A DNA stretch of 64,000 bases. Origin: Gemmatimonadota bacterium (GTDB lineage Bacteria; Gemmatimonadota; Gemmatimonadetes; Palauibacterales; Palauibacteraceae). The DNA is taken from the NCBI GenBank assembly GCA_046757845.1, contig JBHHYZ010000003.1:26628-90627 (forward strand). The letters run 5' to 3'. Of the stretch, positions 1 through 64,000 are shown one piece after another; positions within the stretch are counted from its first letter, which is position 1, and each line of letters begins with the position of its first letter. The translations under genes and the position numbers were made by a program. The notes under the pieces were generated by a model. The model did not search any database, was not told where the DNA came from, and saw only the letters and a list, made by a program, of their open reading frames with translations.

Positions 1-647
1 TGAGCCGTCCAGGCCTCGTACTCGCCCGCCTCGTGAATCACCACCCGCGCCCTCATGCGATAATGCCCCAGACCGCACAGCTCGGCACAGCCGATCTCCA
101 TCTCGCCCGGCCGCAGCGCCTGGAACCAGATGCGGATCTTCATTCCGGGCACGGCATCCTGCTTCACGCGCAGATCGGGGATGAAGAACGAGTGGATCAC
201 ATCTTCGGACTCCAGCTGCACGATCACCGGTTCTCCCGCCGGGATGTGGAACTGGTTCCGCAAGTGGAAATCGTCATCCGTGCCCAGCTCGCCATCCGCG
301 CCTGGATATGTGACATTCCACTCAAACTGTTTTGCTTTAACTCCAATAGTTAAAGCATCTTCTGGGAATGACGCATTCCCGCGAATCCCCGCCCAAATCC
401 GACCGCTATAGATGCCGAGAAACACGAGCACGAGGGCGGGCACCGCGGTCCAGATCAACTCCAGACGCTGGCTCCCATGGGTATACAGCGCCCGGTGCCC
501 CTCGCGCCGACGGTACCGGATCGAGAACCATACGATGCCCACCTCGACCAGCACGAAGGCGATTCCCGTGATCACGAGAATGATGAAGAACAGCCTGTCG
601 ATGTCGATCCCCTGGGTCGACAGGTTGGGAGGCAGCGACCAGTCCAC
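1..647 (-). CDS. coxB: cytochrome c oxidase subunit II, C-terminus cut by the window edge
   Basis: My own minus-strand translation from a GTG at 645-647 gives two N-terminal TM helices, then the COX II core 'IGVKAKQFEWNVTYPG' and the CuA site 'GEMEIGCAELCGLGHYRMRARVVIHE'. There is no stop codon before position 1, which explains its absence from the ORF track. Confidence 0.8.
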   Translation of the reverse strand, partial: MDWSLPPNLSTQGIDIDRLFFIILVITGIAFVLVEVGIVWFSIRYRRREGHRALYTHGSQRLELIWTAVPALVLVFLGIYSGRIWAGIRGNASFPEDALTIGVKAKQFEWNVTYPGADGELGTDDDFHLRNQFHIPAGEPVIVQLESEDVIHSFFIPDLRVKQDAVPGMKIRIWFQALRPGEMEIGCAELCGLGHYRMRARVVIHEAGEYEAWTA

Positions 648-723
648 GGCGTCTCCTCTCCTTGGAGGTTTCGAACCCCTTGAGGTCCGTTCTCTCGATC
701 TCGGGCGAGCCGCTCGCGGCCGC

Positions 724-1617
724 CTAGCGCCCGGCCCCCGCCGGCTGAGGATCCGGCGATCTCCGCCCGGCGGCCGCCGAACCGTGGTCCACGACCAACG
801 GCGTACCGAGGGGAACATCGGCCCCTGCCGCCATATCCGCGCTGTACTGGAACGCGACCTCCTGCGTCTCCTGAGGTCCCAGGGTGACGTTCTGCGTCAG
901 CGTCCCGTACTTCTCGTGCCACGCCTCGATCACATAGTCGCCGGGTGGGAGGTTGGGGATCTCGAAGCTGCCGTCCGCTCCCGAGACCGCGAAGTACGGA
1001 TGGTCCACCACCCCGATGTAGGCGTGCATCCAACCGTGGACGTCACACTTGACCGGAATCATCACCTCGGGCGTTCGGAACTGCCGCCTCGACTCCATCC
1101 CCGCCTGGGGCTGACTGATGTTGAACCCACGGTTGGCCGTGGGCTGGGTGTTGATGTTGTGCAGCACCGGATCGTCGTTCTTGATCAGGAGAGTCTGCCC
1201 TGTCTGAACACCCAGCACATGCGGATGATAGCGGCACCCAGCCTGGTCGATCTCCACGCTCTCCTCCGGGGGTGGGAAGCTTCCCGAAAGACCCTCCTTC
1301 ACGTACACGAACACGTTGGCCAGCTTGCCCTCGTTCACCACCACCGTCTGAGTGGTGGGTCCCTGGTCACCGTACTTCGCGGCGCACGCCGGCTCTTCCG
1401 ACATGTCGATCGGCTCGGCCGGAGGCGGCGTGCCATCGAACGAGATCGTGCCACGGATCGCCGCCGCTTCCTCCGGGCTCACCGCGGGCGCTGCCGCTTC
1501 GGTCGCCTCCCCGGCCTGTCCACCGGACGAGGAACCCGCTCCTTCTCCACCGCCACCGCAGCCGAACAGGACGACCGCCGGAAACAGTGCCACAGACTTC
1601 AAGATCAGAGTTCGCAT
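724..1617 (-). CDS. secreted lipoprotein-like protein with a cupredoxin-like (type-1 Cu) motif and a carboxypeptidase-regulatory-like domain
   Basis: Internal ATG at 1615-1617 gives 'MRTLILKSVALFPAVVLFGCGG', a signal peptide with lipobox. 'KCDVHGWMHAYIGVV' fits a cupredoxin C-x2-H-x2-M loop. The C-terminal 'GADGSFEIPNLPPGDYVIEAWHEKYG' is CarbopepD_reg-like. The ORF-track N-terminal extension from 2070 is spurious. Confidence 0.5.
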   Translation of the reverse strand: MRTLILKSVALFPAVVLFGCGGGGEGAGSSSGGQAGEATEAAAPAVSPEEAAAIRGTISFDGTPPPAEPIDMSEEPACAAKYGDQGPTTQTVVVNEGKLANVFVYVKEGLSGSFPPPEESVEIDQAGCRYHPHVLGVQTGQTLLIKNDDPVLHNINTQPTANRGFNISQPQAGMESRRQFRTPEVMIPVKCDVHGWMHAYIGVVDHPYFAVSGADGSFEIPNLPPGDYVIEAWHEKYGTLTQNVTLGPQETQEVAFQYSADMAAGADVPLGTPLVVDHGSAAAGRRSPDPQPAGAGR

Positions 1618-1682
1618 GCCTTTCCTCCGTAAGTGTCGATTCGATTCCCGGAACCGTCCAGGGCGGGCGGATCGGGAACCCG

Positions 1683-3233
1683 TCATGGCGCCGGGAAGCG
1701 GCGTTGCGCCCGGCGAACGAGACCGATGCTCAGTCCGCCCGTGAGCAACACCGCGAGCAACGGTACCAGAAGCACCCTTGCCGAGCCCGGCTTCTCGAGC
1801 AGCACGTAATACCAGGTTCCGATCGAGCCTCGAGTCCCGGTTTCTCCGCTGGAGCCATCCCAGGCGAAGAAGGCTACGGGAATCGGCGTTCCCTGCTCGA
1901 ATCCGAGTTCGCTTTCGTCGGCCGCGTCCAGGGCTCTGCGCAGCACCAGGCTCCAGCGTCCCTTCTCGTACGCCGACTTCGCCGTCAGGCCTCCACCGAC
2001 CAGTGGCTCGAAGTTCGCCAGGCCCCTGGCCCAGGCCTCCGAGCCCCCCTCCAGGCTGTTCCAACGCCACAGGTAGGCCGGGTTCCGCTCGTCTCCCATG
2101 AGGAAATATGGACGCTCGGAGCCCTCCGGAATCTCGGGTGGAAACTGGACGGCGAAGGCGTCCGGAATTGGACGTGTGGGAATTCCCTCGCTATCGGCGA
2201 ACAGGCTCGCGGCGATCTTGGCCTGCCATTCGTCCCAGTTCGGATCCGGACTCCGGGAAGGATCGTCCCAAACGAGCCGAAGCGCCAGGTCTGTGCCGTC
2301 ATGCAGACCCTGCACCCACACGCCGTCCACCGTCGGAGAGAACTGGCGCGGCCTCCGAATGACCTGGCCGACGAGCGGGAAGTAGAACGCTTCGGCCTGC
2401 TCCCAGGCCGGATCTTCCGGGGAATCGGGCACCTTTCCTTCCGTCCGCCGCACTCGGACCACCTCGCGCACGTGCGGGGCCTCCCGCGGACCCAGGTTGG
2501 CTACGTAATGCGCCAGCTGCCAGATCTCCTCATCCGTGACGACCCCCCCCTCCAGAACATCGATGGCCGCCGGCATCGGCGTGCCGTCAAGGCCCGTCAG
2601 GATCCGGGTGTGGATGGCCTCGACGCTGCTTCCACCATTGAACAACCATGACTCGGTGAGGTCCGCCGCCCGGATCGGCAGCTTCCGCCAATCCTCCAGC
2701 GACGGTGCCGAGGGGCCATCTCCGCGGCCGGCCTCTCCGTGACACTTGGCACACTCGAGCTTGCCGAACACGGTTCGCCCTGATTCGATCGCGTCCTCCC
2801 CGCCGCCAGGGTCCGAAGTGAATTCCATCGCTTCCGGCACCTCGTCCTCGAAGAACGGGGAGAACGCCTTGATGTAGGAGAGCACGTCGGCCCGCTGCGT
2901 CGACGACAGGTTGGGCCAGGACGGCATGGTGGTGCCGGGGATGCCATGCTCGAGGACGCGTTCCAGGTCCGCGTCCGTGGGGAGTTCGCCGCTCCCGGTC
3001 GTCCGGACTTGATAGCGCGCGGCGGTGAAATCGCGGGGACGAGGAAGCATGCGTTCCGCCGCCGGCCCATCTCCCTTCCCATCCTCCCCGTGGCAATCCA
3101 CACACCACCGCTCGTACACCAGGCGACCCCGCTCGGAACTCTGAGCGACGACCCGACCCGAAGGCCAGCCCAGAGCTGCGAGCAGCGCGATGCCCACGCC
3201 CAGCTTGACCCGAACCCTTCCCCCATCCCTCAT
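1683..3233 (-). CDS. diheme c-type cytochrome fused to an EB_dh/DOMON-like heme-binding domain
   Basis: The internal start 'MRDGGRVRVKLGVGIALLAALGW' (signal peptide) lies at 3231-3233 and overlaps the upstream stop (ATGA). Two CXXCH motifs: CVDCHG and CAKCHG. The C-terminal half ('PYFLMGDERNPAYLWRWNS...AFFAWDGSSGETGTRGSIGTWYYV') resembles the ethylbenzene-dehydrogenase gamma / NxrC-type heme domain. A C-terminal TM helix follows. Confidence 0.6.
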   Translation of the reverse strand: MRDGGRVRVKLGVGIALLAALGWPSGRVVAQSSERGRLVYERWCVDCHGEDGKGDGPAAERMLPRPRDFTAARYQVRTTGSGELPTDADLERVLEHGIPGTTMPSWPNLSSTQRADVLSYIKAFSPFFEDEVPEAMEFTSDPGGGEDAIESGRTVFGKLECAKCHGEAGRGDGPSAPSLEDWRKLPIRAADLTESWLFNGGSSVEAIHTRILTGLDGTPMPAAIDVLEGGVVTDEEIWQLAHYVANLGPREAPHVREVVRVRRTEGKVPDSPEDPAWEQAEAFYFPLVGQVIRRPRQFSPTVDGVWVQGLHDGTDLALRLVWDDPSRSPDPNWDEWQAKIAASLFADSEGIPTRPIPDAFAVQFPPEIPEGSERPYFLMGDERNPAYLWRWNSLEGGSEAWARGLANFEPLVGGGLTAKSAYEKGRWSLVLRRALDAADESELGFEQGTPIPVAFFAWDGSSGETGTRGSIGTWYYVLLEKPGSARVLLVPLLAVLLTGGLSIGLVRRAQRRFPAP

Positions 3234-4057
3234 CACTCCCCTCCCGCCGCCTGTTCCCAGGTTCGGGGCGTGCTTCCGGTCTGCCGGTACAGGAAGATGA
3301 TCACGGACCATATGTCGTCTTCGTCCAGCACATCTTCCCATACGGGCATGGCCGAGTTCCAGGGCGTTCCCTCCACGGGTAGCCCCGGTCCTCCCTTCGC
3401 GATCCTCCAGAACACGTAGCTCTCCTGGAGCTGTGAGATCGTGCCCCCGCTCGAGAAATCGGCCGGTATGGGTGAGAACGCCGCGGCGTAGTGCCCGGCC
3501 CCATCCAGCCGATCGCCGTGGCAGGGCACGCAGTTCTCCGCGTAGATGCGGGCGCCGTGGCGGTAGGACTCCTCCAGGTCGCCCAAGCTTCGCAGGGGGT
3601 TCTCCAGGCCGGCCAGGCGCATCGTCCGCCCCCGGAACGTGATCTGGGTTGGAGGAGCCGGATGGATGGATCGCAGGCTGGCCGGCGCTCCGAAGCTGGG
3701 CTTCACGCTCTCGTAGGCCAGGTAACCAACCAGGAGTGGGAGACAGACGAGCAGGATGCCCCGAAGCCACCGTCGCTCGGATTCCACCATGGTACGGTGG
3801 ATCGGCTGCTTGAACTCCGTCCAGCGGTTCTCATCCGCGCTCACGTAGAGCAGCACGCCGGCCACGGCGATCAGCATGTACTGCAAAAGCACGGAGTGTG
3901 GAACCGGAGCGCTGTGCACGCCCGCGGCGGGCAGGAGGGATCCGATTCCGTATTTGAATACCACGTAGGATCCGATCAGGAGCAGCACGGCTTGCCAGAA
4001 CGGATGCCGCAGGTATCCTCTCATCTCCCGTCCTCGCGTCGATCCGGCCTCCTCCAC
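3233..4057 (-). CDS. membrane-anchored monoheme c-type cytochrome
   Basis: N-terminal TM helices, then one CXXCH (CVPCHGD) in a C-terminal soluble domain. The start is either 4057 or the ATG at 4024. Confidence 0.6.
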   Translation of the reverse strand: MEEAGSTRGREMRGYLRHPFWQAVLLLIGSYVVFKYGIGSLLPAAGVHSAPVPHSVLLQYMLIAVAGVLLYVSADENRWTEFKQPIHRTMVESERRWLRGILLVCLPLLVGYLAYESVKPSFGAPASLRSIHPAPPTQITFRGRTMRLAGLENPLRSLGDLEESYRHGARIYAENCVPCHGDRLDGAGHYAAAFSPIPADFSSGGTISQLQESYVFWRIAKGGPGLPVEGTPWNSAMPVWEDVLDEDDIWSVIIFLYRQTGSTPRTWEQAAGGE

Positions 4058-4061
4058 GAGA

Positions 4062-4865
4062 TCATTTCGCGCCCCGCAGAAAATCCACCAGGGCCTCGAG
4101 CTGCGCGGCGGTCAGCCGATCTCCGAAGTTGGGCGGCATGGTTCCGGCGAACGCCTCGAAACCCTGAGCGGTGTCGGCGTTGGGCCGTAGGATGCCCCGT
4201 CGCAGATACTCCCGATCCTTGCCGGCAAGGCTGCTGAACGGCGGGCCCACCTTGCCGCCTTCGCCCTCGAGCTCGTGGCAGGCCAGACATCCGAGCGTAT
4301 GGATCAGCTCGCGTGGGCTCAGCGAAGCCTCGAGGATGGTCCCCCCGCCGGCGGCGGTCCCCCCGCTTCCGTCCACACCTGCGGCCTTGGCCGGAATGTC
4401 GTCGGCGGTCACCGTCACCTCCCCACCCTGGCTCTCCAGAAAAGCGACGAGAGCCCAGATCTGGGACTCCGACAGCGTACGACCCATGGGCGGCATGATG
4501 GGCTGGAAGCCCTCCACGACATACGCCGCCGGGTCGACGAGGGATTCGTAGAGATACTCCTTGCACGACATCCCCGGCTTGCGGGACGCGCACCGGGTTC
4601 CGACCTCGCGCAGCAGATCCGGCGCGCGCGTTCCCAGGCCATGGCAGGCCGTACAGCCGCCCGCGCCCCGGAACAGCTCGCCGCCGATGCGCACCAGCTC
4701 CTCTGGGGTCACATCACCACTGATGCTCACAGCCTCCGGGACCTCCGACTGAACCTGCGGGATCATGTTGGCGACCGCCGTATACACGGCCAGTGTCCCG
4801 GCCACGGTGAGGCCGATGTTCAGGTTCGTGCGCCACATGGAGGTACGACCGAATTCGCGGTTCAT
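4062..4865 (-). CDS. membrane-anchored diheme c-type cytochrome
   Basis: N-terminal TM anchor and two CXXCH motifs (CTACHG, CLACHE). The start overlaps the upstream stop (ATGA at 4862-4865). Confidence 0.65.
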   Translation of the reverse strand: MNREFGRTSMWRTNLNIGLTVAGTLAVYTAVANMIPQVQSEVPEAVSISGDVTPEELVRIGGELFRGAGGCTACHGLGTRAPDLLREVGTRCASRKPGMSCKEYLYESLVDPAAYVVEGFQPIMPPMGRTLSESQIWALVAFLESQGGEVTVTADDIPAKAAGVDGSGGTAAGGGTILEASLSPRELIHTLGCLACHELEGEGGKVGPPFSSLAGKDREYLRRGILRPNADTAQGFEAFAGTMPPNFGDRLTAAQLEALVDFLRGAK

Positions 4866-6691
4866 TCCGGCCTCCCCCCGGCCGGAGCTGTATCTCCCGA
4901 CGATCGGCCGACCGATCTCGCGGCGCTGCTCATCAGAGCGGGCTTCTCCACTAGGCCGCCCAGCCAGAAGATGAGCCCCACCAATCCGAAGAAGATGAGA
5001 ACGCAGATGCTGATCATGGTGGCGGCGGGTCCGAGCGCGGGGGTGGCGGCCTGGGGACTCGTATCGCGCATCACCTCGTACACATGCCAGTGTTGCCGGA
5101 TGCCGCTACGGGCGAAGCCCATGAGTCCCATGAGCCAGGTGAAGGTGACCGCCAGAACGAGCAGGGCGTACTGCGAGCGCGCCGGCATCTGGCCCCAGCG
5201 GATCGCACCACGCGACGTGGCTCCCCGCATCATCGCGATATCGATGGCCACCACGAACACGATGGTGGCGAGGACGGCCAGCACCTGGTAGACGCTGAAG
5301 CCGATGCGGATGATGGCGGTCACGAAGTAGCCGTACACTCCGTAGAAAACCACCACGAGGGCCGCGACTCCGAACGCCAGCCCCTGCAGCCAGGTGCCGG
5401 CTCGCGCCCACGCCACGACCGGCTCCTTGTTGGCCCGGCGATACAGAAGAAACGAGAGGAAGGTCGTGAGGATCATGAGATTCACGGCCGTGTTCTTGGC
5501 GCTCATCACGCCGAGCACGCCGAGAAACGGGTGGTGAGTACCGCCCATCGCGGCGATCTCATCTCGATTCGCGATCATCGTATGCGGGGTCGACCACACC
5601 AGGACGCCCAGCACCAGCACCAGAAGCATCCACTTGATGTGGGGCCGGAAGCGCTCGGCCCCCGGAATCCTTCCCATCCCGATCCACAGGTAGTAGTTGC
5701 CCGCCAGGAAGAGCACTCCGATCAGGAACGCCTGGATGATCCACAACCAGCTCATGAACCCGCCCATCATCGTGATGCCCAGCTGCTGGTTGTACTCGTA
5801 GATCTCGCGGCCGAGATAGTAGCCCGCGAAGGGGAGGACGATGAGGGCTCCGATCGCGATGAGGTTGCCGATGTAACCCATCCAGTCGTAGTGGGCCCGT
5901 TCCTCCTCGGTCCGCGCGGCCAGGAATCGGTAGGCGGCATAGGCTCCGACGATCGCTCCGCCGAACACCACGTTGGCGATGAGGCGGTGGATGTTGATCG
6001 GCATCCACGTCGCATTGGCCAACGCGCTCCACAGCTTCACCTGTTGTGGCGCCGTGTCCGCGGTCACCTCCGCCGGCGGGCTCATCATGTACGTGAGCCA
6101 ACCGTTGGCGATGAACATCACCGTCGTGCCCCATACATTGAGGAGGATTCCGAGACCCAGGTGGAATCTCTTGCCGGCGCCCCGGCTCCAGCGGTCCCAA
6201 CCGTAGTAGTAGAGGTACAGGGTGAAGGATTCCACGAAGAACAGGCCCACATACAGCCACATGGACGGGCCGAAGATCGCCGTCAGATAGACCCAGAATT
6301 TCGGGTAGAGGGTGGACAGGAAGAATACGAGCACCGCCCCCCAGATGGCAGTGGCGCTGTACGCGATCAACAGCAGGCGGGTGAACTCCTTGGCCAGCTT
6401 GTCGTAACGCTCTTCCCGGGTGAATATTCCGATCCCCTCCACCACCACGGCGAACATCGGCACACCCAGCACGAACGCCGCGAACATCAGATGGAGCTGG
6501 GCCGCGATCCACACTGCGCCCCGCGCATCCAGACCGAACAGGTGGAACTCCCCGTAAGCGGGAGGGCCGTCCTGCGCCAGCAGCGGGCCCGCCACCAGGA
6601 GCAGCGACGCGGCGGCCAGGACCCAGACGAGAGCGGAGCAGCGAGGTCGGCTCTTCTCTCCGGAAGAACGCTTCATCCCTGGCGCCATCAA
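4862..6691 (-). CDS. cytochrome bd ubiquinol oxidase subunit I-like (CydA family) integral membrane protein, orphan (no CydB)
   Basis: 609 aa and polytopic. The N-terminus 'AAQLHLMFAAFVLGVPMFAVVVE' matches the CydA helix-1 signature with the heme-ligand His. 'ANGWLTYMMSPP' is a GW..E-like motif. It is longer than canonical CydA, with extra C-terminal TM helices. No CydB gene is adjacent. The start overlaps the rSAM stop (ATGA). Confidence 0.65.
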   Translation of the reverse strand: MMAPGMKRSSGEKSRPRCSALVWVLAAASLLLVAGPLLAQDGPPAYGEFHLFGLDARGAVWIAAQLHLMFAAFVLGVPMFAVVVEGIGIFTREERYDKLAKEFTRLLLIAYSATAIWGAVLVFFLSTLYPKFWVYLTAIFGPSMWLYVGLFFVESFTLYLYYYGWDRWSRGAGKRFHLGLGILLNVWGTTVMFIANGWLTYMMSPPAEVTADTAPQQVKLWSALANATWMPINIHRLIANVVFGGAIVGAYAAYRFLAARTEEERAHYDWMGYIGNLIAIGALIVLPFAGYYLGREIYEYNQQLGITMMGGFMSWLWIIQAFLIGVLFLAGNYYLWIGMGRIPGAERFRPHIKWMLLVLVLGVLVWSTPHTMIANRDEIAAMGGTHHPFLGVLGVMSAKNTAVNLMILTTFLSFLLYRRANKEPVVAWARAGTWLQGLAFGVAALVVVFYGVYGYFVTAIIRIGFSVYQVLAVLATIVFVVAIDIAMMRGATSRGAIRWGQMPARSQYALLVLAVTFTWLMGLMGFARSGIRQHWHVYEVMRDTSPQAATPALGPAATMISICVLIFFGLVGLIFWLGGLVEKPALMSSAARSVGRSSGDTAPAGGRPE

Positions 6692-8046
6692 TGCCTCCGT
6701 GCGAAGAACGGCAGGCGACGGGAGAAATCTACCGGCATCTCGGCACGCACCTCCTGCATCACTTCAAGCGTGATCCGCTCGTAGCCCCGGTCCCGGGCGA
6801 AGGACTCGACTCGGCCGGCCACCACGCCGCGGACGAAAGAAGGAATCCGCCTCAGCTTCCGCTCCGCCTCCGGAGTCCACTCCAGGGCGCGCGTGACCTC
6901 GGCCCCGTAGGTGGTCGCCCGGGCGCGCGGGACGGGCTCGGCCCAGCCGGCCGGCTCGTAGGCACAGGACTCATCGGGTCCCAGGAAATCGCCATCGGTG
7001 GCATAGGCTCGGGCTCGACAACCGCCGCACACCTCACGGTATTCGCAACGGCCGCACTTGCCGCCGGGCCGACCCTCGCGCAGCAGGCGGAACAGCCTGG
7101 ACGAGCGCCATATCGTGCCGAAGTCGTCCTGCCGGAGGTCGCCCGCCACGGCTGGCATGTAGGGGCATGGCGTCACCGCCCCCTCGGGGGTGATCCGACA
7201 GTACTGGACTCCACACGGGCAGCGGGTCGCGTAATGCAGGAGCGGCGATTCGGGGTCTCGCTCATACACGTGCCGCATCAACTGAGGCTGGCACTTGGAG
7301 CGGATCATGAGCCGGCCACGGTATTCACGCTGCAACCGAACCAGCTCCAGCAGCACTTCCTCGTTCTCCGTCGGTGACAGTCCGGCCATGCCGCTGCCGC
7401 GGCCCGTCTCCACCAGGAAGTAGAAGTTGACGCACACCGCACCCATCCGATCCGCCCAGGACACCAGTCCCTCCACCTCGCGGTGGTTTCCCCTGGTGAG
7501 GGTCATCTGGACCACGAAGTCCAGACCCTGCCGGCGGAGGCGGCCCACGGCGTCGAGCGTGTCCTGGAGCGCCCCCCGGCCATGTCGGAAGCGGTCATGG
7601 TAGCGCGGATTCAACGAATCGACGCTGAGGGCGACTCCCTGCACGCCCGCTCCCATCAGGGATCCGATCCGCTCCTCCGTCAACAGTGTCCCGTTCGTCC
7701 CGACCACCACGGTGGCGCCCCCGCTCGAAGCGTGGCCCGAAATCGTTTCGAGATCCTCACGTAGCAGGGGCTCACCACCGCTGAGGATGAGCATCGGCGC
7801 GGGGTTGACCGACAACACCTGATCCACGATGCGAAGACACGCGTCCGTGCCCAGCTCTTCCTCCGCTCCATGCCATGAACCGGCCGAGATGTAACAGTGG
7901 GCGCAGGCCAGATTGCAGCGCCGCGTGAGATTCCAGGCCACGACGTGAGGCCGTGCGACAGTCGCTTCATCCCGCCCCCGGGAGAGTGGGCCGAGGGCCG
8001 GCTTGAGCCACCGAGTGGCTCGAGCCTCACTCCGACTCCCGCCCAT
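6688..8046 (-). CDS. radical SAM/SPASM-domain protein (NirJ/AhbC/AhbD-like) with a C-terminal PCP_red-like domain
   Basis: 'VVAWNLTRRCNLACAHCY' is the CxxxCxxC radical SAM motif of the SPASM/NirJ group. The C-terminal Cys-rich region 'CPCGVQYCRITPEGAVTPCPY...CGRCEYREVCGGCRARA' is the SPASM domain. The tail 'TPEAERKLRRIPSFVRGVVAGRVESFARDRGYERITLEVM' resembles the BchB/ChlB C-terminal PCP_red domain. Confidence 0.7.
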   Translation of the reverse strand: MGGSRSEARATRWLKPALGPLSRGRDEATVARPHVVAWNLTRRCNLACAHCYISAGSWHGAEEELGTDACLRIVDQVLSVNPAPMLILSGGEPLLREDLETISGHASSGGATVVVGTNGTLLTEERIGSLMGAGVQGVALSVDSLNPRYHDRFRHGRGALQDTLDAVGRLRRQGLDFVVQMTLTRGNHREVEGLVSWADRMGAVCVNFYFLVETGRGSGMAGLSPTENEEVLLELVRLQREYRGRLMIRSKCQPQLMRHVYERDPESPLLHYATRCPCGVQYCRITPEGAVTPCPYMPAVAGDLRQDDFGTIWRSSRLFRLLREGRPGGKCGRCEYREVCGGCRARAYATDGDFLGPDESCAYEPAGWAEPVPRARATTYGAEVTRALEWTPEAERKLRRIPSFVRGVVAGRVESFARDRGYERITLEVMQEVRAEMPVDFSRRLPFFARRH

Positions 8047-10105
8047 CCCCGTCCCTCTCCACCAACCTCTCCACCGCCGCTCTCGCGTCCGCGGGACTCA
8101 CCATCGCGAAATCCACCGGGCACGCGGCCGCCTGCGCCTCGATGTCCCGAATCGGACACCGGCTCACCCCGGAGGCCTTCGCCTCCTCGATGAACCGCTT
8201 CATCTCAGCGCTGAGTCCGTCTCCGCCGGTCACGTCGGCTCGGGCCTGTTTTGCCTTCAGCTCGTTGAACATCACCAGCATCGTATCCATGTCGAACTCG
8301 TCCGCCTCGATCATGGCCTCCTTGTTCTCGTCCATGACGCGCGTCGTCACGCGCCACAGGCCATGTGCGCGGGCGAACCGCTCCACCGTGTTGCGGGCCA
8401 GGGGGCGGGCGATCAGCGGCACCTGATTGAGTCGCGCGAAGGCTTCGTGCGTCCACACGATCGGATCTCCGGCAGCTCTCTGGCGGGAAGTCAGATGGCC
8501 GCTGTGAGGACACCGTTCCTGGACGGGAGGCGGAGACTCCGGACACTCCGCGTCGCGAGTCCGAACCACCGTGCGCTTCATCGCCTCTTCAGCCTTCAGC
8601 TCGGCGAGCGCGAACTCTTCCGCATCCCCGATCCCCATGATCAGCTGCATGTGGGTGGGAAGGAGCTTACGAATCGCCTCATCGAGCCTCTGGTTGGTGA
8701 CGGTGGGCAGGGTGGGAATGCCGAGCGCGGATTCCCGTCCGCCGCCGTCGGGCGAGCCATCCTCCCCGTCGTCAAAGGCGGCCGCGTAGCGGCTCCCGGG
8801 CCCGTGGAACTCGAGGACGTACTCCTCCACCGCCCTGCGGGCGATGCCCAGGGCGAAAGGTGGTACGCGGAGAATCCTCACCTCCGCCTCCGGAGCCCAT
8901 TCCAGGCCCTGTCGCCCATCCTCCTCGATCCAGGGGATCTCCTCCGGGCGCACATCCGTCGTCCCCGCGATCAGGATGTTGGTCGGGGCCAGGCGGGCAA
9001 GGTTCTCCGCCTGGCTGCCGAGCTCGGTTCCCTCGATCCGGTGTGCGCCATGCCGGGCGAGGATCAGGAGGGTGGGATCGATCTCTTCAGCCCACTGCAG
9101 GACCACCTGAAACGGCTTGCCTATCAGGATCTGCGTGTGGATCTCGACCTCGGGATACTCCCCGCCCATCACCTCCGCGCGCTTGATGTTGGCCTGGCAG
9201 AGCTTCAACAACCCCTTGTCGATGATGTTGTTGTGCAGCGCCTCCTGCTCCTCGAACTTGAACACCTTGGAGGCCTGGGCAGAAAGAACATCTTTGATGT
9301 TGTGGAACACGACGTGGTGGTACTCCACGTCGAAGGCGCTGCACACGTAGAGGCTGGCGGAGAACTCGCGCGCCAGCTCCAGCGCCTTCCGCAGACCCCT
9401 GTAAGCGTACGCCGACCCGTCCACGCAGACCATGAACCGTCCGCCCTCGAGCGGCCGCCCATCCCGGACGAGCAACACGTCCTTGCGGATGCAGCGAAGC
9501 GCTCGGCCGGCCACGCCACCCAGCTGGCTGTAGGGCTGCCGACCCAGGCCGTGCGCACCCAAGATCACGAGATCGTAGTCGCGCCCCGAGGTGCCGGCCA
9601 ACTTCTGTTCGGCCGTCTCCTCCTCGGCGATGATGCGGCCGTCTTCCCCCAGCCTGACATCGGAGCGGACCTGCTCGCCGCCGTCGTAATGGTGGGCAAT
9701 ATTGGGATCGAACCCGATCAGGCTGGGAAGCCGCCCGCTTCCGGAGTTGGACTCGCGGACGATCTCTTCGTAGTTGATTCCCTCCAGCAGTTGCCGCGTC
9801 AGCGGCACTCCGGCCTGCCCGCAACGCTGGGCCACCTGATCCAGAAAACTGTCCGAGATGAGCTGCAGGCCTTTCTCGATGAGCTTGTCGTGGATCTTCC
9901 GCTGGCGGCGGATCTCTTGCGGCTCCTGGAACTGGGCGGGGAGCCCGATCTCCAGCTGGCGGAATCGTACGTCGTGCAGGCGAGCGGCGTAGACGTGCGT
10001 AGCCGTGATACGGCCCTGCGACCTCTCGCAGAGCTCGATAGCCCTGTCGACCGCCCAATCCGAGTGCTCGGAGTTGTCGACAGGGACGAGAAGCTCTCGA
10101 TACAT
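8027..10105 (-). CDS. tandem universal-stress-protein (UspA) domain protein with two PCP_red-like domains
   Basis: Two UspA-like modules ('LLVPVDNSEHSDWAVDRAIEL', 'FMVCVDGSAYAYRGLRKALELA'). Two PCP_red-like repeats ('WAPEAEVRILRVPPFALGIARRAVEEYVLEFHG', 'WTHEAFARLNQVPLIARPLARNTVERFARAHG'). An acidic C-terminal tail. Confidence 0.55.
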   Translation of the reverse strand: MYRELLVPVDNSEHSDWAVDRAIELCERSQGRITATHVYAARLHDVRFRQLEIGLPAQFQEPQEIRRQRKIHDKLIEKGLQLISDSFLDQVAQRCGQAGVPLTRQLLEGINYEEIVRESNSGSGRLPSLIGFDPNIAHHYDGGEQVRSDVRLGEDGRIIAEEETAEQKLAGTSGRDYDLVILGAHGLGRQPYSQLGGVAGRALRCIRKDVLLVRDGRPLEGGRFMVCVDGSAYAYRGLRKALELAREFSASLYVCSAFDVEYHHVVFHNIKDVLSAQASKVFKFEEQEALHNNIIDKGLLKLCQANIKRAEVMGGEYPEVEIHTQILIGKPFQVVLQWAEEIDPTLLILARHGAHRIEGTELGSQAENLARLAPTNILIAGTTDVRPEEIPWIEEDGRQGLEWAPEAEVRILRVPPFALGIARRAVEEYVLEFHGPGSRYAAAFDDGEDGSPDGGGRESALGIPTLPTVTNQRLDEAIRKLLPTHMQLIMGIGDAEEFALAELKAEEAMKRTVVRTRDAECPESPPPVQERCPHSGHLTSRQRAAGDPIVWTHEAFARLNQVPLIARPLARNTVERFARAHGLWRVTTRVMDENKEAMIEADEFDMDTMLVMFNELKAKQARADVTGGDGLSAEMKRFIEEAKASGVSRCPIRDIEAQAAACPVDFAMVSPADARAAVERLVERDGDGRESE

Positions 10106-10321
10106 CCCTGCTCCGGGCTAAGGGGTATCAGCCGTGCCGGTCCCTCTATCTCAATCGAGCCTGACGGCCCGCCAAGTCTGAGCCTGCCACCCTGGTATCG
10201 ATGCGCTTCCGGTCTCGGACGCCGCGCGGACCGGGAGAGTCCGCTCGGGATCGCGGCGTGCCGAGTAAATCCGGCCCCTCATGGTGCCCCGAAACGGCTT
10301 CCCGAGGCCGGCGCGGACAAA

Positions 10322-10350
10322 CTTATAGCCGCGAGCACTCCCGAAGTCAA
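10322..10350 (-). promoter_or_regulatory. candidate sigma70-type promoter with a ~210-nt leader before the Usp-PCP_red gene
   Basis: The minus strand reads TTGACT-17 nt-TATAAG (rc of plus 10322-10350). It lies in the 260-nt gap between the ABC-2 permease and the Usp gene. Confidence 0.3.
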
Positions 10351-10366
10351 ACCGGCCGCGATCCCG

Positions 10367-11050
10367 TCAGCGACCCGTCAATCTGCGGGCGAGAAGCGGC
10401 GCCAGGAGAAGCGCGATGCCCGTCAAAACGAGCCCTCCAGCCAGGCCGGGAAGCCAGGCTCGGCTCGCTCCTCGGAACGATTCGCCCCATCCACCGGCCA
10501 CCTGGCCCATGGCCTCGTGAAGCGGCCCGAACGGGCTCACCGCCTTGGCCGCCCATGCCCAGGTATGCCGCTCCGGGACCCGGAATACGCCAGCCATATG
10601 GAGAGCGAAAAGCGCGGTGGCGGCACACGCCAGTGCGCCCTCCGCCAAGGAGCGGACCACGGCCGCTACCAGCGCGCCCAGGACGTTGGCCGAGAGGAGC
10701 GCGAGGCTCATGGCGGCCAGCGCCGCCACGGCGCCCGCGGGTCGCAAACCCTCAGCGAGGAAGAGCAGCAGCATGGCCGGCAGCAATTGCAGGGTATCCA
10801 AACATGAAGCCGCCAGGAGGCGCTCCCCCAGCCAGCGCCGCTCTCCGTATCCCGTCAGGAGGATCTTCTCCGTCCAGCCCGAATCCGCATCCCGGACCAG
10901 CGGGACGCAGCTGCCGAACGCGCCGAAGAAAACGATGAACAGGGTGAACACCACCGCCCGGTGCGCTTCCGGGGCCGAGCTCAGCGCAACCGGCCCCAGC
11001 AAGCCCAGCGGCACGCCGACGTTCCACAACAACAGGCGACGGCGCCGCAT
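10367..11050 (-). CDS. ABC-2 type transporter permease
   Basis: Multi-TM hydrophobic protein immediately downstream of the ABC ATPase. The likely start is the internal 'MRRRRLLLWNVG' at 11050; the ORF-track extension to 11422 overlaps the ATPase. Confidence 0.5.
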   Translation of the reverse strand: MRRRRLLLWNVGVPLGLLGPVALSSAPEAHRAVVFTLFIVFFGAFGSCVPLVRDADSGWTEKILLTGYGERRWLGERLLAASCLDTLQLLPAMLLLFLAEGLRPAGAVAALAAMSLALLSANVLGALVAAVVRSLAEGALACAATALFALHMAGVFRVPERHTWAWAAKAVSPFGPLHEAMGQVAGGWGESFRGASRAWLPGLAGGLVLTGIALLLAPLLARRLTGR

Positions 11051-11085
11051 CGCGATGCGCCATTCGAGAGCCCACACATCACGCT

Positions 11086-12012
11086 TCACGGAGAGTCCTG
11101 GACTCCGAGCGAGGCTCCCGTCATCGAGAGGAAGACGTCGTCCAGATCGGGCTCGCGAATCCGCACGCTGTTGAGCTCCACACCGCCGCGCACCAGCCAC
11201 CCACAGAACTCCGGGAGCTGTCCCGATCCGCCTGCCGAAGCGAAGCGGGCGATGCCGTCGTCGCTCCCCAGAGCCACCACGCCCTCCGGCGGACCCCCGG
11301 GGAGACGGATGCCTTCCCACTCCACTTCGAACACCGTCTGACGTTCCAGTCCACCCACCAGCTGGGCCGGCGCACCCTCGGCCACCACTCTTCCCCCATA
11401 CAACAGAATCACCCGGTCGCACCCCGCCGCGAACGAGGCATCATGCAGCGCCACGACCGCTCCCCCTCCCCGCGCCGAGTGCTCCTCGAGGGCGTGGGCG
11501 AGAACCGCTCGAGCCTCCACATCGAGACCGATCAGCGGTTCGTCCAGGAGAAGCAACTCCGCACCCGAGGCGAACGCCTCGGCCAGCGCCAGGCGCCGTC
11601 TCTGGCCGAGCGAGTAGGTGGACGCGCGCCGCCCCGCCCGATCCGCCAAGCCGAACCGCGTGAGCCACCGCGAGATCGCCCGGGCGTCACGGGTCACGCC
11701 CCGCAGCCTGGTCAGATGCGCCAGGTTCTCCCCACCGGTGAGGTCGGGATGGATCGGAAGATAGTCGAACACGACGGCCAGTCGGCGGCGAAGCTCCCTC
11801 AGAGGGAGCGAACCGGACTCCGCCAGCAGACGCAGGGTGCCGTACGCCGGCACTGTCGCGGTCGCCAGCATCCGGAGAAGCGTGGTCTTGCCGGAGCCGT
11901 TCGGGCCTACGAGAGCCACGACCTCGCCCCTGCGGACTGAGACATCCACGCCGCGCAGCGCCCACGTCCCGTCGCGATACCGATAGCTCAGGTCATGCCC
12001 GGTGGCCAGCAC
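11086..12012 (-). CDS. ABC transporter ATP-binding protein
   Basis: Walker A 'GPNGSGKTT', signature 'LGQRRRL' and Walker B 'LLLLDEP'. Confidence 0.8.
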   Translation of the reverse strand: MLATGHDLSYRYRDGTWALRGVDVSVRRGEVVALVGPNGSGKTTLLRMLATATVPAYGTLRLLAESGSLPLRELRRRLAVVFDYLPIHPDLTGGENLAHLTRLRGVTRDARAISRWLTRFGLADRAGRRASTYSLGQRRRLALAEAFASGAELLLLDEPLIGLDVEARAVLAHALEEHSARGGGAVVALHDASFAAGCDRVILLYGGRVVAEGAPAQLVGGLERQTVFEVEWEGIRLPGGPPEGVVALGSDDGIARFASAGGSGQLPEFCGWLVRGGVELNSVRIREPDLDDVFLSMTGASLGVQDSP

Positions 12013-12021
12013 CCCCCCACC

Positions 12022-12282
12022 TCACGGAACCAGAAGCACGCCGGCTCCATCGGACACCGTGATCGCGTCCACCGGACACGCCGCGCAGGCCTCCAGGAGC
12101 CGGGCTCGCGGCACTTCGCCCGAACCGCGGAACACGGCGATTCCTTCCTCATCCAGATCGAATGCCTCCGGCGCCACGGTACAGCAGTCGGCGAATCCCA
12201 CGCACAGATCCCGGTCGATGCGCAGGGTGAGGCCGTGAACTCGACACAGGCCTGCTCCAGGTGGGGCGTGCACCGGCTTCAC
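12022..12282 (-). CDS. small [Fe-S] ferredoxin
   Basis: 86 aa; 'CVGFADCCTVAP...CPVDAI' is a single-cluster ferredoxin pattern. Confidence 0.55.
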   Translation of the reverse strand: MKPVHAPPGAGLCRVHGLTLRIDRDLCVGFADCCTVAPEAFDLDEEGIAVFRGSGEVPRARLLEACAACPVDAITVSDGAGVLLVP

Positions 12283-12764
12283 ATCCCTTCCAGCCCCAGG
12301 TCACTCCGGGCCCGGTCCATCACCGAAGGCGTGATCTCGCCGATCCCGTGCTGCCTAGCGTAATCCGCATAGATGCGCTTCACCATGCCCCGGACGAAAC
12401 GAGGGACCTGCTCGAGCCGCTCGACGGCCTCGAAGCTCCAGCGCACCGGTCCGTCCGCCGCGTCCCCGGAACAGGCGGGTGGTGCCGCCGGCGGGCTGTC
12501 CCGCTCCATCGAATCGGCGAACGCCTCCTCCTTCCCCTCGGCCAGCGAACGCCGCACCAGCTCCAGGGGCTGAGAAGGAACGGTGCGACCCCCCACCACC
12601 ACCCCCAGCGAACTCACCAGCTGCGTCTCCATCGGGTTGGCCAGCATGGCGGTCATCCTCTCACACCTGGGGCAGCGAAACACGGCCGCGAAGGTTCCGT
12701 CACCCGGGAGCTCCCGCTCCTCGAACACCATCTGCTCATCGCATTCAACGCACAGGAACTTCAT
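12279..12764 (-). CDS. zinc-ribbon + PCP_red-like domain protein
   Basis: N-terminal 'CVECDEQ...CPRCER' is a CxxC...CxxC zinc ribbon. C-terminal 'WSFEAVERLEQVPRFVRGMVKRIYADYARQHGIGEITPSVMD' is a PCP_red-like domain. Confidence 0.5.
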   Translation of the reverse strand: MKFLCVECDEQMVFEERELPGDGTFAAVFRCPRCERMTAMLANPMETQLVSSLGVVVGGRTVPSQPLELVRRSLAEGKEEAFADSMERDSPPAAPPACSGDAADGPVRWSFEAVERLEQVPRFVRGMVKRIYADYARQHGIGEITPSVMDRARSDLGLEGM

Positions 12765-12782
12765 GCCGTCCCACTCACCCCT

Positions 12783-13680
12783 TCAATCTCTCGAACCCCG
12801 GTCGTGAAGCCGTTCCACGATCCGTCGGGCGATCTCCCTCAGGGCTCGTCCCGCCTCGGTCCGGGCCAGCAGCTCGCCCATTCGGCCGGCCTCGGCCAGC
12901 CGTCCCGCCACGCAATCGAACGGTATCCGGCCCAGCAGAGGGACCCGAAAACGGGAGGCCAGAGTGCGGCCGGCCTCACCCGGGAACAGGGGGCCCACCG
13001 TTTCACAGGTCGGGCAGTGGTAGCCCGACATGTTCTCGACGATGCCCAGCAACTCGATCCCCCTTCGACGGCAGAGTGTAAGCGAGCGTTCAACGGACTC
13101 GCGCGCCGCCTCCGACGGAGCCGTCACGGCCACCACTCCGGCGAGGGCCGGCACGAGCTCGTGCAGCTCGAGCAGCCGCTGCGTGACCGGAGGCAGATCC
13201 ACCAACAGGAAATCCAGGGACCCCCACTCCACATCGGAGAGGAACTCCCTCAGCGCGCCCCTTTCCTGCGCACCTCTCCACACGAAGCTGTCCGACCCCG
13301 GCTCGCGCCATTCCACGGGCTGGGCGTCCGAGAGCAGCAGGGCCATCGACATCAGAACCACGCCATCGGGCGAGATCGCGGGTCGCACGGACCGGTCGAC
13401 CGCCTCCAGCGGAGTCGAGCGGACCCCTAGCATGCGCGCCGCGGTAGGACCGTTGAGATCGGCATCCAGGAGCCCGATCGAGCCATGATCGCGACGCAGA
13501 GCCGTAGCCAGGACCGCACTCACCAGGCTCTTGCCGACTCCGCCCTTGCCGCTCATCACGGCGATCACCGAGTCGACCTCGCGGATCCGCTGGGCGACCC
13601 TGGCCGCCTGTTCCTGGACCTGTGCTCCCAGACCCGACGCGTCCGGTCCGGTGAGTTGATGATACGTCCGAATTACCACG
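12783..13680 (-). CDS. Mrp/NBP35 (ApbC) family iron-sulfur cluster carrier ATPase
   Basis: 'IAVMSGKGGVGKS' P-loop and 'CPTCETVGPLF' (CxxC) characteristic of ApbC. The likely GTG/TTG start is near 13680; the ORF-track N-terminus from 13829 looks non-coding. Confidence 0.75.
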
Positions 13681-13897
13681 CTCCGCGCACGCTCCTTCGG
13701 CGTGTGTCCGCCTGCCGGGAGAGAGTTCGCCAAGCACCCGCTCGACGACCGTACAACGTGCCCGCCGACCCCTGAACGCGTCAAGCGGACGTTGCCCGGT
13801 ACCCACGGGCTTCCGCGTCCGGGCCCCATCGCCTAGGTTTCATACAGTGCAGATCGGCCGCTCGGCGGCCGGAAGCTCCATCATCCCTGGGGTCTGT

Positions 13898-14104
13898 ATG
13901 TCGATCATCGGGTTTCACCGTTTGCTGATCACGATCGCCATTCTGTTCTGCGCCGGCTTTGCAGTCCGGGAAAGTGTCCGCTGGGCCGCCGGAGCCGGGG
14001 GCCTGGCACTGCTCCTGGCCGGCGGCTTCGCGCTGGCAGCGGCTGGCCTGGGTTATTACCTGGCGCACCTGAGTCGATTCCTGCAGGGAAAGCGGTCCAC
14101 CTGA
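13898..14104 (+). CDS. small two-TM membrane protein (hypothetical)
   Basis: 'MSIIGFHRLLITIAILFCAGF...LALLLAGGFALAAAGLGYYLA' gives two hydrophobic helices. It is divergent from the big operon. Confidence 0.3.
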   Translation: MSIIGFHRLLITIAILFCAGFAVRESVRWAAGAGGLALLLAGGFALAAAGLGYYLAHLSRFLQGKRST

Positions 14105-14109
14105 CCAGG

Positions 14110-14745
14110 ATGCCGCGCTGGCTCCTCGCCGGCGGTCTGCTCTTCGCACTGGTACTGGGAAGCCTCCTGGTCTCTTCCCTGTCGCGTCCGACGCCTTCCA
14201 CCTTCCTACCTACGCCGCCCGCTCCGTCGGCGGCGGGGGATTCGCTGATCTGGGACCGCTTGTACACGATCGACGCCCGGGATGCGCAGCGATGGGTGTT
14301 CTTCGATTTCTCCCGCTCGTCGGTCGTCGTCGACCCCGGACCGCTGCAATGGGATCTGGCGGTACGCCGGTTTCACCTCATCACGAACGGAGGACCGTCC
14401 TTCCCTGGCGGCGGCGGGGTGATCGAGATGCCCGGCGTGGATCTCGATTCACTTACCGAGGCGCCGCGCGGAGAATACGTGGAGACGGCAGGCTCGTTCG
14501 ACTCGAACGCGGCGAATCCGGTCTTGGACCGCTGGTATCGATACGGCTACGTGAGCCATCTGCTGGAGCCTCGCCCCCGAACCTATGTTTTCCGCACCGC
14601 GGATGGCCGGTACGCGAAGCTGAAGATTCTGAGCTACTATTGTCCCGGTGCGGTGCCGGGCTGCCTCACGTTTCGCTATACCTACCAGGGCGCGGGAGGG
14701 CGGAGGCTCACGCGAGCGGCCCCACCTCCAGAATCTTCCGGATGA
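14110..14745 (+). CDS. secreted hypothetical protein
   Basis: Signal peptide 'MPRWLLAGGLLFALVLGSLLVSS'. No recognised catalytic motif. Confidence 0.4.
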   Translation: MPRWLLAGGLLFALVLGSLLVSSLSRPTPSTFLPTPPAPSAAGDSLIWDRLYTIDARDAQRWVFFDFSRSSVVVDPGPLQWDLAVRRFHLITNGGPSFPGGGGVIEMPGVDLDSLTEAPRGEYVETAGSFDSNAANPVLDRWYRYGYVSHLLEPRPRTYVFRTADGRYAKLKILSYYCPGAVPGCLTFRYTYQGAGGRRLTRAAPPPESSG

Positions 14746-15214
14746 GGGCGCTGGTGGAACAGCCTCCTTGCAGCGGAAGCATGACGACTTCGCCACCCCA
14801 CCTCTCCACGAGATCGGCTCCCACGACCTCCTCGGCGCGATAGTCCGCTCCCTTGACCAGTACATCCGGACGGATGGCCTCGATCAGGGCCAACGGGGTC
14901 TCGGCGTCGAAGAGAACGACGGCGTCCACGTACCGCAGGCTCGCCAGGAGCGCTGCCCGGCCCGTGGCGGGAACCAACGGCCGTCCGGGCCCCTTGATCG
15001 CCCGCACGGAGTCATCCGCGTTGAGGCCGACCACCAGGACATCTCCGAGGCCTCGGGCCCGGCACAGCAGGGACACGTGCCCCGGGTGCAGGAGATCGAA
15101 ACAGCCGTTGGTGAACACGAGCCGGTAGGACCGGGGGGGGGCGAATCTGGTCCGGGCTTCCACCGCATCGAAGATCGGCGCGCCGCCGGCCGCTGCCGGA
15201 CCCGGTTCGCTCCT
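14708..15214 (-). CDS. D-glycero-beta-D-manno-heptose 1-phosphate adenylyltransferase (HldE/RfaE domain II, stand-alone)
   Basis: 'LVFTNGCFDLLHPGHVSLL' is the cytidylyltransferase HxGH motif. 169 aa starting at the ATG at 15212-15214. The long upstream extension in the ORF track overlaps hemC and is spurious. Confidence 0.75.
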   Translation of the reverse strand, partial: RSEPGPAAAGGAPIFDAVEARTRFAPPRSYRLVFTNGCFDLLHPGHVSLLCRARGLGDVLVVGLNADDSVRAIKGPGRPLVPATGRAALLASLRYVDAVVLFDAETPLALIEAIRPDVLVKGADYRAEEVVGADLVERWGGEVVMLPLQGGCSTSALIRKILEVGPLA

Positions 15215-16179
15215 CATGCGTCGCGGCTCGCGATCAGGAGCTCCCGGGCCCCGCGGGCAAGCAGTCGGTCGGCCACTTCGTGGCCCAGCCCCGCAGGCGC
15301 GTCCCGGCTCCCGATTCCGCGGGCGAGCACCGAGCTCGTGCCATCGGACGAAAACACGCCCGCCTCCAGAACAAGCCTGCTTCCGTCGTCTCGGGCCAGC
15401 GCGCCGATCGGTACCTGGCACCCCCCTTCGAGCGCCGCCAGCAGCGCTCGTTCCGCCTCGGTCGCGCACCTCGTCCGGGGATCGTCGAGCACGGAGAGCA
15501 GCTCCGCCACCGCGACCTCCCCCGATCGGCCCTGCACGGCCAGAGCGCCCTGTCCGGGCGCCGGAAGCCACCCGGGCGGGTCCAGTGCCCGCATATCCTC
15601 CGTCCGCAGTCCGAGGCGCTGTAGGCCCGCGGCGGCCAGGATCAGGGCACCGTAACGGCCCTGCACGAGTCGGGCCAATCGAGTCTGCACGTTCCCTCGA
15701 ACCGGTTCGACACGGCAATCGGGCCGGAACCGGAGGAGCTGGGCCCGCCGCCGCAGGGAGGAGGTCCCGACCACCGTGCCGGGCGGAAGCTCGTCCAGAG
15801 TCCGAGCCTCCTCGGACACCAGGAGGTCGCGCGGATCCTCCCGTTCCGGTATGGCCACCAGGGGGAACGCCTCTGCCGCCTCGGTCGGGAGGTCCTTCAG
15901 GGAATGGACCGCCACATCGATGCGCCTCTCCTCCAGCGCAACCTCCAAAGCTTCCGTGAACAGGCCCTTCCCGCCGATCTCCGGGAGAGGCTGCTCCACC
16001 ATGGAGTCTCCCCGAGTGTCGAGAAAGCGGAACGCCACCTCCAGAGCGGGCCAAGCCTCGCGCAGGCGATGCCCCACCCAGCTCGACTGCGCACGAGCGA
16101 GCGGAGAGCGGCGCGACCCGAGCACGATCCGCTCCAGCGGAGGCTGCTCTGGCCGGCGCCCCTCCGCCCGAACAGAGGT
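15214..16179 (-). CDS. hemC: hydroxymethylbilane synthase (porphobilinogen deaminase)
   Basis: 'RIVLGSRRSPLARAQ', 'AVHSLKDLPTE', 'GTSSLRRRAQLL'; 322 aa. The 822-aa ORF-track entry is this gene plus a spurious upstream extension. Confidence 0.85.
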   Translation of the reverse strand, partial: TSVRAEGRRPEQPPLERIVLGSRRSPLARAQSSWVGHRLREAWPALEVAFRFLDTRGDSMVEQPLPEIGGKGLFTEALEVALEERRIDVAVHSLKDLPTEAAEAFPLVAIPEREDPRDLLVSEEARTLDELPPGTVVGTSSLRRRAQLLRFRPDCRVEPVRGNVQTRLARLVQGRYGALILAAAGLQRLGLRTEDMRALDPPGWLPAPGQGALAVQGRSGEVAVAELLSVLDDPRTRCATEAERALLAALEGGCQVPIGALARDDGSRLVLEAGVFSSDGTSSVLARGIGSRDAPAGLGHEVADRLLARGARELLIASRDA

Positions 16180-17726
16180 CATGCGGATTCGGCCGGAAGA
16201 GGCGGCGAGGGGCCCGGGCGGGCCGAGGATGTCGGAGGTTTCCCGCGGTCCAGAATCGGCTTCAGGAACGGAGGAACCAGGAACGTGGACATCATCACCA
16301 TGATCAGGATCGCGCTGTACACCTCGTTCGACAGAATCCCCTCCCTGAGGCCGAACGCCGCGAAGATGAGACCCACCTCGCCTCGCGGCACCATGCCGAC
16401 GCCCACCGCGAGCCGATTGACCTCCGGATGGCGAACCGCGAACCCCCCCACGAGTTTCCCCACGATGGCGATGACCGTGAGGATGCCACCCACGGCCAGC
16501 ACCGGGAGGCTGAAGTCGTGTGTTCCGGGGATGAACAGGCGCACGTTGACGGGGACCCCGACCACCACGAAGAAGATGGGGGTGAACACGTCCGCCACGG
16601 GCTCGATCCGCTCTACCACCGTGTCGAATTGATTGGTCGACGAGAGTATGATCCCGGCTGCGAAGGCCCCGATGATCATCGCCGAGCCGGACAGATCGGC
16701 CAACGCGGCCAGCAGAAGCGCGAAGCAGAACGCCGTCACAAGAAGCACGCCGCGAACCCGCATTCCGTCCACGATGTTGAACAGGTAGGGAGCGGCTCGA
16801 TTGCCGATGACCACCGCCAGAACCAGGAATCCGACCGCGAACAGGAAGATCTTTCCGATCGCCAGCACACCGACGGCGGCGCCGCTCGCCAGGCCGACCA
16901 CCACGGCCAGGATGATGATGCCGAGCACGTCGTCGATCACGGCGGCTCCAACGATGATGCGGGCTTCCCGAGTGTGCATCTTGCCCAGGTCCGAGAGTAC
17001 TCTCGCGGTGATTCCCACCGAGGTCGCGGTGAGAGTGGCCCCTACGAAGATGGCGACGATGGAGAAGGTGATGCCCGGCGGGTGAGCCCCGATGGTAGGA
17101 TTGAACGCGTACCAGTAGCCGAAGCCGAGACCGAACGGGACCAGCACGCCGATGCAGGCGACCAGAAAGGCGGACGGGCCCACCCGGAACATTTCTTTCA
17201 GATCGGTCTCCAACCCGATCTCGAACAGCAGGATGGACACTCCGATCTCGGAGAAGACGTAGATGATCTCCCGCAGCGCCGTCCCCTCGGGCGGAATCAC
17301 TCCCAGGACGCTGCCCCCGAGTACGACGCCGGCGGCCAGTTCCCCGAGCACCGCCGGCTGGCCGATCCGCTCGGCCAGCTCCCCGAAGAACTTGCCCAGG
17401 AGCAGAATCGCGATGAGAACAAGAAACACGTGGGCGATGTCCGGGCCTTCCGAGCCCTGGCGTGGCTCCGGAGTCTGGGCCTCGTGTCCCTGGCGGGAGG
17501 GGGCGAACGAGTCGCCCGGCTGACCCATCGCCGGGCCGGCGGCAAGCGCGGGGGCGGTCGTGGACGGCTGGGTGGCCACTGGCCGGGAAGCAGTGCCCGC
17601 GTCTTCCGCGACGGCCCGGTCGCGGGTCGCTCCGCTCACCAGCACCGCCAAACCGAGGGCCAGACCGACGACCCTCATCCACGACGGCGTGCGCCGCCGC
17701 CGGCTTCTAGCGGGCTCCGGGCTCAC
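16179..17726 (-). CDS. cation:proton antiporter (CPA family Na+/H+ exchanger)
   Basis: 12-13 TM hydrophobic protein; 'LGKFFGELAERIGQPAVLGELAAGVVLG' is typical of Kef/NhaP-type antiporters. Confidence 0.75.
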   Translation of the reverse strand: MSPEPARSRRRRTPSWMRVVGLALGLAVLVSGATRDRAVAEDAGTASRPVATQPSTTAPALAAGPAMGQPGDSFAPSRQGHEAQTPEPRQGSEGPDIAHVFLVLIAILLLGKFFGELAERIGQPAVLGELAAGVVLGGSVLGVIPPEGTALREIIYVFSEIGVSILLFEIGLETDLKEMFRVGPSAFLVACIGVLVPFGLGFGYWYAFNPTIGAHPPGITFSIVAIFVGATLTATSVGITARVLSDLGKMHTREARIIVGAAVIDDVLGIIILAVVVGLASGAAVGVLAIGKIFLFAVGFLVLAVVIGNRAAPYLFNIVDGMRVRGVLLVTAFCFALLLAALADLSGSAMIIGAFAAGIILSSTNQFDTVVERIEPVADVFTPIFFVVVGVPVNVRLFIPGTHDFSLPVLAVGGILTVIAIVGKLVGGFAVRHPEVNRLAVGVGMVPRGEVGLIFAAFGLREGILSNEVYSAILIMVMMSTFLVPPFLKPILDRGKPPTSSARPGPSPPLPAESA

Positions 17727-17752
17727 GCGGATTCCGGCGGGTCGAAGACGCG

Positions 17753-18070
17753 CTACGGTCGGTGTCGAACATCGATCCTACGCGGGCGAATCCAGCGCCA
17801 GCGATCGGCGAACACCAGCGTGTCCGAATACTGCAGAGACAGCCGAATCTCACCGCGCGGCAAATGCATGAGTCCGATCCTTTCCGCCTGCCTGGGCAAT
17901 CCGAGCTCTCGAACCCGCGCCAGCACGGCCGCCCGGATCTCCTCATCCCCTCTTCCCTCGCCGAGCCGGAGCTGCTGCTGGGCCGTCTCCCGTACGGATC
18001 GGAAGTCCACTTCACTTCGAATCACGATGATCGCCGCATAGCCAACCGCCACGCCCAAGGCGATCAGCAT
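17753..18070 (-). CDS. hypothetical single-TM protein
   Basis: 'MLIALGVAVGYAAIIVI' TM helix; no motif recognised. Confidence 0.3.
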   Translation of the reverse strand: MLIALGVAVGYAAIIVIRSEVDFRSVRETAQQQLRLGEGRGDEEIRAAVLARVRELGLPRQAERIGLMHLPRGEIRLSLQYSDTLVFADRWRWIRPRRIDVRHRP

Positions 18071-18116
18071 CAGGCAACCGAGACGGCTCGCCCCGGCCGC
18101 GGCGTCCCGTGGTCTC

Positions 18117-18614
18117 TCACCACTGCGACTGGGCGCCATCCACGATCTTCTGCACGAGGTTCTCCAGGGCCACCTTCATCCCGGCCTCTTCCGTTTCGTT
18201 GCCCGGCTCGTACTCCCCGACGCCGCTCACGGCGGGCGCAGACCAGATCACCTCCTGCGTGGCGTTGTCCACGATCTCCACGCTGGCGGAGATGGTCACC
18301 CGACGTTGGAATACTTCGGCTCCCACATCTTCACGGCCCTGAAAGCTCACCGCCTCATCGGAGTACCGGCGGATGGATACGCGTATCAGCGCGTCCGCAT
18401 CGGATTCCGAGGCGAGCCGCAGTCCGAGTCGTTCTCTGGCCGCGTCCAGCAACGCCTGCGTCAACGTCTCCGAGATCCCGAAGCGGGTCGTCTGATTGCC
18501 GACGGGCGCCACATAGGCCGTCTTCACGTGCGACGGCAACCCTCCCCCCCCGGAGAAGCTATAGCACGCGGAACAGAGGAGCAGCCACAGGCTAGCCCGG
18601 TGCTTCCAACTCAA
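18117..18614 (-). CDS. LPS-assembly lipoprotein LptE-like
   Basis: Lipoprotein signal '...LLLCSAC'. 'ALIRVSIRRYSDEAVSFQGREDVGAEVFQRRVTISASVEIVD' resembles the LptE core. Confidence 0.45.
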   Translation of the reverse strand: MSWKHRASLWLLLCSACYSFSGGGGLPSHVKTAYVAPVGNQTTRFGISETLTQALLDAARERLGLRLASESDADALIRVSIRRYSDEAVSFQGREDVGAEVFQRRVTISASVEIVDNATQEVIWSAPAVSGVGEYEPGNETEEAGMKVALENLVQKIVDGAQSQW

Positions 18615-19365
18615 AGATCGCCTCCGCGTACGGCTCCGGCACGGTCCGCCGTTCGATCAATCTCCAGCGTGCCCGGCTGGGAGTCAGGTTGTCCCGGTAC
18701 TCCGCTTCGGCCGGCCATCCCGTTTCTCCCTTCCACTCAAGCTCGATCCGGCGGGACACGCGGCCCTCCGCCCGCTCCTCCAGCCGCACCACCCGCTCCT
18801 TCGCCACGAAGAAGAAACGCGTCGCCCCCCCTCCAGTTTCATATACCAGCACATCCGCATCACCACTCCGGAAGCCGCGGCTGGGCTCCGGAGCTCCCGG
18901 TCGGAACAGGCCCGCCATCGCATACAGGAACGCCGGGGCGGGAAGCTGCACATCTTCAATCTCGCCCAACGTCGTCAGAGAGTCACGGGCCAGGACCGCC
19001 GACATCGACCCTTCCCCCGTGGTGAAGAAGTCCAGGCGGAACTTGTCCGGCGGATTGATGCGCGCCACCCCATCCCCGCGAAGCCGTCCGTTGTGGTCCG
19101 CGTAGTCCCATTGGAAGCGAATGAATGTGGGCCGTTCCGCAGCCGTTCGGGAATACAACCGAGCGGCCACAGCCCCGGGATCGGCCAGGGCCGGCCCCAT
19201 CCGGATCTGTCCGGCACACCCGATGGACAGAACCGCGGCGCAACCCGCGATGGTCCCCAGCCGTAGAGTTCCCGGTCTTATCAACGAAGTCGATCTCCTC
19301 ACCGTTCCAGGGCGGACCGCACGATCGTAGGGAGCCGCATGAGCGTCCCGTGCGCATTCGTGCAC
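18592..19365 (-). CDS. hypothetical lipoprotein (LolB-like/DUF4292-like?)
   Basis: Signal peptide plus lipobox 'VLSIGCAG'; no catalytic motif. Confidence 0.35.
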   Translation of the reverse strand: MHECARDAHAAPYDRAVRPGTVRRSTSLIRPGTLRLGTIAGCAAVLSIGCAGQIRMGPALADPGAVAARLYSRTAAERPTFIRFQWDYADHNGRLRGDGVARINPPDKFRLDFFTTGEGSMSAVLARDSLTTLGEIEDVQLPAPAFLYAMAGLFRPGAPEPSRGFRSGDADVLVYETGGGATRFFFVAKERVVRLEERAEGRVSRRIELEWKGETGWPAEAEYRDNLTPSRARWRLIERRTVPEPYAEAIFELEAPG

Positions 19366-19703
19366 ACGAGCTCGGTCCAGGCCCGTGCCATCGGCACGCC
19401 GTCATCTCCCCGTTCCAGCCTATAGGCGAAGCGGACACTGCGGCTGCGGACCTGCTCGACGCGGGTGCGGATTCGCACCGTGTCATCGTAGCCGACTCCC
19501 TGCCTGTACTCCACGTGAGCCTTCGACACCGGTAAGCGCAATCCCCGCCGCTCGAGCTCCGCGTACGAAATCCCCCGTCCACGCATGAACCTTGTGCGGC
19601 CCAGTTCGCACCACACAAGATAGTGGCTGTGGTGGGCCCGTCCCATCTGGTCGGTCTCCGCGTAGCGAACGCGTATTTCGATCACGTCCGATTCGTCTTG
19701 CAT
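19299..19703 (-). CDS. acyl-CoA thioesterase, YbgC/4HBT hot-dog family
   Basis: 'RVRYAETDQMGRAHHSHYLVWCELGRTRFM' is the 4HBT signature. Confidence 0.7.
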   Translation of the reverse strand: MQDESDVIEIRVRYAETDQMGRAHHSHYLVWCELGRTRFMRGRGISYAELERRGLRLPVSKAHVEYRQGVGYDDTVRIRTRVEQVRSRSVRFAYRLERGDDGVPMARAWTELVCTNAHGTLMRLPTIVRSALER

Positions 19704-19846
19704 GGTCGGGATCCGTTGTGCGTGGTTCCGGTCGATCTCCGCCTCTGCCGCTGCGCGGATCGGAGCCCCAGGCTAGGGAGGGGCGAAGAGGCTGTCAATC
19801 GAACCGGGAGCGTTGACGCGTTCGATCGGCCGGGTATCTTCGGCGA

Positions 19847-20584
19847 ATGATCCAACGTCCCAGCATCCTCGTGTCCGACGCCCATCTCGGAGCTGTCCCG
19901 CTCGCGGCCCAGAAGGCCTTCGGAGAGTTTCTCGAGTCCGTTCCGGATCTGTCCGACGACCTGATCATCAACGGGGACCTGTTCGATTTCTGGTTCGAGT
20001 ACCGGCGAGTGATCCTGCGCGAGCATTTTCGCGTGCTCTGCCGACTGGCGGAGCTGGTGGATGGTGGAGTTCGGATCCGGCTGGTGGGCGGGAACCATGA
20101 CGCCTGGGGCGGGAGCTTTCTGAGCGAAGAGATCGGGATTGAGCTCGTCCGCGGACCCTGTCATATCCAGCTCGGCGGCCGCCGGGCCTATCTGGCGCAC
20201 GGCGATGGACTGGCGGGAGGAGACTGGGGCTATCGCGTGCTCAAGCGAACGATTCGCAGCCAAGTCGGATCGGCTCTGTTCCGGCTCATCCACCCCGACC
20301 TGGGGCGGCCGATCGCGAGCTTGTTCAGCGCGACTGCCGCTCGGGAGCTCCGCGGGCCCGGAGTCAAGTCGGCTCGGGCCATACGCCTCTCCGAGCACGC
20401 GGCACAACTGTTGAGGAGCGATCCCACCCTGGATCTGGTGGTGTTCGGTCACACACACTGGCCGGAGCTGAGCGAGGTCGAGCCGGGACGATACTACTTG
20501 AATCCCGGAGACTGGGTCCACCATTTCACCTACGGCGTCGTGAGCCCCTCCGAGGTGCTTCTCAAGCGCTGGACCCTAGACTGA
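19847..20584 (+). CDS. lpxH: UDP-2,3-diacylglucosamine hydrolase (metallophosphoesterase)
   Basis: 'VSDAHLG', 'INGDLFDFW', 'GGNHD', 'HGD' and 'GHTH' are calcineurin-like phosphoesterase motifs in LpxH order. Confidence 0.7.
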   Translation: MIQRPSILVSDAHLGAVPLAAQKAFGEFLESVPDLSDDLIINGDLFDFWFEYRRVILREHFRVLCRLAELVDGGVRIRLVGGNHDAWGGSFLSEEIGIELVRGPCHIQLGGRRAYLAHGDGLAGGDWGYRVLKRTIRSQVGSALFRLIHPDLGRPIASLFSATAARELRGPGVKSARAIRLSEHAAQLLRSDPTLDLVVFGHTHWPELSEVEPGRYYLNPGDWVHHFTYGVVSPSEVLLKRWTLD

Positions 20585-21406
20585 CCGTCTCCACATCTCC
20601 CGGATCCGACCCGAGGAAACGCCTCGCCAGAATCCCGAAGCGCGCCTCGTCGTCGGTGACGAAGGTCTGGTGCCGCCGGCGCACGTTTCCGCCGGCCAGA
20701 AGCTCTTCCGCGGCCAGGACCTCTTCCACCGCCGCCGCCGTGGCTTCGGCCGAATCGATCACGACCACCGAATCGCCCGCGAGCCCGGACAGGAGCGGAC
20801 GCAGCAGTGGGTAATGGGTGCAGCCCAGGACGAGCGTGTCGATCCCCCGTGAAAGAAGAGGCTTGAGATAGGTCGACGCCGTCAGCCGGGCGACCTCCCC
20901 TTGGGTCCAGCCCTCCTCGGCCAGAGCCACGAACAGAGGACAGGCGTTGGAATGGACCACCGCATCGGGCCGCACGCTCCGGATCGCCGCTTCGTAGCTC
21001 CCGCTATCTATCGTTCCGCGCGTGCCGATCACTCCGATCGCGCCACACCGCGAGCGCCGGGCCGCTTCTCTCGCACCCGGCTGGATCACTCCGATCACGG
21101 GGACCGCGGTTCGGTCCGCCAGGTGCCGGTGCGCGCGGGCCGTCGCCGTGTTGCACGCGATCACCACCGCCTTCACGCGCCGGGCCAAAAGGAAGTCCAC
21201 CGCCTCCGTGGCGTATCGGCGCACCGTCTCGGGCGATTTCGGTCCGTACGGCACCCGGGCGGTGTCGCCCAGATAGACCGTGGCTTCCCGGGGGAGCCGG
21301 TCCCAGATGGCCCGGAGAACCGTCAGTCCTCCGACACCCGAATCGAACACGCCGATGGGAGCGTCCCTCCGCCCGGTGGAGCCGGTCTCACCGCTCTCAT
21401 TGCGCA
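20562..21406 (-). CDS. murI: glutamate racemase
   Basis: 'IGVFDSGVGGLTV', 'ACNTA' and 'LGCTHYP' are the MurI signatures. The likely GTG start is near 21406. Confidence 0.85.
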
Positions 21407-21439
21407 CGGGCCGTTCTTCCGGGTCTCCGATGGGCGAGC

Positions 21440-21901
21440 CTACGGGAACCCCAGGGGCACGCGGTACTCGACCTGGATCCCCACCTGGCCGTCGTCGGGT
21501 GGCTTCAGCTGCGGCTCGAAGTGCCAGAACTGCGTGGAGACCCAAGCATCGATCCCGCTCATGAAAGCCCAGAATCCCGCGAGCACGATCCAGTTCTCGC
21601 GCTGATCGGTGCGCGAATCGATCAGTGCCTGGTTTCGCGGTTCCGCATTCTTCGCCGCGTGAAGCTTGGCCTGGGACTTGAGGACCATGAACACCGTGGC
21701 CGCTTCCAGAGTGAAGTAGATGGCTCCGCGCGTCGGTCGATCCACGGACGTCTGACCCCAGCCAGGCAGAATCAGGGAGCGCGCGAACGCACCGAGAGGC
21801 GTGACGGGAGGCAGGCTGTCGACCTCGGCGGCGGCGGTATCCGGCGGAGTCACACCCTGGGCCGCCACCGGACCGCCACCCCCCAGCAACCAGCTGATCA
21901 A
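21440..21901 (-). CDS. hypothetical secreted/membrane protein
   Basis: Signal-like 'LISWLLGGGGPVAAQG'. The ORF-track N-terminus overlaps tRNA-Sec, so the real start must lie at or below 21901 (TTG). Confidence 0.3.
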   Translation of the reverse strand: MISWLLGGGGPVAAQGVTPPDTAAAEVDSLPPVTPLGAFARSLILPGWGQTSVDRPTRGAIYFTLEAATVFMVLKSQAKLHAAKNAEPRNQALIDSRTDQRENWIVLAGFWAFMSGIDAWVSTQFWHFEPQLKPPDDGQVGIQVEYRVPLGFP

Positions 21902-21906
21902 GAAGA

Positions 21907-22004
21907 TGGCGGGAACGTGTGGGAATCGAACCCACCCAGGACGTTTCCGCGCCCCGTGACGGTTTTGAAGACCGCAGGCAACACCAGTCACCATCCGCTC
22001 CCGC
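21907..22004 (-). tRNA. selC: tRNA-Sec (selenocysteine tRNA, anticodon UCA)
   Basis: My own reverse complement gives GCGGGAGCGGATGG...GCGGTCTTCAAAACCGTC...GTGGGTTCGATTCCCACACGTTCCCGCCA. The anticodon loop CUUCAAA (UCA) is identical to E. coli selC; there is a T-loop GGTTCGATTCC and a long variable arm; about 98 nt. Confidence 0.7.
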
Positions 22005-22055
22005 AAGCCGGGTCGCAATCAGGGGCAGGAGGTCGCTTCCTCGCCATGCTCACCT

Positions 22056-22436
22056 TCAACCCCTGTGCGCGATCACCTCTATCTCCACCCGCGCTCCCCT
22101 GGGAAGCGCGGCCACCTGAACCGTGGAGCGCGCCGGGTGGGGCGCGCGAAAACGCTCGGCGTACGCCCGGTTGACCGTCACGAAATCCGACATGTCCACC
22201 AGAAACACCGTCGTCTTGACGACGTCATCGAAGCCGAGCCGCGCGGCCTTCAGAACGGCTTCCAGGTTGCGCAGCACCCGCACGATCTCAGCTTCCACCC
22301 CTCCCGGGACCAATTCTCCCGAGTCCGGATCCAGTCCGATCTGCCCCGCCGAGAAGAACAGCCCACCCGCCCAGACACCCTGCGCGTACGGACCGATCGC
22401 CGCCGGTGCTCCCTCCGTGTGTACCGTGCCCTTCAC
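22056..22436 (-). CDS. RidA/YjgF family reactive intermediate deaminase
   Basis: 'EGAPAAIGPYAQGV' and 'TTVFLVDMSDFVTVNRAYAERF' are the RidA signature. The likely GTG start is near 22436. Confidence 0.7.
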   Translation of the reverse strand: MKGTVHTEGAPAAIGPYAQGVWAGGLFFSAGQIGLDPDSGELVPGGVEAEIVRVLRNLEAVLKAARLGFDDVVKTTVFLVDMSDFVTVNRAYAERFRAPHPARSTVQVAALPRGARVEIEVIAHRG

Positions 22437-23506
22437 CTGCCACCTCCCGCCTGTTCCACTCCATCCGTGTCCGGCGCGGATGGAGGAGCCGCGCCCCTGC
22501 GCTTGCCCTCCGCGCCGGAGCCCCGGCCAGGTTCCACGGCACTCCGTCGCGCCGACGATACCCCACAAGCGGGGCCGCGCTTCACCCATTCCTCAACAAG
22601 CTCCGCACAGGACACGGGTTGGGCTCCCGACTTCGAAACCTCGATTCCCGCCGCAAAATTCGCCAGCACGGCGGCCTCGCGCAAAGGCGCGTCGGCCCCG
22701 ATGAAGGCCGAGACGACCGCCGTCACGGTGTCACCGGCCCCCGAGACATCATAGACGTCCCGCGCTCGCGATGGGATCCGCAGCTCTCTCCCCTCGCCTC
22801 CCTCCAACAGCAACATTCCGCGCTGTCCGAGCGTTATCAGCAGGTTGCGGCACGCGAGCCTCCGCAGCACGGGCCGGAGGTCATCGAGCAGCGTCCAGAC
22901 GCTCTCGCGGCCCAAGGCCGCCGCCAATTCGCGCCCATTGCATTTGAACAGGAGAGCACCCTGAAGCAGGAGGAACCGCCGCAGCTTGGGATCCACCACC
23001 GACGGAATGCCACGCCGCGCCGCTTCGCTCAGCAGCACGGCACCGGTGTCTCGCCCCAGGGCACCCTTGTCGTAATCCTCCAGGACCAAGACATCCGCAC
23101 CATCCATGGCATCCACGGCACACCTCTGAAGCTTCAGGCTGGCGGCCTCGGAGAGGTCTTCGTCGGACTCCCGATCTATGCGGATCATCTGCTGGTGTCG
23201 GGACAGAACTCGCGTCTTCACGGTGGTGGGGCGCTCCGAAATTCGGAGGAGCGATTCGGAACCGATTCCCTCCTCTTCCAATCGTCCGCACAGCGCCTCG
23301 GCGGCCGCGTCGGCACCCACGACCCCGACCAGACGGCAATCCGCGCCCAGCGCGCGGAGCCCGACCGCGACGTTGGCGGCGCCTCCCAGGGTTTCCCGCT
23401 CCGCCTGCACACGAACGACCGGAACCGGGGCCTCGGGCGAAATCCGTTCGGTGGACCCGTGGATGTGGCGGTCCAACATCACATCCCCGACGACGAGCGC
23501 TCTCAC
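22433..23506 (-). CDS. D-glycero-beta-D-manno-heptose-7-phosphate kinase (HldE/RfaE domain I, PfkB family)
   Basis: 'ALVVGDVMLDRHIHG', 'LGGAANVA' and 'DVSGAGDTV' are PfkB/RfaE kinase motifs. Confidence 0.75.
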   Translation of the reverse strand: MRALVVGDVMLDRHIHGSTERISPEAPVPVVRVQAERETLGGAANVAVGLRALGADCRLVGVVGADAAAEALCGRLEEEGIGSESLLRISERPTTVKTRVLSRHQQMIRIDRESDEDLSEAASLKLQRCAVDAMDGADVLVLEDYDKGALGRDTGAVLLSEAARRGIPSVVDPKLRRFLLLQGALLFKCNGRELAAALGRESVWTLLDDLRPVLRRLACRNLLITLGQRGMLLLEGGEGRELRIPSRARDVYDVSGAGDTVTAVVSAFIGADAPLREAAVLANFAAGIEVSKSGAQPVSCAELVEEWVKRGPACGVSSARRSAVEPGRGSGAEGKRRGAAPPSAPDTDGVEQAGGGR

Positions 23507-23728
23507 CGCTTTCAGCCGGTCGAGCCAACGCTGTATCGAATCCCGGTCGGGGGCGAGATGCAGAAGTCGATCGTCCGTAGGTCCACCTTGCGAAGGCCGA
23601 AGGCTGCCGGTAACCTGCCGCCACGAGCCGGCCTCGAATCCGCCGCGCGGGAGCGGGCGTGCTGGCCCACGAAGGCGATCGCGACGCGGCCGTGGAGCCG
23701 CGCGCGAAAGTATTCCTGACCCCGGACG

Positions 23729-24580
23729 GTGTCAAAGGACGCTCCGATGCGCCAGCGCTCCTCCATCGTGACTCCCGCCCGCTTCATCGACAGCCTGCTC
23801 AAGCGGGCCGCCCTGGATGCGCAGACGTATTTTCTTCTCCTCCTCAAGACGGTGAAGGCCAGCTTTACGCGTCCCTTTTATGTTAGAGATCTCGTGCAGC
23901 AGATGGAAACGATCGGGGTCAACTCCCTCGGAATCGTGATCCTCACAGGCCTGTTCACGGGAATGGTGCTCGCGCTCCAGGCGGCCTTGGAGATGGAACA
24001 GTTCGGCGCCGTCATCTACATGGGCCGCGTGGTCGGCGCGAGCGCCGTGCGGGAGCTGGGACCGGTCCTGACGGCTCTCATGGTCACGGGACGGGCGGGC
24101 TCCGGAATGGCGGCGGAATTGGGAGCGATGAAGGTTACCGAACAGGTGGACGCGTTGGACACGATGGGTGTCGATCCGGTCCGCAAGCTGGTGGTGACCC
24201 GGGTGTTGGCAGCTCTGCTGGTGCTTCCGCTACTCACCGTTGTCGCCGACGTCATCGCGGTACTGGGCGGTCTGCTGATCGCGGTTGTCAAGTTGAACCT
24301 GACCTTCGATCTGTACATGAGAGGAGTCTACATCTCTCTGGCGGAGACGGGATTCCTGTTCCGATATGTGCCCATCGACATCCTGACCGGCATGATCAAG
24401 CCGATCGTGTTCGGAGGGATCATGGCGCTCACCGCGTGCCATTACGGGCTGACCACGGAAGGAGGCACCGAGGGAGTGGGAAGGGCCACCACCCGTTCGG
24501 TGGTGACATCGTCGGTTCTGATCCTGGCGGCGGACTATTTCATCACTCAGATCATCATCTCCCTGTTGATCCGATCATGA
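23729..24580 (+). CDS. mlaE: phospholipid ABC transporter permease
   Basis: MlaE/Ttg2B family: 'VRELGPVLTALMVTGRAGSGMAAELGAMKVTEQVDAL'. Confidence 0.85.
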   Translation: MSKDAPMRQRSSIVTPARFIDSLLKRAALDAQTYFLLLLKTVKASFTRPFYVRDLVQQMETIGVNSLGIVILTGLFTGMVLALQAALEMEQFGAVIYMGRVVGASAVRELGPVLTALMVTGRAGSGMAAELGAMKVTEQVDALDTMGVDPVRKLVVTRVLAALLVLPLLTVVADVIAVLGGLLIAVVKLNLTFDLYMRGVYISLAETGFLFRYVPIDILTGMIKPIVFGGIMALTACHYGLTTEGGTEGVGRATTRSVVTSSVLILAADYFITQIIISLLIRS

Positions 24581-25413
24581 GGGAGCAGGCCGGATCGAGG
24601 GAATCCGACTCCGCTCGCGAACCCGTCGGCAGGGTCGAGGCCGGAGGGCGCCCGGGGATCGTGCACACACCTCCGATCGCGGGACACGGTTGCGTGGCGC
24701 TCGACGATGTCTGGCTCACCTACGGGGACCATCCGGTGCTCAAAGGAATCAGCCTGGCAGTCTCGGGGGGGGAGATCCTCTGCGTACTGGGCGGTTCGGG
24801 CGAGGGAAAGTCAACCATCCTGCGGTTGATCCTCCGCTTGATCCGGCCGGACTCCGGCCGCATCTACGTGGACGGGACGGAGATCTGCCAGGCCCCGACG
24901 GATGTCGTCCTGAAGCTTCGACGTCACATGGGAATGGTGTTCCAGGGTTCCGCGCTGTTCGACAGTCTCACCGTGTTCGACAACGTGGCGTTCCCTCTCT
25001 ACGAGCACTCCACCCTGGACGACGAGCAGATCCGCGCCCGCGTCAACGAAGTGCTCAGCTTCGTGGACCTCGTGCCCGTGCAGGTGCTGGATCTTCTCCC
25101 CGCCGAGCTTAGCGGGGGCATGCAGAAACGGGTGGGAATCGCTCGCGCGATCGTGCACGAACCCTCCATCTTGCTGTTCGACGAGCCTACGAGCGGTCTC
25201 GATCCGGTGACCACCAAAACGATCGATCAGCTGATCCTGAAGCTACAGCGGGAACTGGGGGCATGCGCCGTGGTGGTCACGCATGACATTCAATCGGCCG
25301 AAAGGATTTCGACCCGAATCGCCTTGCTGGAGAAGGGCGAGATCCGTTTCATCGGGACGCCGGAAGAGATGCTCGCCTCGAAGGATCCACATGTTTGCGC
25401 GTTCCTCTCCTGA
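24577..25413 (+). CDS. mlaF: phospholipid ABC transporter ATP-binding protein
   Basis: Walker A 'GGSGEGKST', 'LSGGMQKRV' and 'LLFDEPTSGLD'. ATG at 24577 overlaps the mlaE stop. Confidence 0.85.
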   Translation: MREQAGSRESDSAREPVGRVEAGGRPGIVHTPPIAGHGCVALDDVWLTYGDHPVLKGISLAVSGGEILCVLGGSGEGKSTILRLILRLIRPDSGRIYVDGTEICQAPTDVVLKLRRHMGMVFQGSALFDSLTVFDNVAFPLYEHSTLDDEQIRARVNEVLSFVDLVPVQVLDLLPAELSGGMQKRVGIARAIVHEPSILLFDEPTSGLDPVTTKTIDQLILKLQRELGACAVVVTHDIQSAERISTRIALLEKGEIRFIGTPEEMLASKDPHVCAFLS

Positions 25414-25497
25414 GAGGCCGCGAACCCGACTACTGCACCACCGCGTTCGAAGGTTCGGAACCGAGCGGGGCGGGCGGGCCAGGAGGTTGTTGCCATC

Positions 25498-26478
25498 GTG
25501 AGACGATCGAGACAGGTGACCTGGGATCAGGTTCGGGTGGGGCTTTTCGTCATCGTCGCGCTGGTGATGCTGCTGGTAGGCGTTTTCCTGGTGGGGGACA
25601 CCGGCTCGGTGTTTGGAGAGCGCTACCACCTGGTCACGCTCATGAACTCCGCCGCCGGCCTGGCCCGCGGCGCCGCCGTCCAGGTCGCCGGCCAACCGGT
25701 GGGCCAGGTCGATCATGTCCAGCTGATCCCGCCCGAGAAGCGGCCGGCCTCCGGCGAAGCGGTGGCGGTGTGGCTCGCCGTGGACCGGGAGATCCAGACC
25801 CAGGTGCGAGAGGACTCCAAAGCTCGAATCCGGACCCAGGGCCTGCTGGGCGACAAGCTCATCGACATCGATCCGGGCTCCCCCGGCGCCCGCGTCCTGC
25901 GCGATGGCGATACCATCGCGGCGGCTCCGGAGCTCAACTATCAAGAAGCCCTAGATGAGGCTTCGGCCGCCGTACGACAGCTCACGATCCTGACCAAGAA
26001 CCTGGCGGACCTCACCGACCGGTTTCTGGCGGGAGAGGGAACGGCAGGTCAACTCATCGTGAACGACGAGCTGTATCGGCATCTGGTCGACCTCAGCGGC
26101 AGCATGAACGACGTGATGTCCAAGCTCTCGTCCCGGGAGAGCTCTCTGGGCAAGATGCTGGAGAGCGGTGAGCTGTACGACCGACTCCTCTCCATGACCT
26201 CGGCCATGGACACGCTGGCCACCGAGGTCACGACGGGACAGAGCACCCTGGGCAAGCTGTTCCGGTCGGACTCGTTGTATCGTTCGCTGGCATCGGTCGC
26301 GGCGCGCGCGGATTCCGTATTCGGCGCGATCCAGGCGGGTGAAGGGGCGATGGGACAGCTGGTCACCGACGACGCGCTCTACGAGGAACTCCTGCGCATG
26401 CTGGTGGACCTCAACTCGATCCTCACCGACCTGCGCACGTCCCCACAGAAGTACATCCCGCCGATCAAGGTCTTCTGA
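25498..26478 (+). CDS. mlaD: MCE-family phospholipid-binding protein
   Basis: N-terminal TM helix plus MCE domain ('AAVQVAGQPVGQVDHVQL'), then a long coiled-coil C-terminus. Confidence 0.8.
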   Translation: MRRSRQVTWDQVRVGLFVIVALVMLLVGVFLVGDTGSVFGERYHLVTLMNSAAGLARGAAVQVAGQPVGQVDHVQLIPPEKRPASGEAVAVWLAVDREIQTQVREDSKARIRTQGLLGDKLIDIDPGSPGARVLRDGDTIAAAPELNYQEALDEASAAVRQLTILTKNLADLTDRFLAGEGTAGQLIVNDELYRHLVDLSGSMNDVMSKLSSRESSLGKMLESGELYDRLLSMTSAMDTLATEVTTGQSTLGKLFRSDSLYRSLASVAARADSVFGAIQAGEGAMGQLVTDDALYEELLRMLVDLNSILTDLRTSPQKYIPPIKVF

Positions 26479-26482
26479 CGGG

Positions 26483-26505
26483 CCGGCCCCCGAGCCTGGG
26501 GCCGG
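26483..26505. terminator. GC-rich hairpin between convergent mlaD and tmRNA
   Basis: CCGGCCCC-cgagcct-GGGGCCGG; an 8-bp stem directly after the mlaD stop. It lacks a clear U-tract. Confidence 0.4.
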
Positions 26506-26525
26506 TGGGAAAGAAATGAAATGAA

Positions 26526-26886
26526 TGGAGGCGGCGGGAATCGAACCCGCGTCCGCGAGCCCTTCCGCCACGGCATCTACGTGCGTAGCCAGGAGTCAGA
26601 ATCTCGCCACGGGACAGCCTCCAGGCTACCTCCCCGCGGCCAGCCGTCGGTCGGCTTGCGCCATCTCATCGCGGACGCCTACGGCGTGCGCCCACGACCA
26701 GCCCGATATCTCGTCGCCTTCCGGCCCGCCTCGGGCACGGCAAATCGGAAGACGGACCGCGTTAGTTACGCGGCCAGTGCCAAGTTGTCGTTGGCAGTTG
26801 AAATCTTTCCCGGTGTTTTACGAGGCCCCGGGACCTCGGCACGCTTCCGCAGCTTCTAGTTCACGCGTCGAAGCCGTATCGCCCCC
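26526..26886 (-). ncRNA. ssrA: tmRNA (SsrA), tag peptide ANDNLALAA, CCA not encoded
   Basis: My own rc gives 5' GGGGGCGATACGGCTTCGACG... and 3' ...GCGGGTTCGATTCCCGCCGCCTCCA. The acceptor pairs GGGGGCG with CGCCUCC through G3:U70. Tag ORF: GCC AAC GAC AAC TTG GCA CTG GCC GCG TAA. Confidence 0.85.
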
Positions 26887-26992
26887 CTCTGCTCTCGAAA
26901 CACGTCCGCGGGCGGTCCCGCAGGCCACAGAGCCCGCCCCCCATCCACACGTTGGACCGTACACCCGGTTCGAAAGATGGGTCCGTCCGGGC

Positions 26993-27757
26993 TCAGTCTG
27001 GAGCGCAGAGGCGGTTGATGCGTGTGGCGGCACAGGCCGCGCCATACCCGTTGTCCACGTTCATCACTGTCAGTCCCGGAGCGCACGATGTCAGCATCGC
27101 CAGCAGGGCGGCCAGGCCGCCCATCGCCACCCCGTAGCCCGTGCTGGCCGGCACACCGATCACAGGCACGGGCAGCAATCCGGCGACGACCGATGGCAAG
27201 GCTCCATCCATCCCCGCCACCACGATCACGACGCTCGCTCCTCTCAGCGCATCCTGGATGCTCAGAATCCGGTGAAGGCCGCTGACTCCCACATCGGCGT
27301 ACAGGTCCACCGGATTGCCGAGCGCGGCCGCCGTGAGGCGGGCCTCTTCCGCGACAGGAAGATCCGCGGTCCCCGCCGTGACGATCGCGACCCGGCCCAG
27401 CACTCGGGCAGTACATGGATCGGAGGGCGGCAGGTGCGCGATACGCCCCAGCTCGGAGAACTGCAGCAGCGGATACTCCGCTCGCAGGCCTTCAAGCTGG
27501 TCCCGGCTGGTCCGCGTCGCGATGAATCCCTCGCCCGCTGCCGCCAGGGACCGGCAGATGTGGAGGACCTCCTCCGTCTGTTTCCCTTCGCACAGAACGG
27601 CTTCAGGGTATCCCAACCGGACGGGCCGGTGGGAGTCCAGACGGGCGAAGCCCAGATTCTCGATGGGGTCCCGGGAGAACATGGAAAGAATCTCGGCGGT
27701 CTCAGTCTCGCCCCGCCGAAACGCTTCTAGCAGACGAATCAGCCGTTCCGCGCTCAC
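26993..27757 (-). CDS. LarB-like (PurE-fold) nickel-pincer cofactor biosynthesis protein homolog
   Basis: 'GEGFIATRTS' and 'AIVTAGTADLPVAEEARLTAAALGNPVDLYADVGVSGLHRI...VVIVVAGMDGALPSVVAGL' show a PurE/NCAIR-mutase-like fold with the LarB-type N-terminal extension. Start estimated at a GTG near 27757. Confidence 0.55.
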   Translation of the reverse strand: MSAERLIRLLEAFRRGETETAEILSMFSRDPIENLGFARLDSHRPVRLGYPEAVLCEGKQTEEVLHICRSLAAAGEGFIATRTSRDQLEGLRAEYPLLQFSELGRIAHLPPSDPCTARVLGRVAIVTAGTADLPVAEEARLTAAALGNPVDLYADVGVSGLHRILSIQDALRGASVVIVVAGMDGALPSVVAGLLPVPVIGVPASTGYGVAMGGLAALLAMLTSCAPGLTVMNVDNGYGAACAATRINRLCAPD

Positions 27758-27928
27758 CGATCGGCTCGCCCGACGCTTCCGCCGACCTGGGGGAGACGCC
27801 GTCCGGGCGGCTTTGACAGCCTTTCGTTCGCATCGGTATACTCGTGTCCGGCTTCGCGGTCCCGAGAACGGGATCTCGGCCCGTGCCTGTTCCACGCAGA
27901 ATTGGCCTCAACTCGAGGAGCGATATAG

Positions 27929-28381
27929 ATGCATCTCCGCGATTTCTTCACTGCCGACGCCATCAAGCTGAATCTGGAATCGGAGACCAAAGACGACGCC
28001 CTGAAAGAGCTCGTGAGCCTGTTCCACCTCGATACGAAATCGGAGGGGATCCTGTTCAAGATGCTCAAGCGACGAGAAAACCTCGGCTCCACCGGCATCG
28101 GGCGCGGCATCGCGATCCCCCACTGCCGATCCCTGGTCGTGAATCGCCTGCGGGTGGCGTTCGGACGCCGACCCTCCGGGCTGGACTTCAAGGCCATCGA
28201 CGAAAAACCCGTGCGATACATCTTTCTGATCGTCGCCCCACCTCTGGAAGTTTCCAATCAGTATCTGCCCGTGCTGGGCAAGATCGCTCAGTTCAGCAAG
28301 GAAAGCGACGTTCCCGAACTGCTGTCCGAGATCCGGCAGCCTGAGGACTTCCTCGAGCTGCTGGAAAAGAAAGGCGTGTGA
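27929..28381 (+). CDS. ptsN: PTS IIA-Ntr type regulatory protein
   Basis: 'GIGRGIAIPHCR' (active-site His) and 'YIFLIVAP'. Confidence 0.75.
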   Translation: MHLRDFFTADAIKLNLESETKDDALKELVSLFHLDTKSEGILFKMLKRRENLGSTGIGRGIAIPHCRSLVVNRLRVAFGRRPSGLDFKAIDEKPVRYIFLIVAPPLEVSNQYLPVLGKIAQFSKESDVPELLSEIRQPEDFLELLEKKGV

Positions 28382-28382
28382 C

Positions 28383-28739
28383 GTGCATCCGCAACTCGAG
28401 CTCCTGCTGGAGATACAGGATCTCCGATCCCAGCGCGCGGCCCTCCAGGAAGCGCCGGTGCGGGAAGTGGAGTCCGGCGTGTTCGACGTCCAGATAGACG
28501 AGGCCCTCTCGCTGCTCGAGCACAAGCTCGAGGAGCTGGCGGACCGGCTGGATTCCGGGGTGAGAAGCCGCTACCGCCAGTTCGTCAGCAGGGACATCCG
28601 CGCCGTGGTCCCGGTGCTCCAGGGCATCTGCTACGGTTGTTTCGTGGCGGTTCCCACGGCGGTCGCCTCGGAGGCCACCCGGAATCAGAAGCTCGCCGTG
28701 TGCGAGAACTGCGGGCGCTTTCTCTATCACGTGAGCTGA
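28383..28739 (+). CDS. C4-type zinc-ribbon domain protein
   Basis: Coiled-coil N-terminus plus 'CYGCFVAV...CENCGRFL'; immediately follows ptsN. Confidence 0.5.
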   Translation: MHPQLELLLEIQDLRSQRAALQEAPVREVESGVFDVQIDEALSLLEHKLEELADRLDSGVRSRYRQFVSRDIRAVVPVLQGICYGCFVAVPTAVASEATRNQKLAVCENCGRFLYHVS

Positions 28740-28800
28740 GCCCAGCGAGCCCGCTCCGCCGGCGTCAGTTTCGCATTCTTGTGCACGTTCACCGTAGCCC

Positions 28801-28850
28801 CCGACGAGTAGGTTGTGAAGGCTTTTCTCACCTCCAGCTTACTCGTCGGC
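28801..28850. repeat. 10-bp perfect inverted repeat with a 29-nt loop between convergent genes
   Basis: CCGACGAGTA...TACTCGTCGG. Confidence 0.3.
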
Positions 28851-28895
28851 TTCCGGTGAACAACCATCTTGCGACTTACAGCTAGGAACGGCCTT

Positions 28896-29381
28896 CTAGC
28901 GAACCAGAAGCAGTCTCCGAACCTGAGCCTCTCCATCCACCAGGAGTTGTACGAAATACGGGCCCGGAGTAAGCTTCTTCCCCTGCAGGTCGCGCCCGTC
29001 CCACACCGCCTCGTAGGATCCTGGGCGAACGAAAGCCACCTGATCAAGCCGCCGCCCCGGCTTCCCGTCATTCCCGCTGAGCTTCGGCATGGCGACGAGT
29101 TGATGGAGGATGTTGTACACTCGCATCGACACGGTGACCGCATGCCCCTTTCGAAACAACGCTTCTCCGAGAATGAACGGCAGGCGTGTCTCCCTGTCGA
29201 ACGGGTTGGGAAAGGCCGGCTGCAGAGAGAAATCGGTTTCGTGCAGGCCCCTGATCCGTCCCCGCGCATCCTGGGCCACGGCGGCGTGGCCGCATGCCAG
29301 GAGCAGCACCAGGATAAGCGGAAAACCTCGCCGGGTCGCTCCCGCCCTCCGCGCGACCAGGCACTCAGCCGGCCAGCTCAC
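28896..29381 (-). CDS. small secreted protein with a T9SS/FlgD-Ig-like C-terminal sorting domain
   Basis: Signal peptide 'LILVLLLACGHAAVAQ'. 'FPNPFDRETRLPFIL...VTVSMRVYNILHQLVAM...YEAVWDGRDLQGKKLTPGPYFVQLLVDGEAQVRRLLLV' matches the Por-secretion C-terminal-domain pattern. Confidence 0.4.
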   Translation of the reverse strand: MSWPAECLVARRAGATRRGFPLILVLLLACGHAAVAQDARGRIRGLHETDFSLQPAFPNPFDRETRLPFILGEALFRKGHAVTVSMRVYNILHQLVAMPKLSGNDGKPGRRLDQVAFVRPGSYEAVWDGRDLQGKKLTPGPYFVQLLVDGEAQVRRLLLVR

Positions 29382-31284
29382 GTCCCTCTCCCGTGCGGCG
29401 CGTCACGCCCCGTCGATCCAGATACTCCAGGATCGGGATCAGGTACTTGCGGCTAACGCCGAACGCCTCCTTGAACACGCCGGGCGCCGCTACCCGCTCC
29501 CTCGCGAGCAGCTCCCGGGCTCGTGCGGCCAGCTCCTCCGCGAGCGCCGCTTGAAGATAGATCTCGGGCGTCAGCGCGACGATCTTCCCCTCTTCCTGGA
29601 GCAGCAGCAGCAGGTCCTGGAGCAGGTCGCGCTCCATCCGGAGAGTCCGTTCCAGGTCCGACAGGGTCTCGGGCTCCGCTCCGCCCGCGCGGATCGACTC
29701 CAGCAGGCGTTCCTGCTGCCTTCGTTCCTCATCCGTAAGCGCGGGTCGGTGATCCGGCAGACGAGCGCCGGGACCGTGGATCTCTACCCGCCCTGCCTCC
29801 GCCATGCGGGCCAGAACGTGGTCCACGAGCTCGTCGGCGAAGCGCCTTTTCCCGACCTCCTTGAGGGCCCCCAGCGACACGGCAGCCACCCGGCGCCGCT
29901 GTCGATGCAGCCGGCGAAGCTCACCTTCGAGGAACTCGGCCGCTTCCTCGGCTCGGCGGCTCGTGAACCACCGGTCCTTGACGCGAAGGAGACCGCTCAC
30001 CTCCCGCCCCAGCAATCCGGCCACTTCCTCTGACGGAAGTCCCGTCACCAGCGGCATTCTTGGAGTCTCGACCCCGCGGCCGCCGTGCAAGCCGACCGCC
30101 GCCACCAGCGCCTCCTCCGGGGAGCCATCCAGAATCCGCTTCCACTCCGCCAGGCTCTGGCGCCAGCCGCGGCCCGGCTGCAGCTGGGCGACCTGCCCGC
30201 CGCCCAGGGTGCAGACCGGCGAGTAGAAGCGGAGCACGAAGCGATCCTTCACGCGCGCTACCAGGGCCTCCTCGAGCCACAGCAGGGCCCAACCCCTCCG
30301 GCCCGGCTCCAACTCGCCGCCTTCCGGAAGCAGCACGCGCGCCATCACCTCTTTCGTTCCCAGATACACCCGTAGCCTGCGCTCGTGATCCACAGGTCGG
30401 CCCGCCCCCGCGAGCACCTCGATACGGACGCCCAGCCGGCGGCACTCCTCCCACACTTCGTCGCGCACGGCCACGGTGCCTCGTGGCACCCGCTGGGCCT
30501 GAACCCCCACCAGGGCCATGGCGCACCGCCGACCGGCTCCGACCGCTCGGCGCGCTTCCCCATGAACCTGAAGTCCCCGAACGCGAGCCCGCCGGCCCAG
30601 CGGCCATAGCAGGACCTCCTCCCCCGTCCTCACTTCGCCGCTCCACACGGTCCCGGTCACCACAGTCCCCGTCCCTCGAACGGAGAACGACCGGTCAATG
30701 GGCAGTCGGAACAGGTCATCCACCGGCCGATCCTTCACATCGCCGGCCGCCCCTTTCAGGGCCTCACGCAGCCCGACCATGCCTTCTCCCGTGGTGGAAG
30801 ATACCGGCAGGATCGGCCACTCCCCGTGGCCGAGTGTCCGCCGCAGCGCATCGCGCGTCGCCTCCCGAGCCAGATCGAGCCAGTCCTCATCCACCCTGTC
30901 CGCCTTGGTGAGCGCCACCACTCCACGGTTCACACCCAACAGCTTCGCGATGGACAGATGCTCGAACGTCTGCGGCATGGGCCCTTCATCCGCCGCAACC
31001 ACCAGCAGCAGAAGATCGATGCCCGTCGCGCCGGCCAGCATGTTCTTGAGGAAATCCTCGTGCCCCGGCACATCCACGACACCGGCCTCGATGCCGGTCC
31101 CCAGGCTCAAACGGGCGAACCCGATATCGATGGTCAGGCCCCGTTCCTTCTCTTCCTTCCACCGGTCCGTATCCACTCCGGTGAGCGCCCGGACGAGCGA
31201 TGTCTTGCCGTGGTCCACATGGCCGGCCGTACCCACCACGATGCCCTTCGGAGTCGCGCCGGGGCTTCGCTCGGATGGAGTCAC
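29365..31284 (-). CDS. selB: selenocysteine-specific translation elongation factor
   Basis: '[16 protein letters not shown]', 'DVPGHEDF' and 'LTKADRV' form the GTPase; the long C-terminal winged-helix region is typical of bacterial SelB; 639 aa. Confidence 0.85.
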
Positions 31285-32006
31285 GGCAAGCCTCCCAGAA
31301 AATCGAGCGATCGCAGGCGCGTCCCTTCCGCCATGTGGTAGCGGATGAAGTCGGCCACCAGCCTACCCTGCGAGGCGCCCACCGGACCCGCTACCTCCTC
31401 GGCCCGCCCGAGCAGGCCCCGCAAGCCGGCCAGCTCGACGGGATCGACCCGGCGGCCCACGGGAGCGCACTCGCCGCAACGTAGTCCACCCGCTTCGAAA
31501 TCGAAGCGGGCTCCCCGGCCCACGGGAATGGGTCGGTGGCACTCCACGCAAGCGTCAAGATCCGGTTCGAACCCCAGAATGACCACGAGCCGCCAGATGT
31601 GCCGGAGCGCCACCGTCTCGACGGCTCCACCCGGGGCCTCCATCAGCGCGTCCAGACCCCGCGTCAGCTCGCCGTACAGCCTCTTATCGGGATGCTCCGG
31701 CGCGAGCCTGAGAACCAGCTCGCAGAGGACCGAGGCTCCGGTGAACGCGTGAACATCTCGAGCCAGCGGCTGCCGAGCTCGAATCAGCTCGAACCCCGAG
31801 AGCGTGCAGAGCTCGCGGTTCTCCCGGACATATAGCGTAGCCACGCCTTCCACGAAGGGTTCCAGGAGGCCGCCGAACCGACTCCTGGGGCGAAGCGCAC
31901 CGCGGGCGAGGGCGGAGCGCGGACCCAGCTCCGCCGTCATCAGGCGCAGAATCTTGCTGGTGTCGCTGTAACGGTACGTCTGGAGAACGATCGTTCGTGT
32001 CGTTAC
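31281..32006 (-). CDS. recO: DNA repair protein RecO
   Basis: '[28 protein letters not shown]' and the C-terminal Cys cluster 'CVECHRP...CGEC'. Likely GTG start near 32006. Confidence 0.7.
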
Positions 32007-32128
32007 CAGCCCCACCGCGTCTCTCCGAGGGTTTGCGACCCGAGAAAGCTTTTCTGCCGCTCCTTCCACGGCGGTCGGGGCCACCGTGGGTGCGGTGCAT
32101 CGCTCGTCCGCGCCCCCTCCACCACCTG

Positions 32129-33238
32129 CTAGCGGAGCGCGATGTCGGTCGAGCCGAACCCGGACGTGATGCTGGAGATCTCCGCTCCGTTGGAATCCAG
32201 CAGATACAGCCGCCCGGGTGCCGCGGTTGAGAAGGTGGCGCACAGGAGGCGGCCATCCGCCATGGCGGTCGCCACCCAGCACGCGATGTCCGCTCCGTTC
32301 ACGTCCACGGGCTGGATGGGATTGTCGGGTCCCCGTACCCAATCCCCGGTGGAAGGATTGAACATCAGCACCTGGATGCTCTGGAAGTCCAGAGTCGTCG
32401 TCACATAGACCCGGCCATTCTTTCCGGCTTCCAGGGACAGTCCGTTTCCGCCCAGCGGCAGGGTTTCGACGACCGCACTCGCCGACGGGCGGGTCTGGAC
32501 GAGCGTTCCATTGCCGACCGGCATGAAGTTCGCATCGAAACCGCCCGAAGCCATGACAGTGAGCCGATCTTCCGTGAAGATCGCATCCCGTGCGTTCACG
32601 CTGCCCGGCAGGGAGAATGCCGCCACCTGGAGACCGCTCGTGACATTGATCACGATGACGCGTGCATCCCCGAGGGGCTGAAATGTCCCTCCCTCGTCAT
32701 CGAGATTCGCGTCGACCAGAACCAGGACATTGCCACCCGGAAGCACCCGCTCCACGAACTCTCCGACATCCTGAGACACGAGAGAAGCGACGGCCTGATT
32801 CGGGGTGGCCCGGAACACCTGGTTGGTGCCGCGACCGGCCACCCACGCATTCACCTCCCCGGCGACGTTCACCGACAGCGTCGCCTTACCTGGATTGACG
32901 GCCGTACCCGCTCCCTGGAACGCGACCTGAAGCTGCGAACCGTTCTCCAGGCTACCGAAGATCAGCTGACTGCCGCCGAACGAGCTGATCGTGGTCACAA
33001 ACAGGGGAGAAAACACATCGATCGCATCCCCATCGAAGTTCTCGGGGAGCACGATGTCCGGAGCGGCGACGCTCAATCCCTCCCCGACCGAAAAGCGGCC
33101 GATCGTCTTCCCGACGGAATTGAGCACGAACACACTGCCGAAATCCGTCCTCGGCGGCGGATTGACTCCCGCGCTCGTGCCGCAGCCCGCGAGCGCGGCC
33201 AGTGAAGTCCCTGCGATGAGTGTTCGGACGAGTTTCAT
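32129..33238 (-). CDS. lipoprotein with beta-propeller-like repeats
   Basis: Lipobox 'LAALAGCGT'. Repeated 'G..V.V/..NG..' strands. It lies immediately downstream of the TonB-dependent receptor of the B12-riboswitch operon. Confidence 0.45.
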   Translation of the reverse strand: MKLVRTLIAGTSLAALAGCGTSAGVNPPPRTDFGSVFVLNSVGKTIGRFSVGEGLSVAAPDIVLPENFDGDAIDVFSPLFVTTISSFGGSQLIFGSLENGSQLQVAFQGAGTAVNPGKATLSVNVAGEVNAWVAGRGTNQVFRATPNQAVASLVSQDVGEFVERVLPGGNVLVLVDANLDDEGGTFQPLGDARVIVINVTSGLQVAAFSLPGSVNARDAIFTEDRLTVMASGGFDANFMPVGNGTLVQTRPSASAVVETLPLGGNGLSLEAGKNGRVYVTTTLDFQSIQVLMFNPSTGDWVRGPDNPIQPVDVNGADIACWVATAMADGRLLCATFSTAAPGRLYLLDSNGAEISSITSGFGSTDIALR

Positions 33239-35451
33239 CTCGGTCTCCTGTCTCGAGTCAAGCTACTCCCTGGTGTGGCTCTCGGCGACGCCCGCTCGCC
33301 GCGATGTGTCCGCTCCGGGGCCGCGAAGCTCAGGCGCATCTCCAGCCGGCGTCCCGGCTCGGGGAAAAGGGCTATCACTTCATAACGTCGATCCAGCAGG
33401 TTACGGATCCGCAACTCCGCGCGGAGCGGCAGGTCGCCCAGGTTCATCTCCTGCGTCGCGGACACGTCGACCAGACTGAAGGCGGGAAGATGGTGCGTGC
33501 CGGCCAGGGTCGTGGTTCGAGCGCCGGTGAGCGCCCACTCGGCCGTGAACACCCGGGAACCCACCCTTCTGGCCAGGTTTACCCGGGCGCGATGCCCCGG
33601 CTGGTACGGCAGCGACCGCTGGGTCGCTTCCGACGGGATGCGGCTTCGCGAGGCGCTACCCGCAAGCCCGATCCGCCACCCGCGAGCCGGGCGCCACCGG
33701 GCCTCCCACTCCAATCCCCGAGCGTTCAGCCGCTCCAGATTCCTAGGACTCCAGATGGCTACGCTACTGGCCAACCACACGATCGGATTCGCCGTACGCC
33801 GGGAATAGAAGCTCACGCGAGCCTGCAACGACCCGTTCTCCGCCTCCCATTCCGCTCCGAGCTCCGCATCCCGTCGGACCTTCTCGGCCCGGAGATCCGG
33901 GTTCGGCCGAACTCCGTAGGCCGCCGCAAAGTACAGATCGCTGAACGTCGGAAAGCGGAACGCCTGCCCGATTCTCCCCCACAACGTCCACCCGGAAGCC
34001 GGACGGCCGGTGAGCACGAGGCCGGGGCTCCACGACCGCTCGCCCGGCCCGAAATCCAGGGTCAAACTGGGCCGAATCTCGAACTGCGGGCCGCCGAAGG
34101 TTCGGGACACGGTAATCCCCGCGGACAACCGCGCCGGAGCCTTCCGAAGTCCGTCGCCGGAGACGGTCTCGCGCTCGGCGCGAAAGGACGCACGCCAGGC
34201 TCCGTTCCACCGCATCGTCCCGCGAAGCCGGAGGTCCGCCGCACGCTGGCGCTGGTCCGTGCCCGAGGCTGGATCTCGATACCGTAGCCACCGAGAACGG
34301 AACGCCCCCGACCACTCTCGAGAAGAACCCGTTCCGTACCGTACCGAGGCCTGGACGCCCCGGTCACTCCACCTGGCTCGATCGAACAGATCCGTGCCCA
34401 TGCGCCCCGGAGAACCCCGCTCGACCCGGCTGATTCTAAACCGGCCAGACAGGGGAAGGCGACGCGGAGACCCCGACAGCGCAACGTTCCATCCATGCGC
34501 GTCCGCGTTCTTCCGCACCTCGCGTGGCCGGCCCGGCGTCACCCGATCTCGGAAGGTGAAATCGTTGTCGCTGTCCTCCAGCCGACCACTCAGCGAGAGG
34601 ACGCCGGCCGACCCCTTCGAGGACAGGAACACGTCCGCCGCCCTTCGCCCGAAGGATCCTTTCTCTATCCCCCCCCGCCACATCCGGCCCTCCGGTTGAC
34701 GGGACCGAAGCAGGAGCACCCCCCCGAGGGCTCCGGAACCGTACTCCGCACCGGCTCCCGGGATGACCGTGGCCGACTCCAGCGTCGACCCCGGGATCCC
34801 GGAGAGGTCCGCTTCGCCCGAAACCGGATCGTTCACGGGCACTCCATCGAGCAGAACCAGCACTCCGGAAGGGCGACTGCCTCGCAGGCTGACCACCTGG
34901 CGCCCACCGGCCCCATACTCTCTCACCCCGACGCCGGGCAAGCCGCGCAGCCAGTCGGCGAGGGTGGACAGCTCCTGCTCCGCATGGGTGAAATCGAGAC
35001 GTTGCGCCGCGCGACCCGGCATCCACACCCACCCGCCCCGGTCCACCGTGGCCACCAGCTCCCGGACCACGAACGGGCGGGGCTGCAGAGTCAGCCTCAC
35101 ACGCACCCACTCTCCGGAGGCCACCCGAACGATCTTCTCCAACCGGGAATAGCCGGCGGCTTCGATGTCCAGGAGATAGCGGCCCGCCGCGACAGCCCGG
35201 TTGAGATACCGGCCATCGCCCAGCTCTTCGACCGCCCACGTGAATGCTTCCTTCCTCCGGAGGTCCGGCTCTCCCTCACCGCGGATCGGGCGCGGGACCC
35301 GAAGTGTCACTCGCGCGCCCTCGATCGGTCTGCCGGCCCCCTCAAGCTCCACAACCACCGCACCGGGCCGGGCCGGTGGCAGAGGCGGTTCCTGGGCCGA
35401 GAGCGGACCGGCCGAAAGAGCCACCCGAGCGACCAGCGTGAGGCAGATGAC
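33235..35451 (-). CDS. TonB-dependent outer-membrane receptor (BtuB-like by context)
   Basis: Signal peptide, CarbopepD_reg-like N-terminus, plug ('VVSLRGSRPSGVLVLLDGVPVND') and a 22-strand barrel. The start is uncertain (around 35451). 29 residues follow the expected terminal '...EMRLSF'. Confidence 0.75.
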   Translation of the reverse strand, partial: VICLTLVARVALSAGPLSAQEPPLPPARPGAVVVELEGAGRPIEGARVTLRVPRPIRGEGEPDLRRKEAFTWAVEELGDGRYLNRAVAAGRYLLDIEAAGYSRLEKIVRVASGEWVRVRLTLQPRPFVVRELVATVDRGGWVWMPGRAAQRLDFTHAEQELSTLADWLRGLPGVGVREYGAGGRQVVSLRGSRPSGVLVLLDGVPVNDPVSGEADLSGIPGSTLESATVIPGAGAEYGSGALGGVLLLRSRQPEGRMWRGGIEKGSFGRRAADVFLSSKGSAGVLSLSGRLEDSDNDFTFRDRVTPGRPREVRKNADAHGWNVALSGSPRRLPLSGRFRISRVERGSPGRMGTDLFDRARWSDRGVQASVRYGTGSSREWSGAFRSRWLRYRDPASGTDQRQRAADLRLRGTMRWNGAWRASFRAERETVSGDGLRKAPARLSAGITVSRTFGGPQFEIRPSLTLDFGPGERSWSPGLVLTGRPASGWTLWGRIGQAFRFPTFSDLYFAAAYGVRPNPDLRAEKVRRDAELGAEWEAENGSLQARVSFYSRRTANPIVWLASSVAIWSPRNLERLNARGLEWEARWRPARGWRIGLAGSASRSRIPSEATQRSLPYQPGHRARVNLARRVGSRVFTAEWALTGARTTTLAGTHHLPAFSLVDVSATQEMNLGDLPLRAELRIRNLLDRRYEVIALFPEPGRRLEMRLSFAAPERTHRGERASPRATPGSSLTRDRRPR

Positions 35452-35522
35452 GGGCAGAGTCCGGGCCGCTCGTGTCTCGCCCGGTCGATCCGGGCCCGAT
35501 CGCCGCCCTATCGCCCGCCGTC

Positions 35523-36323
35523 TCACTCCCGCCCCCACCCGCTCAACGGCACGGCGTGGAAGCCCAGAGCCCCCAGCTCCACGACTCTGATCGGCCAACC
35601 GAACGCTTCGCTCAGGTGCTCCGCCTGCAACACTTCGTGCGGGGAGCCCACCACCACGAGACGCCCCTCGGACAGAAGTGCCAGCGAATCTCCGTAACGA
35701 CTGGCCAGGTGCAGGTCGTGCGTGATGCTCACCACGGTCAGCCGATCCGCTCGGATCAATTCCCGAACCAGCTCGAACATCCGGACCTGGTGTCCCAGAT
35801 CCAGATGCGCGGTGGGCTCATCGAGCAGAAGCACCGACGGCTCCTGGGCCAGGGCTCGCGCCAGCTTCGCCCTCTGCCGCTCTCCTCCGGAGAGATCCGG
35901 GAGGAATCGCTCGGCCAGGTGTCGGAGGTCGACCCGATCGAGCGAGGCTTCGATCACCTCCCGATCCCTCGTCCCCAGACCCTGCCAGGTCCGCAGATGC
36001 GGATTGCGGCCGAGTCCGACAAACGCCCGCAGCGGCAGGGGAAAACCGGGAGGATCGTCCTGCGTCACGACGGCCACCCGGCATGCCAGTTCCCTCCGGC
36101 CCCAGTCCGACAGGCCTCGCCCGAACAATCGAACCTGTCCACGATCCGGCCTCAGAACTCCCGACATCAGGCGCAGGAGAGTGCTCTTTCCCGCCCCGTT
36201 CGGCCCCACCAACATGCTGTGCCGGCCCATGGCGAAACGCAGGGACGTCCCCGCGATGGCGGGACGGCCGCCTCCCGGATACGAGAAGCGCACTTCCGTC
36301 AGATCGAAGGCTGCCTCCACGCT
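35523..36323 (-). CDS. ABC transporter ATP-binding protein, FecE/BtuD family
   Basis: 'GPNGAGKSTLL', 'LSGGERQRAKLARALAQEP' and 'LLLDEPTAHLD'. GTG start at 36323 overlaps the permease stop. Confidence 0.8.
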   Translation of the reverse strand, partial: SVEAAFDLTEVRFSYPGGGRPAIAGTSLRFAMGRHSMLVGPNGAGKSTLLRLMSGVLRPDRGQVRLFGRGLSDWGRRELACRVAVVTQDDPPGFPLPLRAFVGLGRNPHLRTWQGLGTRDREVIEASLDRVDLRHLAERFLPDLSGGERQRAKLARALAQEPSVLLLDEPTAHLDLGHQVRMFELVRELIRADRLTVVSITHDLHLASRYGDSLALLSEGRLVVVGSPHEVLQAEHLSEAFGWPIRVVELGALGFHAVPLSGWGRE

Positions 36324-37333
36324 CACACCGAGCTCCTCCGAAGCAGGAAGAGAAAGAACGGCACTCCGACGAGAGCGGTGATCACCCCGATGGGAACCTC
36401 CAGCGGGCTGGCGACCGTGCGAGCGGCCGTGTCGGCCAGACCCAAGAGGGCAGCTCCGCCCAGAAAGGAGAGGGGGAGAACCAGCCGGTGGTCGGCGCCC
36501 CAGAGAAGCCGCACCGTGTGAGGCACAACCAGGCCCACGAAACCCACCACTCCCGCCACCGCTACGGCGGCCGCGGCGAGCGCGGAAGCGAGGAAGTACG
36601 CTCGACGCTTGGCTCGCTCCACATCGGTGCCCAGATGGGCCGCCGCTTCTTCGCCCAGCGCGAGCGCGTTCAGATCCCGAGACATCCCGAACGCGATCGC
36701 CGAGGCCGGGAGAGCGTAGGCCAGAAGCGCCAGGTCCGTGCCCCACGATGCGCCTGCCAGGCTTCCCATCGTCCACAGGACGGCCGAGCGGAGCGCTTCC
36801 CCCTCCGCGAAAGTGAGCAGCAGCATCACGCAGGCACCGAAGAACGAAGCGACCACGACGCCGGCCAGGATCAAGACCCTCGTATCCAGCTTTCCGACCA
36901 CGCTGGCGACCCGAAACACCACTCCGACGGCCAGGATCGCTCCGGCCAGCGAGGCCAGGGTCAGGAAGGCGGGGCCGAGCGACCCGAGCCCCAACGTGAT
37001 CGCCGCCACCGCGCCCAGCGCGGCGCCCGAGGAGACCCCCAGCAGGTACGGCTCCGCCAACGGATTGCGCAGCAGCGCCTGGAACAGTGCGCCGGACACG
37101 GCCAAGCTGGCGCCGGTGGCCAGCGCACCCACGGTTCTGGGAAGCCTCAGACTCAGGAGGATCGAGCGCGCCGTGGAAGGCTCCGCCCCAGGCATCAGGG
37201 CCCGCCACAATTCCGCGGGAGAGAAGCCGGCCGGTCCCAGCAAGACACCGCTCGAGCCCGCCAGGAGAACCAGCCCGAGAAGCCAGGCCGCGCCGCTTTT
37301 CCCCGGCAGAACCTGCCCTCTCGTCCTACTCAT
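36323..37333 (-). CDS. FecCD/BtuC family ABC permease
   Basis: Polytopic; 'GLVVPHTVRLLWGADHRLVLPLSFLGGAALLGLAD' is the FecCD signature. Confidence 0.8.
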   Translation of the reverse strand: MSRTRGQVLPGKSGAAWLLGLVLLAGSSGVLLGPAGFSPAELWRALMPGAEPSTARSILLSLRLPRTVGALATGASLAVSGALFQALLRNPLAEPYLLGVSSGAALGAVAAITLGLGSLGPAFLTLASLAGAILAVGVVFRVASVVGKLDTRVLILAGVVVASFFGACVMLLLTFAEGEALRSAVLWTMGSLAGASWGTDLALLAYALPASAIAFGMSRDLNALALGEEAAAHLGTDVERAKRRAYFLASALAAAAVAVAGVVGFVGLVVPHTVRLLWGADHRLVLPLSFLGGAALLGLADTAARTVASPLEVPIGVITALVGVPFFLFLLRRSSV

Positions 37334-38324
37334 CGCGGGAACACGTGGAACTCGGGTCAGCCCCCACCTCCGGGATCCCGTCGATCGCGGCGGCGGGGTG
37401 GAGCGCTCGGGCCAGTTCCAGCGCACCTGCCACGATCCCCGGGCCCAGCACGTGAACCCGATCCCCATTCACCCGGCGGACGGCGCCGCGGCGGACCGCG
37501 CCGATCGCCCGCCAGCCCGGCCGAGCCTCCGGCGGGGAGCGCCGGTCGCCGGTTCGGGTCACCGGCCAAAGGATGAGCTGGGGATCCCGCGCGGCGATCG
37601 CTTCCAAGCTGACCTGCGGCGAGACGGCCTCCAGGTCGCCGAACACGTTGCGTCCGCCGGCGATCGCGAGCAGCGAGTCCAGATAGCTGGCCTTCCCGAC
37701 CGTGATCGGCGGATCCGACCACACGTCGTAGTACACCCGCGTGGCCCCCAAGCCGGCGGTCGCCTCGTGGACCGCCTTCAGACCACGCTCGATCGCGGCC
37801 GCAAGCCGGGACGCGGCTGCCTCGCATCCGATCAGAACACCCAGGCGCCGCAGGTTGCGGTTCAGATCCGCCAAGCTGTTGTGCGCAAGGCCCAGCGACG
37901 GCACCCCCACACGCCGTAGCGCGGCGCCCAACCCGGCATTGTCCGAGCCCGCGAAGAACAGCACCACATCCGGTCGTCGAGCCAACACGAGCTCAACAGA
38001 AGGACGAACTCCGTCCCCAATACTCGGGACGGCCCGCGCGGCTTCGGGTCTGGTCCCGAAACGCGTGCGGCCCACCAGCCGATCCCCCGCTCCCATGGCG
38101 AAGAGGATCTCGGTGAACGCCGGCGACAGAGACACGATTCGCCGGGCGGGCGCGGCCAACCTGACCAGATGGTTCAGATCGTCCCGGACCCGCACGGTGT
38201 CGGTCCACGCCCCGATGGCTTCCCGGCCCGACTCGAGAGTCCGCGCGACTTCCACCGCCGGGACGCCTCGAGGGATCAGGCAGCCGATCGCTGCCAGAAC
38301 AACACAACGCAACCAGAGAATCAA
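37326..38324 (-). CDS. periplasmic substrate-binding protein, BtuF/FhuD class (Peripla_BP_2)
   Basis: Signal peptide; 'IVSLSPAFTEILFAMGAGDRLVG' and 'PDVVLFFAGS' are typical of cobalamin/siderophore binding proteins. The TTG start sits directly behind the riboswitch terminator. Confidence 0.75.
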   Translation of the reverse strand: MILWLRCVVLAAIGCLIPRGVPAVEVARTLESGREAIGAWTDTVRVRDDLNHLVRLAAPARRIVSLSPAFTEILFAMGAGDRLVGRTRFGTRPEAARAVPSIGDGVRPSVELVLARRPDVVLFFAGSDNAGLGAALRRVGVPSLGLAHNSLADLNRNLRRLGVLIGCEAAASRLAAAIERGLKAVHEATAGLGATRVYYDVWSDPPITVGKASYLDSLLAIAGGRNVFGDLEAVSPQVSLEAIAARDPQLILWPVTRTGDRRSPPEARPGWRAIGAVRRGAVRRVNGDRVHVLGPGIVAGALELARALHPAAAIDGIPEVGADPSSTCSRDE

Positions 38325-38349
38325 AAAGCCCGCCTCCTGTGGGGCGGGC
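38323..38349 (-). terminator. intrinsic terminator (riboswitch expression platform)
   Basis: Minus-strand RNA: GCCCGCC-ccacagga-GGCGGGC-UUUUUG. The U-tract overlaps the TTG start. Confidence 0.5.
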
Positions 38350-38399
38350 TCATCGGGCCTCTAACGAATCCCGCCCACACCCTTCCTTCGAAGAGCTCT

Positions 38400-38520
38400 C
38401 GTGGGCCTGGATGGGACACGTCTCCTGGCTCGAGGCACCGTCGAAACGGTGAGCCTCTTACAGTGGCGAGGCCGCGCCGGACTCACACCGGCTTCCGTTT
38501 GCCTCCATCCGTTCTGTCGA
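38400..38520 (-). promoter_or_regulatory. cobalamin (B12) riboswitch aptamer
   Basis: Minus-strand RNA contains GGAAGCCGGUGUGAGUCCGGCGCGGCCUCGCCACUGUAAGAGG (the GGAA...GGUG..A.UCC...GCCACUGU core) followed by GAGCCAGGAGACGUGUCC (B12-box-like AGCCAGGAGAC). Confidence 0.55.
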
Positions 38521-38584
38521 TTCCGAGTCTACTCCAGACCTGCGGGCACCGCAAGGCGAGGCGTGGCTCGGACACCTCGTCCAT

Positions 38585-39499
38585 TCAGCCCGCCGCAGCC
38601 AGCCGGCGGCGCGCGACCTCGGCCGCACTCAGCAGCAGGAAGCCGGCCGCGACGAAGATCCAGGCATAGAAGCTATGGGAGGGTGGCGGACCGAAGTCCA
38701 TCGACAGGGTTGCCGGGGTTCCCCGGCTCACGTACCGCTGGAACGTGCGACCCTCGATCTCGATGAGGCCGCCGAACTGGAGACCGCGAAGGCGGGAGGG
38801 TCGGTTGGAGCCAGCGACCAACACCTCCCGTTTCCCCTCCTCACCGGGCGCGGGCAAGTCGATCCTGTCGGCTGCGATCCGGTAGCGAACCGTCAGGGGC
38901 CGCCCTCCCGGGGGGACCGGTGCGCGAACTTGGACGAAGCTCCCGTCCACCTCATCTTCGCCGGCCAGGGCCGAGCCAGGCACCAGGCTCGGCTCGACCG
39001 CCTCACGGGGAAGCGGTAGCCGCCAGCCCTCCGCATCGCTCTTTCCAGGGACGAGCGTCAGGTCGGAGTCGTTGGCCAACTCCCACACGTCTACCACGTC
39101 GAGCAGGCCGGGACGCGGCGATACGATCGTGTGCCGTGACGCGACCGCCACGGTGTCAGCTCGGCGAGCGTCGTATACGACGATCCGGTAGTCCTGGATC
39201 GACTCGGGAGTGCCGTGGAGAGCGCGGCCCATGTACAGCACATTCTGATAGCGGGCGGTGGCCAGTAGGACCGGCGGAGGGCGTCCCGGTTCGGACCTCG
39301 GGCTCGGCACGGTGAAGGCGAAGCGGCCATTCCGCCCCGTCACCGACGTCGCCAGCACCGATCCCGAATCCGCCGTGATCCGGTGGAGATCGACCGTGAT
39401 CCCCCGCACGGCGGAAGAGTCCGTGCCTCTCACGACACGGCCGGAAATCCTCAGCGGAGGCGGAGACTGCGCGAGGGCCGGAGAGCCGAGGATCATCGG
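38585..39499 (-). CDS. carboxypeptidase-regulatory-like domain protein with C-terminal TM anchor (hypothetical)
   Basis: Signal peptide 'MILGSPALAQ'; 'ISGRVVRGTDSSAVRGITVDL...TGRNGRFAF' is CarbopepD_reg; C-terminal hydrophobic helix. Confidence 0.4.
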   Translation of the reverse strand, partial: PMILGSPALAQSPPPLRISGRVVRGTDSSAVRGITVDLHRITADSGSVLATSVTGRNGRFAFTVPSPRSEPGRPPPVLLATARYQNVLYMGRALHGTPESIQDYRIVVYDARRADTVAVASRHTIVSPRPGLLDVVDVWELANDSDLTLVPGKSDAEGWRLPLPREAVEPSLVPGSALAGEDEVDGSFVQVRAPVPPGGRPLTVRYRIAADRIDLPAPGEEGKREVLVAGSNRPSRLRGLQFGGLIEIEGRTFQRYVSRGTPATLSMDFGPPPSHSFYAWIFVAAGFLLLSAAEVARRRLAAAG

Positions 39500-39587
39500 A
39501 ATGAGCAAGCCGCCGCCGGCCCGGATCGCCGTCCACCCAGCCCAGCGGCTCAACGCCCCGGGCCGCGGCCGGCGGCGGCCGAACGAT

Positions 39588-40136
39588 TCAGGGGTTGAAC
39601 CGCCCAAAATCTTCCGGATTCAGCTTCCGCAGATACTCCCTGAGCGGTTCTCCGGAGGGCGAGCCGGGATCCGCGGCCTCCAGCTCACCCTGGCCCGATT
39701 CCTCCGGGAGCTCGAAACCGGCTCCCTCGATCTCGAGGCTGGTCAGCTCCAGCAAGTCTTCATCGGCGAAGATCGGTGCCTGCGCGCGCAGCGCCAGCGC
39801 GATGCTGTCGCTGGGCCGGGAGTCAATGGACAGCAATTCTCCATCCCGTTTGAAGATCAGCGACGCGTAGTAGGTATTGTCCACCACTTTGGTGATCAGC
39901 ACCCGCACCAGCGCGCTGCCCAAGCCGCGCACCACGGTGTCGAACAGATCGTGCGTGAGCGGGCGTGAGAATTGAACCCCCGCCAGCTCCATGGCGATGG
40001 CGCTGGCCTCTCCCGGTCCGATCCAGATCGGGAGCAAACGGTCCCCGTCCTTCTCCTTGAGGATGACGACCGGCGTGCTCGAGGACTTGTCCAGCCCGAG
40101 GCTCGCGACCGTGACCTCCGTCAGCCCATCTTCCAT
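39588..40136 (-). CDS. bifunctional nuclease (BFN/DUF151) family protein
   Basis: 'PVVILKEKDGDRLLPIWIGPGEASAI...RPLTHDL' is the BFN domain signature. Confidence 0.6.
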   Translation of the reverse strand: MEDGLTEVTVASLGLDKSSSTPVVILKEKDGDRLLPIWIGPGEASAIAMELAGVQFSRPLTHDLFDTVVRGLGSALVRVLITKVVDNTYYASLIFKRDGELLSIDSRPSDSIALALRAQAPIFADEDLLELTSLEIEGAGFELPEESGQGELEAADPGSPSGEPLREYLRKLNPEDFGRFNP

Positions 40137-40177
40137 GTCCGCACCGGCTCCATCCGCCCAGGCGTTCCCGGGCTTGG

Positions 40178-41539
<1,362 letters not shown>

Positions 41540-41594
41540 TCACTCCTGTTCCCCGTCCGGTTCTCCGTTCCACAGGATCTCTACGAATCACGCA

Positions 41595-42731
41595 TCATAC
41601 GGCGTTTTTCAATTCCTCTACCCGATCCGTCCGTTCCCAACTGAAGCCTCCGTCGGACATCGGCTCCCGGCCGAAATGACCGAAAGCGGCCGTGCGCCGG
41701 TAGATCGGCCTGCGAAGTCCCAACCGCTCGATAATCGCCTCCGGCCGTAGATCGAACACGGCCCGGACCACCTCGGCCAGCCGTTCATCCGGCTGTTCTC
41801 CCGTGCCCCAGGTGTGCACCATCACAGACACGGGCTCCGCTACACCGATCGCGTACGCGAGCTGGATCTCCGCCCTCCGCGCCAACCCGGCAGCCACCAG
41901 GTTCTTGGCAATCCAACGCGCCGCGTAACTGGCCGAACGATCCACCTTGGATGGGTCTTTTCCGCTGAACGCCCCTCCTCCGTGGCTGCTCACTCCACCG
42001 TAGGTGTCCACGATGATCTTGCGGCCGGTCACACCGGCATCACCGTGCGGACCGCCCGTCACGAAACGTCCCGTCGGATTGATGTGGTAGGTGATGGAAT
42101 CCGGATCATACAGGTCCGCCGGCAGCACGGGTTCGATCACCCGTGAAATGATCTCCGCGCGAATCTCCTCGTGAGTCGCGTCCGGACCGTGCTGCGTGGA
42201 GATCACCACCGTCGGGATCCCCACCGGACGACCGTCCTCGTACTCCACGGTTACCTGGGACTTGCCATCGGGTCGCAACCACGGAATCTCCCCGCAACGC
42301 CGCACCTCTGAAAGCCGACGCGTCAGCCGGTGAGCCAGAGTGATCGGCAGGGGCATGAACGTCTCGGTCTCGTCCGAGGCGTAGCCGAACATCATTCCCT
42401 GGTCCCCTGCCCCGCCCACATCGACACCCATCTTGATGTCCTCCGACTGCCGGTCGAGCGATGTGAGCACCGCGCAGGTCTCGGAGTCGAAGCCGAACTC
42501 GGGATCCGTGTAGCCAATCTCCCGGATCGTATCGCGTGCCAGGCGCGGAAGATCCAATCGAGCCTCCGTGGTGATCTCGCCGGCCAGCAGAACCAGGCCC
42601 GTGGTGACGAGCGTCTCGCAAGCCACCCGGCCGAGCGGATCTTCAGTGAGAACCGCGTCCAACACGGCATCGGAGATCTGGTCCGCCACTTTGTCCGGAT
42701 GCCCCTCCGTCACGGACTCGGATGAGAACAT
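41595..42731 (-). CDS. metK: S-adenosylmethionine synthase
   Basis: '[24 protein letters not shown]' and '[19 protein letters not shown]'. Confidence 0.9.
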
Positions 42732-42839
42732 ATAGTGGGTGTCAGGCAACGGGCTCTCCTGTCTCGATGGGCCTAGCTCGAGCTGCTCGAATCGGCCATA
42801 CTGCCGCGTACGAATCGCACCCGCAACATACCTCGCGCG

Positions 42840-44606
42840 CTAACCCGGCACCGGGATCGACGCGACCGTCCCTTCGGCGAGCGCATCGTGCAGGTACTCG
42901 GCGATCGGAGCACGGATCTTCGTAGCGCTGTCGAACCCCGCGGTGCGCTCGAAGATTCCACTCAGCTCCTCCACTGAGACGGCCCGAACCACTTCCCGCG
43001 CTCCGGAGAGGTAGGCCGGCGAGAGACTGAACTCGCGATAGCCGAGCGCGAGCAGGGCGCACAGGCCCACCGGTTCGGCGGGAAGCTCCCCGCACACGCT
43101 GATCGGCAGGCCGAGACGGTCGGCTTCCTTCCGAAGCCGGGAATACATCCGTACGAGAGCCGGCTGCAGTGGGTCATGCAAAGCCGCCACCCGGGCACTC
43201 CCCCGGTCGGCAGCCATCACGTACTGTGTAAGATCGTTGGTCCCCAGGCTCAGAAAATCCACCTCCGGCGCGAATAGCTCGAGCGTCTCCACCGTCGATG
43301 GGGTTTCCACCATGATACCCACCGGGATATCACGCTCCCGAGAGTCCGACCCCCTCAGCTCCCCGATCACCTCCGCCAGCAACTCGCGACTGCGGCGCAC
43401 CTCCTCCACGGAGACGATGAACGGCAGGAGAATCCTCATGTTCCCATGACGCGACGCCCGCACCGCCGCGCGCAACTGATTCCGGAACAGATCCGGCACA
43501 TCCAGGCACACCCGAATCGCGCGCCAACCCAGGTAGGGGTTCTCCTCCAGCGGCATATTCAAGAATATCGGCAGCTTGTCCCCACCCACATCGAAGGTGC
43601 GCAGCGTCACGTCATGCTCCGGGAAGGCTTCCACCACGGCCCGGTAGGCTAGGTACTGCTCATCCTCGCTCGGAATCACCCTCCGGCCCAGTAGCAGGAA
43701 CTCGGACCGAAACAGGCCGACTCCCTCCGCTCCGACCCGCACGGCCGCCTCCGTCTCGTCAGGCTGGTCCAGGTTCGCCTGGAGGCGGACGAGCACGCCG
43801 TCTCGGGTGCTCACCGGGCCGGCCGGATGCTCCTCGAGCCGGTTCCAGTCGCCCAGGAGTCCCGAACGCCGCGCTTCCGCCTCCACTTCCGAACGCGTCG
43901 GGTCGACCACGATCCTCCCGGTCGCACCATCCAACAGAAGGCGCGTTCCGTCCTTGATATCTCGAAGAGCGCCCCCCACTCCCACCACCATGGGGATACC
44001 GCTCGACCGCAGGAGCACCGCGCTGTGGGAGCTGCGGGTGCCCCCCACCGTGATGATCCCCTTAACCCTGGTTCGGTCCAGACGAACCGCCGCGCTGGGA
44101 GTGAGCTCATCGAACAGCAGGACGGCGTCTTCTTCCGGTAGGTCGAGCGGGTCTTCCACCCGGCCCGTGAGCCGAGCCAGTACCCGGTACCGCACATCGC
44201 GGATGTCAGCGATCCGGTCCACCACCATGGCGTGAGCCCGATCCACGAACTGGGAGCGAATCTCGAGCAGGGTCAGATCGAAGGCGCGCTCGGCGGACAA
44301 GAAGTTGTCCCCGATGTACGAGACCGTGCCTCCCACCACGTCCGGATCCTGCAGCATGAGGATCTGCGGCTCGAACACTTTCGCCTCGAACGCTCCCACG
44401 GTCTCACGGGTGCGGTCGCGCAGCGCAGCGATCCGTTCAATGGCCCACGTACGGGCCTCCTCGAAACGCCGCAACTCGGCATCCACCTCTTCCTTGGCGA
44501 TGGTGCGATGTGGCACGGGAGGAAGATTCCAGGTCACCCATCGCGCCGTACCTGAACCCCAGCCTCCCGTCGCGCCGACCCCCAGCAAGTGTCGGCTCAC
44601 TGGCAT
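42840..44606 (-). CDS. ptsI: phosphoenolpyruvate-protein phosphotransferase (PTS enzyme I)
   Basis: 'GGTRSSHSAVLLRSSGIPMVVG' (active-site His), 'GLFRSEFL' and 'SLGTNDLTQY'. Start at the internal 'MPVSRHLLGVGATGG'. Confidence 0.85.
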   Translation of the reverse strand: MPVSRHLLGVGATGGWGSGTARWVTWNLPPVPHRTIAKEEVDAELRRFEEARTWAIERIAALRDRTRETVGAFEAKVFEPQILMLQDPDVVGGTVSYIGDNFLSAERAFDLTLLEIRSQFVDRAHAMVVDRIADIRDVRYRVLARLTGRVEDPLDLPEEDAVLLFDELTPSAAVRLDRTRVKGIITVGGTRSSHSAVLLRSSGIPMVVGVGGALRDIKDGTRLLLDGATGRIVVDPTRSEVEAEARRSGLLGDWNRLEEHPAGPVSTRDGVLVRLQANLDQPDETEAAVRVGAEGVGLFRSEFLLLGRRVIPSEDEQYLAYRAVVEAFPEHDVTLRTFDVGGDKLPIFLNMPLEENPYLGWRAIRVCLDVPDLFRNQLRAAVRASRHGNMRILLPFIVSVEEVRRSRELLAEVIGELRGSDSRERDIPVGIMVETPSTVETLELFAPEVDFLSLGTNDLTQYVMAADRGSARVAALHDPLQPALVRMYSRLRKEADRLGLPISVCGELPAEPVGLCALLALGYREFSLSPAYLSGAREVVRAVSVEELSGIFERTAGFDSATKIRAPIAEYLHDALAEGTVASIPVPG

Positions 44607-44914
44607 CCCTCCGACGGCTCGTGGCTCCCGCCGGCGGCGGCCAGCTCCTCTCCGAATCCGCTCTCGATCAGCGCAACCAGAGCTTCCATCGCCCGCTCGG
44701 CATCGCTCCCCACGGCGCGAAGCCGGATCTCCGCTCCCTCCTCGGCGGCCAGCATCATCACGCCCATGATACTCTTGCCATTCACCTCCAGACCATCCTT
44801 CGCCACCCAGATCTCGCACTCGAAGCGCGAGGCCAGCTTCACGAACTCCGCCGCAGGACGCGCGTGCAGGCCCAGGCGATTGCGAATCCGGGTCGTCCTG
44901 GCGATCTCACTCAT
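44597..44914 (-). CDS. ptsH: phosphocarrier protein HPr
   Basis: 'RIRNRLGLHARPAAEFV' (His-15 region) and the 'GKSIMGVMMLA' Ser-46 region. Confidence 0.8.
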   Translation of the reverse strand: MSEIARTTRIRNRLGLHARPAAEFVKLASRFECEIWVAKDGLEVNGKSIMGVMMLAAEEGAEIRLRAVGSDAERAMEALVALIESGFGEELAAAGGSHEPSEGCQ

Positions 44915-45040
44915 CTGCCCGCAGTCTCCGGCCACCGGCCTCTCGAATCCTTCTGCCTCCGCGCCGCCCGTCCACAGGCGTGCCCGCCATCCCGGGCGGA
45001 TGTCCGCTCGCCCGTCCGGCGGCGGCCCGACTCCGACACC

Positions 45041-45775
45041 TCACAACCACCACGCCACCGCGCCGGCCCCGAGCAGCAGCGCCGCCCCGGAACCAACCTT
45101 GTCGGGGAAAAGATACGTCAAGACGGCTGCGGAGGCCGCGATCGGCGCTCCCGCGACTCCCAGCTCGCCGATCCCCGGCAACCGGGACACCAACACGGCG
45201 ACAGCGAAGCCCAGCAGGAGCAGGCACGCCGGCCCCAGCAGCTCCGGTGTCCGCTGCAGCAGCGGGTGGGCGAGGACTCTTCCCACCTCCATCCCGGCCT
45301 CCCAGCCCTGGCGATAGCCCCACAAACGCAGAGCCACGTGGCCCGCGTTGTAGATGATCAGGAAGACCAGGCAAGCCTGAAGGGGTCCCAGACCCGCTCC
45401 AAACGCCCCGATCGTCAGGAGCAGACACAGGGGCCGCCAGGCAGACCACACCAATCGATCGCCGATCGCCCCCAGCGGGCCCATGAGGGCGGTCCGAAAG
45501 CGGTCGATCCTCTCCGCCTCGACCTCATCGTTCTCCAGCCGGGCCAAGGCTCCAACGGCCACCGAGCACAGGTAGGGGTGGCCATTGAACGATGAGGTGT
45601 GGCGCTCCAGGGAGCGACGGAAGGCCACGGGATCACCGGCATGAATCCGGGAAAGAAGAGGAATCAGGGCATATCCCAGCCCGCCTCCCAGCAACGTTCT
45701 GTAATTCCAGGATCCCTGGATGCCGAACGTCCGCAGAAACGCCGCCGTAAAGTCCGTACGTCGGAGACGGGCCAT
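45041..45775 (-). CDS. PTS mannose/fructose/sorbose family IID component
   Basis: 'FLRTFGIQGSWNYRTLLGGGLGYALIPLL' is the EIID signature. Confidence 0.6.
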   Translation of the reverse strand: MARLRRTDFTAAFLRTFGIQGSWNYRTLLGGGLGYALIPLLSRIHAGDPVAFRRSLERHTSSFNGHPYLCSVAVGALARLENDEVEAERIDRFRTALMGPLGAIGDRLVWSAWRPLCLLLTIGAFGAGLGPLQACLVFLIIYNAGHVALRLWGYRQGWEAGMEVGRVLAHPLLQRTPELLGPACLLLLGFAVAVLVSRLPGIGELGVAGAPIAASAAVLTYLFPDKVGSGAALLLGAGAVAWWL

Positions 45776-45779
45776 CGGG

Positions 45780-46475
45780 TCAGCCGAGCACCGCGAGACC
45801 CACGATCGTTCCCACGGCGATGAGCGCCCATCCTCTCCGGCGGCCTCCCAGGCTCCGGGCTCCGGCTCCGCCGGCGACTCCCAAACCCAACGCCACGGCG
45901 GCGACCGCCAGCGGGGAGCCATGAGTTCCCGGACCGATCCCGACTGCCAGGCGAGCCAGAAAAGCGGCGGGAACCAAGAATGCCGCCGTGAGCAACCCCC
46001 CTCGCGCGAAGTCGAGACGAATCGCGAGCCGATGGCGCCGTTGGAACCGCGCCGGAGATGCGGCGTTCACCGCGGGAGCCCCCACCAAACGGCCGTTCCA
46101 GCGGCGCAGGCGGGCCACACTACGGGCACCGACCCAGCCCAGGGCCCAGCCCGCCAGCAACGACGCCAGGAACGGGTAGAACCCCTCGCCGCCGGCACTG
46201 GCATAAGCGCCCCCCGCCACCAGTCCGGCCGGCCCCATGTCCGGATACCGCGCCGCCCCGAACGGGGGATGGCGCAAGACGAGGAGTTCGAGCACGGCAC
46301 CCACGAGGAAGCCAGCGGCGGCGTCCCCCAGGAGGGCTCCTCCCAGAAATCCGGCGACGACCGGCCGCGAGACCATTGCCTGGGGCCAGCTGGAAGAATC
46401 GGCTCCGAGGAGCGCTCCGCATCCGATTGCCAGCAGCCAGCCGGCAACGCTCAACTCAAGACCGCTCAGTGGCAT
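45780..46475 (-). CDS. PTS mannose family IIC component (putative)
   Basis: Polytopic Gly/Ala-rich membrane protein located between IIB and IID. Confidence 0.45.
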   Translation of the reverse strand: MPLSGLELSVAGWLLAIGCGALLGADSSSWPQAMVSRPVVAGFLGGALLGDAAAGFLVGAVLELLVLRHPPFGAARYPDMGPAGLVAGGAYASAGGEGFYPFLASLLAGWALGWVGARSVARLRRWNGRLVGAPAVNAASPARFQRRHRLAIRLDFARGGLLTAAFLVPAAFLARLAVGIGPGTHGSPLAVAAVALGLGVAGGAGARSLGGRRRGWALIAVGTIVGLAVLG

Positions 46476-46950
46476 CTAGCAGCGACTCCAGAGGTACTTC
46501 CGCGGAGGTCGGAAGATCCCTCGCCGTGACCACCAGGCTTCGAGCCGCGATAGCCCGAAGATCTTCCGCCACGCTGCGGTCGAGAAACACGTAGTCGAGG
46601 ATCCTCTGTCGGCCCGGCGCCGAGTGGATTCCACCCACGTTCACCGCCTGCCCCTGCAGCAGTCCCCGTTCCGCCAGCGCCCGCATCGTCCGCGCATCCC
46701 GGGTGAGGAGGGCGGCCGGATCGGCTCCCTCCTGTAGCTGCTTCACCGGCTGGTCGGCCTGTTCGACGGTGACGAACGTCGCGGTGGCCGGCCGAAACAC
46801 TCCCGTCCGGTACAACGCCTGCTCCAGCCGGCTCTCGGCCACTTGGTCATCGACGACCAGGTAACGAGTGAGCCCCAGCCGACCACCCCAGCCCAGCAGG
46901 ACCTGTCCGTGAAGCAGCCGATCATCAATGCGACACAGGACGATCGGCAC
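46456..46950 (-). CDS. PTS mannose/sorbose family IIB component
   Basis: 'IVLCRIDDRLLHGQV' (active-site His) PTS_IIB sorbose type. Confidence 0.7.
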   Translation of the reverse strand: MPIVLCRIDDRLLHGQVLLGWGGRLGLTRYLVVDDQVAESRLEQALYRTGVFRPATATFVTVEQADQPVKQLQEGADPAALLTRDARTMRALAERGLLQGQAVNVGGIHSAPGRQRILDYVFLDRSVAEDLRAIAARSLVVTARDLPTSAEVPLESLLDATERS

Positions 46951-47338
46951 CCGAGACCTCGAACATGTAGCAGTGGGTTTCCTCCTGAGCTTTGCGGACG
47001 AGCCGCCGTACCAGATCTCGCAGGCCCATCTCCCGGTGAAACACGAAGTCGAGGAGCATGGGTAGGCTCACTCCCGTGAGCACCGCCGCATCGCCACAGT
47101 TTCCCGCCGCCAACCGCCCGCTGAACGCACAGCTCCCGCTCGAGAGGTCGACGAAGATGATCGCCGGTCCGTCGCCGACCGACGCCTCAATCCGGCGCCG
47201 GAACTCCTCCGGCCCCACCCCTTCGTTGCTGATCGGCACCAGCGCGCCCCGCACTCCCGCGATCGCCTCGACGGCCCTCACCAGCGCCTGGGCCAGATCC
47301 GAGTGCGCCACCACCACTCCCCTCACGACTTCACTCAT
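46925..47338 (-). CDS. PTS mannose family IIA component
   Basis: 'VVVAHSDLAQAL...IIFVDLSSGS' is EIIA-Man. Confidence 0.6.
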   Translation of the reverse strand: MSEVVRGVVVAHSDLAQALVRAVEAIAGVRGALVPISNEGVGPEEFRRRIEASVGDGPAIIFVDLSSGSCAFSGRLAAGNCGDAAVLTGVSLPMLLDFVFHREMGLRDLVRRLVRKAQEETHCYMFEVSGADRPVSH

Positions 47339-48290
47339 TGTCCTCTTCGAGGTATTCCCTCACGGGTCGGAGGAGACGCTGAAGATCGCGGTCGAACTGA
47401 GCCGCCGAATCCACACCTGAATAGCGAAGTAAGTGGTTCATTGCCACTACTTCTGAGATTACAGTAATGTTCTTTCCCGGGTTCAGCGGCACACACACCT
47501 TGGGAAGCTCCACGTCCAGAATCGTGCTCGTGTCCGCAGCGAGACCGGTCCGGTCGTAGGTCGCATCATCCCTCCAATCCTCCAACTGTACCACCACTTC
47601 GATTCGCTTCTGCTGCCGCACGGCGCGAATCCCGAACAGGGCCCGGACGTCGATGATGCCGATCCCGCGGATCTCCATGTGATGTCTCTGCAGCTCGTGC
47701 CCCCGGCCGATCAGCACGTCGTTCCCGCGACGCTGCACGAGCACCACGTCATCCGCCACCAGGCGGTGCCCGCGCTCGACCAGATCGAGGACGCACTCGC
47801 TCTTGCCGATTCCACTGCGGCCCAGAAACAGAAGCCCCACTCCAAACACATCTGCCAGGGAACCGTGGATCGCCGTGCGCGGCGCGAACTCGTCTTCCAG
47901 GTACGGCTTGATGCGCCGGTAGAAGTCCCCCGTCCGTAATCTCGTCCGAATCACCGGGATCGAGAACTGGGAGGCCACCTCAAGGAGGCCCGCCGGAGGC
48001 TCCAGGCCCTTGGTGATGATCACGCAGGGAACCTCCTTGTCGAGGACATGGGTCAGCGCGGCCCGTCGGTCTGATTCCGACAGGGAGCGCAGAAACGAGA
48101 TCTCCGTCTCGCCCAGCACCTGGATCCGGTCCGCCACGAAGCGTTCCGTGTAGCCGCCCAACGCGATCCCGGGGCTCGATAGATCGGGACGGTGGATCTC
48201 GCGGTCCAATCCCTGTTCGCCCGTCAGCAGCTCAAGCGAGATGATCTCCTTCTTGCGCTCCAGGAATTCCCGCACTCGAATCGAGGTCAC
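47331..48290 (-). CDS. hprK: HPr kinase/phosphorylase
   Basis: 'LLFLGRSGIGKSECVLDLVERGHRLVADD' Walker A and 'EIRGIGIIDV'. Likely GTG start near 48290. Confidence 0.85.
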   Translation of the reverse strand: MTSIRVREFLERKKEIISLELLTGEQGLDREIHRPDLSSPGIALGGYTERFVADRIQVLGETEISFLRSLSESDRRAALTHVLDKEVPCVIITKGLEPPAGLLEVASQFSIPVIRTRLRTGDFYRRIKPYLEDEFAPRTAIHGSLADVFGVGLLFLGRSGIGKSECVLDLVERGHRLVADDVVLVQRRGNDVLIGRGHELQRHHMEIRGIGIIDVRALFGIRAVRQQKRIEVVVQLEDWRDDATYDRTGLAADTSTILDVELPKVCVPLNPGKNITVISEVVAMNHLLRYSGVDSAAQFDRDLQRLLRPVREYLEEDNE

Positions 48291-48622
48291 GCCTCTTTTT
48301 CCTCGAACGCCATGACGTCCTTGGGTGGTCCCTGATGATCGCGCCGCCGCGTGCGTGAGCGGCGGAGCTGGCGGGCCAGCTTCTCGACCACGCGGTCCAA
48401 AGTGGTACGGAGATCCGGGCCTTCCTCGTGAGCGTTCACGCTCCCCGCCCCGGCCACCGTGACGTGCGCTTCGATCCGGTACACGTACCGTTCCTTCAGG
48501 AGCGTGACCTCCGCACGTTCCACTCTCGGCTCGAACCGGGCCAATCGTCTGAACTCTCGATGAATCACCTCCTCGAGAGCGTCGTTCACCTCGCAACGCC
48601 GAGCCGCCAGTATGATCTTCAT
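48287..48622 (-). CDS. hpf: ribosome hibernation promoting factor (sigma-54 modulation protein family)
   Basis: 'MKIILAARRCEVNDALEEVIHREF...RAEVTL...YRIEAHVTV'. Confidence 0.75.
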   Translation of the reverse strand: MKIILAARRCEVNDALEEVIHREFRRLARFEPRVERAEVTLLKERYVYRIEAHVTVAGAGSVNAHEEGPDLRTTLDRVVEKLARQLRRSRTRRRDHQGPPKDVMAFEEKEA

Positions 48623-48644
48623 CCCCTCCTCCTGATTCCCTCCG

Positions 48645-49754
48645 CTATCCGAGGCGCTGTCGCACCAGAGCCCGCTCGGTCTGGTCCGCCGCCTCCTCCC
48701 AGGAGAACCTGCGGGAGAACCGGATGGCTTCCCGGGACAGGCGCTGGCGCAACGAATCATCCCGGAAGATGCTTCCCAGAGCCGAGGCCCACCTCGTGGC
48801 ATCCGAATGCGGAACCAGATAGCCGGAGCTTCCGTCCCGAACCGATTCGCGAAGCCCCGGCGAGTCGCTCGCGACTGTCGGTGTTCCGCACGCGGCCGCC
48901 TCGACATTCGTGATGCCCCAGCCTTCCTTTGGCGAGGGATAGACGTTCACCCAGGCGCGGCGGAGCAATTCCAGTTTTCGTCCCTCGCTCACGAAGCCCA
49001 GAAACCGCACGTTGTCCGTCACTCCTTCTCGCCGGGCCACCCGATTCAGACGCACCCGATCGTCCCCCTGGCCGGCGATCAGGAAGCGAGCTTGCGGCCA
49101 TCTCTCCGTGAGCAACCGGAGCGCCCGAAACGTAACGTCCAATCCTTTGTACCGCTTCAGTCGGCCCACGTAGACGATCGTCGGCACCTCATACTTCTGG
49201 ACCTCCGGGTCGACGAAGAACCGGGAGTGGTCGATTCCCGGATAGATCACCGTCACGCGGGACCGCTCGAATCCCCGGCGCTCGAGATCGTCGGCCGTGC
49301 TTCTGGAGATCGCCTGCACGGGGGTCGACCGATACGCCGCCGGCATCAAACGCTCGGCCAGCCAGACCGTTCCCGCTACAGGCCAGCCGGCTTCCCGGAA
49401 CGCGGTCGCACCGAACAGGTGTGGGATGAGGGCCACGACCGGCGACTTCACCCACAGCGGTGTGAACAACGGCAGTTTGTTGATATCCTCGACCACGAGA
49501 TCGAATCGCTCCCGTTCGCGCAAACGCCGGTAGGCACTCCGGACACGAAGGGGAAACGTATGCCGCCCCCCCACGCGTCGGACGTCGAGACCGTCCACCC
49601 GGTCGGAGGCTGGAGCGCCCGGCCACCCGGACACGAGAAGCTGGACGCGGTGACCGCGGTCGGCGAGGCGCCGGAAGATCTCGTGCAGATGCACCTCAGC
49701 CCCTCCCGCCTGCGGGTTGAGGCGATCCTGCCAGTTGATCACCAGGATTCGCAA
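48645..49754 (-). CDS. glycosyltransferase family 4 (GT-B, group 1)
   Basis: 'MRILVINWQDRLNPQAGGAEVHLHEIFRRLADRGHRV' and the C-terminal 'EGWGITNVEAAACGTPTVA'. Confidence 0.75.
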   Translation of the reverse strand: MRILVINWQDRLNPQAGGAEVHLHEIFRRLADRGHRVQLLVSGWPGAPASDRVDGLDVRRVGGRHTFPLRVRSAYRRLRERERFDLVVEDINKLPLFTPLWVKSPVVALIPHLFGATAFREAGWPVAGTVWLAERLMPAAYRSTPVQAISRSTADDLERRGFERSRVTVIYPGIDHSRFFVDPEVQKYEVPTIVYVGRLKRYKGLDVTFRALRLLTERWPQARFLIAGQGDDRVRLNRVARREGVTDNVRFLGFVSEGRKLELLRRAWVNVYPSPKEGWGITNVEAAACGTPTVASDSPGLRESVRDGSSGYLVPHSDATRWASALGSIFRDDSLRQRLSREAIRFSRRFSWEEAADQTERALVRQRLG

Positions 49755-49787
49755 TCGTGCATCCGGGTCAGCCAGGGACGGGTCCGG

Positions 49788-50213
49788 TCAATCGAGCGAC
49801 GCGAGCTCGCGGTAGATGGCGTCCAGAACGCCGTTGACGAAACGGGCGCTCTCGGCACCTCCATACTTTTCCGCCAACCGCATCGCCTCGTGGATTGCGA
49901 CCTTGGGTGGCACCGAGTCGGAGCAAAGCAGCTCCGCCGTGCCGATGCGTAGCACATTACGGTCGATCACCGCTAGCCGATCCAGATGCCAGTTGGCCAT
50001 CTGTGCCTCCAGCCGCGCATCGATCTCTCCCAGGTGCTGATCGATCCAGCTCAACAACTCTTCGATATGGGGCCGGTACCGGTGCCCGGGCCGCCGCCGG
50101 GCCATGACCCGCCGAGCGTAAGCCGCCGGAGACTCCTCGTCGCTCAGGTCCCACCCATACAGCAACTGGAGAACCCAGCTCCGAGCCCGAGTCCGAGGGT
50201 GCGAGGGCTTCAT
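49788..50213 (-). CDS. nusB: transcription antitermination factor NusB
   Basis: 'RSWVLQLLYGWDL' and 'DRLAVIDRNVLRIGTAELL'. Confidence 0.8.
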   Translation of the reverse strand: MKPSHPRTRARSWVLQLLYGWDLSDEESPAAYARRVMARRRPGHRYRPHIEELLSWIDQHLGEIDARLEAQMANWHLDRLAVIDRNVLRIGTAELLCSDSVPPKVAIHEAMRLAEKYGGAESARFVNGVLDAIYRELASLD

Positions 50214-50282
50214 TTCGGTCCTATCTCCGCCGGCCGCCTACGGAGGCTCGGAAGCCGACGGGCCATGGATTTCGGCGGATTC

Positions 50283-50750
50283 TCAGCTGCCACCCAGCTG
50301 CCGTAGCAGATCACACATCTCCAGAGCCGCCAGCGCGGCTTCCGCCCCCAGATCACCGACCTGCCCGCCCGCCCTGGCGATCGCCTGAGCGAGCGTCTCC
50401 GTGGTCAGTACGCCGAAGGCGATGGGGGTATCCTGGGACAGCGCCAGTGAGGTGAGGCCTCGAGTCACGGACGCACAGATCTGATCGAAGTGGGCCGTCT
50501 CCCCCCGCACCACGCACCCCAGGGCCACGATCCCGTCGTATCCCGCTTCCGCCGCCCTGCGCACCGCCGCCACGATCTCCCAGGCGCCGGGAACCGATAC
50601 CACGTCGAGATCCTCTTCCGCGACCCCGGCCGCCAGCAACGTGGCACGCGCGCTCTCCAGAAGACGTTCGGTGACCATGGGATTGAACCGGCTGACGACC
50701 ACGCAGATCCGTCGCCCTTGCCCGACACGCCGGCCCCGGTACTCGACCAC
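50283..50750 (-). CDS. ribH: 6,7-dimethyl-8-ribityllumazine synthase
   Basis: 'RICVVVSRFNPMVTERLLESA' and 'VPGAWEI'. Confidence 0.9.
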   Translation of the reverse strand: MVEYRGRRVGQGRRICVVVSRFNPMVTERLLESARATLLAAGVAEEDLDVVSVPGAWEIVAAVRRAAEAGYDGIVALGCVVRGETAHFDQICASVTRGLTSLALSQDTPIAFGVLTTETLAQAIARAGGQVGDLGAEAALAALEMCDLLRQLGGS

Positions 50751-50753
50751 CCT

Positions 50754-51980
50754 TCAGGGGGATCCGATCAAATGGCCCAGCTTGTCGCGCTTCGCCGCCA
50801 GGTAGTCGCGGCTGCGAACCGTGGGGTGGATCTCCAGGGGCACGCGTTCGCTGATTCGCAGCCCGAAGCCCTCCAAACCGGACAGCTTCTTCGGGTTGTT
50901 GGTCATGATCCGGATCGAACGCAGGCCTAGATCCACCAGAATCTGAGCGCCGATGCCGTAGTTGCGAAGATCCGGAGGGAAGCCAAGCGCCTCGTTCGCC
51001 TCCACCGTATCCTGCCCACCGTCCTGCAGCTCGTACGCGCGCAGCTTGTTGATCAGGCCGATTCCCCTCCCTTCCTGATCCAAGTAGACCACCACGCCGG
51101 CTCCTTCTTCGACGATTCGCCGCATGGCGGCGTCGAGTTGGGCTCCGCAGTCGCAGCGGGCCGAATGGAACACATCCCCGGTGAGACATTTCGAGTGCAC
51201 TCGCACCAGCACATCTTCCAGCTTGCCGACATCTCCCCGCACCAGAGCCACGTGTTCGCGGGAGTCCACATCGTTCCGGTAACCCAAGATCCGGAACTCG
51301 CCCCATGGAGTGGGGAGCGCCGCCTCCGCAACCCGATGCACGAGCCGCTCGGTCTTGAGCCGCCGCGCTACGATCTGGGCCACGGTCACGAACGGAATCC
51401 CGTGCCGCCTCGAGAATTCCGTCAGCTGCGGGCGCCGGGCCATTGTACCATCCGGGTTGAGGATCTCGCAGATGACCCCCGCCGGTTGGAGACCCGCCAT
51501 TCGCGCCAGATCCACCGACGCTTCCGTCTGACCCACTCTCTGCAACACACCGCCTGGCCGGGCCCGAAGCGGGAACACATGTCCGGGGCGCAGGAGATCC
51601 GAAGGCCGCGCATCGGGCCGCACCGCGACTTCGATCGTGCGGGCCCTGTCGTAGGCGCTGATCCCCGTCGTGACTCCGAACTCCGGCCGTGCGTCGATCG
51701 AGACGGTGAACGCCGTCCCCCGCGTGTCGGAGCGACGTCCGTCCGACATGAAGCGAAGGTCCAGCCGATCCGCGATCTCGTCACACAGGGTGAGACAGAT
51801 CAGCCCCCGACCGTGCGTGGCCATGAAGTTGATGGCCTCCGGCGTGACTTTCTCCGCCGCGCAAACCAGGTCTCCCTCGTTCTCGCGGCGCTCGTCATCC
51901 GCGATGATCACAAGATCGCCCCGCGCCATCGCGGCGATCGCCTCCCGTGCCGCTGTATCCGCATCCCGGGTCTCAGACAT
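50754..51980 (-). CDS. ribBA: bifunctional 3,4-dihydroxy-2-butanone-4-phosphate synthase / GTP cyclohydrolase II
   Basis: '[12 protein letters not shown]' (DHBP synthase) and '[21 protein letters not shown]' (GCH II zinc site). Confidence 0.9.
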
Positions 51981-52629
51981 CGTCCGTCGCCTTTCCCTGC
52001 GCCTCCTCGCCGCTGCCAGACCCTCTCCCCCGGTCTCTCGAGTACGGCCCGAGCAGCCTATTCACGTACCTGGCGAGCACGTCGGCCTCCACATTCACGA
52101 GGGCGCCTTCGTGCAGGCGATCCATGGCGGTGTGCTCCCATGTATACGGAATGATCGCAAACTCTGCGACATCCCGCTCCAGCCCCTTCACCGTGAGGCT
52201 GACTCCATCGATGGCCAGCGAGCCCAATTCCACGGTGAGATGGGCTACCTCCACCGGGATTCGAACCCGGAGTCGCACGGTCTCCTCCTCCCGACCCAGC
52301 TCGACGACTTCACCCACGCCATCCACATGCCCCTGGACCAGGTGCCCTCCCAGCGGATCGCCTGCCCGCAGGGCTCGCTCCAGGTTCACCCTCCGCCCCA
52401 TGTCGTACCCCGCCAGCGTGGTGCGATCCAGCGTGGACCGCACGGATTCCACCCGGAAGCCCGCCTCCCCGTGCCAGGTGACGGTCAGGCACACGCCGTC
52501 CACCGCCACGCTCTCCCCCGCAAGGAGCTCGCGCGCGAACCGAGGGGCTTCGAGCTCGAAGCTCAGGCCGTCACCGATCTCTTCTCTCCCCGCCACCGTC
52601 CCGACACCCTGGATCAGGCCGGTGAACAT
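51973..52629 (-). CDS. ribE: riboflavin synthase alpha subunit
   Basis: '[12 protein letters not shown]' and the repeated lumazine-binding halves 'VDGVCLTV'/'IDGVSLTV'. Confidence 0.85.
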
Positions 52630-52636
52630 GCCGACC

Positions 52637-53797
52637 TCAAGGCTTCGCCCGCGCCGAGGGGGAGCGTTCCAGGATGAGCAGTGTGTCCTCGCCCAACGTC
52701 TGGCGATCCACCGGCCGCCACTCGCCGCGCGCGATCGGATCCAGGCCCGGGAAGCCCTCGACTCCCTCCGTCCCGAAGAAAACCGGCGCAATGATCAGGT
52801 ACAGCCGTTGGACCAGGTCCTCCCGAAGCAGGGAGGCGGTCAGCCGCCCGCCTCCCTCCACCAGAACGGAGGTCAGGCCCTCCTCGCCCAGCCGGCGCCA
52901 CGTTTCCCGCAGGTCCAGCTTCCCGTCCCCTCCGCGAGACACCCGGAGAACCCGCGCACCGCCACTCTCCGGCGCGGGGCGCTGCCTGCCGCCCGCGCCC
53001 CGTGTCGCGATCAACCACAGGGGCGCCGCCTCCACTGAGCGGAGGAGAGCCGAGTCGGAGCCGAGTCGGAGCTCCGGATCCAGCACGATGCGAACGGGTG
53101 CGCGGCGCGGCGCGGGCGAGCAACGGGCCGTGAGCAAAGGATCGTCGACGCGCGCCGTTCGGCCTCCCACCAGAATCGCATCGAACCCGGCGCGCAGCCG
53201 GTGAACCATCCTGGCCGCCACCTCCCCCGACACGGCCGTGCGTGTGCCGTCTCGAGCCGCCAGCCGGGCGTCCAGCGACAGGGCGAGCTTGAGAGCCGTG
53301 AACGGCGTGGCGTGCGCGTGCCACCACAGGAAGGCGGCGTTCACCCGCCGGGCGGGCTCCTCCTCCATACCCAGATCCACGCGGACGCCGGCCTCGCGTA
53401 ACCGCTCCACTCCACCTCCAGCCTCCGGATGAGGATCGCGGCAGGCGACCACCACGCGATCCACCCCGGCTTTCAGGATGGCCCGGGTACAGGGAGGCGT
53501 CTTGCCGACGTGCGTGCAGGGTTCGAGAGTGACGTACAGGGTGGCTCCCGACGCGCGCTCGCCGGCCTCGCGAAGCGCCACCACCTCCGCATGGTCCCCG
53601 CCGTACTCCGCATGGTAGCCCTCACCCACGATGCGACCGTCGTGTACCACGACCGCGCCGACCAGAGGGTTCGGCGACACCCTTCCCCACCCACGCTCCG
53701 CCAAGCTCACCGCCCGCCTCATGAACGCCGCATCCGCTCCGACGTGCCGCTCCTCTTCTCGAGTGGCCGACCCCGAACCCCCTGCCACGCGGCTCAT
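52637..53797 (-). CDS. ribD: bifunctional riboflavin biosynthesis deaminase/reductase
   Basis: 'HAEVVAL...[18 protein letters not shown]' (CDA zinc motif) plus a C-terminal reductase domain. Confidence 0.85.
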
Positions 53798-54822
53798 GTC
53801 CGCCCCACCAGGTGCACCCGACCACTACCGGACACCAGTTCCCCGCAGATCCACGCCGCGCAGCCACCTTCGGTCAACCCGTCCACCATGGCCGCGGCGT
53901 GTTCTGGACGGCAGACCGCGATCATGCCCACTCCCATGTTGAATGTCCGGTAGAGCTCAGCGGTCGAAGCGGCGCTGCGCTCCGCCAGAAAGCGGAATTC
54001 CGCCGGAGGATCCCAGCTCGCGAGATTCACTCGGGCATCCAGATCCGAAGGCAGGATTCTCTTCAGGTTTCCCGGAATGCCGCCGCCCGTCACATGCGCC
54101 AGGGCATGGACCGTCCCCTGTTCGAGATACCCGCGAAGCGCCTTCAGATACGAACGATGAGGCCTCAGAAGGACCTGGCCCACGCTCGCATCCGCACCGG
54201 GATACTCATCCTCCACGCCCAGCCCGAGTCGCTCGAAGATCAGTTCCCGCGCGAAGCTGAACCCGTTCGTGTGCAATCCGCTCGAGGCGAGGGCAACCAG
54301 GTGAAAACCGTCTTCTAGCGCTCGCCGCGCGATTTCCTCGAACACGAGCCGGCCCACCACGAAGCCGGCCAAGTCGTACTCTCCCTCGGCGTAGAAGTCC
54401 GGCATTTCCGCCGTTTCTCCGCCCAACAGCGCGCACTCGTTCTCCCGACACCCTCGGGCGAGCCCGGAGATCACCTCGAGCGCCACTCGACTCTGAAGCT
54501 CTCCGCAAGCGAAGTAATCCAGGAAGAACAGGGGAGACGCCCCCTCCGCGAGAATGTCGTTGATGCAGTGGTTGACCAGGTCCTCTCCCACGGTATCGTG
54601 CCGCCCCGCACGAAACGCGACCTTGAGCTTGGTGCCCACGCCGTCGGCGCTGGCGACCAAGATGTCTCCGCCGATGGCGAACCGTCCGCCGAACGACCCG
54701 AACTCCGAGCGGACCCCCGACGTTCGGGTCGAGTCCACGAGAGACCGCAGCCGCTCCTTCAGGCGGTCCGCCTCGTCGAGATCCACCCCTGCCATCCGGT
54801 AGGTGAGTCCGCCGTCGCTCAC
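53794..54822 (-). CDS. purM: phosphoribosylformylglycinamidine cyclo-ligase (AIR synthase)
   Basis: 'ASADGVGTKLKVA' and 'DITGGG'-type 'VTGGGIPGNL'. Confidence 0.9.
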   Translation of the reverse strand: MSDGGLTYRMAGVDLDEADRLKERLRSLVDSTRTSGVRSEFGSFGGRFAIGGDILVASADGVGTKLKVAFRAGRHDTVGEDLVNHCINDILAEGASPLFFLDYFACGELQSRVALEVISGLARGCRENECALLGGETAEMPDFYAEGEYDLAGFVVGRLVFEEIARRALEDGFHLVALASSGLHTNGFSFARELIFERLGLGVEDEYPGADASVGQVLLRPHRSYLKALRGYLEQGTVHALAHVTGGGIPGNLKRILPSDLDARVNLASWDPPAEFRFLAERSAASTAELYRTFNMGVGMIAVCRPEHAAAMVDGLTEGGCAAWICGELVSGSGRVHLVGRT

Positions 54823-54847
54823 GGGCCTATACTTCCGGCCACGTCGT

Positions 54848-55798
54848 TCACCCCTCCACGACAGCCGCGGTCTCGAAACGAGTCATTCGGTGGAAGCTGG
54901 CAACCCTTGCCTCGACCTCCGCCATCCGCACGTCCGCCAGCCGCCGAGGACCGAACGCCTCGCACGCGAAGGAGCCGAGAGCGCAGCCGTAAACGACCGC
55001 CCTGCGGAGATCCTCGGGTTGCGTGAGCCCCGTTCCGGCCAGGTATCCGAGCAACCCGCCCGCGAAGGCGTCGCCAGCGCCCGTAGGATCGAACACATCC
55101 TCCAGAGGATAGCCTGGACAGAAGAAGATCTCGTCCCCCGAGACCAGCACGGCGCCGTGCTCGCCCTTCTTGATGGCCACGTGACGAGGTCCGTGAGCCT
55201 GGATCCACCGGGCCGCCCGGGCCAGGTTGTGGTCCCCGCTGAGCTCGCGGGCCTCGGCATCGTTGACCACCAGCATGTCGATCCGTTCCAGCACCTCGAG
55301 CAGCGCGTCCAGCGCTCCCTCGATCCAGTAGTTCATCGTGTCGCACACCACCAGATCCGGCCGTTGAACCTGATCCAGGACCCGGAGTTGCAGCACCGGA
55401 TCGATATTGCCGAGGAAGACCCAGCGGGACGAACGGTAGTCTCGCGGGATGACCGGCTCGAAATCCGCGAACACGCCCAGCTCCGTGCTCAGCGTCTCCC
55501 GCGCGCTCAGGTCGTAGTTGTAGACTCCCGCCCAGCGAAAGCTCCGTCCCTGCCGCCGCTCGAGTCCTGCGAGGTCCACTCCGCGGGCCCGAAGGAAGTC
55601 CAGGCGGTCCATGGGATAGTCTTCACCCACCACGCCGCACAACTGTACCGGCGCGAACAGCGACGCGGCGGAGCTGAAGTAGACGGCGGAGCCCCCCAAC
55701 ACCTCTTCCGACCGATCGAACGGGGTCTCCACAGCGTCCAGCGCGACACTTCCAACCACCAGGATCTCGTTCACGTAGTGCCCCCCGTCCGCTGGCAT
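54848..55798 (-). CDS. PfkB-family carbohydrate/nucleoside kinase
   Basis: 'ILVVGSVALD' and 'DPTGAGDAFAGGLL' are the PfkB signatures. Specificity is not determinable from sequence alone. Confidence 0.7.
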   Translation of the reverse strand: MPADGGHYVNEILVVGSVALDAVETPFDRSEEVLGGSAVYFSSAASLFAPVQLCGVVGEDYPMDRLDFLRARGVDLAGLERRQGRSFRWAGVYNYDLSARETLSTELGVFADFEPVIPRDYRSSRWVFLGNIDPVLQLRVLDQVQRPDLVVCDTMNYWIEGALDALLEVLERIDMLVVNDAEARELSGDHNLARAARWIQAHGPRHVAIKKGEHGAVLVSGDEIFFCPGYPLEDVFDPTGAGDAFAGGLLGYLAGTGLTQPEDLRRAVVYGCALGSFACEAFGPRRLADVRMAEVEARVASFHRMTRFETAAVVEG

Positions 55799-57513
55799 GC
55801 ACCTGATTTCCTCTCTCCCTCATCGCGAAGCATCGCGCGTGGAGCGTCGAGTCCCAGCAATCCCAAGCCGTTGCGAAGGGTGATCTGCGTGGCCCGCGCC
55901 AGCTTGAGGCGACCGTTTCGAGTCGGCCCTTCAGCCAGAATCCGCGCGTCCCGATTCAGATTCCCTTCATGATACCAGCCGTTGACGAGGTTCGCCGTCT
56001 CTTCCAGGTACGTGCAGACCTGATGGGGCGCCCGGGCCTCGGCGGCCGAGCGGACTACCTCGGGAAAACGCAACAACGCCTTGGCCACCCGTCGTTCCGC
56101 CTCGGTATCGAGCCGCTCGAGTCCGTCGCGAGTGGCGGACAGACTCCGAACGTCCACCTGTCCTCTGGCGAACACGCTGCACATCCGGGCGTGGGCGTAC
56201 TGTACCCGGTAGACCGGATTCGCCTCTGAAGTGTCCAGTGCCAGGTCCAGATCGAAGTTCAGCTGCGCCTCCGCCCGTCTCATCAGGAAGAAGTACCGCG
56301 CCACATCCCTGCCGGTCTCCTCGAGCAACTCTCTGAGCGCGACGAAGGTGCCCGCTCGCTTGCTCATCTTCGCCTCCACTCCGGCCCTGAGGACGCGGAC
56401 CAGTTGGAGGATCACCACCTCCAGGAAATCCGGCAGCCCGAGGGCGGAGAGGGCGGCCTGCATCCGACGAACGTGGCTGTGGTGGTCGGCCCCCCAGATG
56501 TCGATTGCCCGATCGAAGCCGCGCTCCGCTTTGTCCACGTGGTAGCCGATGTCGGGGGCGAAGTACGTGTACGAGCCGTCGCGTTTGACCAGGACTCGAT
56601 CCTTCTCGTCGCCCAGCTCCGCCGTCTTCAGCCATACGGCCCCATCGCGCTCGTACGTGAGCCCTTCCGCCTCCAGTTGGCGCAGCACGGACTCGATTCG
56701 GCGCTCCGAGTACAGGTCGCTCTCCCGTCGGAACACGTCCATCTTGACGCCGAACCGCTCCAGATCCCGCTCTTGACCCTCCCGAAGCGCGGCGACGGCC
56801 CGATCCCGGAACAGAGCCAGTCGCTCCTCCCGATGCATGGACTCCAGTCGGCTAGGCCCCTCCCGCTCGGCAATCTCGTCCGCCAGCTCCGCGACGTATT
56901 CACCGTGGTACCCACCTTCGGGAACGGCCCCCGCGATCCCGCGGCGCTCCTGGAAGCGCGCCTCGATGGATTCCGCCAGGAGATCCACCTGCCGTCCCGC
57001 GTCGTTCACATAGAACTCTCGGCTGACCTCGTGGCCCGTCCATTCCAGGAGAGACGCGATCGCGTCGCCGAGAGCCGCACCCCGGCCATGAGCGACATGA
57101 AGCGGGCCGGTGGGATTGGCCGACACGAACTCCACGTTGACCTTCTCCGGCTCCGGCGTCCGACTCCGCCCCCAGGCACGATCCGCGGCCAGGATGCTGG
57201 CCACCTCTTCCCAGATGAGCGCATCCGCCACACGGAAATTCAGAAACCCCGGACCCGCCACCTCGACCGTGGCCACCCTCCGGGCTCTCCGATCGAAGGC
57301 GCGCGCGATGCGCTCGGCCAGGACTCTGGGCGGAGTACCGAGACCACGGGCCAGCACCAGGGCCGCATTCGTCGCGTAGTCCCCATGCTGCGGGTCTCTG
57401 GGGCGCTCCAGCACCGGCTCGAAGCCCGGCGGTCCGCCGATCTCTTCGAGGACCCGTTCGAGCTCCCGAAGCAGCGCGGTCTGACCGGAAGATCGCGACC
57501 GGACCTCGGTCAT
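55771..57513 (-). CDS. argS: arginine--tRNA ligase
   Basis: 'FVSANPTGPLHVAHGRGAALGD' (HIGH) and 'KMSKRAG' (KMSKS). Start at the internal 'MTEVRSRSSGQ'. Confidence 0.85.
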   Translation of the reverse strand: MTEVRSRSSGQTALLRELERVLEEIGGPPGFEPVLERPRDPQHGDYATNAALVLARGLGTPPRVLAERIARAFDRRARRVATVEVAGPGFLNFRVADALIWEEVASILAADRAWGRSRTPEPEKVNVEFVSANPTGPLHVAHGRGAALGDAIASLLEWTGHEVSREFYVNDAGRQVDLLAESIEARFQERRGIAGAVPEGGYHGEYVAELADEIAEREGPSRLESMHREERLALFRDRAVAALREGQERDLERFGVKMDVFRRESDLYSERRIESVLRQLEAEGLTYERDGAVWLKTAELGDEKDRVLVKRDGSYTYFAPDIGYHVDKAERGFDRAIDIWGADHHSHVRRMQAALSALGLPDFLEVVILQLVRVLRAGVEAKMSKRAGTFVALRELLEETGRDVARYFFLMRRAEAQLNFDLDLALDTSEANPVYRVQYAHARMCSVFARGQVDVRSLSATRDGLERLDTEAERRVAKALLRFPEVVRSAAEARAPHQVCTYLEETANLVNGWYHEGNLNRDARILAEGPTRNGRLKLARATQITLRNGLGLLGLDAPRAMLRDEGERKSGACQRTGGTT

Positions 57514-57812
57514 TCGTCGCTCCCCGAGCTTCCCTCGGAGCTCGACGCCTTCTTCTCTTCGCCCGCCGGCTTCCCCTCCGCATCCCCTCCCGACTCGGCT
57601 GAGCGCCTCTTCCCGCTCGGGCTCGATTCCTTCCGGTAATCCGTGGCGTAGAAGCCGGGGCCCTTGAACACGATACCCCCTCCGGTGGAGATCAGGCGCT
57701 CCGCCTCCTCCTTCCCGCATGCCGGGCACTCCCGAATCGGATCATCCGATATCCTCTGGAATCGTTCGAACTCATGGCCGCACGCTCCACACCGGTACTC
57801 GTATGTCGGCAT
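57510..57812 (-). CDS. FmdB-family zinc-ribbon protein
   Basis: 'MPTYEYRCGACGHEFE...CPACG'. Confidence 0.6.
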   Translation of the reverse strand: MPTYEYRCGACGHEFERFQRISDDPIRECPACGKEEAERLISTGGGIVFKGPGFYATDYRKESSPSGKRRSAESGGDAEGKPAGEEKKASSSEGSSGSDE

Positions 57813-57990
57813 CTCGGACTCGTCACTCACTCTCTGGGCTCTCAGCTTCCTCGCAGCTCTTCGCATATCGCATGATCAGGCCCGAACGACCATGGCCGCG
57901 CGCCCTCCGCGGGCCTGCCTCGGCGCCGACTCCGGCGCGTTTCCACATCGGGCCACCGCTAGGGAGCCCCGGTGACGGGCACTCGGGACG

Positions 57991-59595
57991 TCAGCTTCCA
58001 TCGTACTCTCCCCACACGTCGCGGAGACGTCCGCTGATCTCGCCGAGCGTCGCGCGCGCCTTCACCGCCGCGATCATCGGAGGCACCAGGTTGTCTTCCT
58101 CCACCGCGGCCGCCTCCACCCGCGCCAGGGCGCGGCGTACGGGCTCCTCGTCCCGCGCCGACTTGAGGGCCGCAAGCCGCGCGCGCTGCTCCCGGGCCAG
58201 CGTGTCGAAATCCGGAGGCTCTCGCGGAGGTTGCGGTTCCTCCTCTCGAAACACGTTCACCCCCACCACCTTTTCCTCCCCGCTCTCGAGCGCCTGTTGA
58301 TACGCATAGGCCGAGCGGTGGATCTCCTCCCTCATGTAAGGTATCGCCCGCGCCGAGCCTCCCAGGTCCTCGACCCGCGCCAGATACTCTCGAGCCCTCT
58401 CCTCCAGCCGGCGCGTCAGATCCTCCACGTAATAGGAACCGGCCAGGGGATCCACCGTGCGCGGCACCCCCGTCTCGCAGGCCAGCACCTGCTGGGTACG
58501 TAGCGCCAGCTTCGCGGCCGCCTCCGTGGGCAGCGCCAGAGCTTCATCGTATCCATTCGTATGTAGCGACTGCGTACCGCCGAGCACGGCCGCCAACGCC
58601 TGCACGGTCACCCGCACCACGTTGTTCATCGGTTGCTGAGCGGTGAGGCTGGAGCCCGCCGTCTGGGTGTGGAAACGCAGTCTGCACGAGGCGTCGGATG
58701 CGGCGAAACGGTCTCGCATCAGACGTGCCCACATACGCCGAGCCGCCCGGAACTTCGCGACCTCCTCGAACAGATCGCTGAACGACGCGAAGAAGAAGCT
58801 CAGCCGGGGAGCGAACGCCTCCAGGTCCAGGCCGCACCGTACCGCCCGGTCCACGTATTCCAGGGCGTTGGCCAGGGTGAAAGCGAGTTCCTGGGGCGCC
58901 GTCGCTCCCGCCTCGCGCATGTGATAGCCGCTGATCGAGATCGAATTCCAGCGCGGAATCTCGCGGCCGCAGAAATCGAACACATCGGTGACCAGGCGGA
59001 GGCTGGGCTCCACCGGATAGATGTAGGTTCCTCGCGCCACGAATTCCTTGAGGATATCGTTCTGCACAGTACCCCGCAGATCGCTTCGCGCCACTCCCCG
59101 TTCGTCGGCTACCGCCACATACAGGGCCAGCAGGATCGCCGCGGTCGAGTTGATGGTCATGGACGTCGAGACGCTGTCCAGCGGAATCCCTTCGAGCAGC
59201 CTGCGCATGTCATCGATCGTGTCGATCGCCACGCCGACCCGGCCCACCTCTCCGGAGGCCATCGGATGGTCCGAGTCGTAGCCCATTTGGGTGGGGAGAT
59301 CGAAGGCGACCGAAAGGCCGGTCTGCCCCGAATCCAGCAGAAATCGGAAACGGGAGTTGGTCTCGTCCGCCGTACCGAACCCGGCATACTGCCGCATCGT
59401 CCACAGGCGGCCACGATACATCGTGGGATACACCCCACGGGTGAACGGAAACTCTCCCGGGTCGCCCAGGTCGCGCTCGTAGTCGACCCTGGCCTGCTCG
59501 GGCGTATAGTAGGGCTCCACCTCGAGGCCCGAGAAGGTTTGGAAGCGCTCCTCTCCTTCACTCGGGCCGGGAAGGCCCTCCTTCGGTCCGCTCAC
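57991..59595 (-). CDS. methylmalonyl-CoA mutase family protein, catalytic (substrate-binding) domain only
   Basis: '[26 protein letters not shown]...[18 protein letters not shown]' is the MCM N-terminal TIM-barrel. No C-terminal B12-binding domain, as in split acyl-CoA mutases. Confidence 0.8.
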
Positions 59596-60131
59596 GGCCG
59601 ACGGCGGTCCGGCTTCACGGCCCCTTCTCCTTCCGCCTGCCTGAATGTGACCAGGAGCGCACCCCGGTTGACGGCGTCACCCTCCCTCACCGCGACGCTC
59701 TCCACGACGCCCGCCACTTCCGCCTTCAACTCGTTCTCCATCTTCATGGCCTCGATCACGACCAGGCTCGTCCCCGCTCCGACCTCCTCGCCCGGTCCGA
59801 CCAGGACGCGGAGGACGAGGCCCGGCATCGGCGCCCGCAGATCCCTCGCAGACGTCGCCGTAGACCCCTGTCCCGTCAGTTGCCTCACCGAGCGCGCCCG
59901 CTCGTCCTCTACTCCCACGACCAGCCGGCAGCCGCCGAAGTCCATGACCCAACTTCCTTCGGAAGGCGTGGCGACCAGCCAGTACCCTTGATCTCCGATT
60001 CGAAGGTGATACTGCCCTTCCCCCGGCAGTCCCACCAGCTCCGCTTCAATGGGAGTCCCATCCAGCCGGATTCCGTCCGCATCAACTTCGACTTCGCGCG
60101 GCTCGCCGTTCACCGTGGCATAGTACTTCAC
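59592..60131 (-). CDS. biotin/lipoyl-attachment (biotin carboxyl carrier) domain protein
   Basis: '[21 protein letters not shown]' is the biotinylation AMKM motif. Confidence 0.65.
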
Positions 60132-61470
60132 GACGCTTCGCTCCTAGACAGCCCGGCCACCCGGTCTCTCACCATCCAGGCGATCGTCTCCACATGCGCC
60201 GTGTGAGGGAATGCGTCGAACGGCTGCACCGTGAGCAGCCGCCAGTGCGGCATCAACCGGGCCACATCGCGGGCCAAGGTGGCGGGATCGCAGCTCACAT
60301 AGACGAGTCCGGCTGCCGAAGTCGACTTGAGTCGCCGGGCAACCCGCCGAGCCAGGCCCGCCCGAGGCGGGTTCGCCAGGATCACGTCCGCCTCCGGCAA
60401 GGGCTCGGTTCCCGCCTCCAGCCTACCCGGGACGAAGGTGACGGCCACCCCCATCCGGCGGGCGGTCGTCCGCCCAGTCCGGAGCGCATCGCGATTCCGC
60501 TCATAAGCCACTGCGGTTCCGCCGGACCGAACCCAACCCAATGAGTGGGAACCGATGCCGGCATACAGATCCAGCAGCCGCCGGCCGGCTGGCGGACCCA
60601 ACAGCCGGCCCAGGTATTCGTCCATGGCGGCCGCGACGGATCGGTTCGGCTGGAGAAACGCCTCGGGAAGAAGCTCCAGATCGAGGTCGCCCCAGCGCTC
60701 CCGCAGAGTCGGCGCCCCACCCAGGTGCCGGCGGCGCCCCTGCTTGTCGCGCCACCAGTAGCTCTCCAACGGCAGGGCGCTCACCACACGTTCAGGCTGG
60801 CCTGGTCGATCCGGGGCACCGCCCCGAACCAGCAGTCCGACTCTCCCTTCCACCGAGGCCCGGAGGGTGAGGCGCAGCTCTCCTCCGCCGGGTAGCGCGC
60901 CCGCCATCGGCCCCCAGGCTTCCCGTAGCCGTCCCCACGCCTCCTGCACGGGAGGCTCCGCCAACGGACACTCGGCGATGTCAAGCACGACGTTCGCCGC
61001 ACCGAACCGACGGTAGCCAGCTGTCACGCGACCTTCATGACGTCGCAGGCTGAAACTCACCCGGTTGCGGTATCCCAGAGCCGGGCCCGCCACGACTGGC
61101 GGCGGAACGGCGATCTCCATCCCGCCGATCCTGGACAGCGCGTCCGTCACCGCGCGTCGCCGGGCTTCCAGCTGCCCCCGGCGCGTCAGATGTTGCAGCT
61201 GGCAGCCGCCGCAGCGGACGAACCGCGGACATGCCGGCCGTGTCCGCTCCGGGCCGGGCCGGCACACCCGCACGAGCCGCGCACGGGCGAAAGAGCCGGA
61301 CTCGCTCCGAAGCTCGGCGAGGATCGAGTCTCCCGGAGCCGCCCTCGGAACGAAGACCACGCGTCCCGACCCGTCCCTGGCGACCCCATCTCCTCCCACC
61401 GCGATCGAATCCACCGTGAGCCGAAGTCTTCGAGATTCCGTGGAACGGGAGGCTGCCCCCGCGGGCGCGC

Positions 61471-61489
<19 letters not shown>
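60128..61489 (-). CDS. rlmD: 23S rRNA (uracil-C5)-methyltransferase RlmD/RumA family
   Basis: TRAM domain, 'CPRFVRCGGCQLQH' [4Fe-4S] motif and 'DVILANPPRAGL' SAM-MTase motif IV. Start uncertain. Confidence 0.7.
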
Positions 61490-62997
<1,508 letters not shown>

Positions 62998-63017
62998 GGG
63001 AGCGACCTGTCAGTCCA

Positions 63018-64000
63018 CTAAAGGGGAATGTTGCCGTGCTTCTTGGGCGGGTTCCTGTCGCGCTTGTTCGAGAGCAGCTGGAGGCCGGAAATCAGCCGAG
63101 CCCTCGTCTGCCGGGGATCGATGACGTCGTCCACGAAACCGCGCGCCGCGGCCAGGTACGGGTTCGCGAATCTGTCTCGAAACGTCGCTTCGCGCGCCTC
63201 GGCCTCGGCCTCCGGATCCCGGGCATCGGCGATCTCCCTCTTGTACAGAATCTCCACCGCCCCCTTGGGCCCCATGACGGCGATCTCGGCAGTCGGCCAC
63301 GCGAGGTTCAGGTCACCACGGATGTGCTTGGACGACATCACATCATACGCTCCGCCATACGCTTTTCGGGTGATGACCGTGAGCTTCGGCACAGTCGCTT
63401 CGCAGAAAGCGTACAACAGCTTCGAGCCGTGTCGAATGATGCCGCCATGCTCCTGCTCCACACCGGGCATGAAGCCCGGTACGTCCTCGAACGTGACCAG
63501 CGGGATGTTGAAGGCATCACAGAAGCGGACGAAACGCGCCCCCTTCACGCTGGCATCGATGTCCAGGACTCCCGCCAGGACGGCCGGTTGGTTGGCCACG
63601 ATGCCCACGCTCTCTCCCCCCAGGCGGGCGAAGCCCACCACAAGGTTGGCCGCGAAGTTCCGGTGGACCTCCACGAACTCTCCGTCGTCCACGATCTTCG
63701 CGATCACCTCGAGCATATCGTAAGGTTGATTCGGCTGATCGGGAACGATGTCCAGCAGTTCCTCGTCGCCGCGGTCCTCGGGATCGTCGCTGGGCCGGCG
63801 GGGGGGCCGCTCCTGGTTGTTGGAGGGCAGAAAGCCGATCAGCGTCCGGACGGCCCGCAGCGATTCCAGTTCGGTCGCATGGGCGAAATGAGCCACGCCG
63901 GAGCGGGAGGCGTGCACCTCCGCTCCACCCAATCCCTCGAAAGAGATCTCCTCGTGGGTCACGGTCTTCACCACGTTGGGGCCCGTCACGAACATGTGGC
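63018..64000 (-). CDS. acyl-CoA carboxylase carboxyltransferase (propionyl-CoA carboxylase beta-like), N-terminus beyond the window
   Basis: 'KRDRNPPKKHGNIPL' C-terminus and 'TRKAYGGAYDVM' carboxyltransferase motifs. The ORF runs to the window edge. Confidence 0.85.
   Translation of the reverse strand, partial: HMFVTGPNVVKTVTHEEISFEGLGGAEVHASRSGVAHFAHATELESLRAVRTLIGFLPSNNQERPPRRPSDDPEDRGDEELLDIVPDQPNQPYDMLEVIAKIVDDGEFVEVHRNFAANLVVGFARLGGESVGIVANQPAVLAGVLDIDASVKGARFVRFCDAFNIPLVTFEDVPGFMPGVEQEHGGIIRHGSKLLYAFCEATVPKLTVITRKAYGGAYDVMSSKHIRGDLNLAWPTAEIAVMGPKGAVEILYKREIADARDPEAEAEAREATFRDRFANPYLAAARGFVDDVIDPRQTRARLISGLQLLSNKRDRNPPKKHGNIPL

Follow-up and report, generated by a model that had tools for sequence, protein, structure and literature searches.

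AhbD (TIGR04545), the haem b synthase of the siroheme-dependent pathway, has been characterised from Methanosarcina barkeri and Desulfovibrio. It combines radical-SAM and SPASM domains and has a distinctive auxiliary cysteine motif, CX2CX5CX2CX17C (PMC10114771). AhbD-like enzymes are also found alone, without AhbA, AhbB or AhbC, in bacteria that use the coproporphyrin-dependent pathway, where they may substitute for ChdC anaerobically (PMC13564367, PMC10114771). The PCP_red domain (PF08369) is known from the BchB/ChlB subunit of dark-operative protochlorophyllide reductase (DPOR), which also has a nitrogenase-like domain and the partners BchN and BchL, and from stand-alone PCP_red proteins solved by NMR (2KRU and 2L09). 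Carriers of Fe-S clusters of the Mrp/ApbC/NBP35 type, including MrpORP from the Desulfovibrio orange-protein cluster, belong to the NUBPL family and share a P-loop and a cluster-bridging CxxC motif. Operons for OR-N2 bd-like oxidases (Murali, Gennis and Hemp 2021), including the Nitrospira bd-like oxidases, encode a CydA-like subunit, several cytochromes c and an EbdC-like subunit, and their published description includes no upstream radical-SAM, Usp, Mrp or PCP_red genes. Here we analyse a 64,000-nucleotide stretch of a Gemmatimonadota genome (the window) in which relatives of all these systems lie side by side.

Results

PCP_red domains in three proteins of one gene cluster

The genes of the module lie between positions 6688 and 13829 of the window, as the first-pass annotation had it, and all are on the minus strand (Table 1). 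Their junctions, described there as short or overlapping, mostly are so–for example, the start of the permease gene overlaps the ATPase stop in the sequence GTGA, and the stop of the radical-SAM gene (RS-PCP_red) overlaps the start of the CydA-like gene–but 261 nt separate the permease gene from the Usp gene. The interleaved ferredoxin, Mrp carrier and ABC pair are also present, with Pfam matches that fall below cutoff for the permease.

Table 1. Genes of the cluster and its flanks, with coordinates in the window.
Feature	Coordinates	Strand	Basis
HmuY-like protein (haem-binding family)	14110..14745	+	Pfam HmuY, 66.3 bits
Mrp/NBP35/ApbC-type P-loop Fe-S cluster carrier	12783..13829	-	Pfam, NCBIfam, motifs
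Zinc-ribbon (CxxC...CxxC) protein with flexible linker and C-terminal PCP_red	12279..12764	-	Pfam, AF2, Foldseek, phmmer
Small single-cluster ferredoxin	12022..12282	-	Pfam Fer4_13, 41.0 bits; Fer4_15, 40.4 bits
ABC transporter ATPase, lineage-specific accessory	11086..12012	-	Pfam ABC_tran, 100.3 bits
Probable ABC-2 permease, lineage-specific accessory	10367..11089	-	Pfam matches below cutoff
Tandem-Usp protein with two PCP_red copies, the first split	8027..10105	-	Pfam
AhbD-like radical-SAM/SPASM enzyme with C-terminal PCP_red, putative catalytic core of the module	6688..8046	-	Pfam, NCBIfam, motifs, AF2
CydA-like subunit of OR-N2-type cytochrome bd-like oxidase; partner operon, outside the module proper	4862..6691	-	Pfam
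Dihaem cytochrome c	4865-4062	-	Pfam Cytochrom_C/Cytochrome_CBB3
Membrane-anchored cytochrome c	4057-3233	-	Pfam Cytochrom_C/Cytochrome_CBB3
Dihaem cytochrome c fused to EbdC-like haem b domain	3233-1683	-	Pfam, NCBIfam
Lipoprotein-like CarboxypepD_reg/fn3_3 protein, conserved last gene of the operon	724..1617	-	Pfam CarboxypepD_reg, 35.7 bits

PCP_red exceeds its curated Pfam threshold (32.5 bits) in the radical-SAM/SPASM protein (59.6 bits, aa 390-434), the tandem-Usp protein (54.5 bits in two stretches) and the zinc-ribbon protein (47.8 bits, aa 109-153), so the four PCP_red-like segments noticed earlier are real. Three are full copies and the fourth is interrupted: some 40 inserted residues break up the first of the two copies in the Usp protein (aa 401-429), which scores 22.5 bits with a custom HMM against 98.8 bits for the second (aa 548-598), from which it is separated by a Cys/His-containing linker. 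The three genes, which the first-pass annotation called adjacent, are clustered but are not all neighbours of one another.

As in BchB/ChlB and the NMR structures, the domain is a three-helix fold (rmsd 1.1-1.4 A) with the motif W..EA...L..VP.FVRG...R....YA...G...IT. In the AF2 model of the zinc-ribbon protein a beta zinc-ribbon (aa 1-42, its four Cys kept in orthologues) and a disordered stretch (aa 53-101) precede the three helices (aa 107-157, pLDDT 93-98), an arrangement that, as modelled, fits an adaptor with a flexible tether. Its Foldseek matches are 2KRU (rmsd 1.1 A over 51 columns), 2L09 and 2YNM_D, and by phmmer it aligns with the extreme C-terminus of ChlB/BchB. Unlike BchB/ChlB, however, the proteins of the cluster have neither a nitrogenase-like domain nor BchN or BchL partners, and PCP_red is joined instead to Usp, zinc-ribbon or radical-SAM modules; in such proteins 2-6 tandem copies are common.

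This subtype of PCP_red has only 1630 matches among 1.84 billion cluster representatives at 50% identity. Because a domain so rare occurs in three of seven neighbouring genes, and because the arrangement is found again in dozens of independent genomes, chance can be excluded. Among the best 150 of the 1630 representatives, Usp occurs in 34, rubredoxin-like ribbons in 19 and Radical_SAM in 6, which are the same three architectures as in the window, and none of these 150 is a BchB. The first-pass annotation took PCP_red to be an established docking element of BchB, but we did not find its role within BchB stated in the DPOR papers that we consulted; docking is a reasonable inference, and the domain may be a docking module common to the three proteins.

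The radical-SAM enzyme resembles AhbD

RS-PCP_red has Pfam matches to Radical_SAM (89.8 bits) and SPASM (33.5 bits). Comparison with NCBIfam models bears out its proposed place in the AhbD/NirJ tetrapyrrole clade: the best matches, both full length, are NirJ2 (276 bits) and AhbD (259 bits), and AhbC and NirJ score about 150-160 bits. With a homologue of AhbD from Methanosarcina sp. it shares 39% identity (55% positives) across the whole catalytic region (343 aa). Its radical-SAM motif CX3CX2C (C44/48/51) is that of AhbD, and its auxiliary motif (C331/334/340/343/361) matches the published AhbD motif exactly. The auxiliary-cluster Cys are invariant in 57 homologues, and every cluster ligand, in the radical-SAM motif as in the two auxiliary sites, is strictly conserved. 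It differs from AhbD in its extra C-terminal PCP_red, which follows a linker of about 25 residues, and in its neighbours, which are the Mrp, Usp-PCP_red and zinc-ribbon-PCP_red genes and the oxidase operon, not ahb genes. It also stays below every curated equivalog cutoff, with an AhbD score about half of the 500 bits required, and in a neighbour-joining tree all PCP_red-bearing enzymes form one clade, which lies inside the AhbD-like diversity, with AhbC-like neighbours outside.

The AF2 model (pTM 0.85; PCP_red pLDDT 91-96) has the radical-SAM/SPASM fold, and the closest solved folds, PqqE, SkfB, SuiB and anSME, are RiPP or protein maturases. Taken with the FGE-sulfatase-like genes that follow the enzyme in two loci (L042 and L044), this could suggest a SPASM maturase that modifies an oxidase subunit or the PCP_red proteins themselves, with PCP_red as the substrate-recognition element. 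We consider this highly improbable. The fold matches reflect only what has been solved, because the PDB contains no AhbD structure (PMC10114771), and similarity to tetrapyrrole enzymes is far stronger (E = 1e-82) than to peptide maturases (1e-30 to 1e-36). In addition, a conserved small precursor-peptide gene is absent, and a C-terminal three-helix PCP_red is unlike known recognition elements.

HemW, a radical-SAM-fold haem chaperone that serves the respiratory enzyme NarI (PMC10114771), a nitrate reductase into which it inserts haem, offers a different precedent: that of a member of the radical-SAM family whose dedicated task is to furnish a respiratory enzyme of the membrane with haem. By analogy, RS-PCP_red might mainly bind finished haem and deliver it to the oxidase, with PCP_red as a targeting element; its translational coupling to the cydA-like gene agrees with this, and the multi-copy PCP_red proteins could be carriers. 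The idea is nonetheless quite unlikely to be right, because HemW is not catalytic, whereas the strict conservation of all cluster ligands in RS-PCP_red argues for catalysis. Moreover, the enzyme is AhbD-like and unrelated to the HemW/CgdH branch (AhbD and CgdH lack substantial similarity; PMC10114771), and in PCP_red we saw none of the conserved His, Cys or Met residues that typically ligate haem, apart from one Met.

Other genes of the cluster

The maximal Mrp ORF is 348 aa long, but the true start is probably internal, giving a protein of about 295 aa. It has the Walker A sequence GKGGVGKS and the bridging motif CPTC, and matches Pfam ParA/NUBPL with 208.7 bits. Its top NCBIfam match is MrpORP (214.6 bits, cutoff 450), and in common with MrpORP it is a dedicated paralogue whose gene lies in a specialised cluster. 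It differs in falling below both the ApbC and the MrpORP equivalog cutoffs, and in being paired with a zinc-ribbon-PCP_red gene, which ApbC and MrpORP systems lack. The Usp protein scores 106.8 bits with Pfam Usp, in two stretches. The ABC ATPase scores below cutoff with the NCBIfam models for the DrrA subfamily (154 bits) and CcmA (120.4 bits), and the permease with Pfam ABC2_membrane_3 (26.0 bits, cutoff 31.6) and ABC2_membrane (23.2 bits, cutoff 26.9), although its orthologue in one locus (L002) is annotated as ABC2_membrane.

In the partner operon, the CydA-like protein matches Pfam Cyt_bd_oxida_I (85.3 bits) in its N-terminal core only. The cytochrome genes at 1683..4865 have five CxxCH motifs in their translations and match EB_dh (Pfam, 55.3 bits) and DMSO_red_II_gam (NCBIfam, 87.8 bits), and the content of the operon agrees with the OR-N2 description (Murali et al. 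supplement). Its last gene keeps its position across Gemmatimonadota loci. The HmuY-like gene is divergent from the Mrp gene and is kept beside the module in six loci (L002, L004, L011, L017, L020 and L046), so its product is a possible associate. A hemC gene is also nearby, which with the HmuY-like gene makes a haem theme.

Conservation of the module

The module and the CydA-like operon stay linked both in related genomes and outside the phylum: within Gemmatimonadota the linkage is seen in 22 of 22 species-genome loci and 56 of 56 metagenome loci, and elsewhere in Thermodesulfobacteriota (L047 and L082), SAR324 (L068) and Acidobacteriota. OR-N oxidases are recorded in every phylum in which we found the enzyme except SAR324, where we observed them directly. 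Thus both of the findings that could have overturned the first-pass annotation, failed PCP_red profile searches and an unconserved CydA-like neighbourhood, turned out the other way.

A homologous Usp gene adjoins the RS-PCP_red gene or the oxidase operon in 24 of 24 Gemmatimonadota cases, and also in Thermodesulfobacteriota, Nitrospinota, SAR324 and Acidobacteriota. With a second oxidase type, Usp-PCP_red comes directly after the operon (4/4 evaluable loci), and the same order occurs in Vicinamibacteraceae and Ca. Multivorans (L042/L043). The Mrp gene is followed directly by zinc-ribbon-PCP_red in Gemmatimonadota (19/19), Poribacteria (11/14), Vicinamibacteraceae and Ca. Multivorans, a pair conserved in three phyla. 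Nearly all Gemmatimonadota loci have the ferredoxin, though its place varies, either before Mrp or after zinc-ribbon-PCP_red. The ABC-2 pair, which had been counted as a component, is not core but a lineage-specific addition: of the 21 Gemmatimonadota-type loci that could be evaluated, 9 have it, and no loci of other types do.

Contrary to what had been supposed, the module is not tied exclusively to the cytochrome operon beside it. Poribacteria keep Usp-PCP_red, Mrp, zinc-ribbon-PCP_red and RS-PCP_red, but none of 14 Poribacteria modules has a CydA-like gene within 10 kb, and in some Acidobacteriota/Thermoanaerobaculia the RS-PCP_red gene stands by itself, the 10 kb around it being free of oxidase genes. 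Because of these cases, supplying the oxidase may not be the module's sole role.

Usp proteins are general stress proteins, gene order in the module varies among phyla, and in Nitrospinota (L044) an Rrf2 regulator lies beside the Usp and RS genes. One could therefore see the Usp, zinc-ribbon and Mrp genes as a hypoxia or redox stress set, co-located with the radical-SAM enzyme and the oxidase but mechanistically unlinked to them. This is very unlikely, because the enzyme and both other proteins carry the rare PCP_red as a fusion, because the genes remain together in Poribacteria even without a nearby oxidase, and because across the database PCP_red is fused predominantly to Usp, ribbon and Radical_SAM domains, as judged from its best 150 representatives.

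The synteny also bears on the product of the enzyme. The first-pass annotation suggested a modified haem, and a non-standard haem (or alternative processing of a precursor) made for OR-N2 oxidases and delivered by the PCP_red proteins would suit the stop/start overlap with the cydA-like gene, the perfect Gemmatimonadota synteny, the recurrence beside OR-N2 operons in further phyla and the enzyme's separate clade below every equivalog cutoff. NirJ, a relative, does remove propionates in building haem d1 (PMC10114771). We nevertheless think this reading unlikely, and no positive evidence for it emerged: the motif is exactly that of AhbD and not of NirJ, similarity is greatest to haem b synthases, the cluster has no conserved second tailoring enzyme, and the enzyme or module occurs in Acidobacteriota/Thermoanaerobaculia and Poribacteria without a nearby oxidase. 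Motif and similarity point to ordinary haem b, although, with a score at about half the cutoff and a clade of its own, the enzyme may act on, or yield, a different tetrapyrrole.

Discussion

Our preferred explanation, which we hold tentatively and rate somewhat short of probable, is that the genes form a conserved accessory module of OR-N2-type bd-like complexes, with an AhbD-type O2-independent haem b synthase at its core, accompanied by Fe-S, redox and adaptor partners. RS-PCP_red, with SAM and three [4Fe-4S] clusters, would convert the ring A and B propionates of Fe-coproporphyrin III (coproheme) to vinyls without O2, yielding haem b. The Mrp carrier would supply its Fe-S clusters, and the ferredoxin and zinc-ribbon-PCP_red may be redox or adaptor partners, one role being to reduce the radical-SAM cluster and another to accept the electron left after decarboxylation. 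Judging by domain content, the tandem-Usp-PCP_red protein could be a nucleotide-binding scaffold or regulator. The three-helix domain on all three proteins would hold the parts together as a docking module, and the ABC-2 pair would be a lineage-specific addition. Co-transcription and the stop/start overlap onto the cydA-like gene would bring in haem just as a complex that has eight or more haem sites is being made, presumably under low O2, where the O2/H2O2-dependent coproheme decarboxylase ChdC cannot work. What the data show directly are the domain identities, the likeness to AhbD in sequence and the conserved synteny, from which we infer the substrate, the roles of the partners, docking by PCP_red and the low-oxygen rationale.

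In the literature that we searched we found no description of this module, in agreement with the first-pass annotation, and no paper pairing PCP_red, or a bd-like oxidase, with radical SAM; the paper that defined OR-N mentions neither radical SAM nor Usp genes. In the same literature PF08369 came up in just two papers, both on trait mapping. The module is therefore apparently an undescribed conserved gene set, and the presence of radical-SAM, Usp, Mrp and PCP_red genes is apparently a new observation on the surroundings of OR-N2 operons. If our preferred explanation is true, the module probably provides the oxidase with haem at times of oxygen shortage.

Gene layout of the cluster

Every gene between positions 13829 and 724 of this high-GC window (about 66%) is on the minus strand (see table). 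The module proper consists of genes for an Mrp-type carrier, a zinc-ribbon protein with a PCP_red domain (Zn-PCP_red), a ferredoxin, a tandem-Usp protein with PCP_red domains (Usp-PCP_red) and a radical-SAM/SPASM enzyme with a C-terminal PCP_red domain (RS-PCP_red), and it is followed by the operon of a CydA-like protein. Neighboring genes overlap or are separated by fewer than 20 nt, except for a 261-nt gap ahead of the Usp gene, and the stop codon of the radical-SAM gene overlaps the start of the cydA-like gene. A promoter and terminator scan gave no signal over shuffled expectation, and an Rfam scan found no RNA elements within the cluster. Because gene order and Pfam domains are as the first-pass annotation described them, its basic observation is confirmed.

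Features of the cluster and of its surroundings in the window
Feature	Position	Strand	Evidence
Mrp/NUBPL P-loop Fe-S carrier	13829-12783	-	Pfam NUBPL/ParA, 208.7 bits
Zn-PCP_red, 161 aa, N-terminal CxxC...CxxC ribbon and C-terminal PCP_red	12764-12279	-	Pfam PCP_red, 47.8 bits
Ferredoxin	12282-12022	-	Pfam Fer4_13
ABC ATPase	12012-11086	-	Pfam, 100.3 bits
Probable ABC-2 permease	about 11089-10367	-	Pfam scores below cutoffs
Usp-PCP_red, 692 aa	10105-8027	-	Pfam, two Usp and two PCP_red stretches
RS-PCP_red, 452 aa	8046-6688	-	Pfam Radical_SAM, SPASM and PCP_red
CydA-like protein	6691-4862	-	Pfam Cyt_bd_oxida_I
Cytochrome c	4865-4062	-	Pfam
Cytochrome c	4057-3233	-	Pfam
Dihaem cytochrome c fused to EbdC-like haem b domain (EB_dh)	3233-1683	-	Pfam
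CarboxypepD_reg-like lipoprotein	1617-724	-	Pfam
Small membrane protein	13847-14104	+	
HmuY-like protein (haem-binding family)	14110-14745	+	
Porphobilinogen deaminase (hemC)	15214-16170	-	
Na+/H+ exchanger	16179-17726	-	
tRNA-Sec	21907-22002	-	
tmRNA	26523-26886	-	tag peptide ANDNLALAA
SelB elongation factor	29368-31284	-	
TonB-dependent receptor	33235-35598	-	
ABC transporter	35523-37208	-	
BtuF-like binding protein	37326-38324	-	
Cobalamin riboswitch	38398-38547	-	54.5 bits

PCP_red domains in three cluster proteins

The recognition of a PCP_red domain in three cluster proteins is borne out by profile searches. The Pfam model PF08369 scores 59.6 bits in the radical-SAM protein, 54.5 bits in the Usp protein (two stretches, the first copy being interrupted by an insertion of ~40 aa) and 47.8 bits in the zinc-ribbon protein, all above its gathering score of 32.5 bits. 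The domains align with the extreme C-terminus of BchB/ChlB, a subunit of dark-operative protochlorophyllide reductase (DPOR), and with stand-alone PCP_red proteins of known NMR structure. AF2 models the domain of the zinc-ribbon protein as a three-helix fold, which superposes on 2KRU (rmsd 1.1 Å over 51 columns), on chain D of 2YNM (1.4 Å) and also on 2L09. On the strength of the gathering score, these alignments and the predicted fold, we regard the PCP_red assignments as solid. The proteins do not classify as DPOR subunit B: the NCBIfam model DPOR_BchB is matched only by its last ~60 profile positions (35-42 bits, versus cutoffs of 490-509), and the cluster contains no nitrogenase-like genes (Oxidored_nitro; the partners BchN and BchL).

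With a profile built from the three full PCP_red copies of the window, a search at E <= 0.001 matched at least 1630 representatives of 50%-identity clusters, many with 2-6 tandem copies of the domain. The best 150 of these at least 1630 representatives include 34 proteins with Usp, 19 with a rubredoxin-like ribbon (RUBY_RBDX), six with Radical_SAM (five also with SPASM), one with a haem-oxygenase-like domain, and no BchB. Since Usp, ribbon and Radical_SAM fusions lead this best-150 list, the window carries the three dominant architectures of this PCP_red subtype side by side.

The first-pass annotation had called a docking role of the domain in BchB established, which was overstated: the DPOR structure papers that we searched do not state what the C-terminal domain of BchB does. 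For the stand-alone structural-genomics proteins (2KRU, 2L09) we found no assigned function in the literature searched. One idea is that PCP_red could dock the NifH-like L-protein, with the Mrp ATPase as a second such partner by analogy.

Beyond the domain itself, a 'PVDF' motif follows PCP_red in the radical-SAM protein (MPVDFSRRLPFF; 6688-6760), with D440, F441 and S442 invariant, and the tail of the Usp protein (8027-8500) has CPVDF after a conserved C-x11-C. In Usp proteins the segment between the PCP_red domains aligns with the post-ribbon segment of Zn-PCP_red. The sequences suggest that the Usp protein may be the product of a fusion with a Zn-PCP_red-like unit.

An AhbD-type motif in the radical-SAM protein

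The radical-SAM protein, which is 100% identical to a protein of a Gemmatimonadota MAG, has the Pfam domains (Radical_SAM 89.8 bits, SPASM 33.5 bits) and the CX3CX2C motif (C44/C48/C51) of its superfamily. As had been proposed, it is of the tetrapyrrole type: its top NCBIfam models are NirJ2 (276 bits) and AhbD (259.2 bits), matched end to end (AhbD profile positions 1-339 of 339), followed by AhbC, NirJ and NirJ1 at 150-162 bits. It falls under every equivalog cutoff, including that of AhbD (TIGR04545, 259.2 versus 500 bits). An AhbD homologue from a Methanosarcina genome is 39% identical to it (55% positives) over 343 aa. Peptide maturases score far lower among the NCBIfam models, for which reason we rejected an identity as anSME or as a peptide maturase; any peptide or protein maturase is very improbable.

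The spacing of the auxiliary-cluster cysteines is CX2CX5CX2CX17C in AhbD and CX2CX5CX20-21C in NirJ (PMC10114771). The window protein has C331-x2-C334-x5-C340-x2-C343-x17-C361, which is the AhbD type. It is also far below the NirJ cutoff (TIGR04051, 162 versus 515 bits), so it does not classify as NirJ, and the cluster genes scanned include none of nirS/nirF/nirD type. Across 57 homologues the cysteines of the auxiliary motif and of CX3CX2C, and five more cysteines, are invariant. That all ligands of the catalytic clusters are conserved argues against a HemW-like chaperone, an identity to which we give little credence.

In a neighbor-joining tree built on the catalytic regions of enzymes at 48 loci, all PCP_red-bearing enzymes form a single clade nested among plain AhbD-like sequences, and the AhbC-like neighbors of archaeal and deltaproteobacterial AhbD lie outside; the tree is crude (a distance method with a midpoint root), but the grouping is nonetheless clear. 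No AhbC-like or AhbA/B-like genes occur within 10 kb of any PCP_red-bearing locus; the plain AhbD loci (L057-L081) have AhbC-like neighbors. AhbD is known to occur without ahbA/B/C partners (PMC13564367). The AlphaFold model has a confident radical-SAM/SPASM fold (pTM 0.85), with the linker and PCP_red at pLDDT 85-96, and we read it as a predicted packing of PCP_red on the enzyme core in cis. Foldseek matches of this model are to PqqE, SkfB, SuiB and anSME (E-values of 1e-16 to 1e-9); they are generic for the fold, as AhbD has no solved structure (PMC10114771). From its sequence, we predict that the protein is an AhbD-type enzyme that converts coproheme to haem b with SAM, coproheme being the putative substrate.

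Partner proteins and the oxidase operon

The Mrp carrier, with a Walker A motif (GKGGVGKS) and a bridging CPTC, belongs to the Mrp/NBP35/ApbC group, although it is under the equivalog cutoffs of ApbC (128 versus 348 bits) and MrpORP (215 versus 450). Zn-PCP_red is predicted by AF2 to begin with a three-stranded ribbon, from which a disordered tether (~50 aa) leads to a three-helix domain of very high confidence, and all four ribbon cysteines are kept in its orthologues. PF00582 matches the tandem-Usp protein in two stretches (106.8 bits), making it a two-Usp protein. The ABC pair is a candidate ABC-2 exporter: the ATPase is clear from Pfam (100.3 bits) and scores 120.4 bits with the CcmA model, under its cutoff of 131.6, and the permease candidate is under both of its Pfam cutoffs (26.0 versus 31.6 and 23.2 versus 26.9 bits).

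In the CydA-like protein, Cyt_bd_oxida_I matches only aa 57-302, the N-terminal core. A typical OR-N2 cydA operon carries an EbdC homologue and multiple cytochrome c genes (Murali, Gennis and Hemp supplement, bioRxiv 10.1101/2021.01.16.426971). The window operon combines this CydA core with a cytochrome c/EB_dh fusion gene and two genes for cytochromes c; it has exactly that published content and fits the OR-N2 type. Radical-SAM and Usp genes go unmentioned in that paper, supplements included (bioRxiv 10.1101/2021.01.16.426971). The haem sites of the complex comprise five CxxCH motifs, the haem b of the EbdC-like domain and the haems b of the CydA-like protein. On a 3-Mb Gemmatimonadota contig (L002, 17804-21510) an OR-N2 operon has directly after it the operon of a haem-copper oxidase of aa3 type (COX2, COX1, COX3, COX4).

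Conservation of the module and its link to oxidases

We scanned one genome per GTDB species (79 loci), mapping genes by phmmer with the window proteins as queries and by a PCP_red HMM. In Gemmatimonadota, the CydA-like gene is directly after RS-PCP_red at 22 of 22 evaluable loci, Usp-PCP_red is ahead of it at 24 of 24, and the Mrp and Zn-PCP_red pair is present at 19 of 19. A homologue search with the window CydA-like protein found only close Gemmatimonadota relatives, so we seeded a metagenome scan (80 loci) with a Thermodesulfobacteriota CydA-like sequence. RS-PCP_red is immediately upstream of Gemmatimonadota-type oxidases at all 56 evaluable metagenome loci, and the proposed link to the cytochrome operon is thus conserved in both scans. 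The ABC pair, counted as a module member in the first-pass annotation, is present at only 9 of the 21 loci having enough upstream sequence. We rejected it as a CcmAB-like core haem exporter because it occurs at a minority of loci and scores below the CcmA cutoff.

Other phyla have related arrangements. A Thermodesulfobacteriota MAG locus (L047) has the order cytochrome c, COX1-like, DUF364, tandem Usp without PCP_red, RS-PCP_red, CydA-like and two cytochromes c, and a close relative (L082) repeats the order Usp, RS-PCP_red, CydA-like. After the OR-N2 genes of L047 (11228-20477) come a NarJ-like chaperone, a 1168-aa molybdopterin oxidoreductase, a Fer4_11 protein and an EB_dh subunit, placing an NXR/Nar-like enzyme and a bd-like oxidase in one gene string. 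In SAR324 (L068), RS-PCP_red comes after two tandem OR-N2 operons; the next genes are for another PCP_red protein and for a Usp protein that combines five copies of PCP_red with rubredoxin-like ribbons. In the Acidobacteriota Vicinamibacteraceae (L042) and Ca. Multivorans (L043), an EbdC-like gene is followed by Usp-PCP_red, with Mrp, Zn-PCP_red and RS-PCP_red ~9 kb beyond. A second oxidase type in the metagenome scan matches this order, with RS-PCP_red upstream at 0 of 7 loci and Usp-PCP_red directly after the operon at 4 of 4. In Nitrospinota (L044) an Rrf2 regulator is divergent from Usp and RS-PCP_red.

The module is not strictly bound to an adjacent oxidase, which weakens the original proposal that it is dedicated to the downstream haem proteins. 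Poribacteria have RS-PCP_red, a Usp protein with three PCP_red copies (11/15), Mrp and Zn-PCP_red (11/14) and usually one more PCP_red protein, with no CydA-like gene within 10 kb of the module (0/14), and RS-PCP_red stands alone at three Acidobacteriota/Thermoanaerobaculia loci. Plain AhbD without PCP_red is found at archaeal, Syntrophales and other loci. At phylum level, the phyla bearing RS-PCP_red match those with OR-N oxidases in a published table, namely Poribacteria, Gemmatimonadota, Acidobacteriota, Nitrospirota, Nitrospinota and Desulfobacterota (Murali, Gennis and Hemp); SAR324 is added from the L068 operons instead.

The annotation had also raised a modified haem, here one for OR-N2 oxidases. 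The separate clade of the enzyme and its tight coupling to oxidase genes would fit this, but there is no positive evidence for it, the enzyme has the AhbD motif, and it also occurs alone or in oxidase-free settings; we consider it unlikely.

Neighboring genes

The HmuY-like gene and the adjacent small membrane protein gene, divergent from the Mrp gene, are kept beside the module at other Gemmatimonadota loci (L002, L004, L011, L017, L020, L046), and hemC and the Na+/H+ exchanger gene lie a short way upstream. The HmuY-like gene and hemC may hint weakly at a haem theme in Gemmatimonadota. A Na+/H+ exchanger gene (11400-13316) also follows the lone RS-PCP_red gene of an Acidobacteriota locus (L001).

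In other phyla, the module repeatedly has genes related to copper or other metals as neighbors (L025, L032, L042, L044, L047). In Poribacteria these are SCO1/SenC and, abutting the RS-PCP_red gene, a CopD-like membrane protein (L025, 2072-2704 and 9569-10027); the latter was rejected as a HemJ-type haem enzyme, as NCBIfam gives only a weak CopD match. There are also a giant multicopper-oxidase-like protein in Nitrospiraceae (L032, 1-4095), FGE-sulfatase-like proteins right after the RS-PCP_red gene in Vicinamibacteraceae (L042, 11602-12255) and Nitrospinota (L044, 11752-13029), and a DUF364/DUF4213 'heavy-metal chelation' gene ahead of Usp in Thermodesulfobacteriota (L047, 8077-8901).

Elsewhere in the window, the cobalamin riboswitch directly upstream of the BtuF-like gene, together with the ABC transporter and TonB-dependent receptor genes after it, looks like a corrinoid uptake operon. 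The presence of tRNA-Sec and SelB indicates that the organism uses selenocysteine; a tmRNA gene is also present.

Discussion

The reading that we find best supported, though we put its chances somewhat short of even, is that the cluster encodes an oxygen-independent haem b synthase of AhbD type together with a set of dedicated helper proteins, linked by PCP_red and co-expressed with a haem-rich oxidase. Mrp would load Fe-S clusters into the radical-SAM enzyme, the ferredoxin and ribbon protein would be its probable redox partners, and the tandem Usp protein might be a nucleotide-binding scaffold or regulator. The shared PCP_red domain would hold enzyme and helpers together, and the module would be co-expressed with a respiratory complex needing many haems, presumably with a low-oxygen rationale. 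What the sequences themselves show is the domain content, the AhbD-type motifs and the conserved synteny. A rival reading, that stress proteins are merely co-located here with no mechanistic tie, fits poorly with the fusion of one and the same rare domain to each of the three proteins, and we think it most improbable. More speculative than the haem b synthase, and rather doubtful, is that PCP_red is a general adaptor that builds a haem synthesis-and-insertion machine at OR-N2 oxidases, whose product would be a haem variant or channelled haem. Such a machine, equally doubtful, would combine the radical-SAM enzyme with a redox partner of rubredoxin type, a loader of Fe-S clusters and a Usp scaffold gated by nucleotides.

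AhbD-like enzymes occur alone in bacteria of the coproporphyrin-dependent pathway, where they may take the place of the aerobic coproheme decarboxylase ChdC (PMC13564367; PMC10114771), so a lone AhbD-like gene is already an accepted idea in these two reviews. The AhbD-family enzyme and the Mrp carrier are familiar. The PCP_red fusion, the multi-protein module and the OR-N2 link across at least five phyla are new relative to the literature searched, in which no prior account of the module was found. The first-pass reading thus stands for domains, enzyme class, oxidase link and, within that literature, novelty, and was overstated for ABC membership, the modified haem and 'established' docking.

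OR-N2 bd-like oxidases are thought to serve nitrite and manganese oxidisers as terminal oxidases, and the module described here is a candidate cofactor-supply module tied to them. For the oxygen-independent coproheme step, reviews say only that it 'may be AhbD-like'. RS-PCP_red is a candidate oxygen-independent coproheme decarboxylase for a number of large diderm phyla that are mostly uncultured (Gemmatimonadota, Acidobacteriota, Poribacteria, Nitrospirota/Nitrospinota, Thermodesulfobacteriota and SAR324), and the non-DPOR PCP_red domain gains a functional context. If PCP_red were a general adaptor, the product would define the chemistry of the OR-N2 oxidase family, and in chlorophyll synthesis the BchB C-terminus would have the same explanation. 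The anaerobic coproheme step of diderms, the cofactor supply of bd-like oxidases and the function of non-DPOR PCP_red domains thereby become testable now.

Follow-up and report, generated by a model that had tools for sequence, protein, structure and literature searches.

The window, that is, the whole 64-kb stretch of DNA analysed here, comes from the genome of an uncultured member of the Gemmatimonadota and carries an intact selenocysteine (Sec) tRNA gene and the gene of the Sec-specific elongation factor on the same strand, together with the neighbouring genes listed below.

21907–22002, minus strand: selC, tRNA-Sec with anticodon UCA (ARAGORN, Rfam RF01852 and folds)
22056–22439, minus strand: ridA, Rid family deaminase (TIGR00004, 151 bits)
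28896–29381, minus strand: gene of a small secreted protein that overlaps the 3' end of selB with its start (FlgD_ig-like domain, weak match)
29365–31284, minus strand: selB, Sec-specific elongation factor, 639 aa, GTG start (TIGR00475, Pfam and alignment with E. coli SelB)
31281–32015, minus strand: recO, 244 aa, directly upstream of selB (Pfam RecO_N and RecO_C; also a 244-aa gene in the Logan contig L033)

The sequence at 21907–22002 is a bacterial tRNA-Sec in which all structural hallmarks are found. ARAGORN, run as the kind of tRNA prediction that a preliminary description of this DNA had proposed as a check, reports tRNA-SeC with anticodon tca (position 35) and not a non-Sec tRNA, and the Rfam covariance model RF01852 matches in full (model positions 1–91) with 74.5 bits (E 2e-13), 27 bits above its gathering threshold of 47 bits. 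The gene is on the minus strand as previously described, while its length is 96 nt, with G73 and the encoded CCA counted in, rather than the 98 nt given there. It contains the anticodon loop CUUCAAA on a 5-bp stem with U.C at the top, a D stem of 6 bp closed by a 4-nt loop (UGGU), a long extra arm with a stem of 7–8 bp, and a T stem of 5 bp; the E. coli-like anticodon loop and the long extra arm had both been recognised before. In the single-sequence and consensus folds the acceptor stem forms seven Watson-Crick or GU pairs and a G.A eighth pair, so that the acceptor plus T helix comprises 13 positions (8 acceptor positions and 5 T-stem pairs). Among four homologues, the consensus fold contains 7 compensatory pairs, and pairing in the stems survives changes on one or both sides. 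The G.A pair is common to three Gemmatimonadota, recurring in loci from metagenome-assembled genomes (MAGs) as in the window.

The 639-aa product of selB scores 347.6 bits with the NCBIfam model TIGR00475 over residues 15–636, where the equivalog cut-off is 242.25 bits, while EF-Tu models score far under their own cut-offs. It contains the Pfam domains GTP_EFTU (6e-34), GTP_EFTU_D2, Beta-barrel_SelB and SelB-wing_3, the last being the C-terminal winged-helix domain (58.5 bits; residues 601–635). Alignment with E. coli SelB (5lzb_z) extends over residues 2–602 of the 614 of the E. coli protein (E 1e-75), and the GTPase motifs G1, G3 and G4 (TKAD) are conserved. The C-terminal winged helix (domain IV) is the predicted SECIS-binding domain and is kept here. 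Thus the domain matches and the alignment bear out the complete GTPase and winged-helix tail attributed to this protein beforehand. The gene is also not a pseudogene, as the frame is full-length and conserved in relatives. Near-identical public contigs of 4.5–10.8 kb were reached via the EIIA gene, and in one of them (L033, a Logan contig from an independent assembly, 99.93% identical) the selB frame is intact and a 639-aa gene is called. A population of the same 99.93% identity is represented in the sequencing runs SRR29324611 and SRR29324609. The SelB of a near-identical public strain differs at V183A and D185E.

The TGA stop of recO overlaps the GTG start of selB (GTGA), and recO itself is context, lying outside the Sec machinery. 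selC is located 7.36 kb downstream of selB, in agreement with the earlier estimate of about 7.4 kb, with ten genes and a tmRNA gene between the two. ridA ends 53 nt upstream of selC on the same strand. The secreted FlgD_ig-like protein encoded at 28896–29381 contains neither an in-frame TGA nor a redox motif.

The SelB homologue search took in GTDB representatives, the genome of the window not being among them, and three MAG loci were compared as relatives: L001 (JBDHHR010000001.1), L002 (JBHIAV010000005.1) and L003 (JBDLJJ010000016.1). Their SelB proteins share 51–53% (L001 and L003) and 56% (L002) identity with that of the window; since this is only 51–56%, these relatives belong to a different genus or family. 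L001 and L003 contain both genes with the same neighbours, in the order FecCD, lipoprotein, selB, EIIA, tmRNA, MlaDFE, RidA and tRNA-Sec, including the RidA/tRNA-Sec adjacency, while L002 shares the neighbourhood around selB and yielded no tRNA-Sec within its fetched stretch. As gene and synteny are kept down to about 51% protein identity, long purifying selection is indicated, and the compensatory changes in the tRNA together with the shared neighbourhood show that selB and selC are maintained and not decaying.

Six loci from Nitrospirota, Bacillota and Acidimicrobiia (L004, L005, L008, L012, L015 and L017) contain selA-selB operons whose SelB is homologous to that of the window (34–44% identity). 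In all of them the ORF ending at the selB start encodes SelA (TIGR00474, 414–615 bits), whereas RecO occupies this position in the window, and in L012 a tRNA-Sec lies a few kb downstream of selB, which resembles the arrangement described here. The ORF at 31281–32342 (minus strand) abutting selB, considered as selA, proved to be RecO. No SelA-like sequence was found in any frame within 10 kb either side of selB in L001, L002 and L003. In this Gemmatimonadota lineage, selB is separated from selA and now stands in a recO-selB arrangement. This arrangement also differs from the nested or overlapping selC-selB pairs of Alphaproteobacteria and others (Mukai 2021, PMC8124441), as selC of the window lies downstream of selB at the distance given above.

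Both gene products share features with their E. coli counterparts. E. coli selC likewise has UCA in a CUUCAAA loop, an acceptor plus T helix of 13 positions (8+5), a 6-bp D stem, a long extra arm and G73-CCA, and E. coli SelB (PDB 5LZB-D) is likewise composed of EF-Tu-like domains I–III followed by a C-terminal winged-helix domain. Unlike in E. coli, the eighth acceptor pair of selC is G.A, SelB carries 13 extra N-terminal residues, and selB is not preceded by selA but follows recO with the GTGA overlap. In E. coli, selC, selD, selAB and the fdh genes occupy separate loci, and the selC locus is apart from selB there as in the window; machinery without a client in the window is therefore no oddity.

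The remaining components were looked for across the window. A Pfam/NCBIfam scan of 68 proteins, representing almost all ORFs above about 120 aa with a few short ORFs left unscanned, detected neither SelA nor SelD. A SelA profile found no match in the six-frame translation (best E 2.6 with negative bits; 436 bits for the positive control), nor did a SelD protein query in that of the full 64 kb. The only AIRS-fold protein in the window, AIRS/AIRS_C-containing and encoded at 53794–54882 (minus strand), was examined as a possible SelD and is PurM (TIGR00878, 331 bits; 27.9 bits with the selD model, cut-off 125). Another SelD candidate was a TGA-split ORF pair of SelD-like total length (20580–20852 and 20853–21605, plus strand), which was rejected as an arginine-rich antisense shadow of murI (20562–21356, minus strand). 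No Rfam SECIS family was detected in the window, even at E≤1, and scans for in-frame TGA returned gene-to-gene junctions only and no plausible UGA-interrupted gene. When composition was left uncorrected, high-GC off-frame translations flooded a comparative TGA scan with 14,142 spurious matches, and under the stricter settings used instead the comparison with syntenic loci returned only off-frame shadows and gene junctions. These scans and searches agree with the earlier statement that selA, selD and a UGA-interrupted ORF are absent from the window.

The two genes are best read as part of a textbook Sec-decoding trait with dispersed genes, which is already known: selB and selC belong to the set of four genes dedicated to canonical bacterial Sec decoding, of which selA and selD, like the selenoprotein genes, are located outside the window (probability about 0.9). 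As judged from family membership, Sec decoding in this organism would start with the charging of tRNA-Sec with serine by SerRS, followed by conversion of Ser-tRNA-Sec to Sec-tRNA-Sec by SelA with selenophosphate supplied by SelD. SelB-GTP would bind Sec-tRNA-Sec via the EF-Tu-like domains I–III, while the winged-helix domain would bind the SECIS hairpin that follows immediately 3' of an in-frame UGA, and delivery to the A site would allow that particular UGA to be read as Sec. The requirement for a SECIS is important in this DNA, where the same codon is the one most genes use as their stop: TGA terminates 55 of the 67 called genes in the window (~80%). The commonest bacterial selenoprotein gene is that of the formate dehydrogenase alpha subunit. 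In complete-genome surveys (Romero et al. 2005, PMC1273633), selA, selD and selenoproteins are always found where selB plus selC occur, and selenoproteins encoded elsewhere are therefore the default expectation; this genome is thus expected to carry selA, selD and its selenoprotein genes in other places. Points against this reading are that the window contains selB and selC without selA, selD, SECIS or a selenoprotein gene, so that a complete system is only predicted for this genome, that selB lacks the neighbouring selA seen in the six lineages above, and that the eighth acceptor pair is G.A. The Sec genes of the window are accordingly ordinary, belonging to a standard bacterial system whose other parts are encoded outside it.

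It is very unlikely that selB and selC are relics, or co-opted for another role, after loss of selA, selD and the selenoproteins. The absence of the partner genes from the window and the uncoupling of selB from selA, unlike in the six phyla-level relatives, would fit such a loss, but the SelB frame is full-length and retains every GTPase motif as well as the winged helix for SECIS binding, the tRNA shows compensatory changes, gene and synteny persist to about 51% protein identity, and in the surveys cited above selA, selD and selenoproteins accompanied every occurrence of selB plus selC. A comparably low probability is given to a recO-selB lineage that keeps SelB and tRNA-Sec without the canonical selA/selD set, or that serves an undescribed selenoproteome with unfamiliar genes and SECIS. 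Somewhat less probable still is a hidden selenoprotein gene within the window, which the preliminary description had also suggested, for instance one in the redox cluster at 1–14 kb split by an in-frame TGA. Only five in-frame TGAs, all on the minus strand (12785, 12024, 41542, 49790 and 50756), have coding signal on both sides, among them two in that redox cluster, at 12785 (Mrp-like ATPase/PCP_red protein) and 12024 (ferredoxin/ABC ATPase), which speak for such a gene. All five are ordinary stops after which the next gene starts: at 12785 and 12024 a complete domain precedes the TGA, the next start codon is reached within 3–7 codons, and the protein encoded downstream has its normal N-terminus. 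Moreover, no TGA flanked by CxxU-type motifs in the window has a positive coding score on both sides, and neither the Rfam SECIS search nor the comparative scan described above offers a candidate, so the suggestion finds no support.

The least probable reading takes the tRNA as a Sec-like 'allo-tRNA' or suppressor and SelB as a paralogue with other cargo. The non-Watson-Crick G.A at the eighth acceptor pair and the U.C atop the anticodon stem may hint at this, but the UCA anticodon, the 13-position helix, the 6-bp D stem with its 4-nt loop, G73 and the Rfam score 27 bits over threshold argue against it, as do the equivalog-level match of SelB and its retained bacterial SECIS-binding domain.

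Canonical Sec decoding with dispersed genes marks this organism, and at least two related MAGs with both genes, as Sec users; the selenium-utilisation papers and supplements searched contained no statement on selenium use in Gemmatimonadota. A full-genome annotation should allow for selA and selD and for one or more genes with an internal UGA, which automatic callers will cut short, and particular care is needed as TGA is the stop of about 80% of the genes in this DNA; beyond annotation the importance is little. Among the neighbouring genes, the FlgD_ig-like ORF is conserved in L002, and this ORF, LarB and a PfkB/HldE-like kinase are each present in only some of the three relatives. The tmRNA tag of the Gemmatimonadota MAG loci, like that of the window, is ANDNLALAA or ANNNLALAA.

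The genome most likely holds a complete selenocysteine (Sec) system, of a kind that is already known, whose remaining genes lie outside the 64-kb window. By family membership, tRNA-Sec would be serylated and then converted by SelA into Sec-tRNA-Sec using selenophosphate made by SelD, while SelB-GTP would deliver the product to UGA codons followed by a SECIS hairpin, a route (SelA, SelD, SelB-GTP and SECIS) summarised in PMC13188914. The annotation of selC (the tRNA-Sec gene) and selB is correct; ARAGORN found two RNA genes in the window, tRNA-SeC and a tmRNA, which sits between selB and selC:

21907-22002 (-), tRNA-SeC, anticodon TCA (ARAGORN)
26523-26886 (-), tmRNA, tag ANDNLALAA (150.7 bits; 26526-26886 by ARAGORN)
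29365-31284 (-), selB, 639 aa (NCBIfam selB equivalog model and Pfam domains)

The tRNA-Sec call is independently confirmed by Rfam, where RF01852 matches over the full model at 74.5 bits (E 2e-13; gathering score 47 bits). Folding of the gene sequence gives the bacterial tRNA-Sec shape, with an acceptor stem of seven standard pairs and G.A at position 8, a 6-bp D stem with a 4-nt loop (UGGU), a 5-bp anticodon stem with the loop CUUCAAA, a 7-bp extra arm, a 5-bp T stem, a discriminator G and a CCA encoded in the gene. The preliminary description of this tRNA was exact except for its length, which is 96 nt and not 98. It had also described SelB as a GTPase with a winged-helix tail. The protein carries the domains GTP_EFTU, GTP_EFTU_D2, Beta-barrel_SelB and SelB-wing_3 and scores 347.6 bits on the selB equivalog model (cut-off 242.25 bits). 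Its residues 16-634 align at E 1e-75 with E. coli SelB (PDB 5lzb chain z), where they cover positions 2-602. The two proteins share a 14-residue stretch, the motif TKAD and the C-terminal winged-helix segment. The gene is no pseudogene.

Among GTDB species representatives, a set that does not include the window's own genome, the SelB proteins nearest to this one come from three Gemmatimonadota MAGs (51-56% identity). Genes in these loci follow one another as they do in the window: B12-type ABC transporter, lipoprotein, selB, Zn-ribbon protein, EIIA, tmRNA, MlaD/F/E, RidA, tRNA-Sec, metallophosphoesterase and thioesterase, with tRNA-Sec inside the fetched stretch in two of the three (L001 and L003). 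All three carry the tmRNA at the equivalent position with a nearly identical tag. Among public contigs near-identical to the window, which are at most 10.8 kb long, a Logan contig (SRR29324611) matches 26530-37340 at 99.93% identity; its SelB, likewise 639 aa long, differs by the conservative replacements V183A and D185E. In an alignment of the Gemmatimonadota tRNA-Sec genes with that of a Nitrospiraceae locus (L012), 7 of the 31 consensus pairs retain pairing despite two-sided changes, most of which lie in the Nitrospiraceae gene, the more distant one; within Gemmatimonadota the pairs change on one side only and stay paired (A-U to G-U, G-U to G-C). All three Gemmatimonadota genes (the window, L001 19153-19249 and L003 16111-16207) have G.A as their eighth acceptor pair, and the Nitrospiraceae gene likewise lacks a standard pair there. 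The intact, near-identical SelB, the common gene order and the pairing-preserving tRNA changes mean that both genes are kept by selection in the lineage.

The window was mapped by GC at each codon position and by log-odds of codon usage, with genes confirmed by Pfam as the training set, and 68 ORFs (nearly all those above about 120 aa, with a few short ones left out) were scanned against Pfam or NCBIfam. None of the 68 is SelA or SelD, as had been noted from the sequence. The only AIRS-fold protein among them (53794-54882, -) is PurM (TIGR00878, 331 bits; selD 27.9 bits, cut-off 125), and the ORF adjoining selB upstream (31281-32015, -) is RecO. Independently of ORF calls, six-frame translation of the window yielded only a negative score (best E 2.6; control locus 436 bits) with a SelA profile built from nine selB-adjoining ORFs of other phyla, six of them scanned and identified as SelA (TIGR00474, 414-615 bits) and three placed by position. 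An ORF of locus L013, taken as SelD-like for its GGCSAK motif and its context, had no match in the translation either.

In six loci of Nitrospirota, Bacillota and Acidimicrobiia, selA lies directly upstream of selB, whereas the window and the MAGs of Gemmatimonadota have recO or other genes in this place. No SelA-like sequence was found in those MAGs within the 10 kb fetched to each side of selB. This is a lineage-specific gene order and no new kind of system. The TGA stop of recO overlaps the GTG start of selB as GTGA (31281-31284, -), which suggests that the DNA-repair gene may be translationally coupled with selB. A cobalamin riboswitch (38398-38547, -; 54.5 bits against a gathering score of 31.5) precedes genes for a BtuF-like binding protein, FecCD permease, ABC ATPase, TonB-dependent receptor and 369-aa lipoprotein, in a co-directional run that passes unbroken into recO-selB; a B12-dependent methylmalonyl-CoA mutase lies at 57991-59553.

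The preliminary description had left room for an unrecognised selenoprotein in the window. TGAs were scanned for a coding-type GC pattern on both sides, for a positive codon-usage score on both sides, for CxxU/UxxC-type contexts, and by comparing TGA-spanning peptides with TGA-tolerant translations of 32 loci (L001-L032), including the three syntenic Gemmatimonadota loci. Only five TGAs had coding signal on both sides:

12024 (-), ferredoxin, then ABC ATPase
12785 (-), Mrp-like ATPase, then PCP_red protein
41542 (-), spacer upstream of AdoHcy hydrolase
49790 (-), NusB, then glycosyltransferase
50756 (-), RibBA, then RibH

Each is the stop of a complete gene with the next start within a few codons, and the comparative matches were off-frame shadows of conserved genes or common TGA stops. 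The four scans bear out that no UGA-interrupted ORF is evident, and no SECIS family of Rfam matched the window even at E<=1; the candidates for a selenoprotein here are ordinary stops between adjacent genes. That no client gene is apparent is as expected when 64 kb is sampled from a genome with dispersed sel genes. Two novel readings, orphan machinery or a selenoproteome that cannot be recognised, are very improbable given that the genes are intact, conserved and covarying. At 66.7% GC, TGA ends 55 of the 67 called genes and TAA none, so that SECIS and SelB alone must tell a Sec-UGA from a stop-UGA.

PCP_red (PF08369) is the C-terminal domain of protochlorophyllide reductase subunit B. A redox/cofactor cluster (1-13700, -) encodes three separate proteins that carry this domain, with no BchB/N/L present, together with a small ferredoxin, an ABC-2 exporter, several c-type cytochromes and the following:

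1683-3830 (-), EB_dh/DMSO-reductase-gamma-like haem b protein
4862-6631 (-), CydA-like membrane protein
6688-8097 (-), PCP_red protein, radical SAM/SPASM, nearest NirJ2/AhbD but far under cut-off
8027-10105 (-), PCP_red protein, double-Usp
12279-12764 (-), PCP_red protein, small Zn-ribbon
12786-13697 (-), MrpORP-like Fe-S carrier

A homologue of LarB (nickel-pincer cofactor biosynthesis) is encoded at 26993-27757 (-; 257.7 bits, cut-off 175), with no larC or larE near it within the window. A complete mannose-family PTS (EIIA, EIIB, EIIC and EIID) with HPr, enzyme I and HPr kinase lies at 42840-48293 (-), and a separate PtsN-like EIIA-2 at 27929-28381 (+); these PTS genes are a notable regulatory set for a Gemmatimonadota genome.

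Follow-up and report, generated by a model that had tools for sequence, protein, structure and literature searches.

For the corrinoid riboswitch of Priestia megaterium metE, which represses at the level of transcription, the interplay of P13, antiterminator and terminator has been proven by mutagenesis (Kennedy et al. 2023, PMC10327014). In this RNA an internal loop makes P13 weaker than the antiterminator, and the terminator is composed of a hairpin followed by a U-tract (PMC10327014). The riboswitches of E. coli btuB and env8HyCbl act on translation (Johnson 2012, Polaski 2016, PMC5028336). They control B12 uptake genes, combine a four-way-junction aptamer with an L5-L13 kissing loop whose loop-loop helix contains an unpaired nucleotide, and occlude the RBS in a ligand-dependent manner; in env8 the RBS lies within L13 itself. 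The B12 loci of Bacteroides thetaiotaomicron, arranged as riboswitch-btuB-btuG-btuFCD, unite a riboswitch with a TonB-dependent receptor, an adjacent propeller lipoprotein and BtuFCD (Wexler 2018, PMC6143338; Abellon-Ruiz 2023, PMC10404256). Here, we analysed a stretch of 64,000 nucleotides from a Gemmatimonadota bacterium (the window), whose minus strand carries a B12 uptake operon. This operon is very probably governed by a functional, repressing cobalamin riboswitch in which P13 and a kissing loop control a hairpin sequestering the Shine-Dalgarno (SD) sequence.

An initial annotation, made from the letters of the window, had claimed a cobalamin riboswitch at this place and suggested a search with the Rfam model RF00174 (Cobalamin; clan CL00101). 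The search with cmscan bore out this claim: a significant match was obtained on the minus strand at 38398-38547, which covered the full model (1-189) and scored 54.5 bits (E 8.5e-11) against a gathering score of 31.5. RF00174 matched at the same position in 10 of 11 tested relatives. All motifs that had been quoted were found on the minus strand, namely the core ACGGAAGCCGGUGUGAGUCCGGCGCGGCCUCGCCACUGUAAG (38498-38457), the B12 box AGCCAGGAGAC (38420-38430), which was also recognised by RF00174 and occupies invariant columns in alignment A2, the hairpin and the U-run. The aptamer, as delimited by the RF00174 score and by covariation, extends from P1 to P1' (38409-38510, minus strand) and lies in the 5' leader directly upstream of the btuF-like gene, a position that is kept in relatives. 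Its P1 is formed by GGAUGG(A)GGC (38510-38501) and GUC-CCAUCC (38417-38409), P3 by CG/CG and P5 by GG/CC, while P4 (38492-38476) carries the T-loop-like L4 UGUGAGU and P6 together with a short extension hairpin of 28 nt occupies 38464-38431. The conserved core is thus present, with GGAA-P4 and its GGUG..CC loop, GCCACUG and the P3-P6 four-way junction that is also found in E. coli btuB and env8HyCbl. Judged by its sequence, the RNA is a genuine B12 riboswitch and a typical representative of a well-known family.

The comparison with RF00174 revealed some peculiarities. The RNA shares the B12 box, GGAA..GGUG..CC (J3/4-P4), GCCACUG and P6 with its extension, but it lacks a P2 hairpin, its P1 is shorter than that of the model and its L5 reads CCUCG. 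The P6 extension is limited to the 28-nt hairpin, whereas it comprises 50-100 nt in many relatives. With an extension this short, the RNA may be selective for either adenosyl- or methyl/hydroxo-cobalamin. The P1 proposed by the Rfam alignment itself (GGUCUGGAGUAGA, 38541-38529) was rejected, as it contained three mismatches, had a low posterior probability and overlapped a conserved element resembling -35 and -10 boxes. In relatives, P1 is located nearer to the core than in the Rfam alignment, and the true P1 is the one given above. The promoter-like element (38526-38554, minus strand) consists of a -35 box TTGCGG (38554-38549), a 17-nt spacer and a -10 box TAGACT (38531-38526); in 39 of 60 relatives, a corresponding motif, TTGC..-17/18 nt-TA...T, stands equally far from the aptamer core. 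The first 28 nt or so of the Rfam match (38547-38520) fall within this element and are probably not transcribed. From the position of these boxes we infer a transcription start near 38520.

Covariation was evaluated in 59 Gemmatimonadota leaders. In total, 90.5% of the paired cells were complementary. After shuffling the figure was 81.2%, and none of 500 shuffles came up to the observed one; with slid partners it did not exceed 51%. Changes on both sides were seen in 25 of 38 pairs. Such changes occurred in 10 of 11 pairs of P1, 2 of 5 of P4 and 4 of 4 of P6, and they were also found in a further hairpin, P13, in 4 of 5 pairs of the outer and 3 of 5 pairs of the inner stem. P13 (38373-38406, minus strand; -15.5 kcal/mol) is built from an outer stem GCCCAC/GUGGGC, a 5' bulge GAGA(G) and an inner stem CUCUU/AAGGG, and is topped by the loop L13 CGAAGG (38390-38385). 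Its sequence and position are kept in all 59 aligned relatives. The initial annotation had described the aptamer and the hairpin at the end of the leader, but had missed P13 and the L5-L13 kissing loop between them, so that its picture of the switch was incomplete.

The aptamer loop L5 (38467-38471, minus strand) reads CCUCG in the window and CCCCG in relatives. The family combination of L5 CCCCG with L13 CG(N)GGG permits five base pairs with a bulge of one nucleotide, which corresponds to the unpaired nucleotide in the loop-loop helix of E. coli btuB and env8HyCbl. In the window, CCUCG is combined with CG(A)AGG, whereas the three closest BtuF relatives combine CCCCG with CGAGGG or CGCGGG. A single double change from G-C to A-U (U38469 with A38387) thus sets the window apart from these three, a natural compensatory change in its kissing loop. 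In the alignment, 98.3% of the L5-L13 cells were paired. Two further loci, L055 and L068, have UCCCG together with an altered L13 (CGGAGAA and CGGAGCA, respectively); the aligned columns restore the pair in L055 only, and L068 needs a shifted register, which was read by eye. The covariation of the kissing loop therefore amounts to two or three independent events only. On this comparative evidence, L13 pairs with L5 of the aptamer. When metagenome contigs were searched for CCUCG-type riboswitches with the 16-nt pattern GCGGCCTCGCCACTGT, no riboswitch was found among the matches listed, at least 120 in number, which were coding-sequence matches in G+C-rich genomes.

The leader ends with the hairpin GAGCCCGCC-CCACAGGA-GGCGGGCUU (38326-38351, minus strand), which has nine pairs, seven of them G-C, and a loop of eight nucleotides. 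It was detected by a terminator scan, folds at -19.9 kcal/mol and is followed by UUUUUGAUU. As described in the initial annotation, the hairpin GCCCGCC-N8-GGCGGGC, a run of five U's and an abutting UUG start are all present. The U5 tract (38323-38327, minus strand) is one of only four runs of at least five T's on both strands of the window, and its U-rich tail goes on (UUUUUGAUUCUCU). A pairing of the hairpin loop (CCACAGGA) with UGUGAGU was considered and dropped, as UGUGAGU is the T-loop L4 and the true L5 is CCUCG. The hairpin also contains the SD sequence AGGAGG (38333-38338, minus strand), of which four bases lie in the loop and two in the 3' arm, and which is separated from the downstream UUG at 38324 by 8 nt. 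SD-like purine motifs occupy the same place in relatives, and a hairpin containing the SD ahead of the start codon is nearly universal among 63 Gemmatimonadota relatives. Regulatory hairpins in these relatives were chosen by a constrained search, and a few start assignments there are uncertain; a choice by lowest energy was rejected, as it picked hairpins of the coding region in several loci. The final hairpin is at least an RBS sequestor. This arrangement differs from env8 in that some 60 nt lie between L13 and the start, while the RBS is part of a separate downstream hairpin with a terminator tail. RBS occlusion, which depends on the ligand in E. coli btuB and env8HyCbl, would presumably do so in the window as well.

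The gene behind this leader (37326-38324, minus strand) encodes a BtuF-like substrate-binding protein of 332 amino acids with matches to Peripla_BP_2 (E 1.5e-25) and to BtuF and TroA-like NCBIfam families. Its start codon UUG (38324-38322) is made of the last two U's of the U5 run and G38322. The position of the start codon inside the terminator tail had raised the concern that the true start was unclear, and this concern is largely settled: no in-frame start codon lies between the preceding stop and UUG 38324, the SD stands at a suitable distance from it, the identical 332-aa protein of the NCBI record begins there as well, and the exact hairpin-UUUUG layout was found in 17 of the 63 relatives. 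Since both the hairpin-SD and the hairpin-UUUUG layouts recur in relatives, UUG 38324 is the real start. UUG served as start codon in 21 of 26 loci with a U-run, compared with 10 of 37 other loci; the layout explains the frequent UUG starts of btuF-like genes, and annotators should not shift such starts downstream. An upstream open reading frame of 10 codons (AUG38353-UGA38321) reaches across the hairpin and overlaps with the UUG; it was regarded as fortuitous, since it was found in only 1 of 53 loci.

No antiterminator had been seen in the initial annotation, which had proposed RNA folding as a means to look for alternative pairing. Such a pairing is available between the 3' side of P13 and the 5' arm of the final hairpin. 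Its 5' arm GUG.GGGCGGG.UUCGUU (38380-38363, minus strand) overlaps the 3' side of P13, and its 3' arm GAUGAG.CCCGCCC.CAC (38354-38339, minus strand) overlaps the 5' arm and the loop of the terminator/sequestor hairpin. The resulting helix of 16 bp has a folding energy of -24.8 kcal/mol and is more stable than P13. An antiterminator stronger than P13 is what the P. megaterium metE model requires (PMC10327014). The pairing between the 3' side of P13 and the 5' arm of the hairpin was predicted in 48 of 52 relatives compared with 61% of composition-matched shuffles; much of the complementarity thus results from base composition, with G prevailing in one strand and C/U in the other. In 49 of the 52 relatives, antiterminator-type pairing was 5.4 kcal/mol better than in composition-matched shuffles. 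Calculated with nearest-neighbour energies, the whole leader favours its OFF fold (-99.4 kcal/mol) over its ON fold (-87.3 kcal/mol) even without ligand, so that the switch must be controlled kinetically, unless the real ON state is unlike the modelled one. Equilibrium folding of the whole leader reproduced no ON state and was considered uninformative on its own.

Taken together, these elements suggest a relay of three hairpins under an OFF switch. The RNA would begin near 38520 and fold into the aptamer (38510-38409), which would bind a corrinoid. Binding would favour kissing of L5 (CCUCG) with L13 (CGAAGG) and lock P13 (38406-38373); with its 3' side held, the GC-rich hairpin (38351-38326) could form, bury AGGAGG and block initiation at UUG 38324. 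As the U5 tract follows directly, the hairpin would probably act as an intrinsic terminator too. Transcripts that terminate would then stop within codons 1-3 of btuF, and those that are read through could still be switched at the level of translation. Without ligand, P13 would not be reinforced and its 3' side would pair with the 5' arm and loop of the final hairpin; this antiterminator and anti-sequestor would allow read-through by RNA polymerase and expose the SD and the UUG. Such a dual control of transcription and translation is the reading we favour, with somewhat better than even confidence for the complete statement. The relay is common to this leader and to P. megaterium metE (PMC10327014), a difference being that the terminator hairpin of the window also holds the SD and that the start codon is taken from the U-tract, for which reason this hairpin should block translation as well. 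Furthermore, metE is controlled in P. megaterium, whereas the genes presumably controlled in the window encode transporters, and the host is a Gram-negative Gemmatimonadota bacterium. For the riboswitch field the result is mainly a confirmation, as a logic recently proven in Bacillota would also be used by a little-studied phylum known mostly from MAGs. In addition, the leader would provide a clean natural example of a terminator and an RBS sequestor fused into one hairpin with the start codon inside the U-tract.

The question whether the final hairpin terminates transcription at all deserves closer consideration. It could serve solely as RBS sequestor, with the U-run as an unstructured, U-rich spacer or standby site (e.g. 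for ribosomal protein S1) by which initiation at a weak UUG is facilitated in a genome of 67% G+C, and with secondary changes at the mRNA level brought about by Rho or decay. There is precedent for cobalamin riboswitches that act on translation and affect mRNA abundance secondarily (PMC5028336). The conserved feature in this family is the SD-containing hairpin, and 37 of the 63 relatives have no U-run, so that the family can regulate without termination. The window shows no enrichment of canonical terminators either; its terminator-like sites other than the final hairpin were at chance level and no commoner than in shuffles. Moreover, as the SD lies inside the hairpin, the spacer between SD and start has to abut it, and U's beside the stem are not diagnostic by themselves. 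Against purely translational control stands the exact geometry of an intrinsic terminator, with seven consecutive G-C pairs, U5 directly thereafter and U at 6 of the next 9 bases; within 60 kb of the window, the hairpin was the best terminator-like site. A run of at least four T's ending at the start codon was found in 26 of the 63 relatives and in only 0.64% of background 15-nt windows, an enrichment of about 60-fold. In the window and in relatives U-richness extends into codons 2-3 (UUUUGUUUUU, UUUUGAUUUUU), which a spacer does not require, and the leader has all the parts, P13, antiterminator and terminator, of a corrinoid switch whose action on transcription is proven. We therefore regard control by translation alone as unlikely, albeit the most serious competitor of dual control.

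The opposite extreme, regulation by termination alone with an incidental position of the SD, is how the initial annotation had interpreted the locus. The canonical appearance of the intrinsic terminator supports the transcriptional part of this interpretation, as do the antiterminator, which cannot coexist with the terminator and surpasses P13 in strength, and the analogy to P. megaterium metE. Its restriction to attenuation is too narrow, because the SD-sequestering hairpin is conserved and the U-run is limited to 26 of the 63 relatives. Since AGGAGG belongs to the loop and 3' arm and UUG begins one base past the stem, an RNA with the folded hairpin would also be blocked in translation, and relatives without U-run keep both P13 and the SD-containing hairpin, which must therefore regulate translation in those relatives. 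Pure attenuation thus appears quite improbable. Hardly credible is an activating switch, in which P13 stabilised by ligand would expose the SD instead of hiding it and of which A. halodurans cobT is an example among corrinoid riboswitches, or a relic with a kissing loop disabled by the change of L5 to CCUCG, since L5 and L13 of the window both deviate from the family consensus but do so in a complementary manner (U-A) that keeps the loop-loop helix, P13 and the final hairpin are compatible while the antiterminator competes with both, as in a repressing layout, and B12, to our knowledge, represses uptake operons in all characterised cases.

The genes downstream of btuF (32129-37468, minus strand) are those listed in the initial annotation, and their order is kept in relatives. 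They encode a btuC-like FecCD permease (up to 37468-36323), a btuD-like ABC ATPase (ABC_tran; about 36380-35523), a TonB-dependent receptor (35598-33235) and, immediately downstream of the receptor as last gene of the operon, a lipoprotein of 369 amino acids (33238-32129). The receptor carries an N-terminal CarboxypepD_reg domain, which is common in the FCB group. The signal peptide of the lipoprotein contains a lipobox cysteine (MKLVRTLIAGTSLAALAGC). Searches with the lipoprotein gave no Pfam, NCBIfam or PDB sequence match and no detectable sequence homology to BtuG. In structure prediction, it was modelled as a putative 7-bladed propeller that may resemble Bacteroides BtuG, with 9-15% identity in structural alignments. 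The operon and the B. thetaiotaomicron B12 loci (PMC6143338, PMC10404256) have a riboswitch, a TonB-dependent receptor, an adjacent lipoprotein (a possible propeller in the window) and BtuFCD in common; the gene order differs, as btuFCD comes first in the window. Assignment to the regulon places this unannotated, conserved putative propeller protein in B12 uptake. If it binds B12, surface capture of the BtuG type would not be exclusive to Bacteroidota, contrary to the 2018 report. We tentatively propose, at somewhat less than even confidence, the broader picture of one hairpin that is both terminator and RBS sequestor, with UUG selected from the U's of its tail across Gemmatimonadota, and that governs capture by a Bacteroidota-style receptor and a possibly BtuG-like lipoprotein. 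In 30 of 80 loci, homologues of the lipoprotein occupy the corresponding place in the operon, and Cys19 was nearly invariant in 37 homologues.

A search of the 64-kb window with Rfam release 15 revealed a single cobalamin riboswitch, matched by RF00174 at 38398-38547 (-) with 54.5 bits (E 8.5e-11) against a gathering score of 31.5 bits. The element is a member of this family, and the minus-strand match named as a check in the initial annotation was thus found. Every detail observed there was borne out, namely the conserved core (...ACGGAAGCCGGUGUGAGUCCGGCGCGGCCUCGCCACUGUAAGAGGC..., 38498-38453, minus strand, 5'->3'), the B12 box (AGCCAGGAGAC, 38430-38420, minus strand, 5'->3'), the hairpin, the U-tract and the downstream genes. 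Rfam placed a long P1 on GGUCUGGAGUAGA; mismatches, low posterior probability and the covarying P1 strands of relatives just outside the core (CAUGGA/UCCAUG, CAGGGA/UCCCUG and GCGAAC/GUUCGC) argue against this as the true P1, which in the window consists of GGAUGG(A)GGC (38510-38501, minus strand) and GUC-CCAUCC (38417-38409, minus strand). At a fixed distance upstream of P1, 39 of 60 leaders carry the motif TTGC..-17/18 nt-TA...T, and its copy in the window (TTGCGG-17 nt-TAGACT, 38554-38526, minus strand) suggests a promoter from which transcription would begin near 38520; if so, the 5' portion of the Rfam match represents a DNA signal and not RNA. The P6 extension comprises 28 nt in the window and some relatives and 50-100 nt in others. 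The corrinoid selectivity of the window riboswitch cannot be read from its sequence.

For comparison, 80 Gemmatimonadota loci were fetched via an alignment of BtuF-like homologues (A1). In most of them a B12 core precedes the conserved protein part by about 250-350 nt, and RF00174 matched at this position in 10 of 11 relatives tested (52-79 bits). A subgroup of five loci (L008, L014, L015, L016, L023) has a shortened L4 with GGAUGAGCC or GGACGAGCC replacing GGUG...CC; L008 falls below the gathering score, yet its B12 box, P13 and L13 are all kept. Gene order is kept across the phylum: a 340-aa gene, the leader, btuF, btuC, btuD, with or without receptor and lipoprotein, then recO. The 340-aa gene (38585-39607 (-) in the window) is syntenic with the leader in 42/80 loci and gave no family match apart from a weak CarboxypepD_reg hint (E 0.008). 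In L001, L005, L009, L012, L017, L022 and L025 it extends to btuF and the B12 box is absent; in all of these except L001 and L005, recO follows btuF directly, without btuCD. Some lineages seem to have lost the riboswitch along with some of the operon genes.

In every relative, P1 is followed immediately by a hairpin of conserved sequence (38406-38373, minus strand, in the window), which reads GCCCAC..CUCUUCGCGGGAAGGG..GUGGGC in one clade and CGCCAC..CCUCGGGGGAGG..GGUGGCG in Gemmatimonadaceae. A hand-drawn structure was scored on an alignment of 59 leaders (A2) in which the variable P6 interior was replaced by NNNN. Paired cells amounted to 90.5% compared with 81.2% in column shuffles, none of 500 reaching the observed value, and to at most 51% when partners were slid; both sides had changed in 25 of 38 pairs, with 4 of 5 in the outer and 3 of 5 in the inner stem of this hairpin. 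It is the P13 of the cobalamin riboswitch literature, whose loop L13 pairs with the aptamer loop L5 on ligand binding, a one-nucleotide bulge in the kissing loop reportedly conferring ligand dependence (PMC10907184; PMC5028336). L5 is CCCCG in 56/59 aligned leaders, the exceptions being the window and the relatives L055 and L068; L071 has CCCCA. Together with the L13 sequence of Gemmatimonadota leaders, CG(N)GGG with N variable, five base pairs with a one-nucleotide bulge are possible. The window carries CCUCG in L5 (38471-38467, minus strand) and CGAAGG in L13 (38390-38385, minus strand), while the three relatives nearest to it in BtuF, retrieved separately, combine CCCCG with CGAGGG or CGCGGG; the window departs from them by just one double change, from G-C to A-U (U38469 with A38387). 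In L055 and L068, L5 is UCCCG and L13 is altered too (CGGAGAA and CGGAGCA); the changed pair is restored in the alignment columns for L055 only, L068 needing a shifted register read by eye.

The final hairpin (GAGCCCGCC-CCACAGGA-GGCGGGCUU, 38351-38326, minus strand) was listed by the terminator scan with nine pairs (seven G-C) and an 8-nt loop, and is followed on the same strand by UUUGAUUCUC (5'->3'). Besides its U-tract, the window has only three further T>=5 runs, counting both strands, and the hairpin outranks every other terminator-like site in 60 kb; elsewhere such sites occur at chance level (9 found vs 7.8 expected, 9 vs 9.2, 11 vs 7.2). The Shine-Dalgarno sequence AGGAGG (38338-38333, minus strand) runs from the hairpin loop into the 3' arm, taking up the first two pairs there, and lies 8 nt from the UUG, so that the folded hairpin must block initiation. 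Across relatives, for some of which start assignments are uncertain, a hairpin that contains the SD and ends 0-10 nt upstream of the start is the norm, the U-run being facultative. Two Gemmatimonadaceae leaders (L056, L063) lack an SD hairpin between P13 and the btuF start and carry CTATCGCT/CAATCGCT-like short tandem repeats after P13, reaching about 180 nt in L063. A T>=4 run within the 15 nt ending at the start codon was found in 26/63 loci, compared with 0.64% of background 15-nt windows (loci at 68% G+C), and 17/63 share the precise hairpin-UUUUG arrangement seen in the window. Both major clades contain U-run loci, and U-richness continues into codons 2-3. UUG starts occur in 21 of the 26 U-run loci and in 10 of the other 37; we read UUG as the start codon best tolerated by a U-tract. 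We likewise read ribosome binding site sequestration as the conserved core function, to which a predicted intrinsic terminator has been added in some of the phylum, and in the window as well. The initially proposed transcription-attenuation type therefore stands in part: hairpin and U-tract look like a canonical terminator and a competing antiterminator is predicted, but the SD lies inside the hairpin, sequestration is the conserved core and only 26/63 loci have the U-run. A purely translational switch, in which the U-run would serve as unstructured spacer, is in our view less likely.

The alternative anti-terminator pairing, a folding check suggested in the initial annotation, was found between the 3' side of P13 with its following bases (GUG.GGGCGGG.UUCGUU, 38380-38363, minus strand) and GAUGAG.CCCGCCC.CAC (38354-38339, minus strand), which covers the final hairpin's 5' arm and some of its loop. 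Its predicted energy is -24.8 kcal/mol, compared with -15.5 for P13 and -19.9 for the final hairpin; the latter two are compatible with each other but not with the alternative helix. When the relatives were folded after deletion of the P13 5' side and the final hairpin's 3' arm, at least 5 nt of the hairpin 5' arm paired with the P13 3' side in the minimum-energy fold of 48/52 loci. Composition-matched shuffles of the P13 side gave this pairing in 61% of trials, and the native pairing was on average 5.4 kcal/mol more stable (49/52 loci); the complementarity is therefore real, composition accounting for part of it. The P13 3' side (GGGAAGGG or GGGGGAGG) is Shine-Dalgarno-like and the hairpin 5' arm is an anti-SD. 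Minimum-energy folding of the whole leader, with no ligand term, favoured OFF (final hairpin folded, -99.4 kcal/mol) over ON (-87.3 kcal/mol), so that the outcome must be decided kinetically, as is usual among transcriptional riboswitches. Within 38300-38365 (-), the minimum-energy structure pairs the UUG start together with codons 2-4 (UCUCUGG, 38319-38313) with CGA and UUAGAGG further upstream (38364-38353), which would lengthen the sequestor hairpin by about 10 pairs.

In the P. megaterium metE corrinoid riboswitch, whose model was established by disrupting and restoring base pairs (Kennedy et al., PMC10327014), the antiterminator must exceed P13 in stability, and P13 is weakened by an internal loop. 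We propose from sequence that P13, alternative helix and final hairpin of the window would work likewise and would in addition occlude the ribosome binding site, as E. coli btuB and env8 do. Placing the predicted terminator and the sequestor within a single hairpin, and the start codon within its U-tract, is a variation in layout and no new mechanism.

The reading frame from UUG 38324 encodes a 332-aa Peripla_BP_2 protein. A Gemmatimonadota MAG at NCBI has an identical protein in its annotation, and the public record therefore uses the same start, directly at the hairpin as initially noted. A 10-codon uORF (AUG AGC CCG CCC CAC AGG AGG CGG GCU UUU UGA, 38321-38353 (-)) covers the entire terminator hairpin, its UGA overlapping the UUG start (UUGA); occurring in 1/53 leaders, it is probably fortuitous. 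As initially described, genes for a FecCD permease, an ABC ATPase, a TonB-dependent receptor and a 369-aa lipoprotein follow on the same strand. Beyond them lie recO and selB.

The lipoprotein (33238-32129, minus strand; signal MKLVRTLIAGTSLAALAGC) has no sequence match in Pfam, NCBIfam or PDB, and homologues occupy the same operon position in 30/80 loci. Its AlphaFold2 model, built with 37 homologues, is a seven-bladed propeller (pLDDT 92). The top 15 entries of a Foldseek search against PDB are all Bacteroides BtuG-family structures (E ~1e-10, TM 0.60-0.69), 14 of them cobalamin-bound or BtuB-BtuG complexes, plus 3DSM; two structure searches differ on how specific this likeness is. BtuG has been described as exclusive to Bacteroidetes (PMC6143338). 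Predicted fold and operon context make the lipoprotein a candidate BtuG-like protein, for which a B12-capturing role is a reasonable hypothesis. The window also encodes a tRNA-Sec (21911-22002 (-), 74.5 bits), a tmRNA (26523-26886 (-), 150.7 bits) and the SelB elongation factor (29365-31284 (-)); tRNA-Sec and SelB together indicate that the organism uses selenocysteine.
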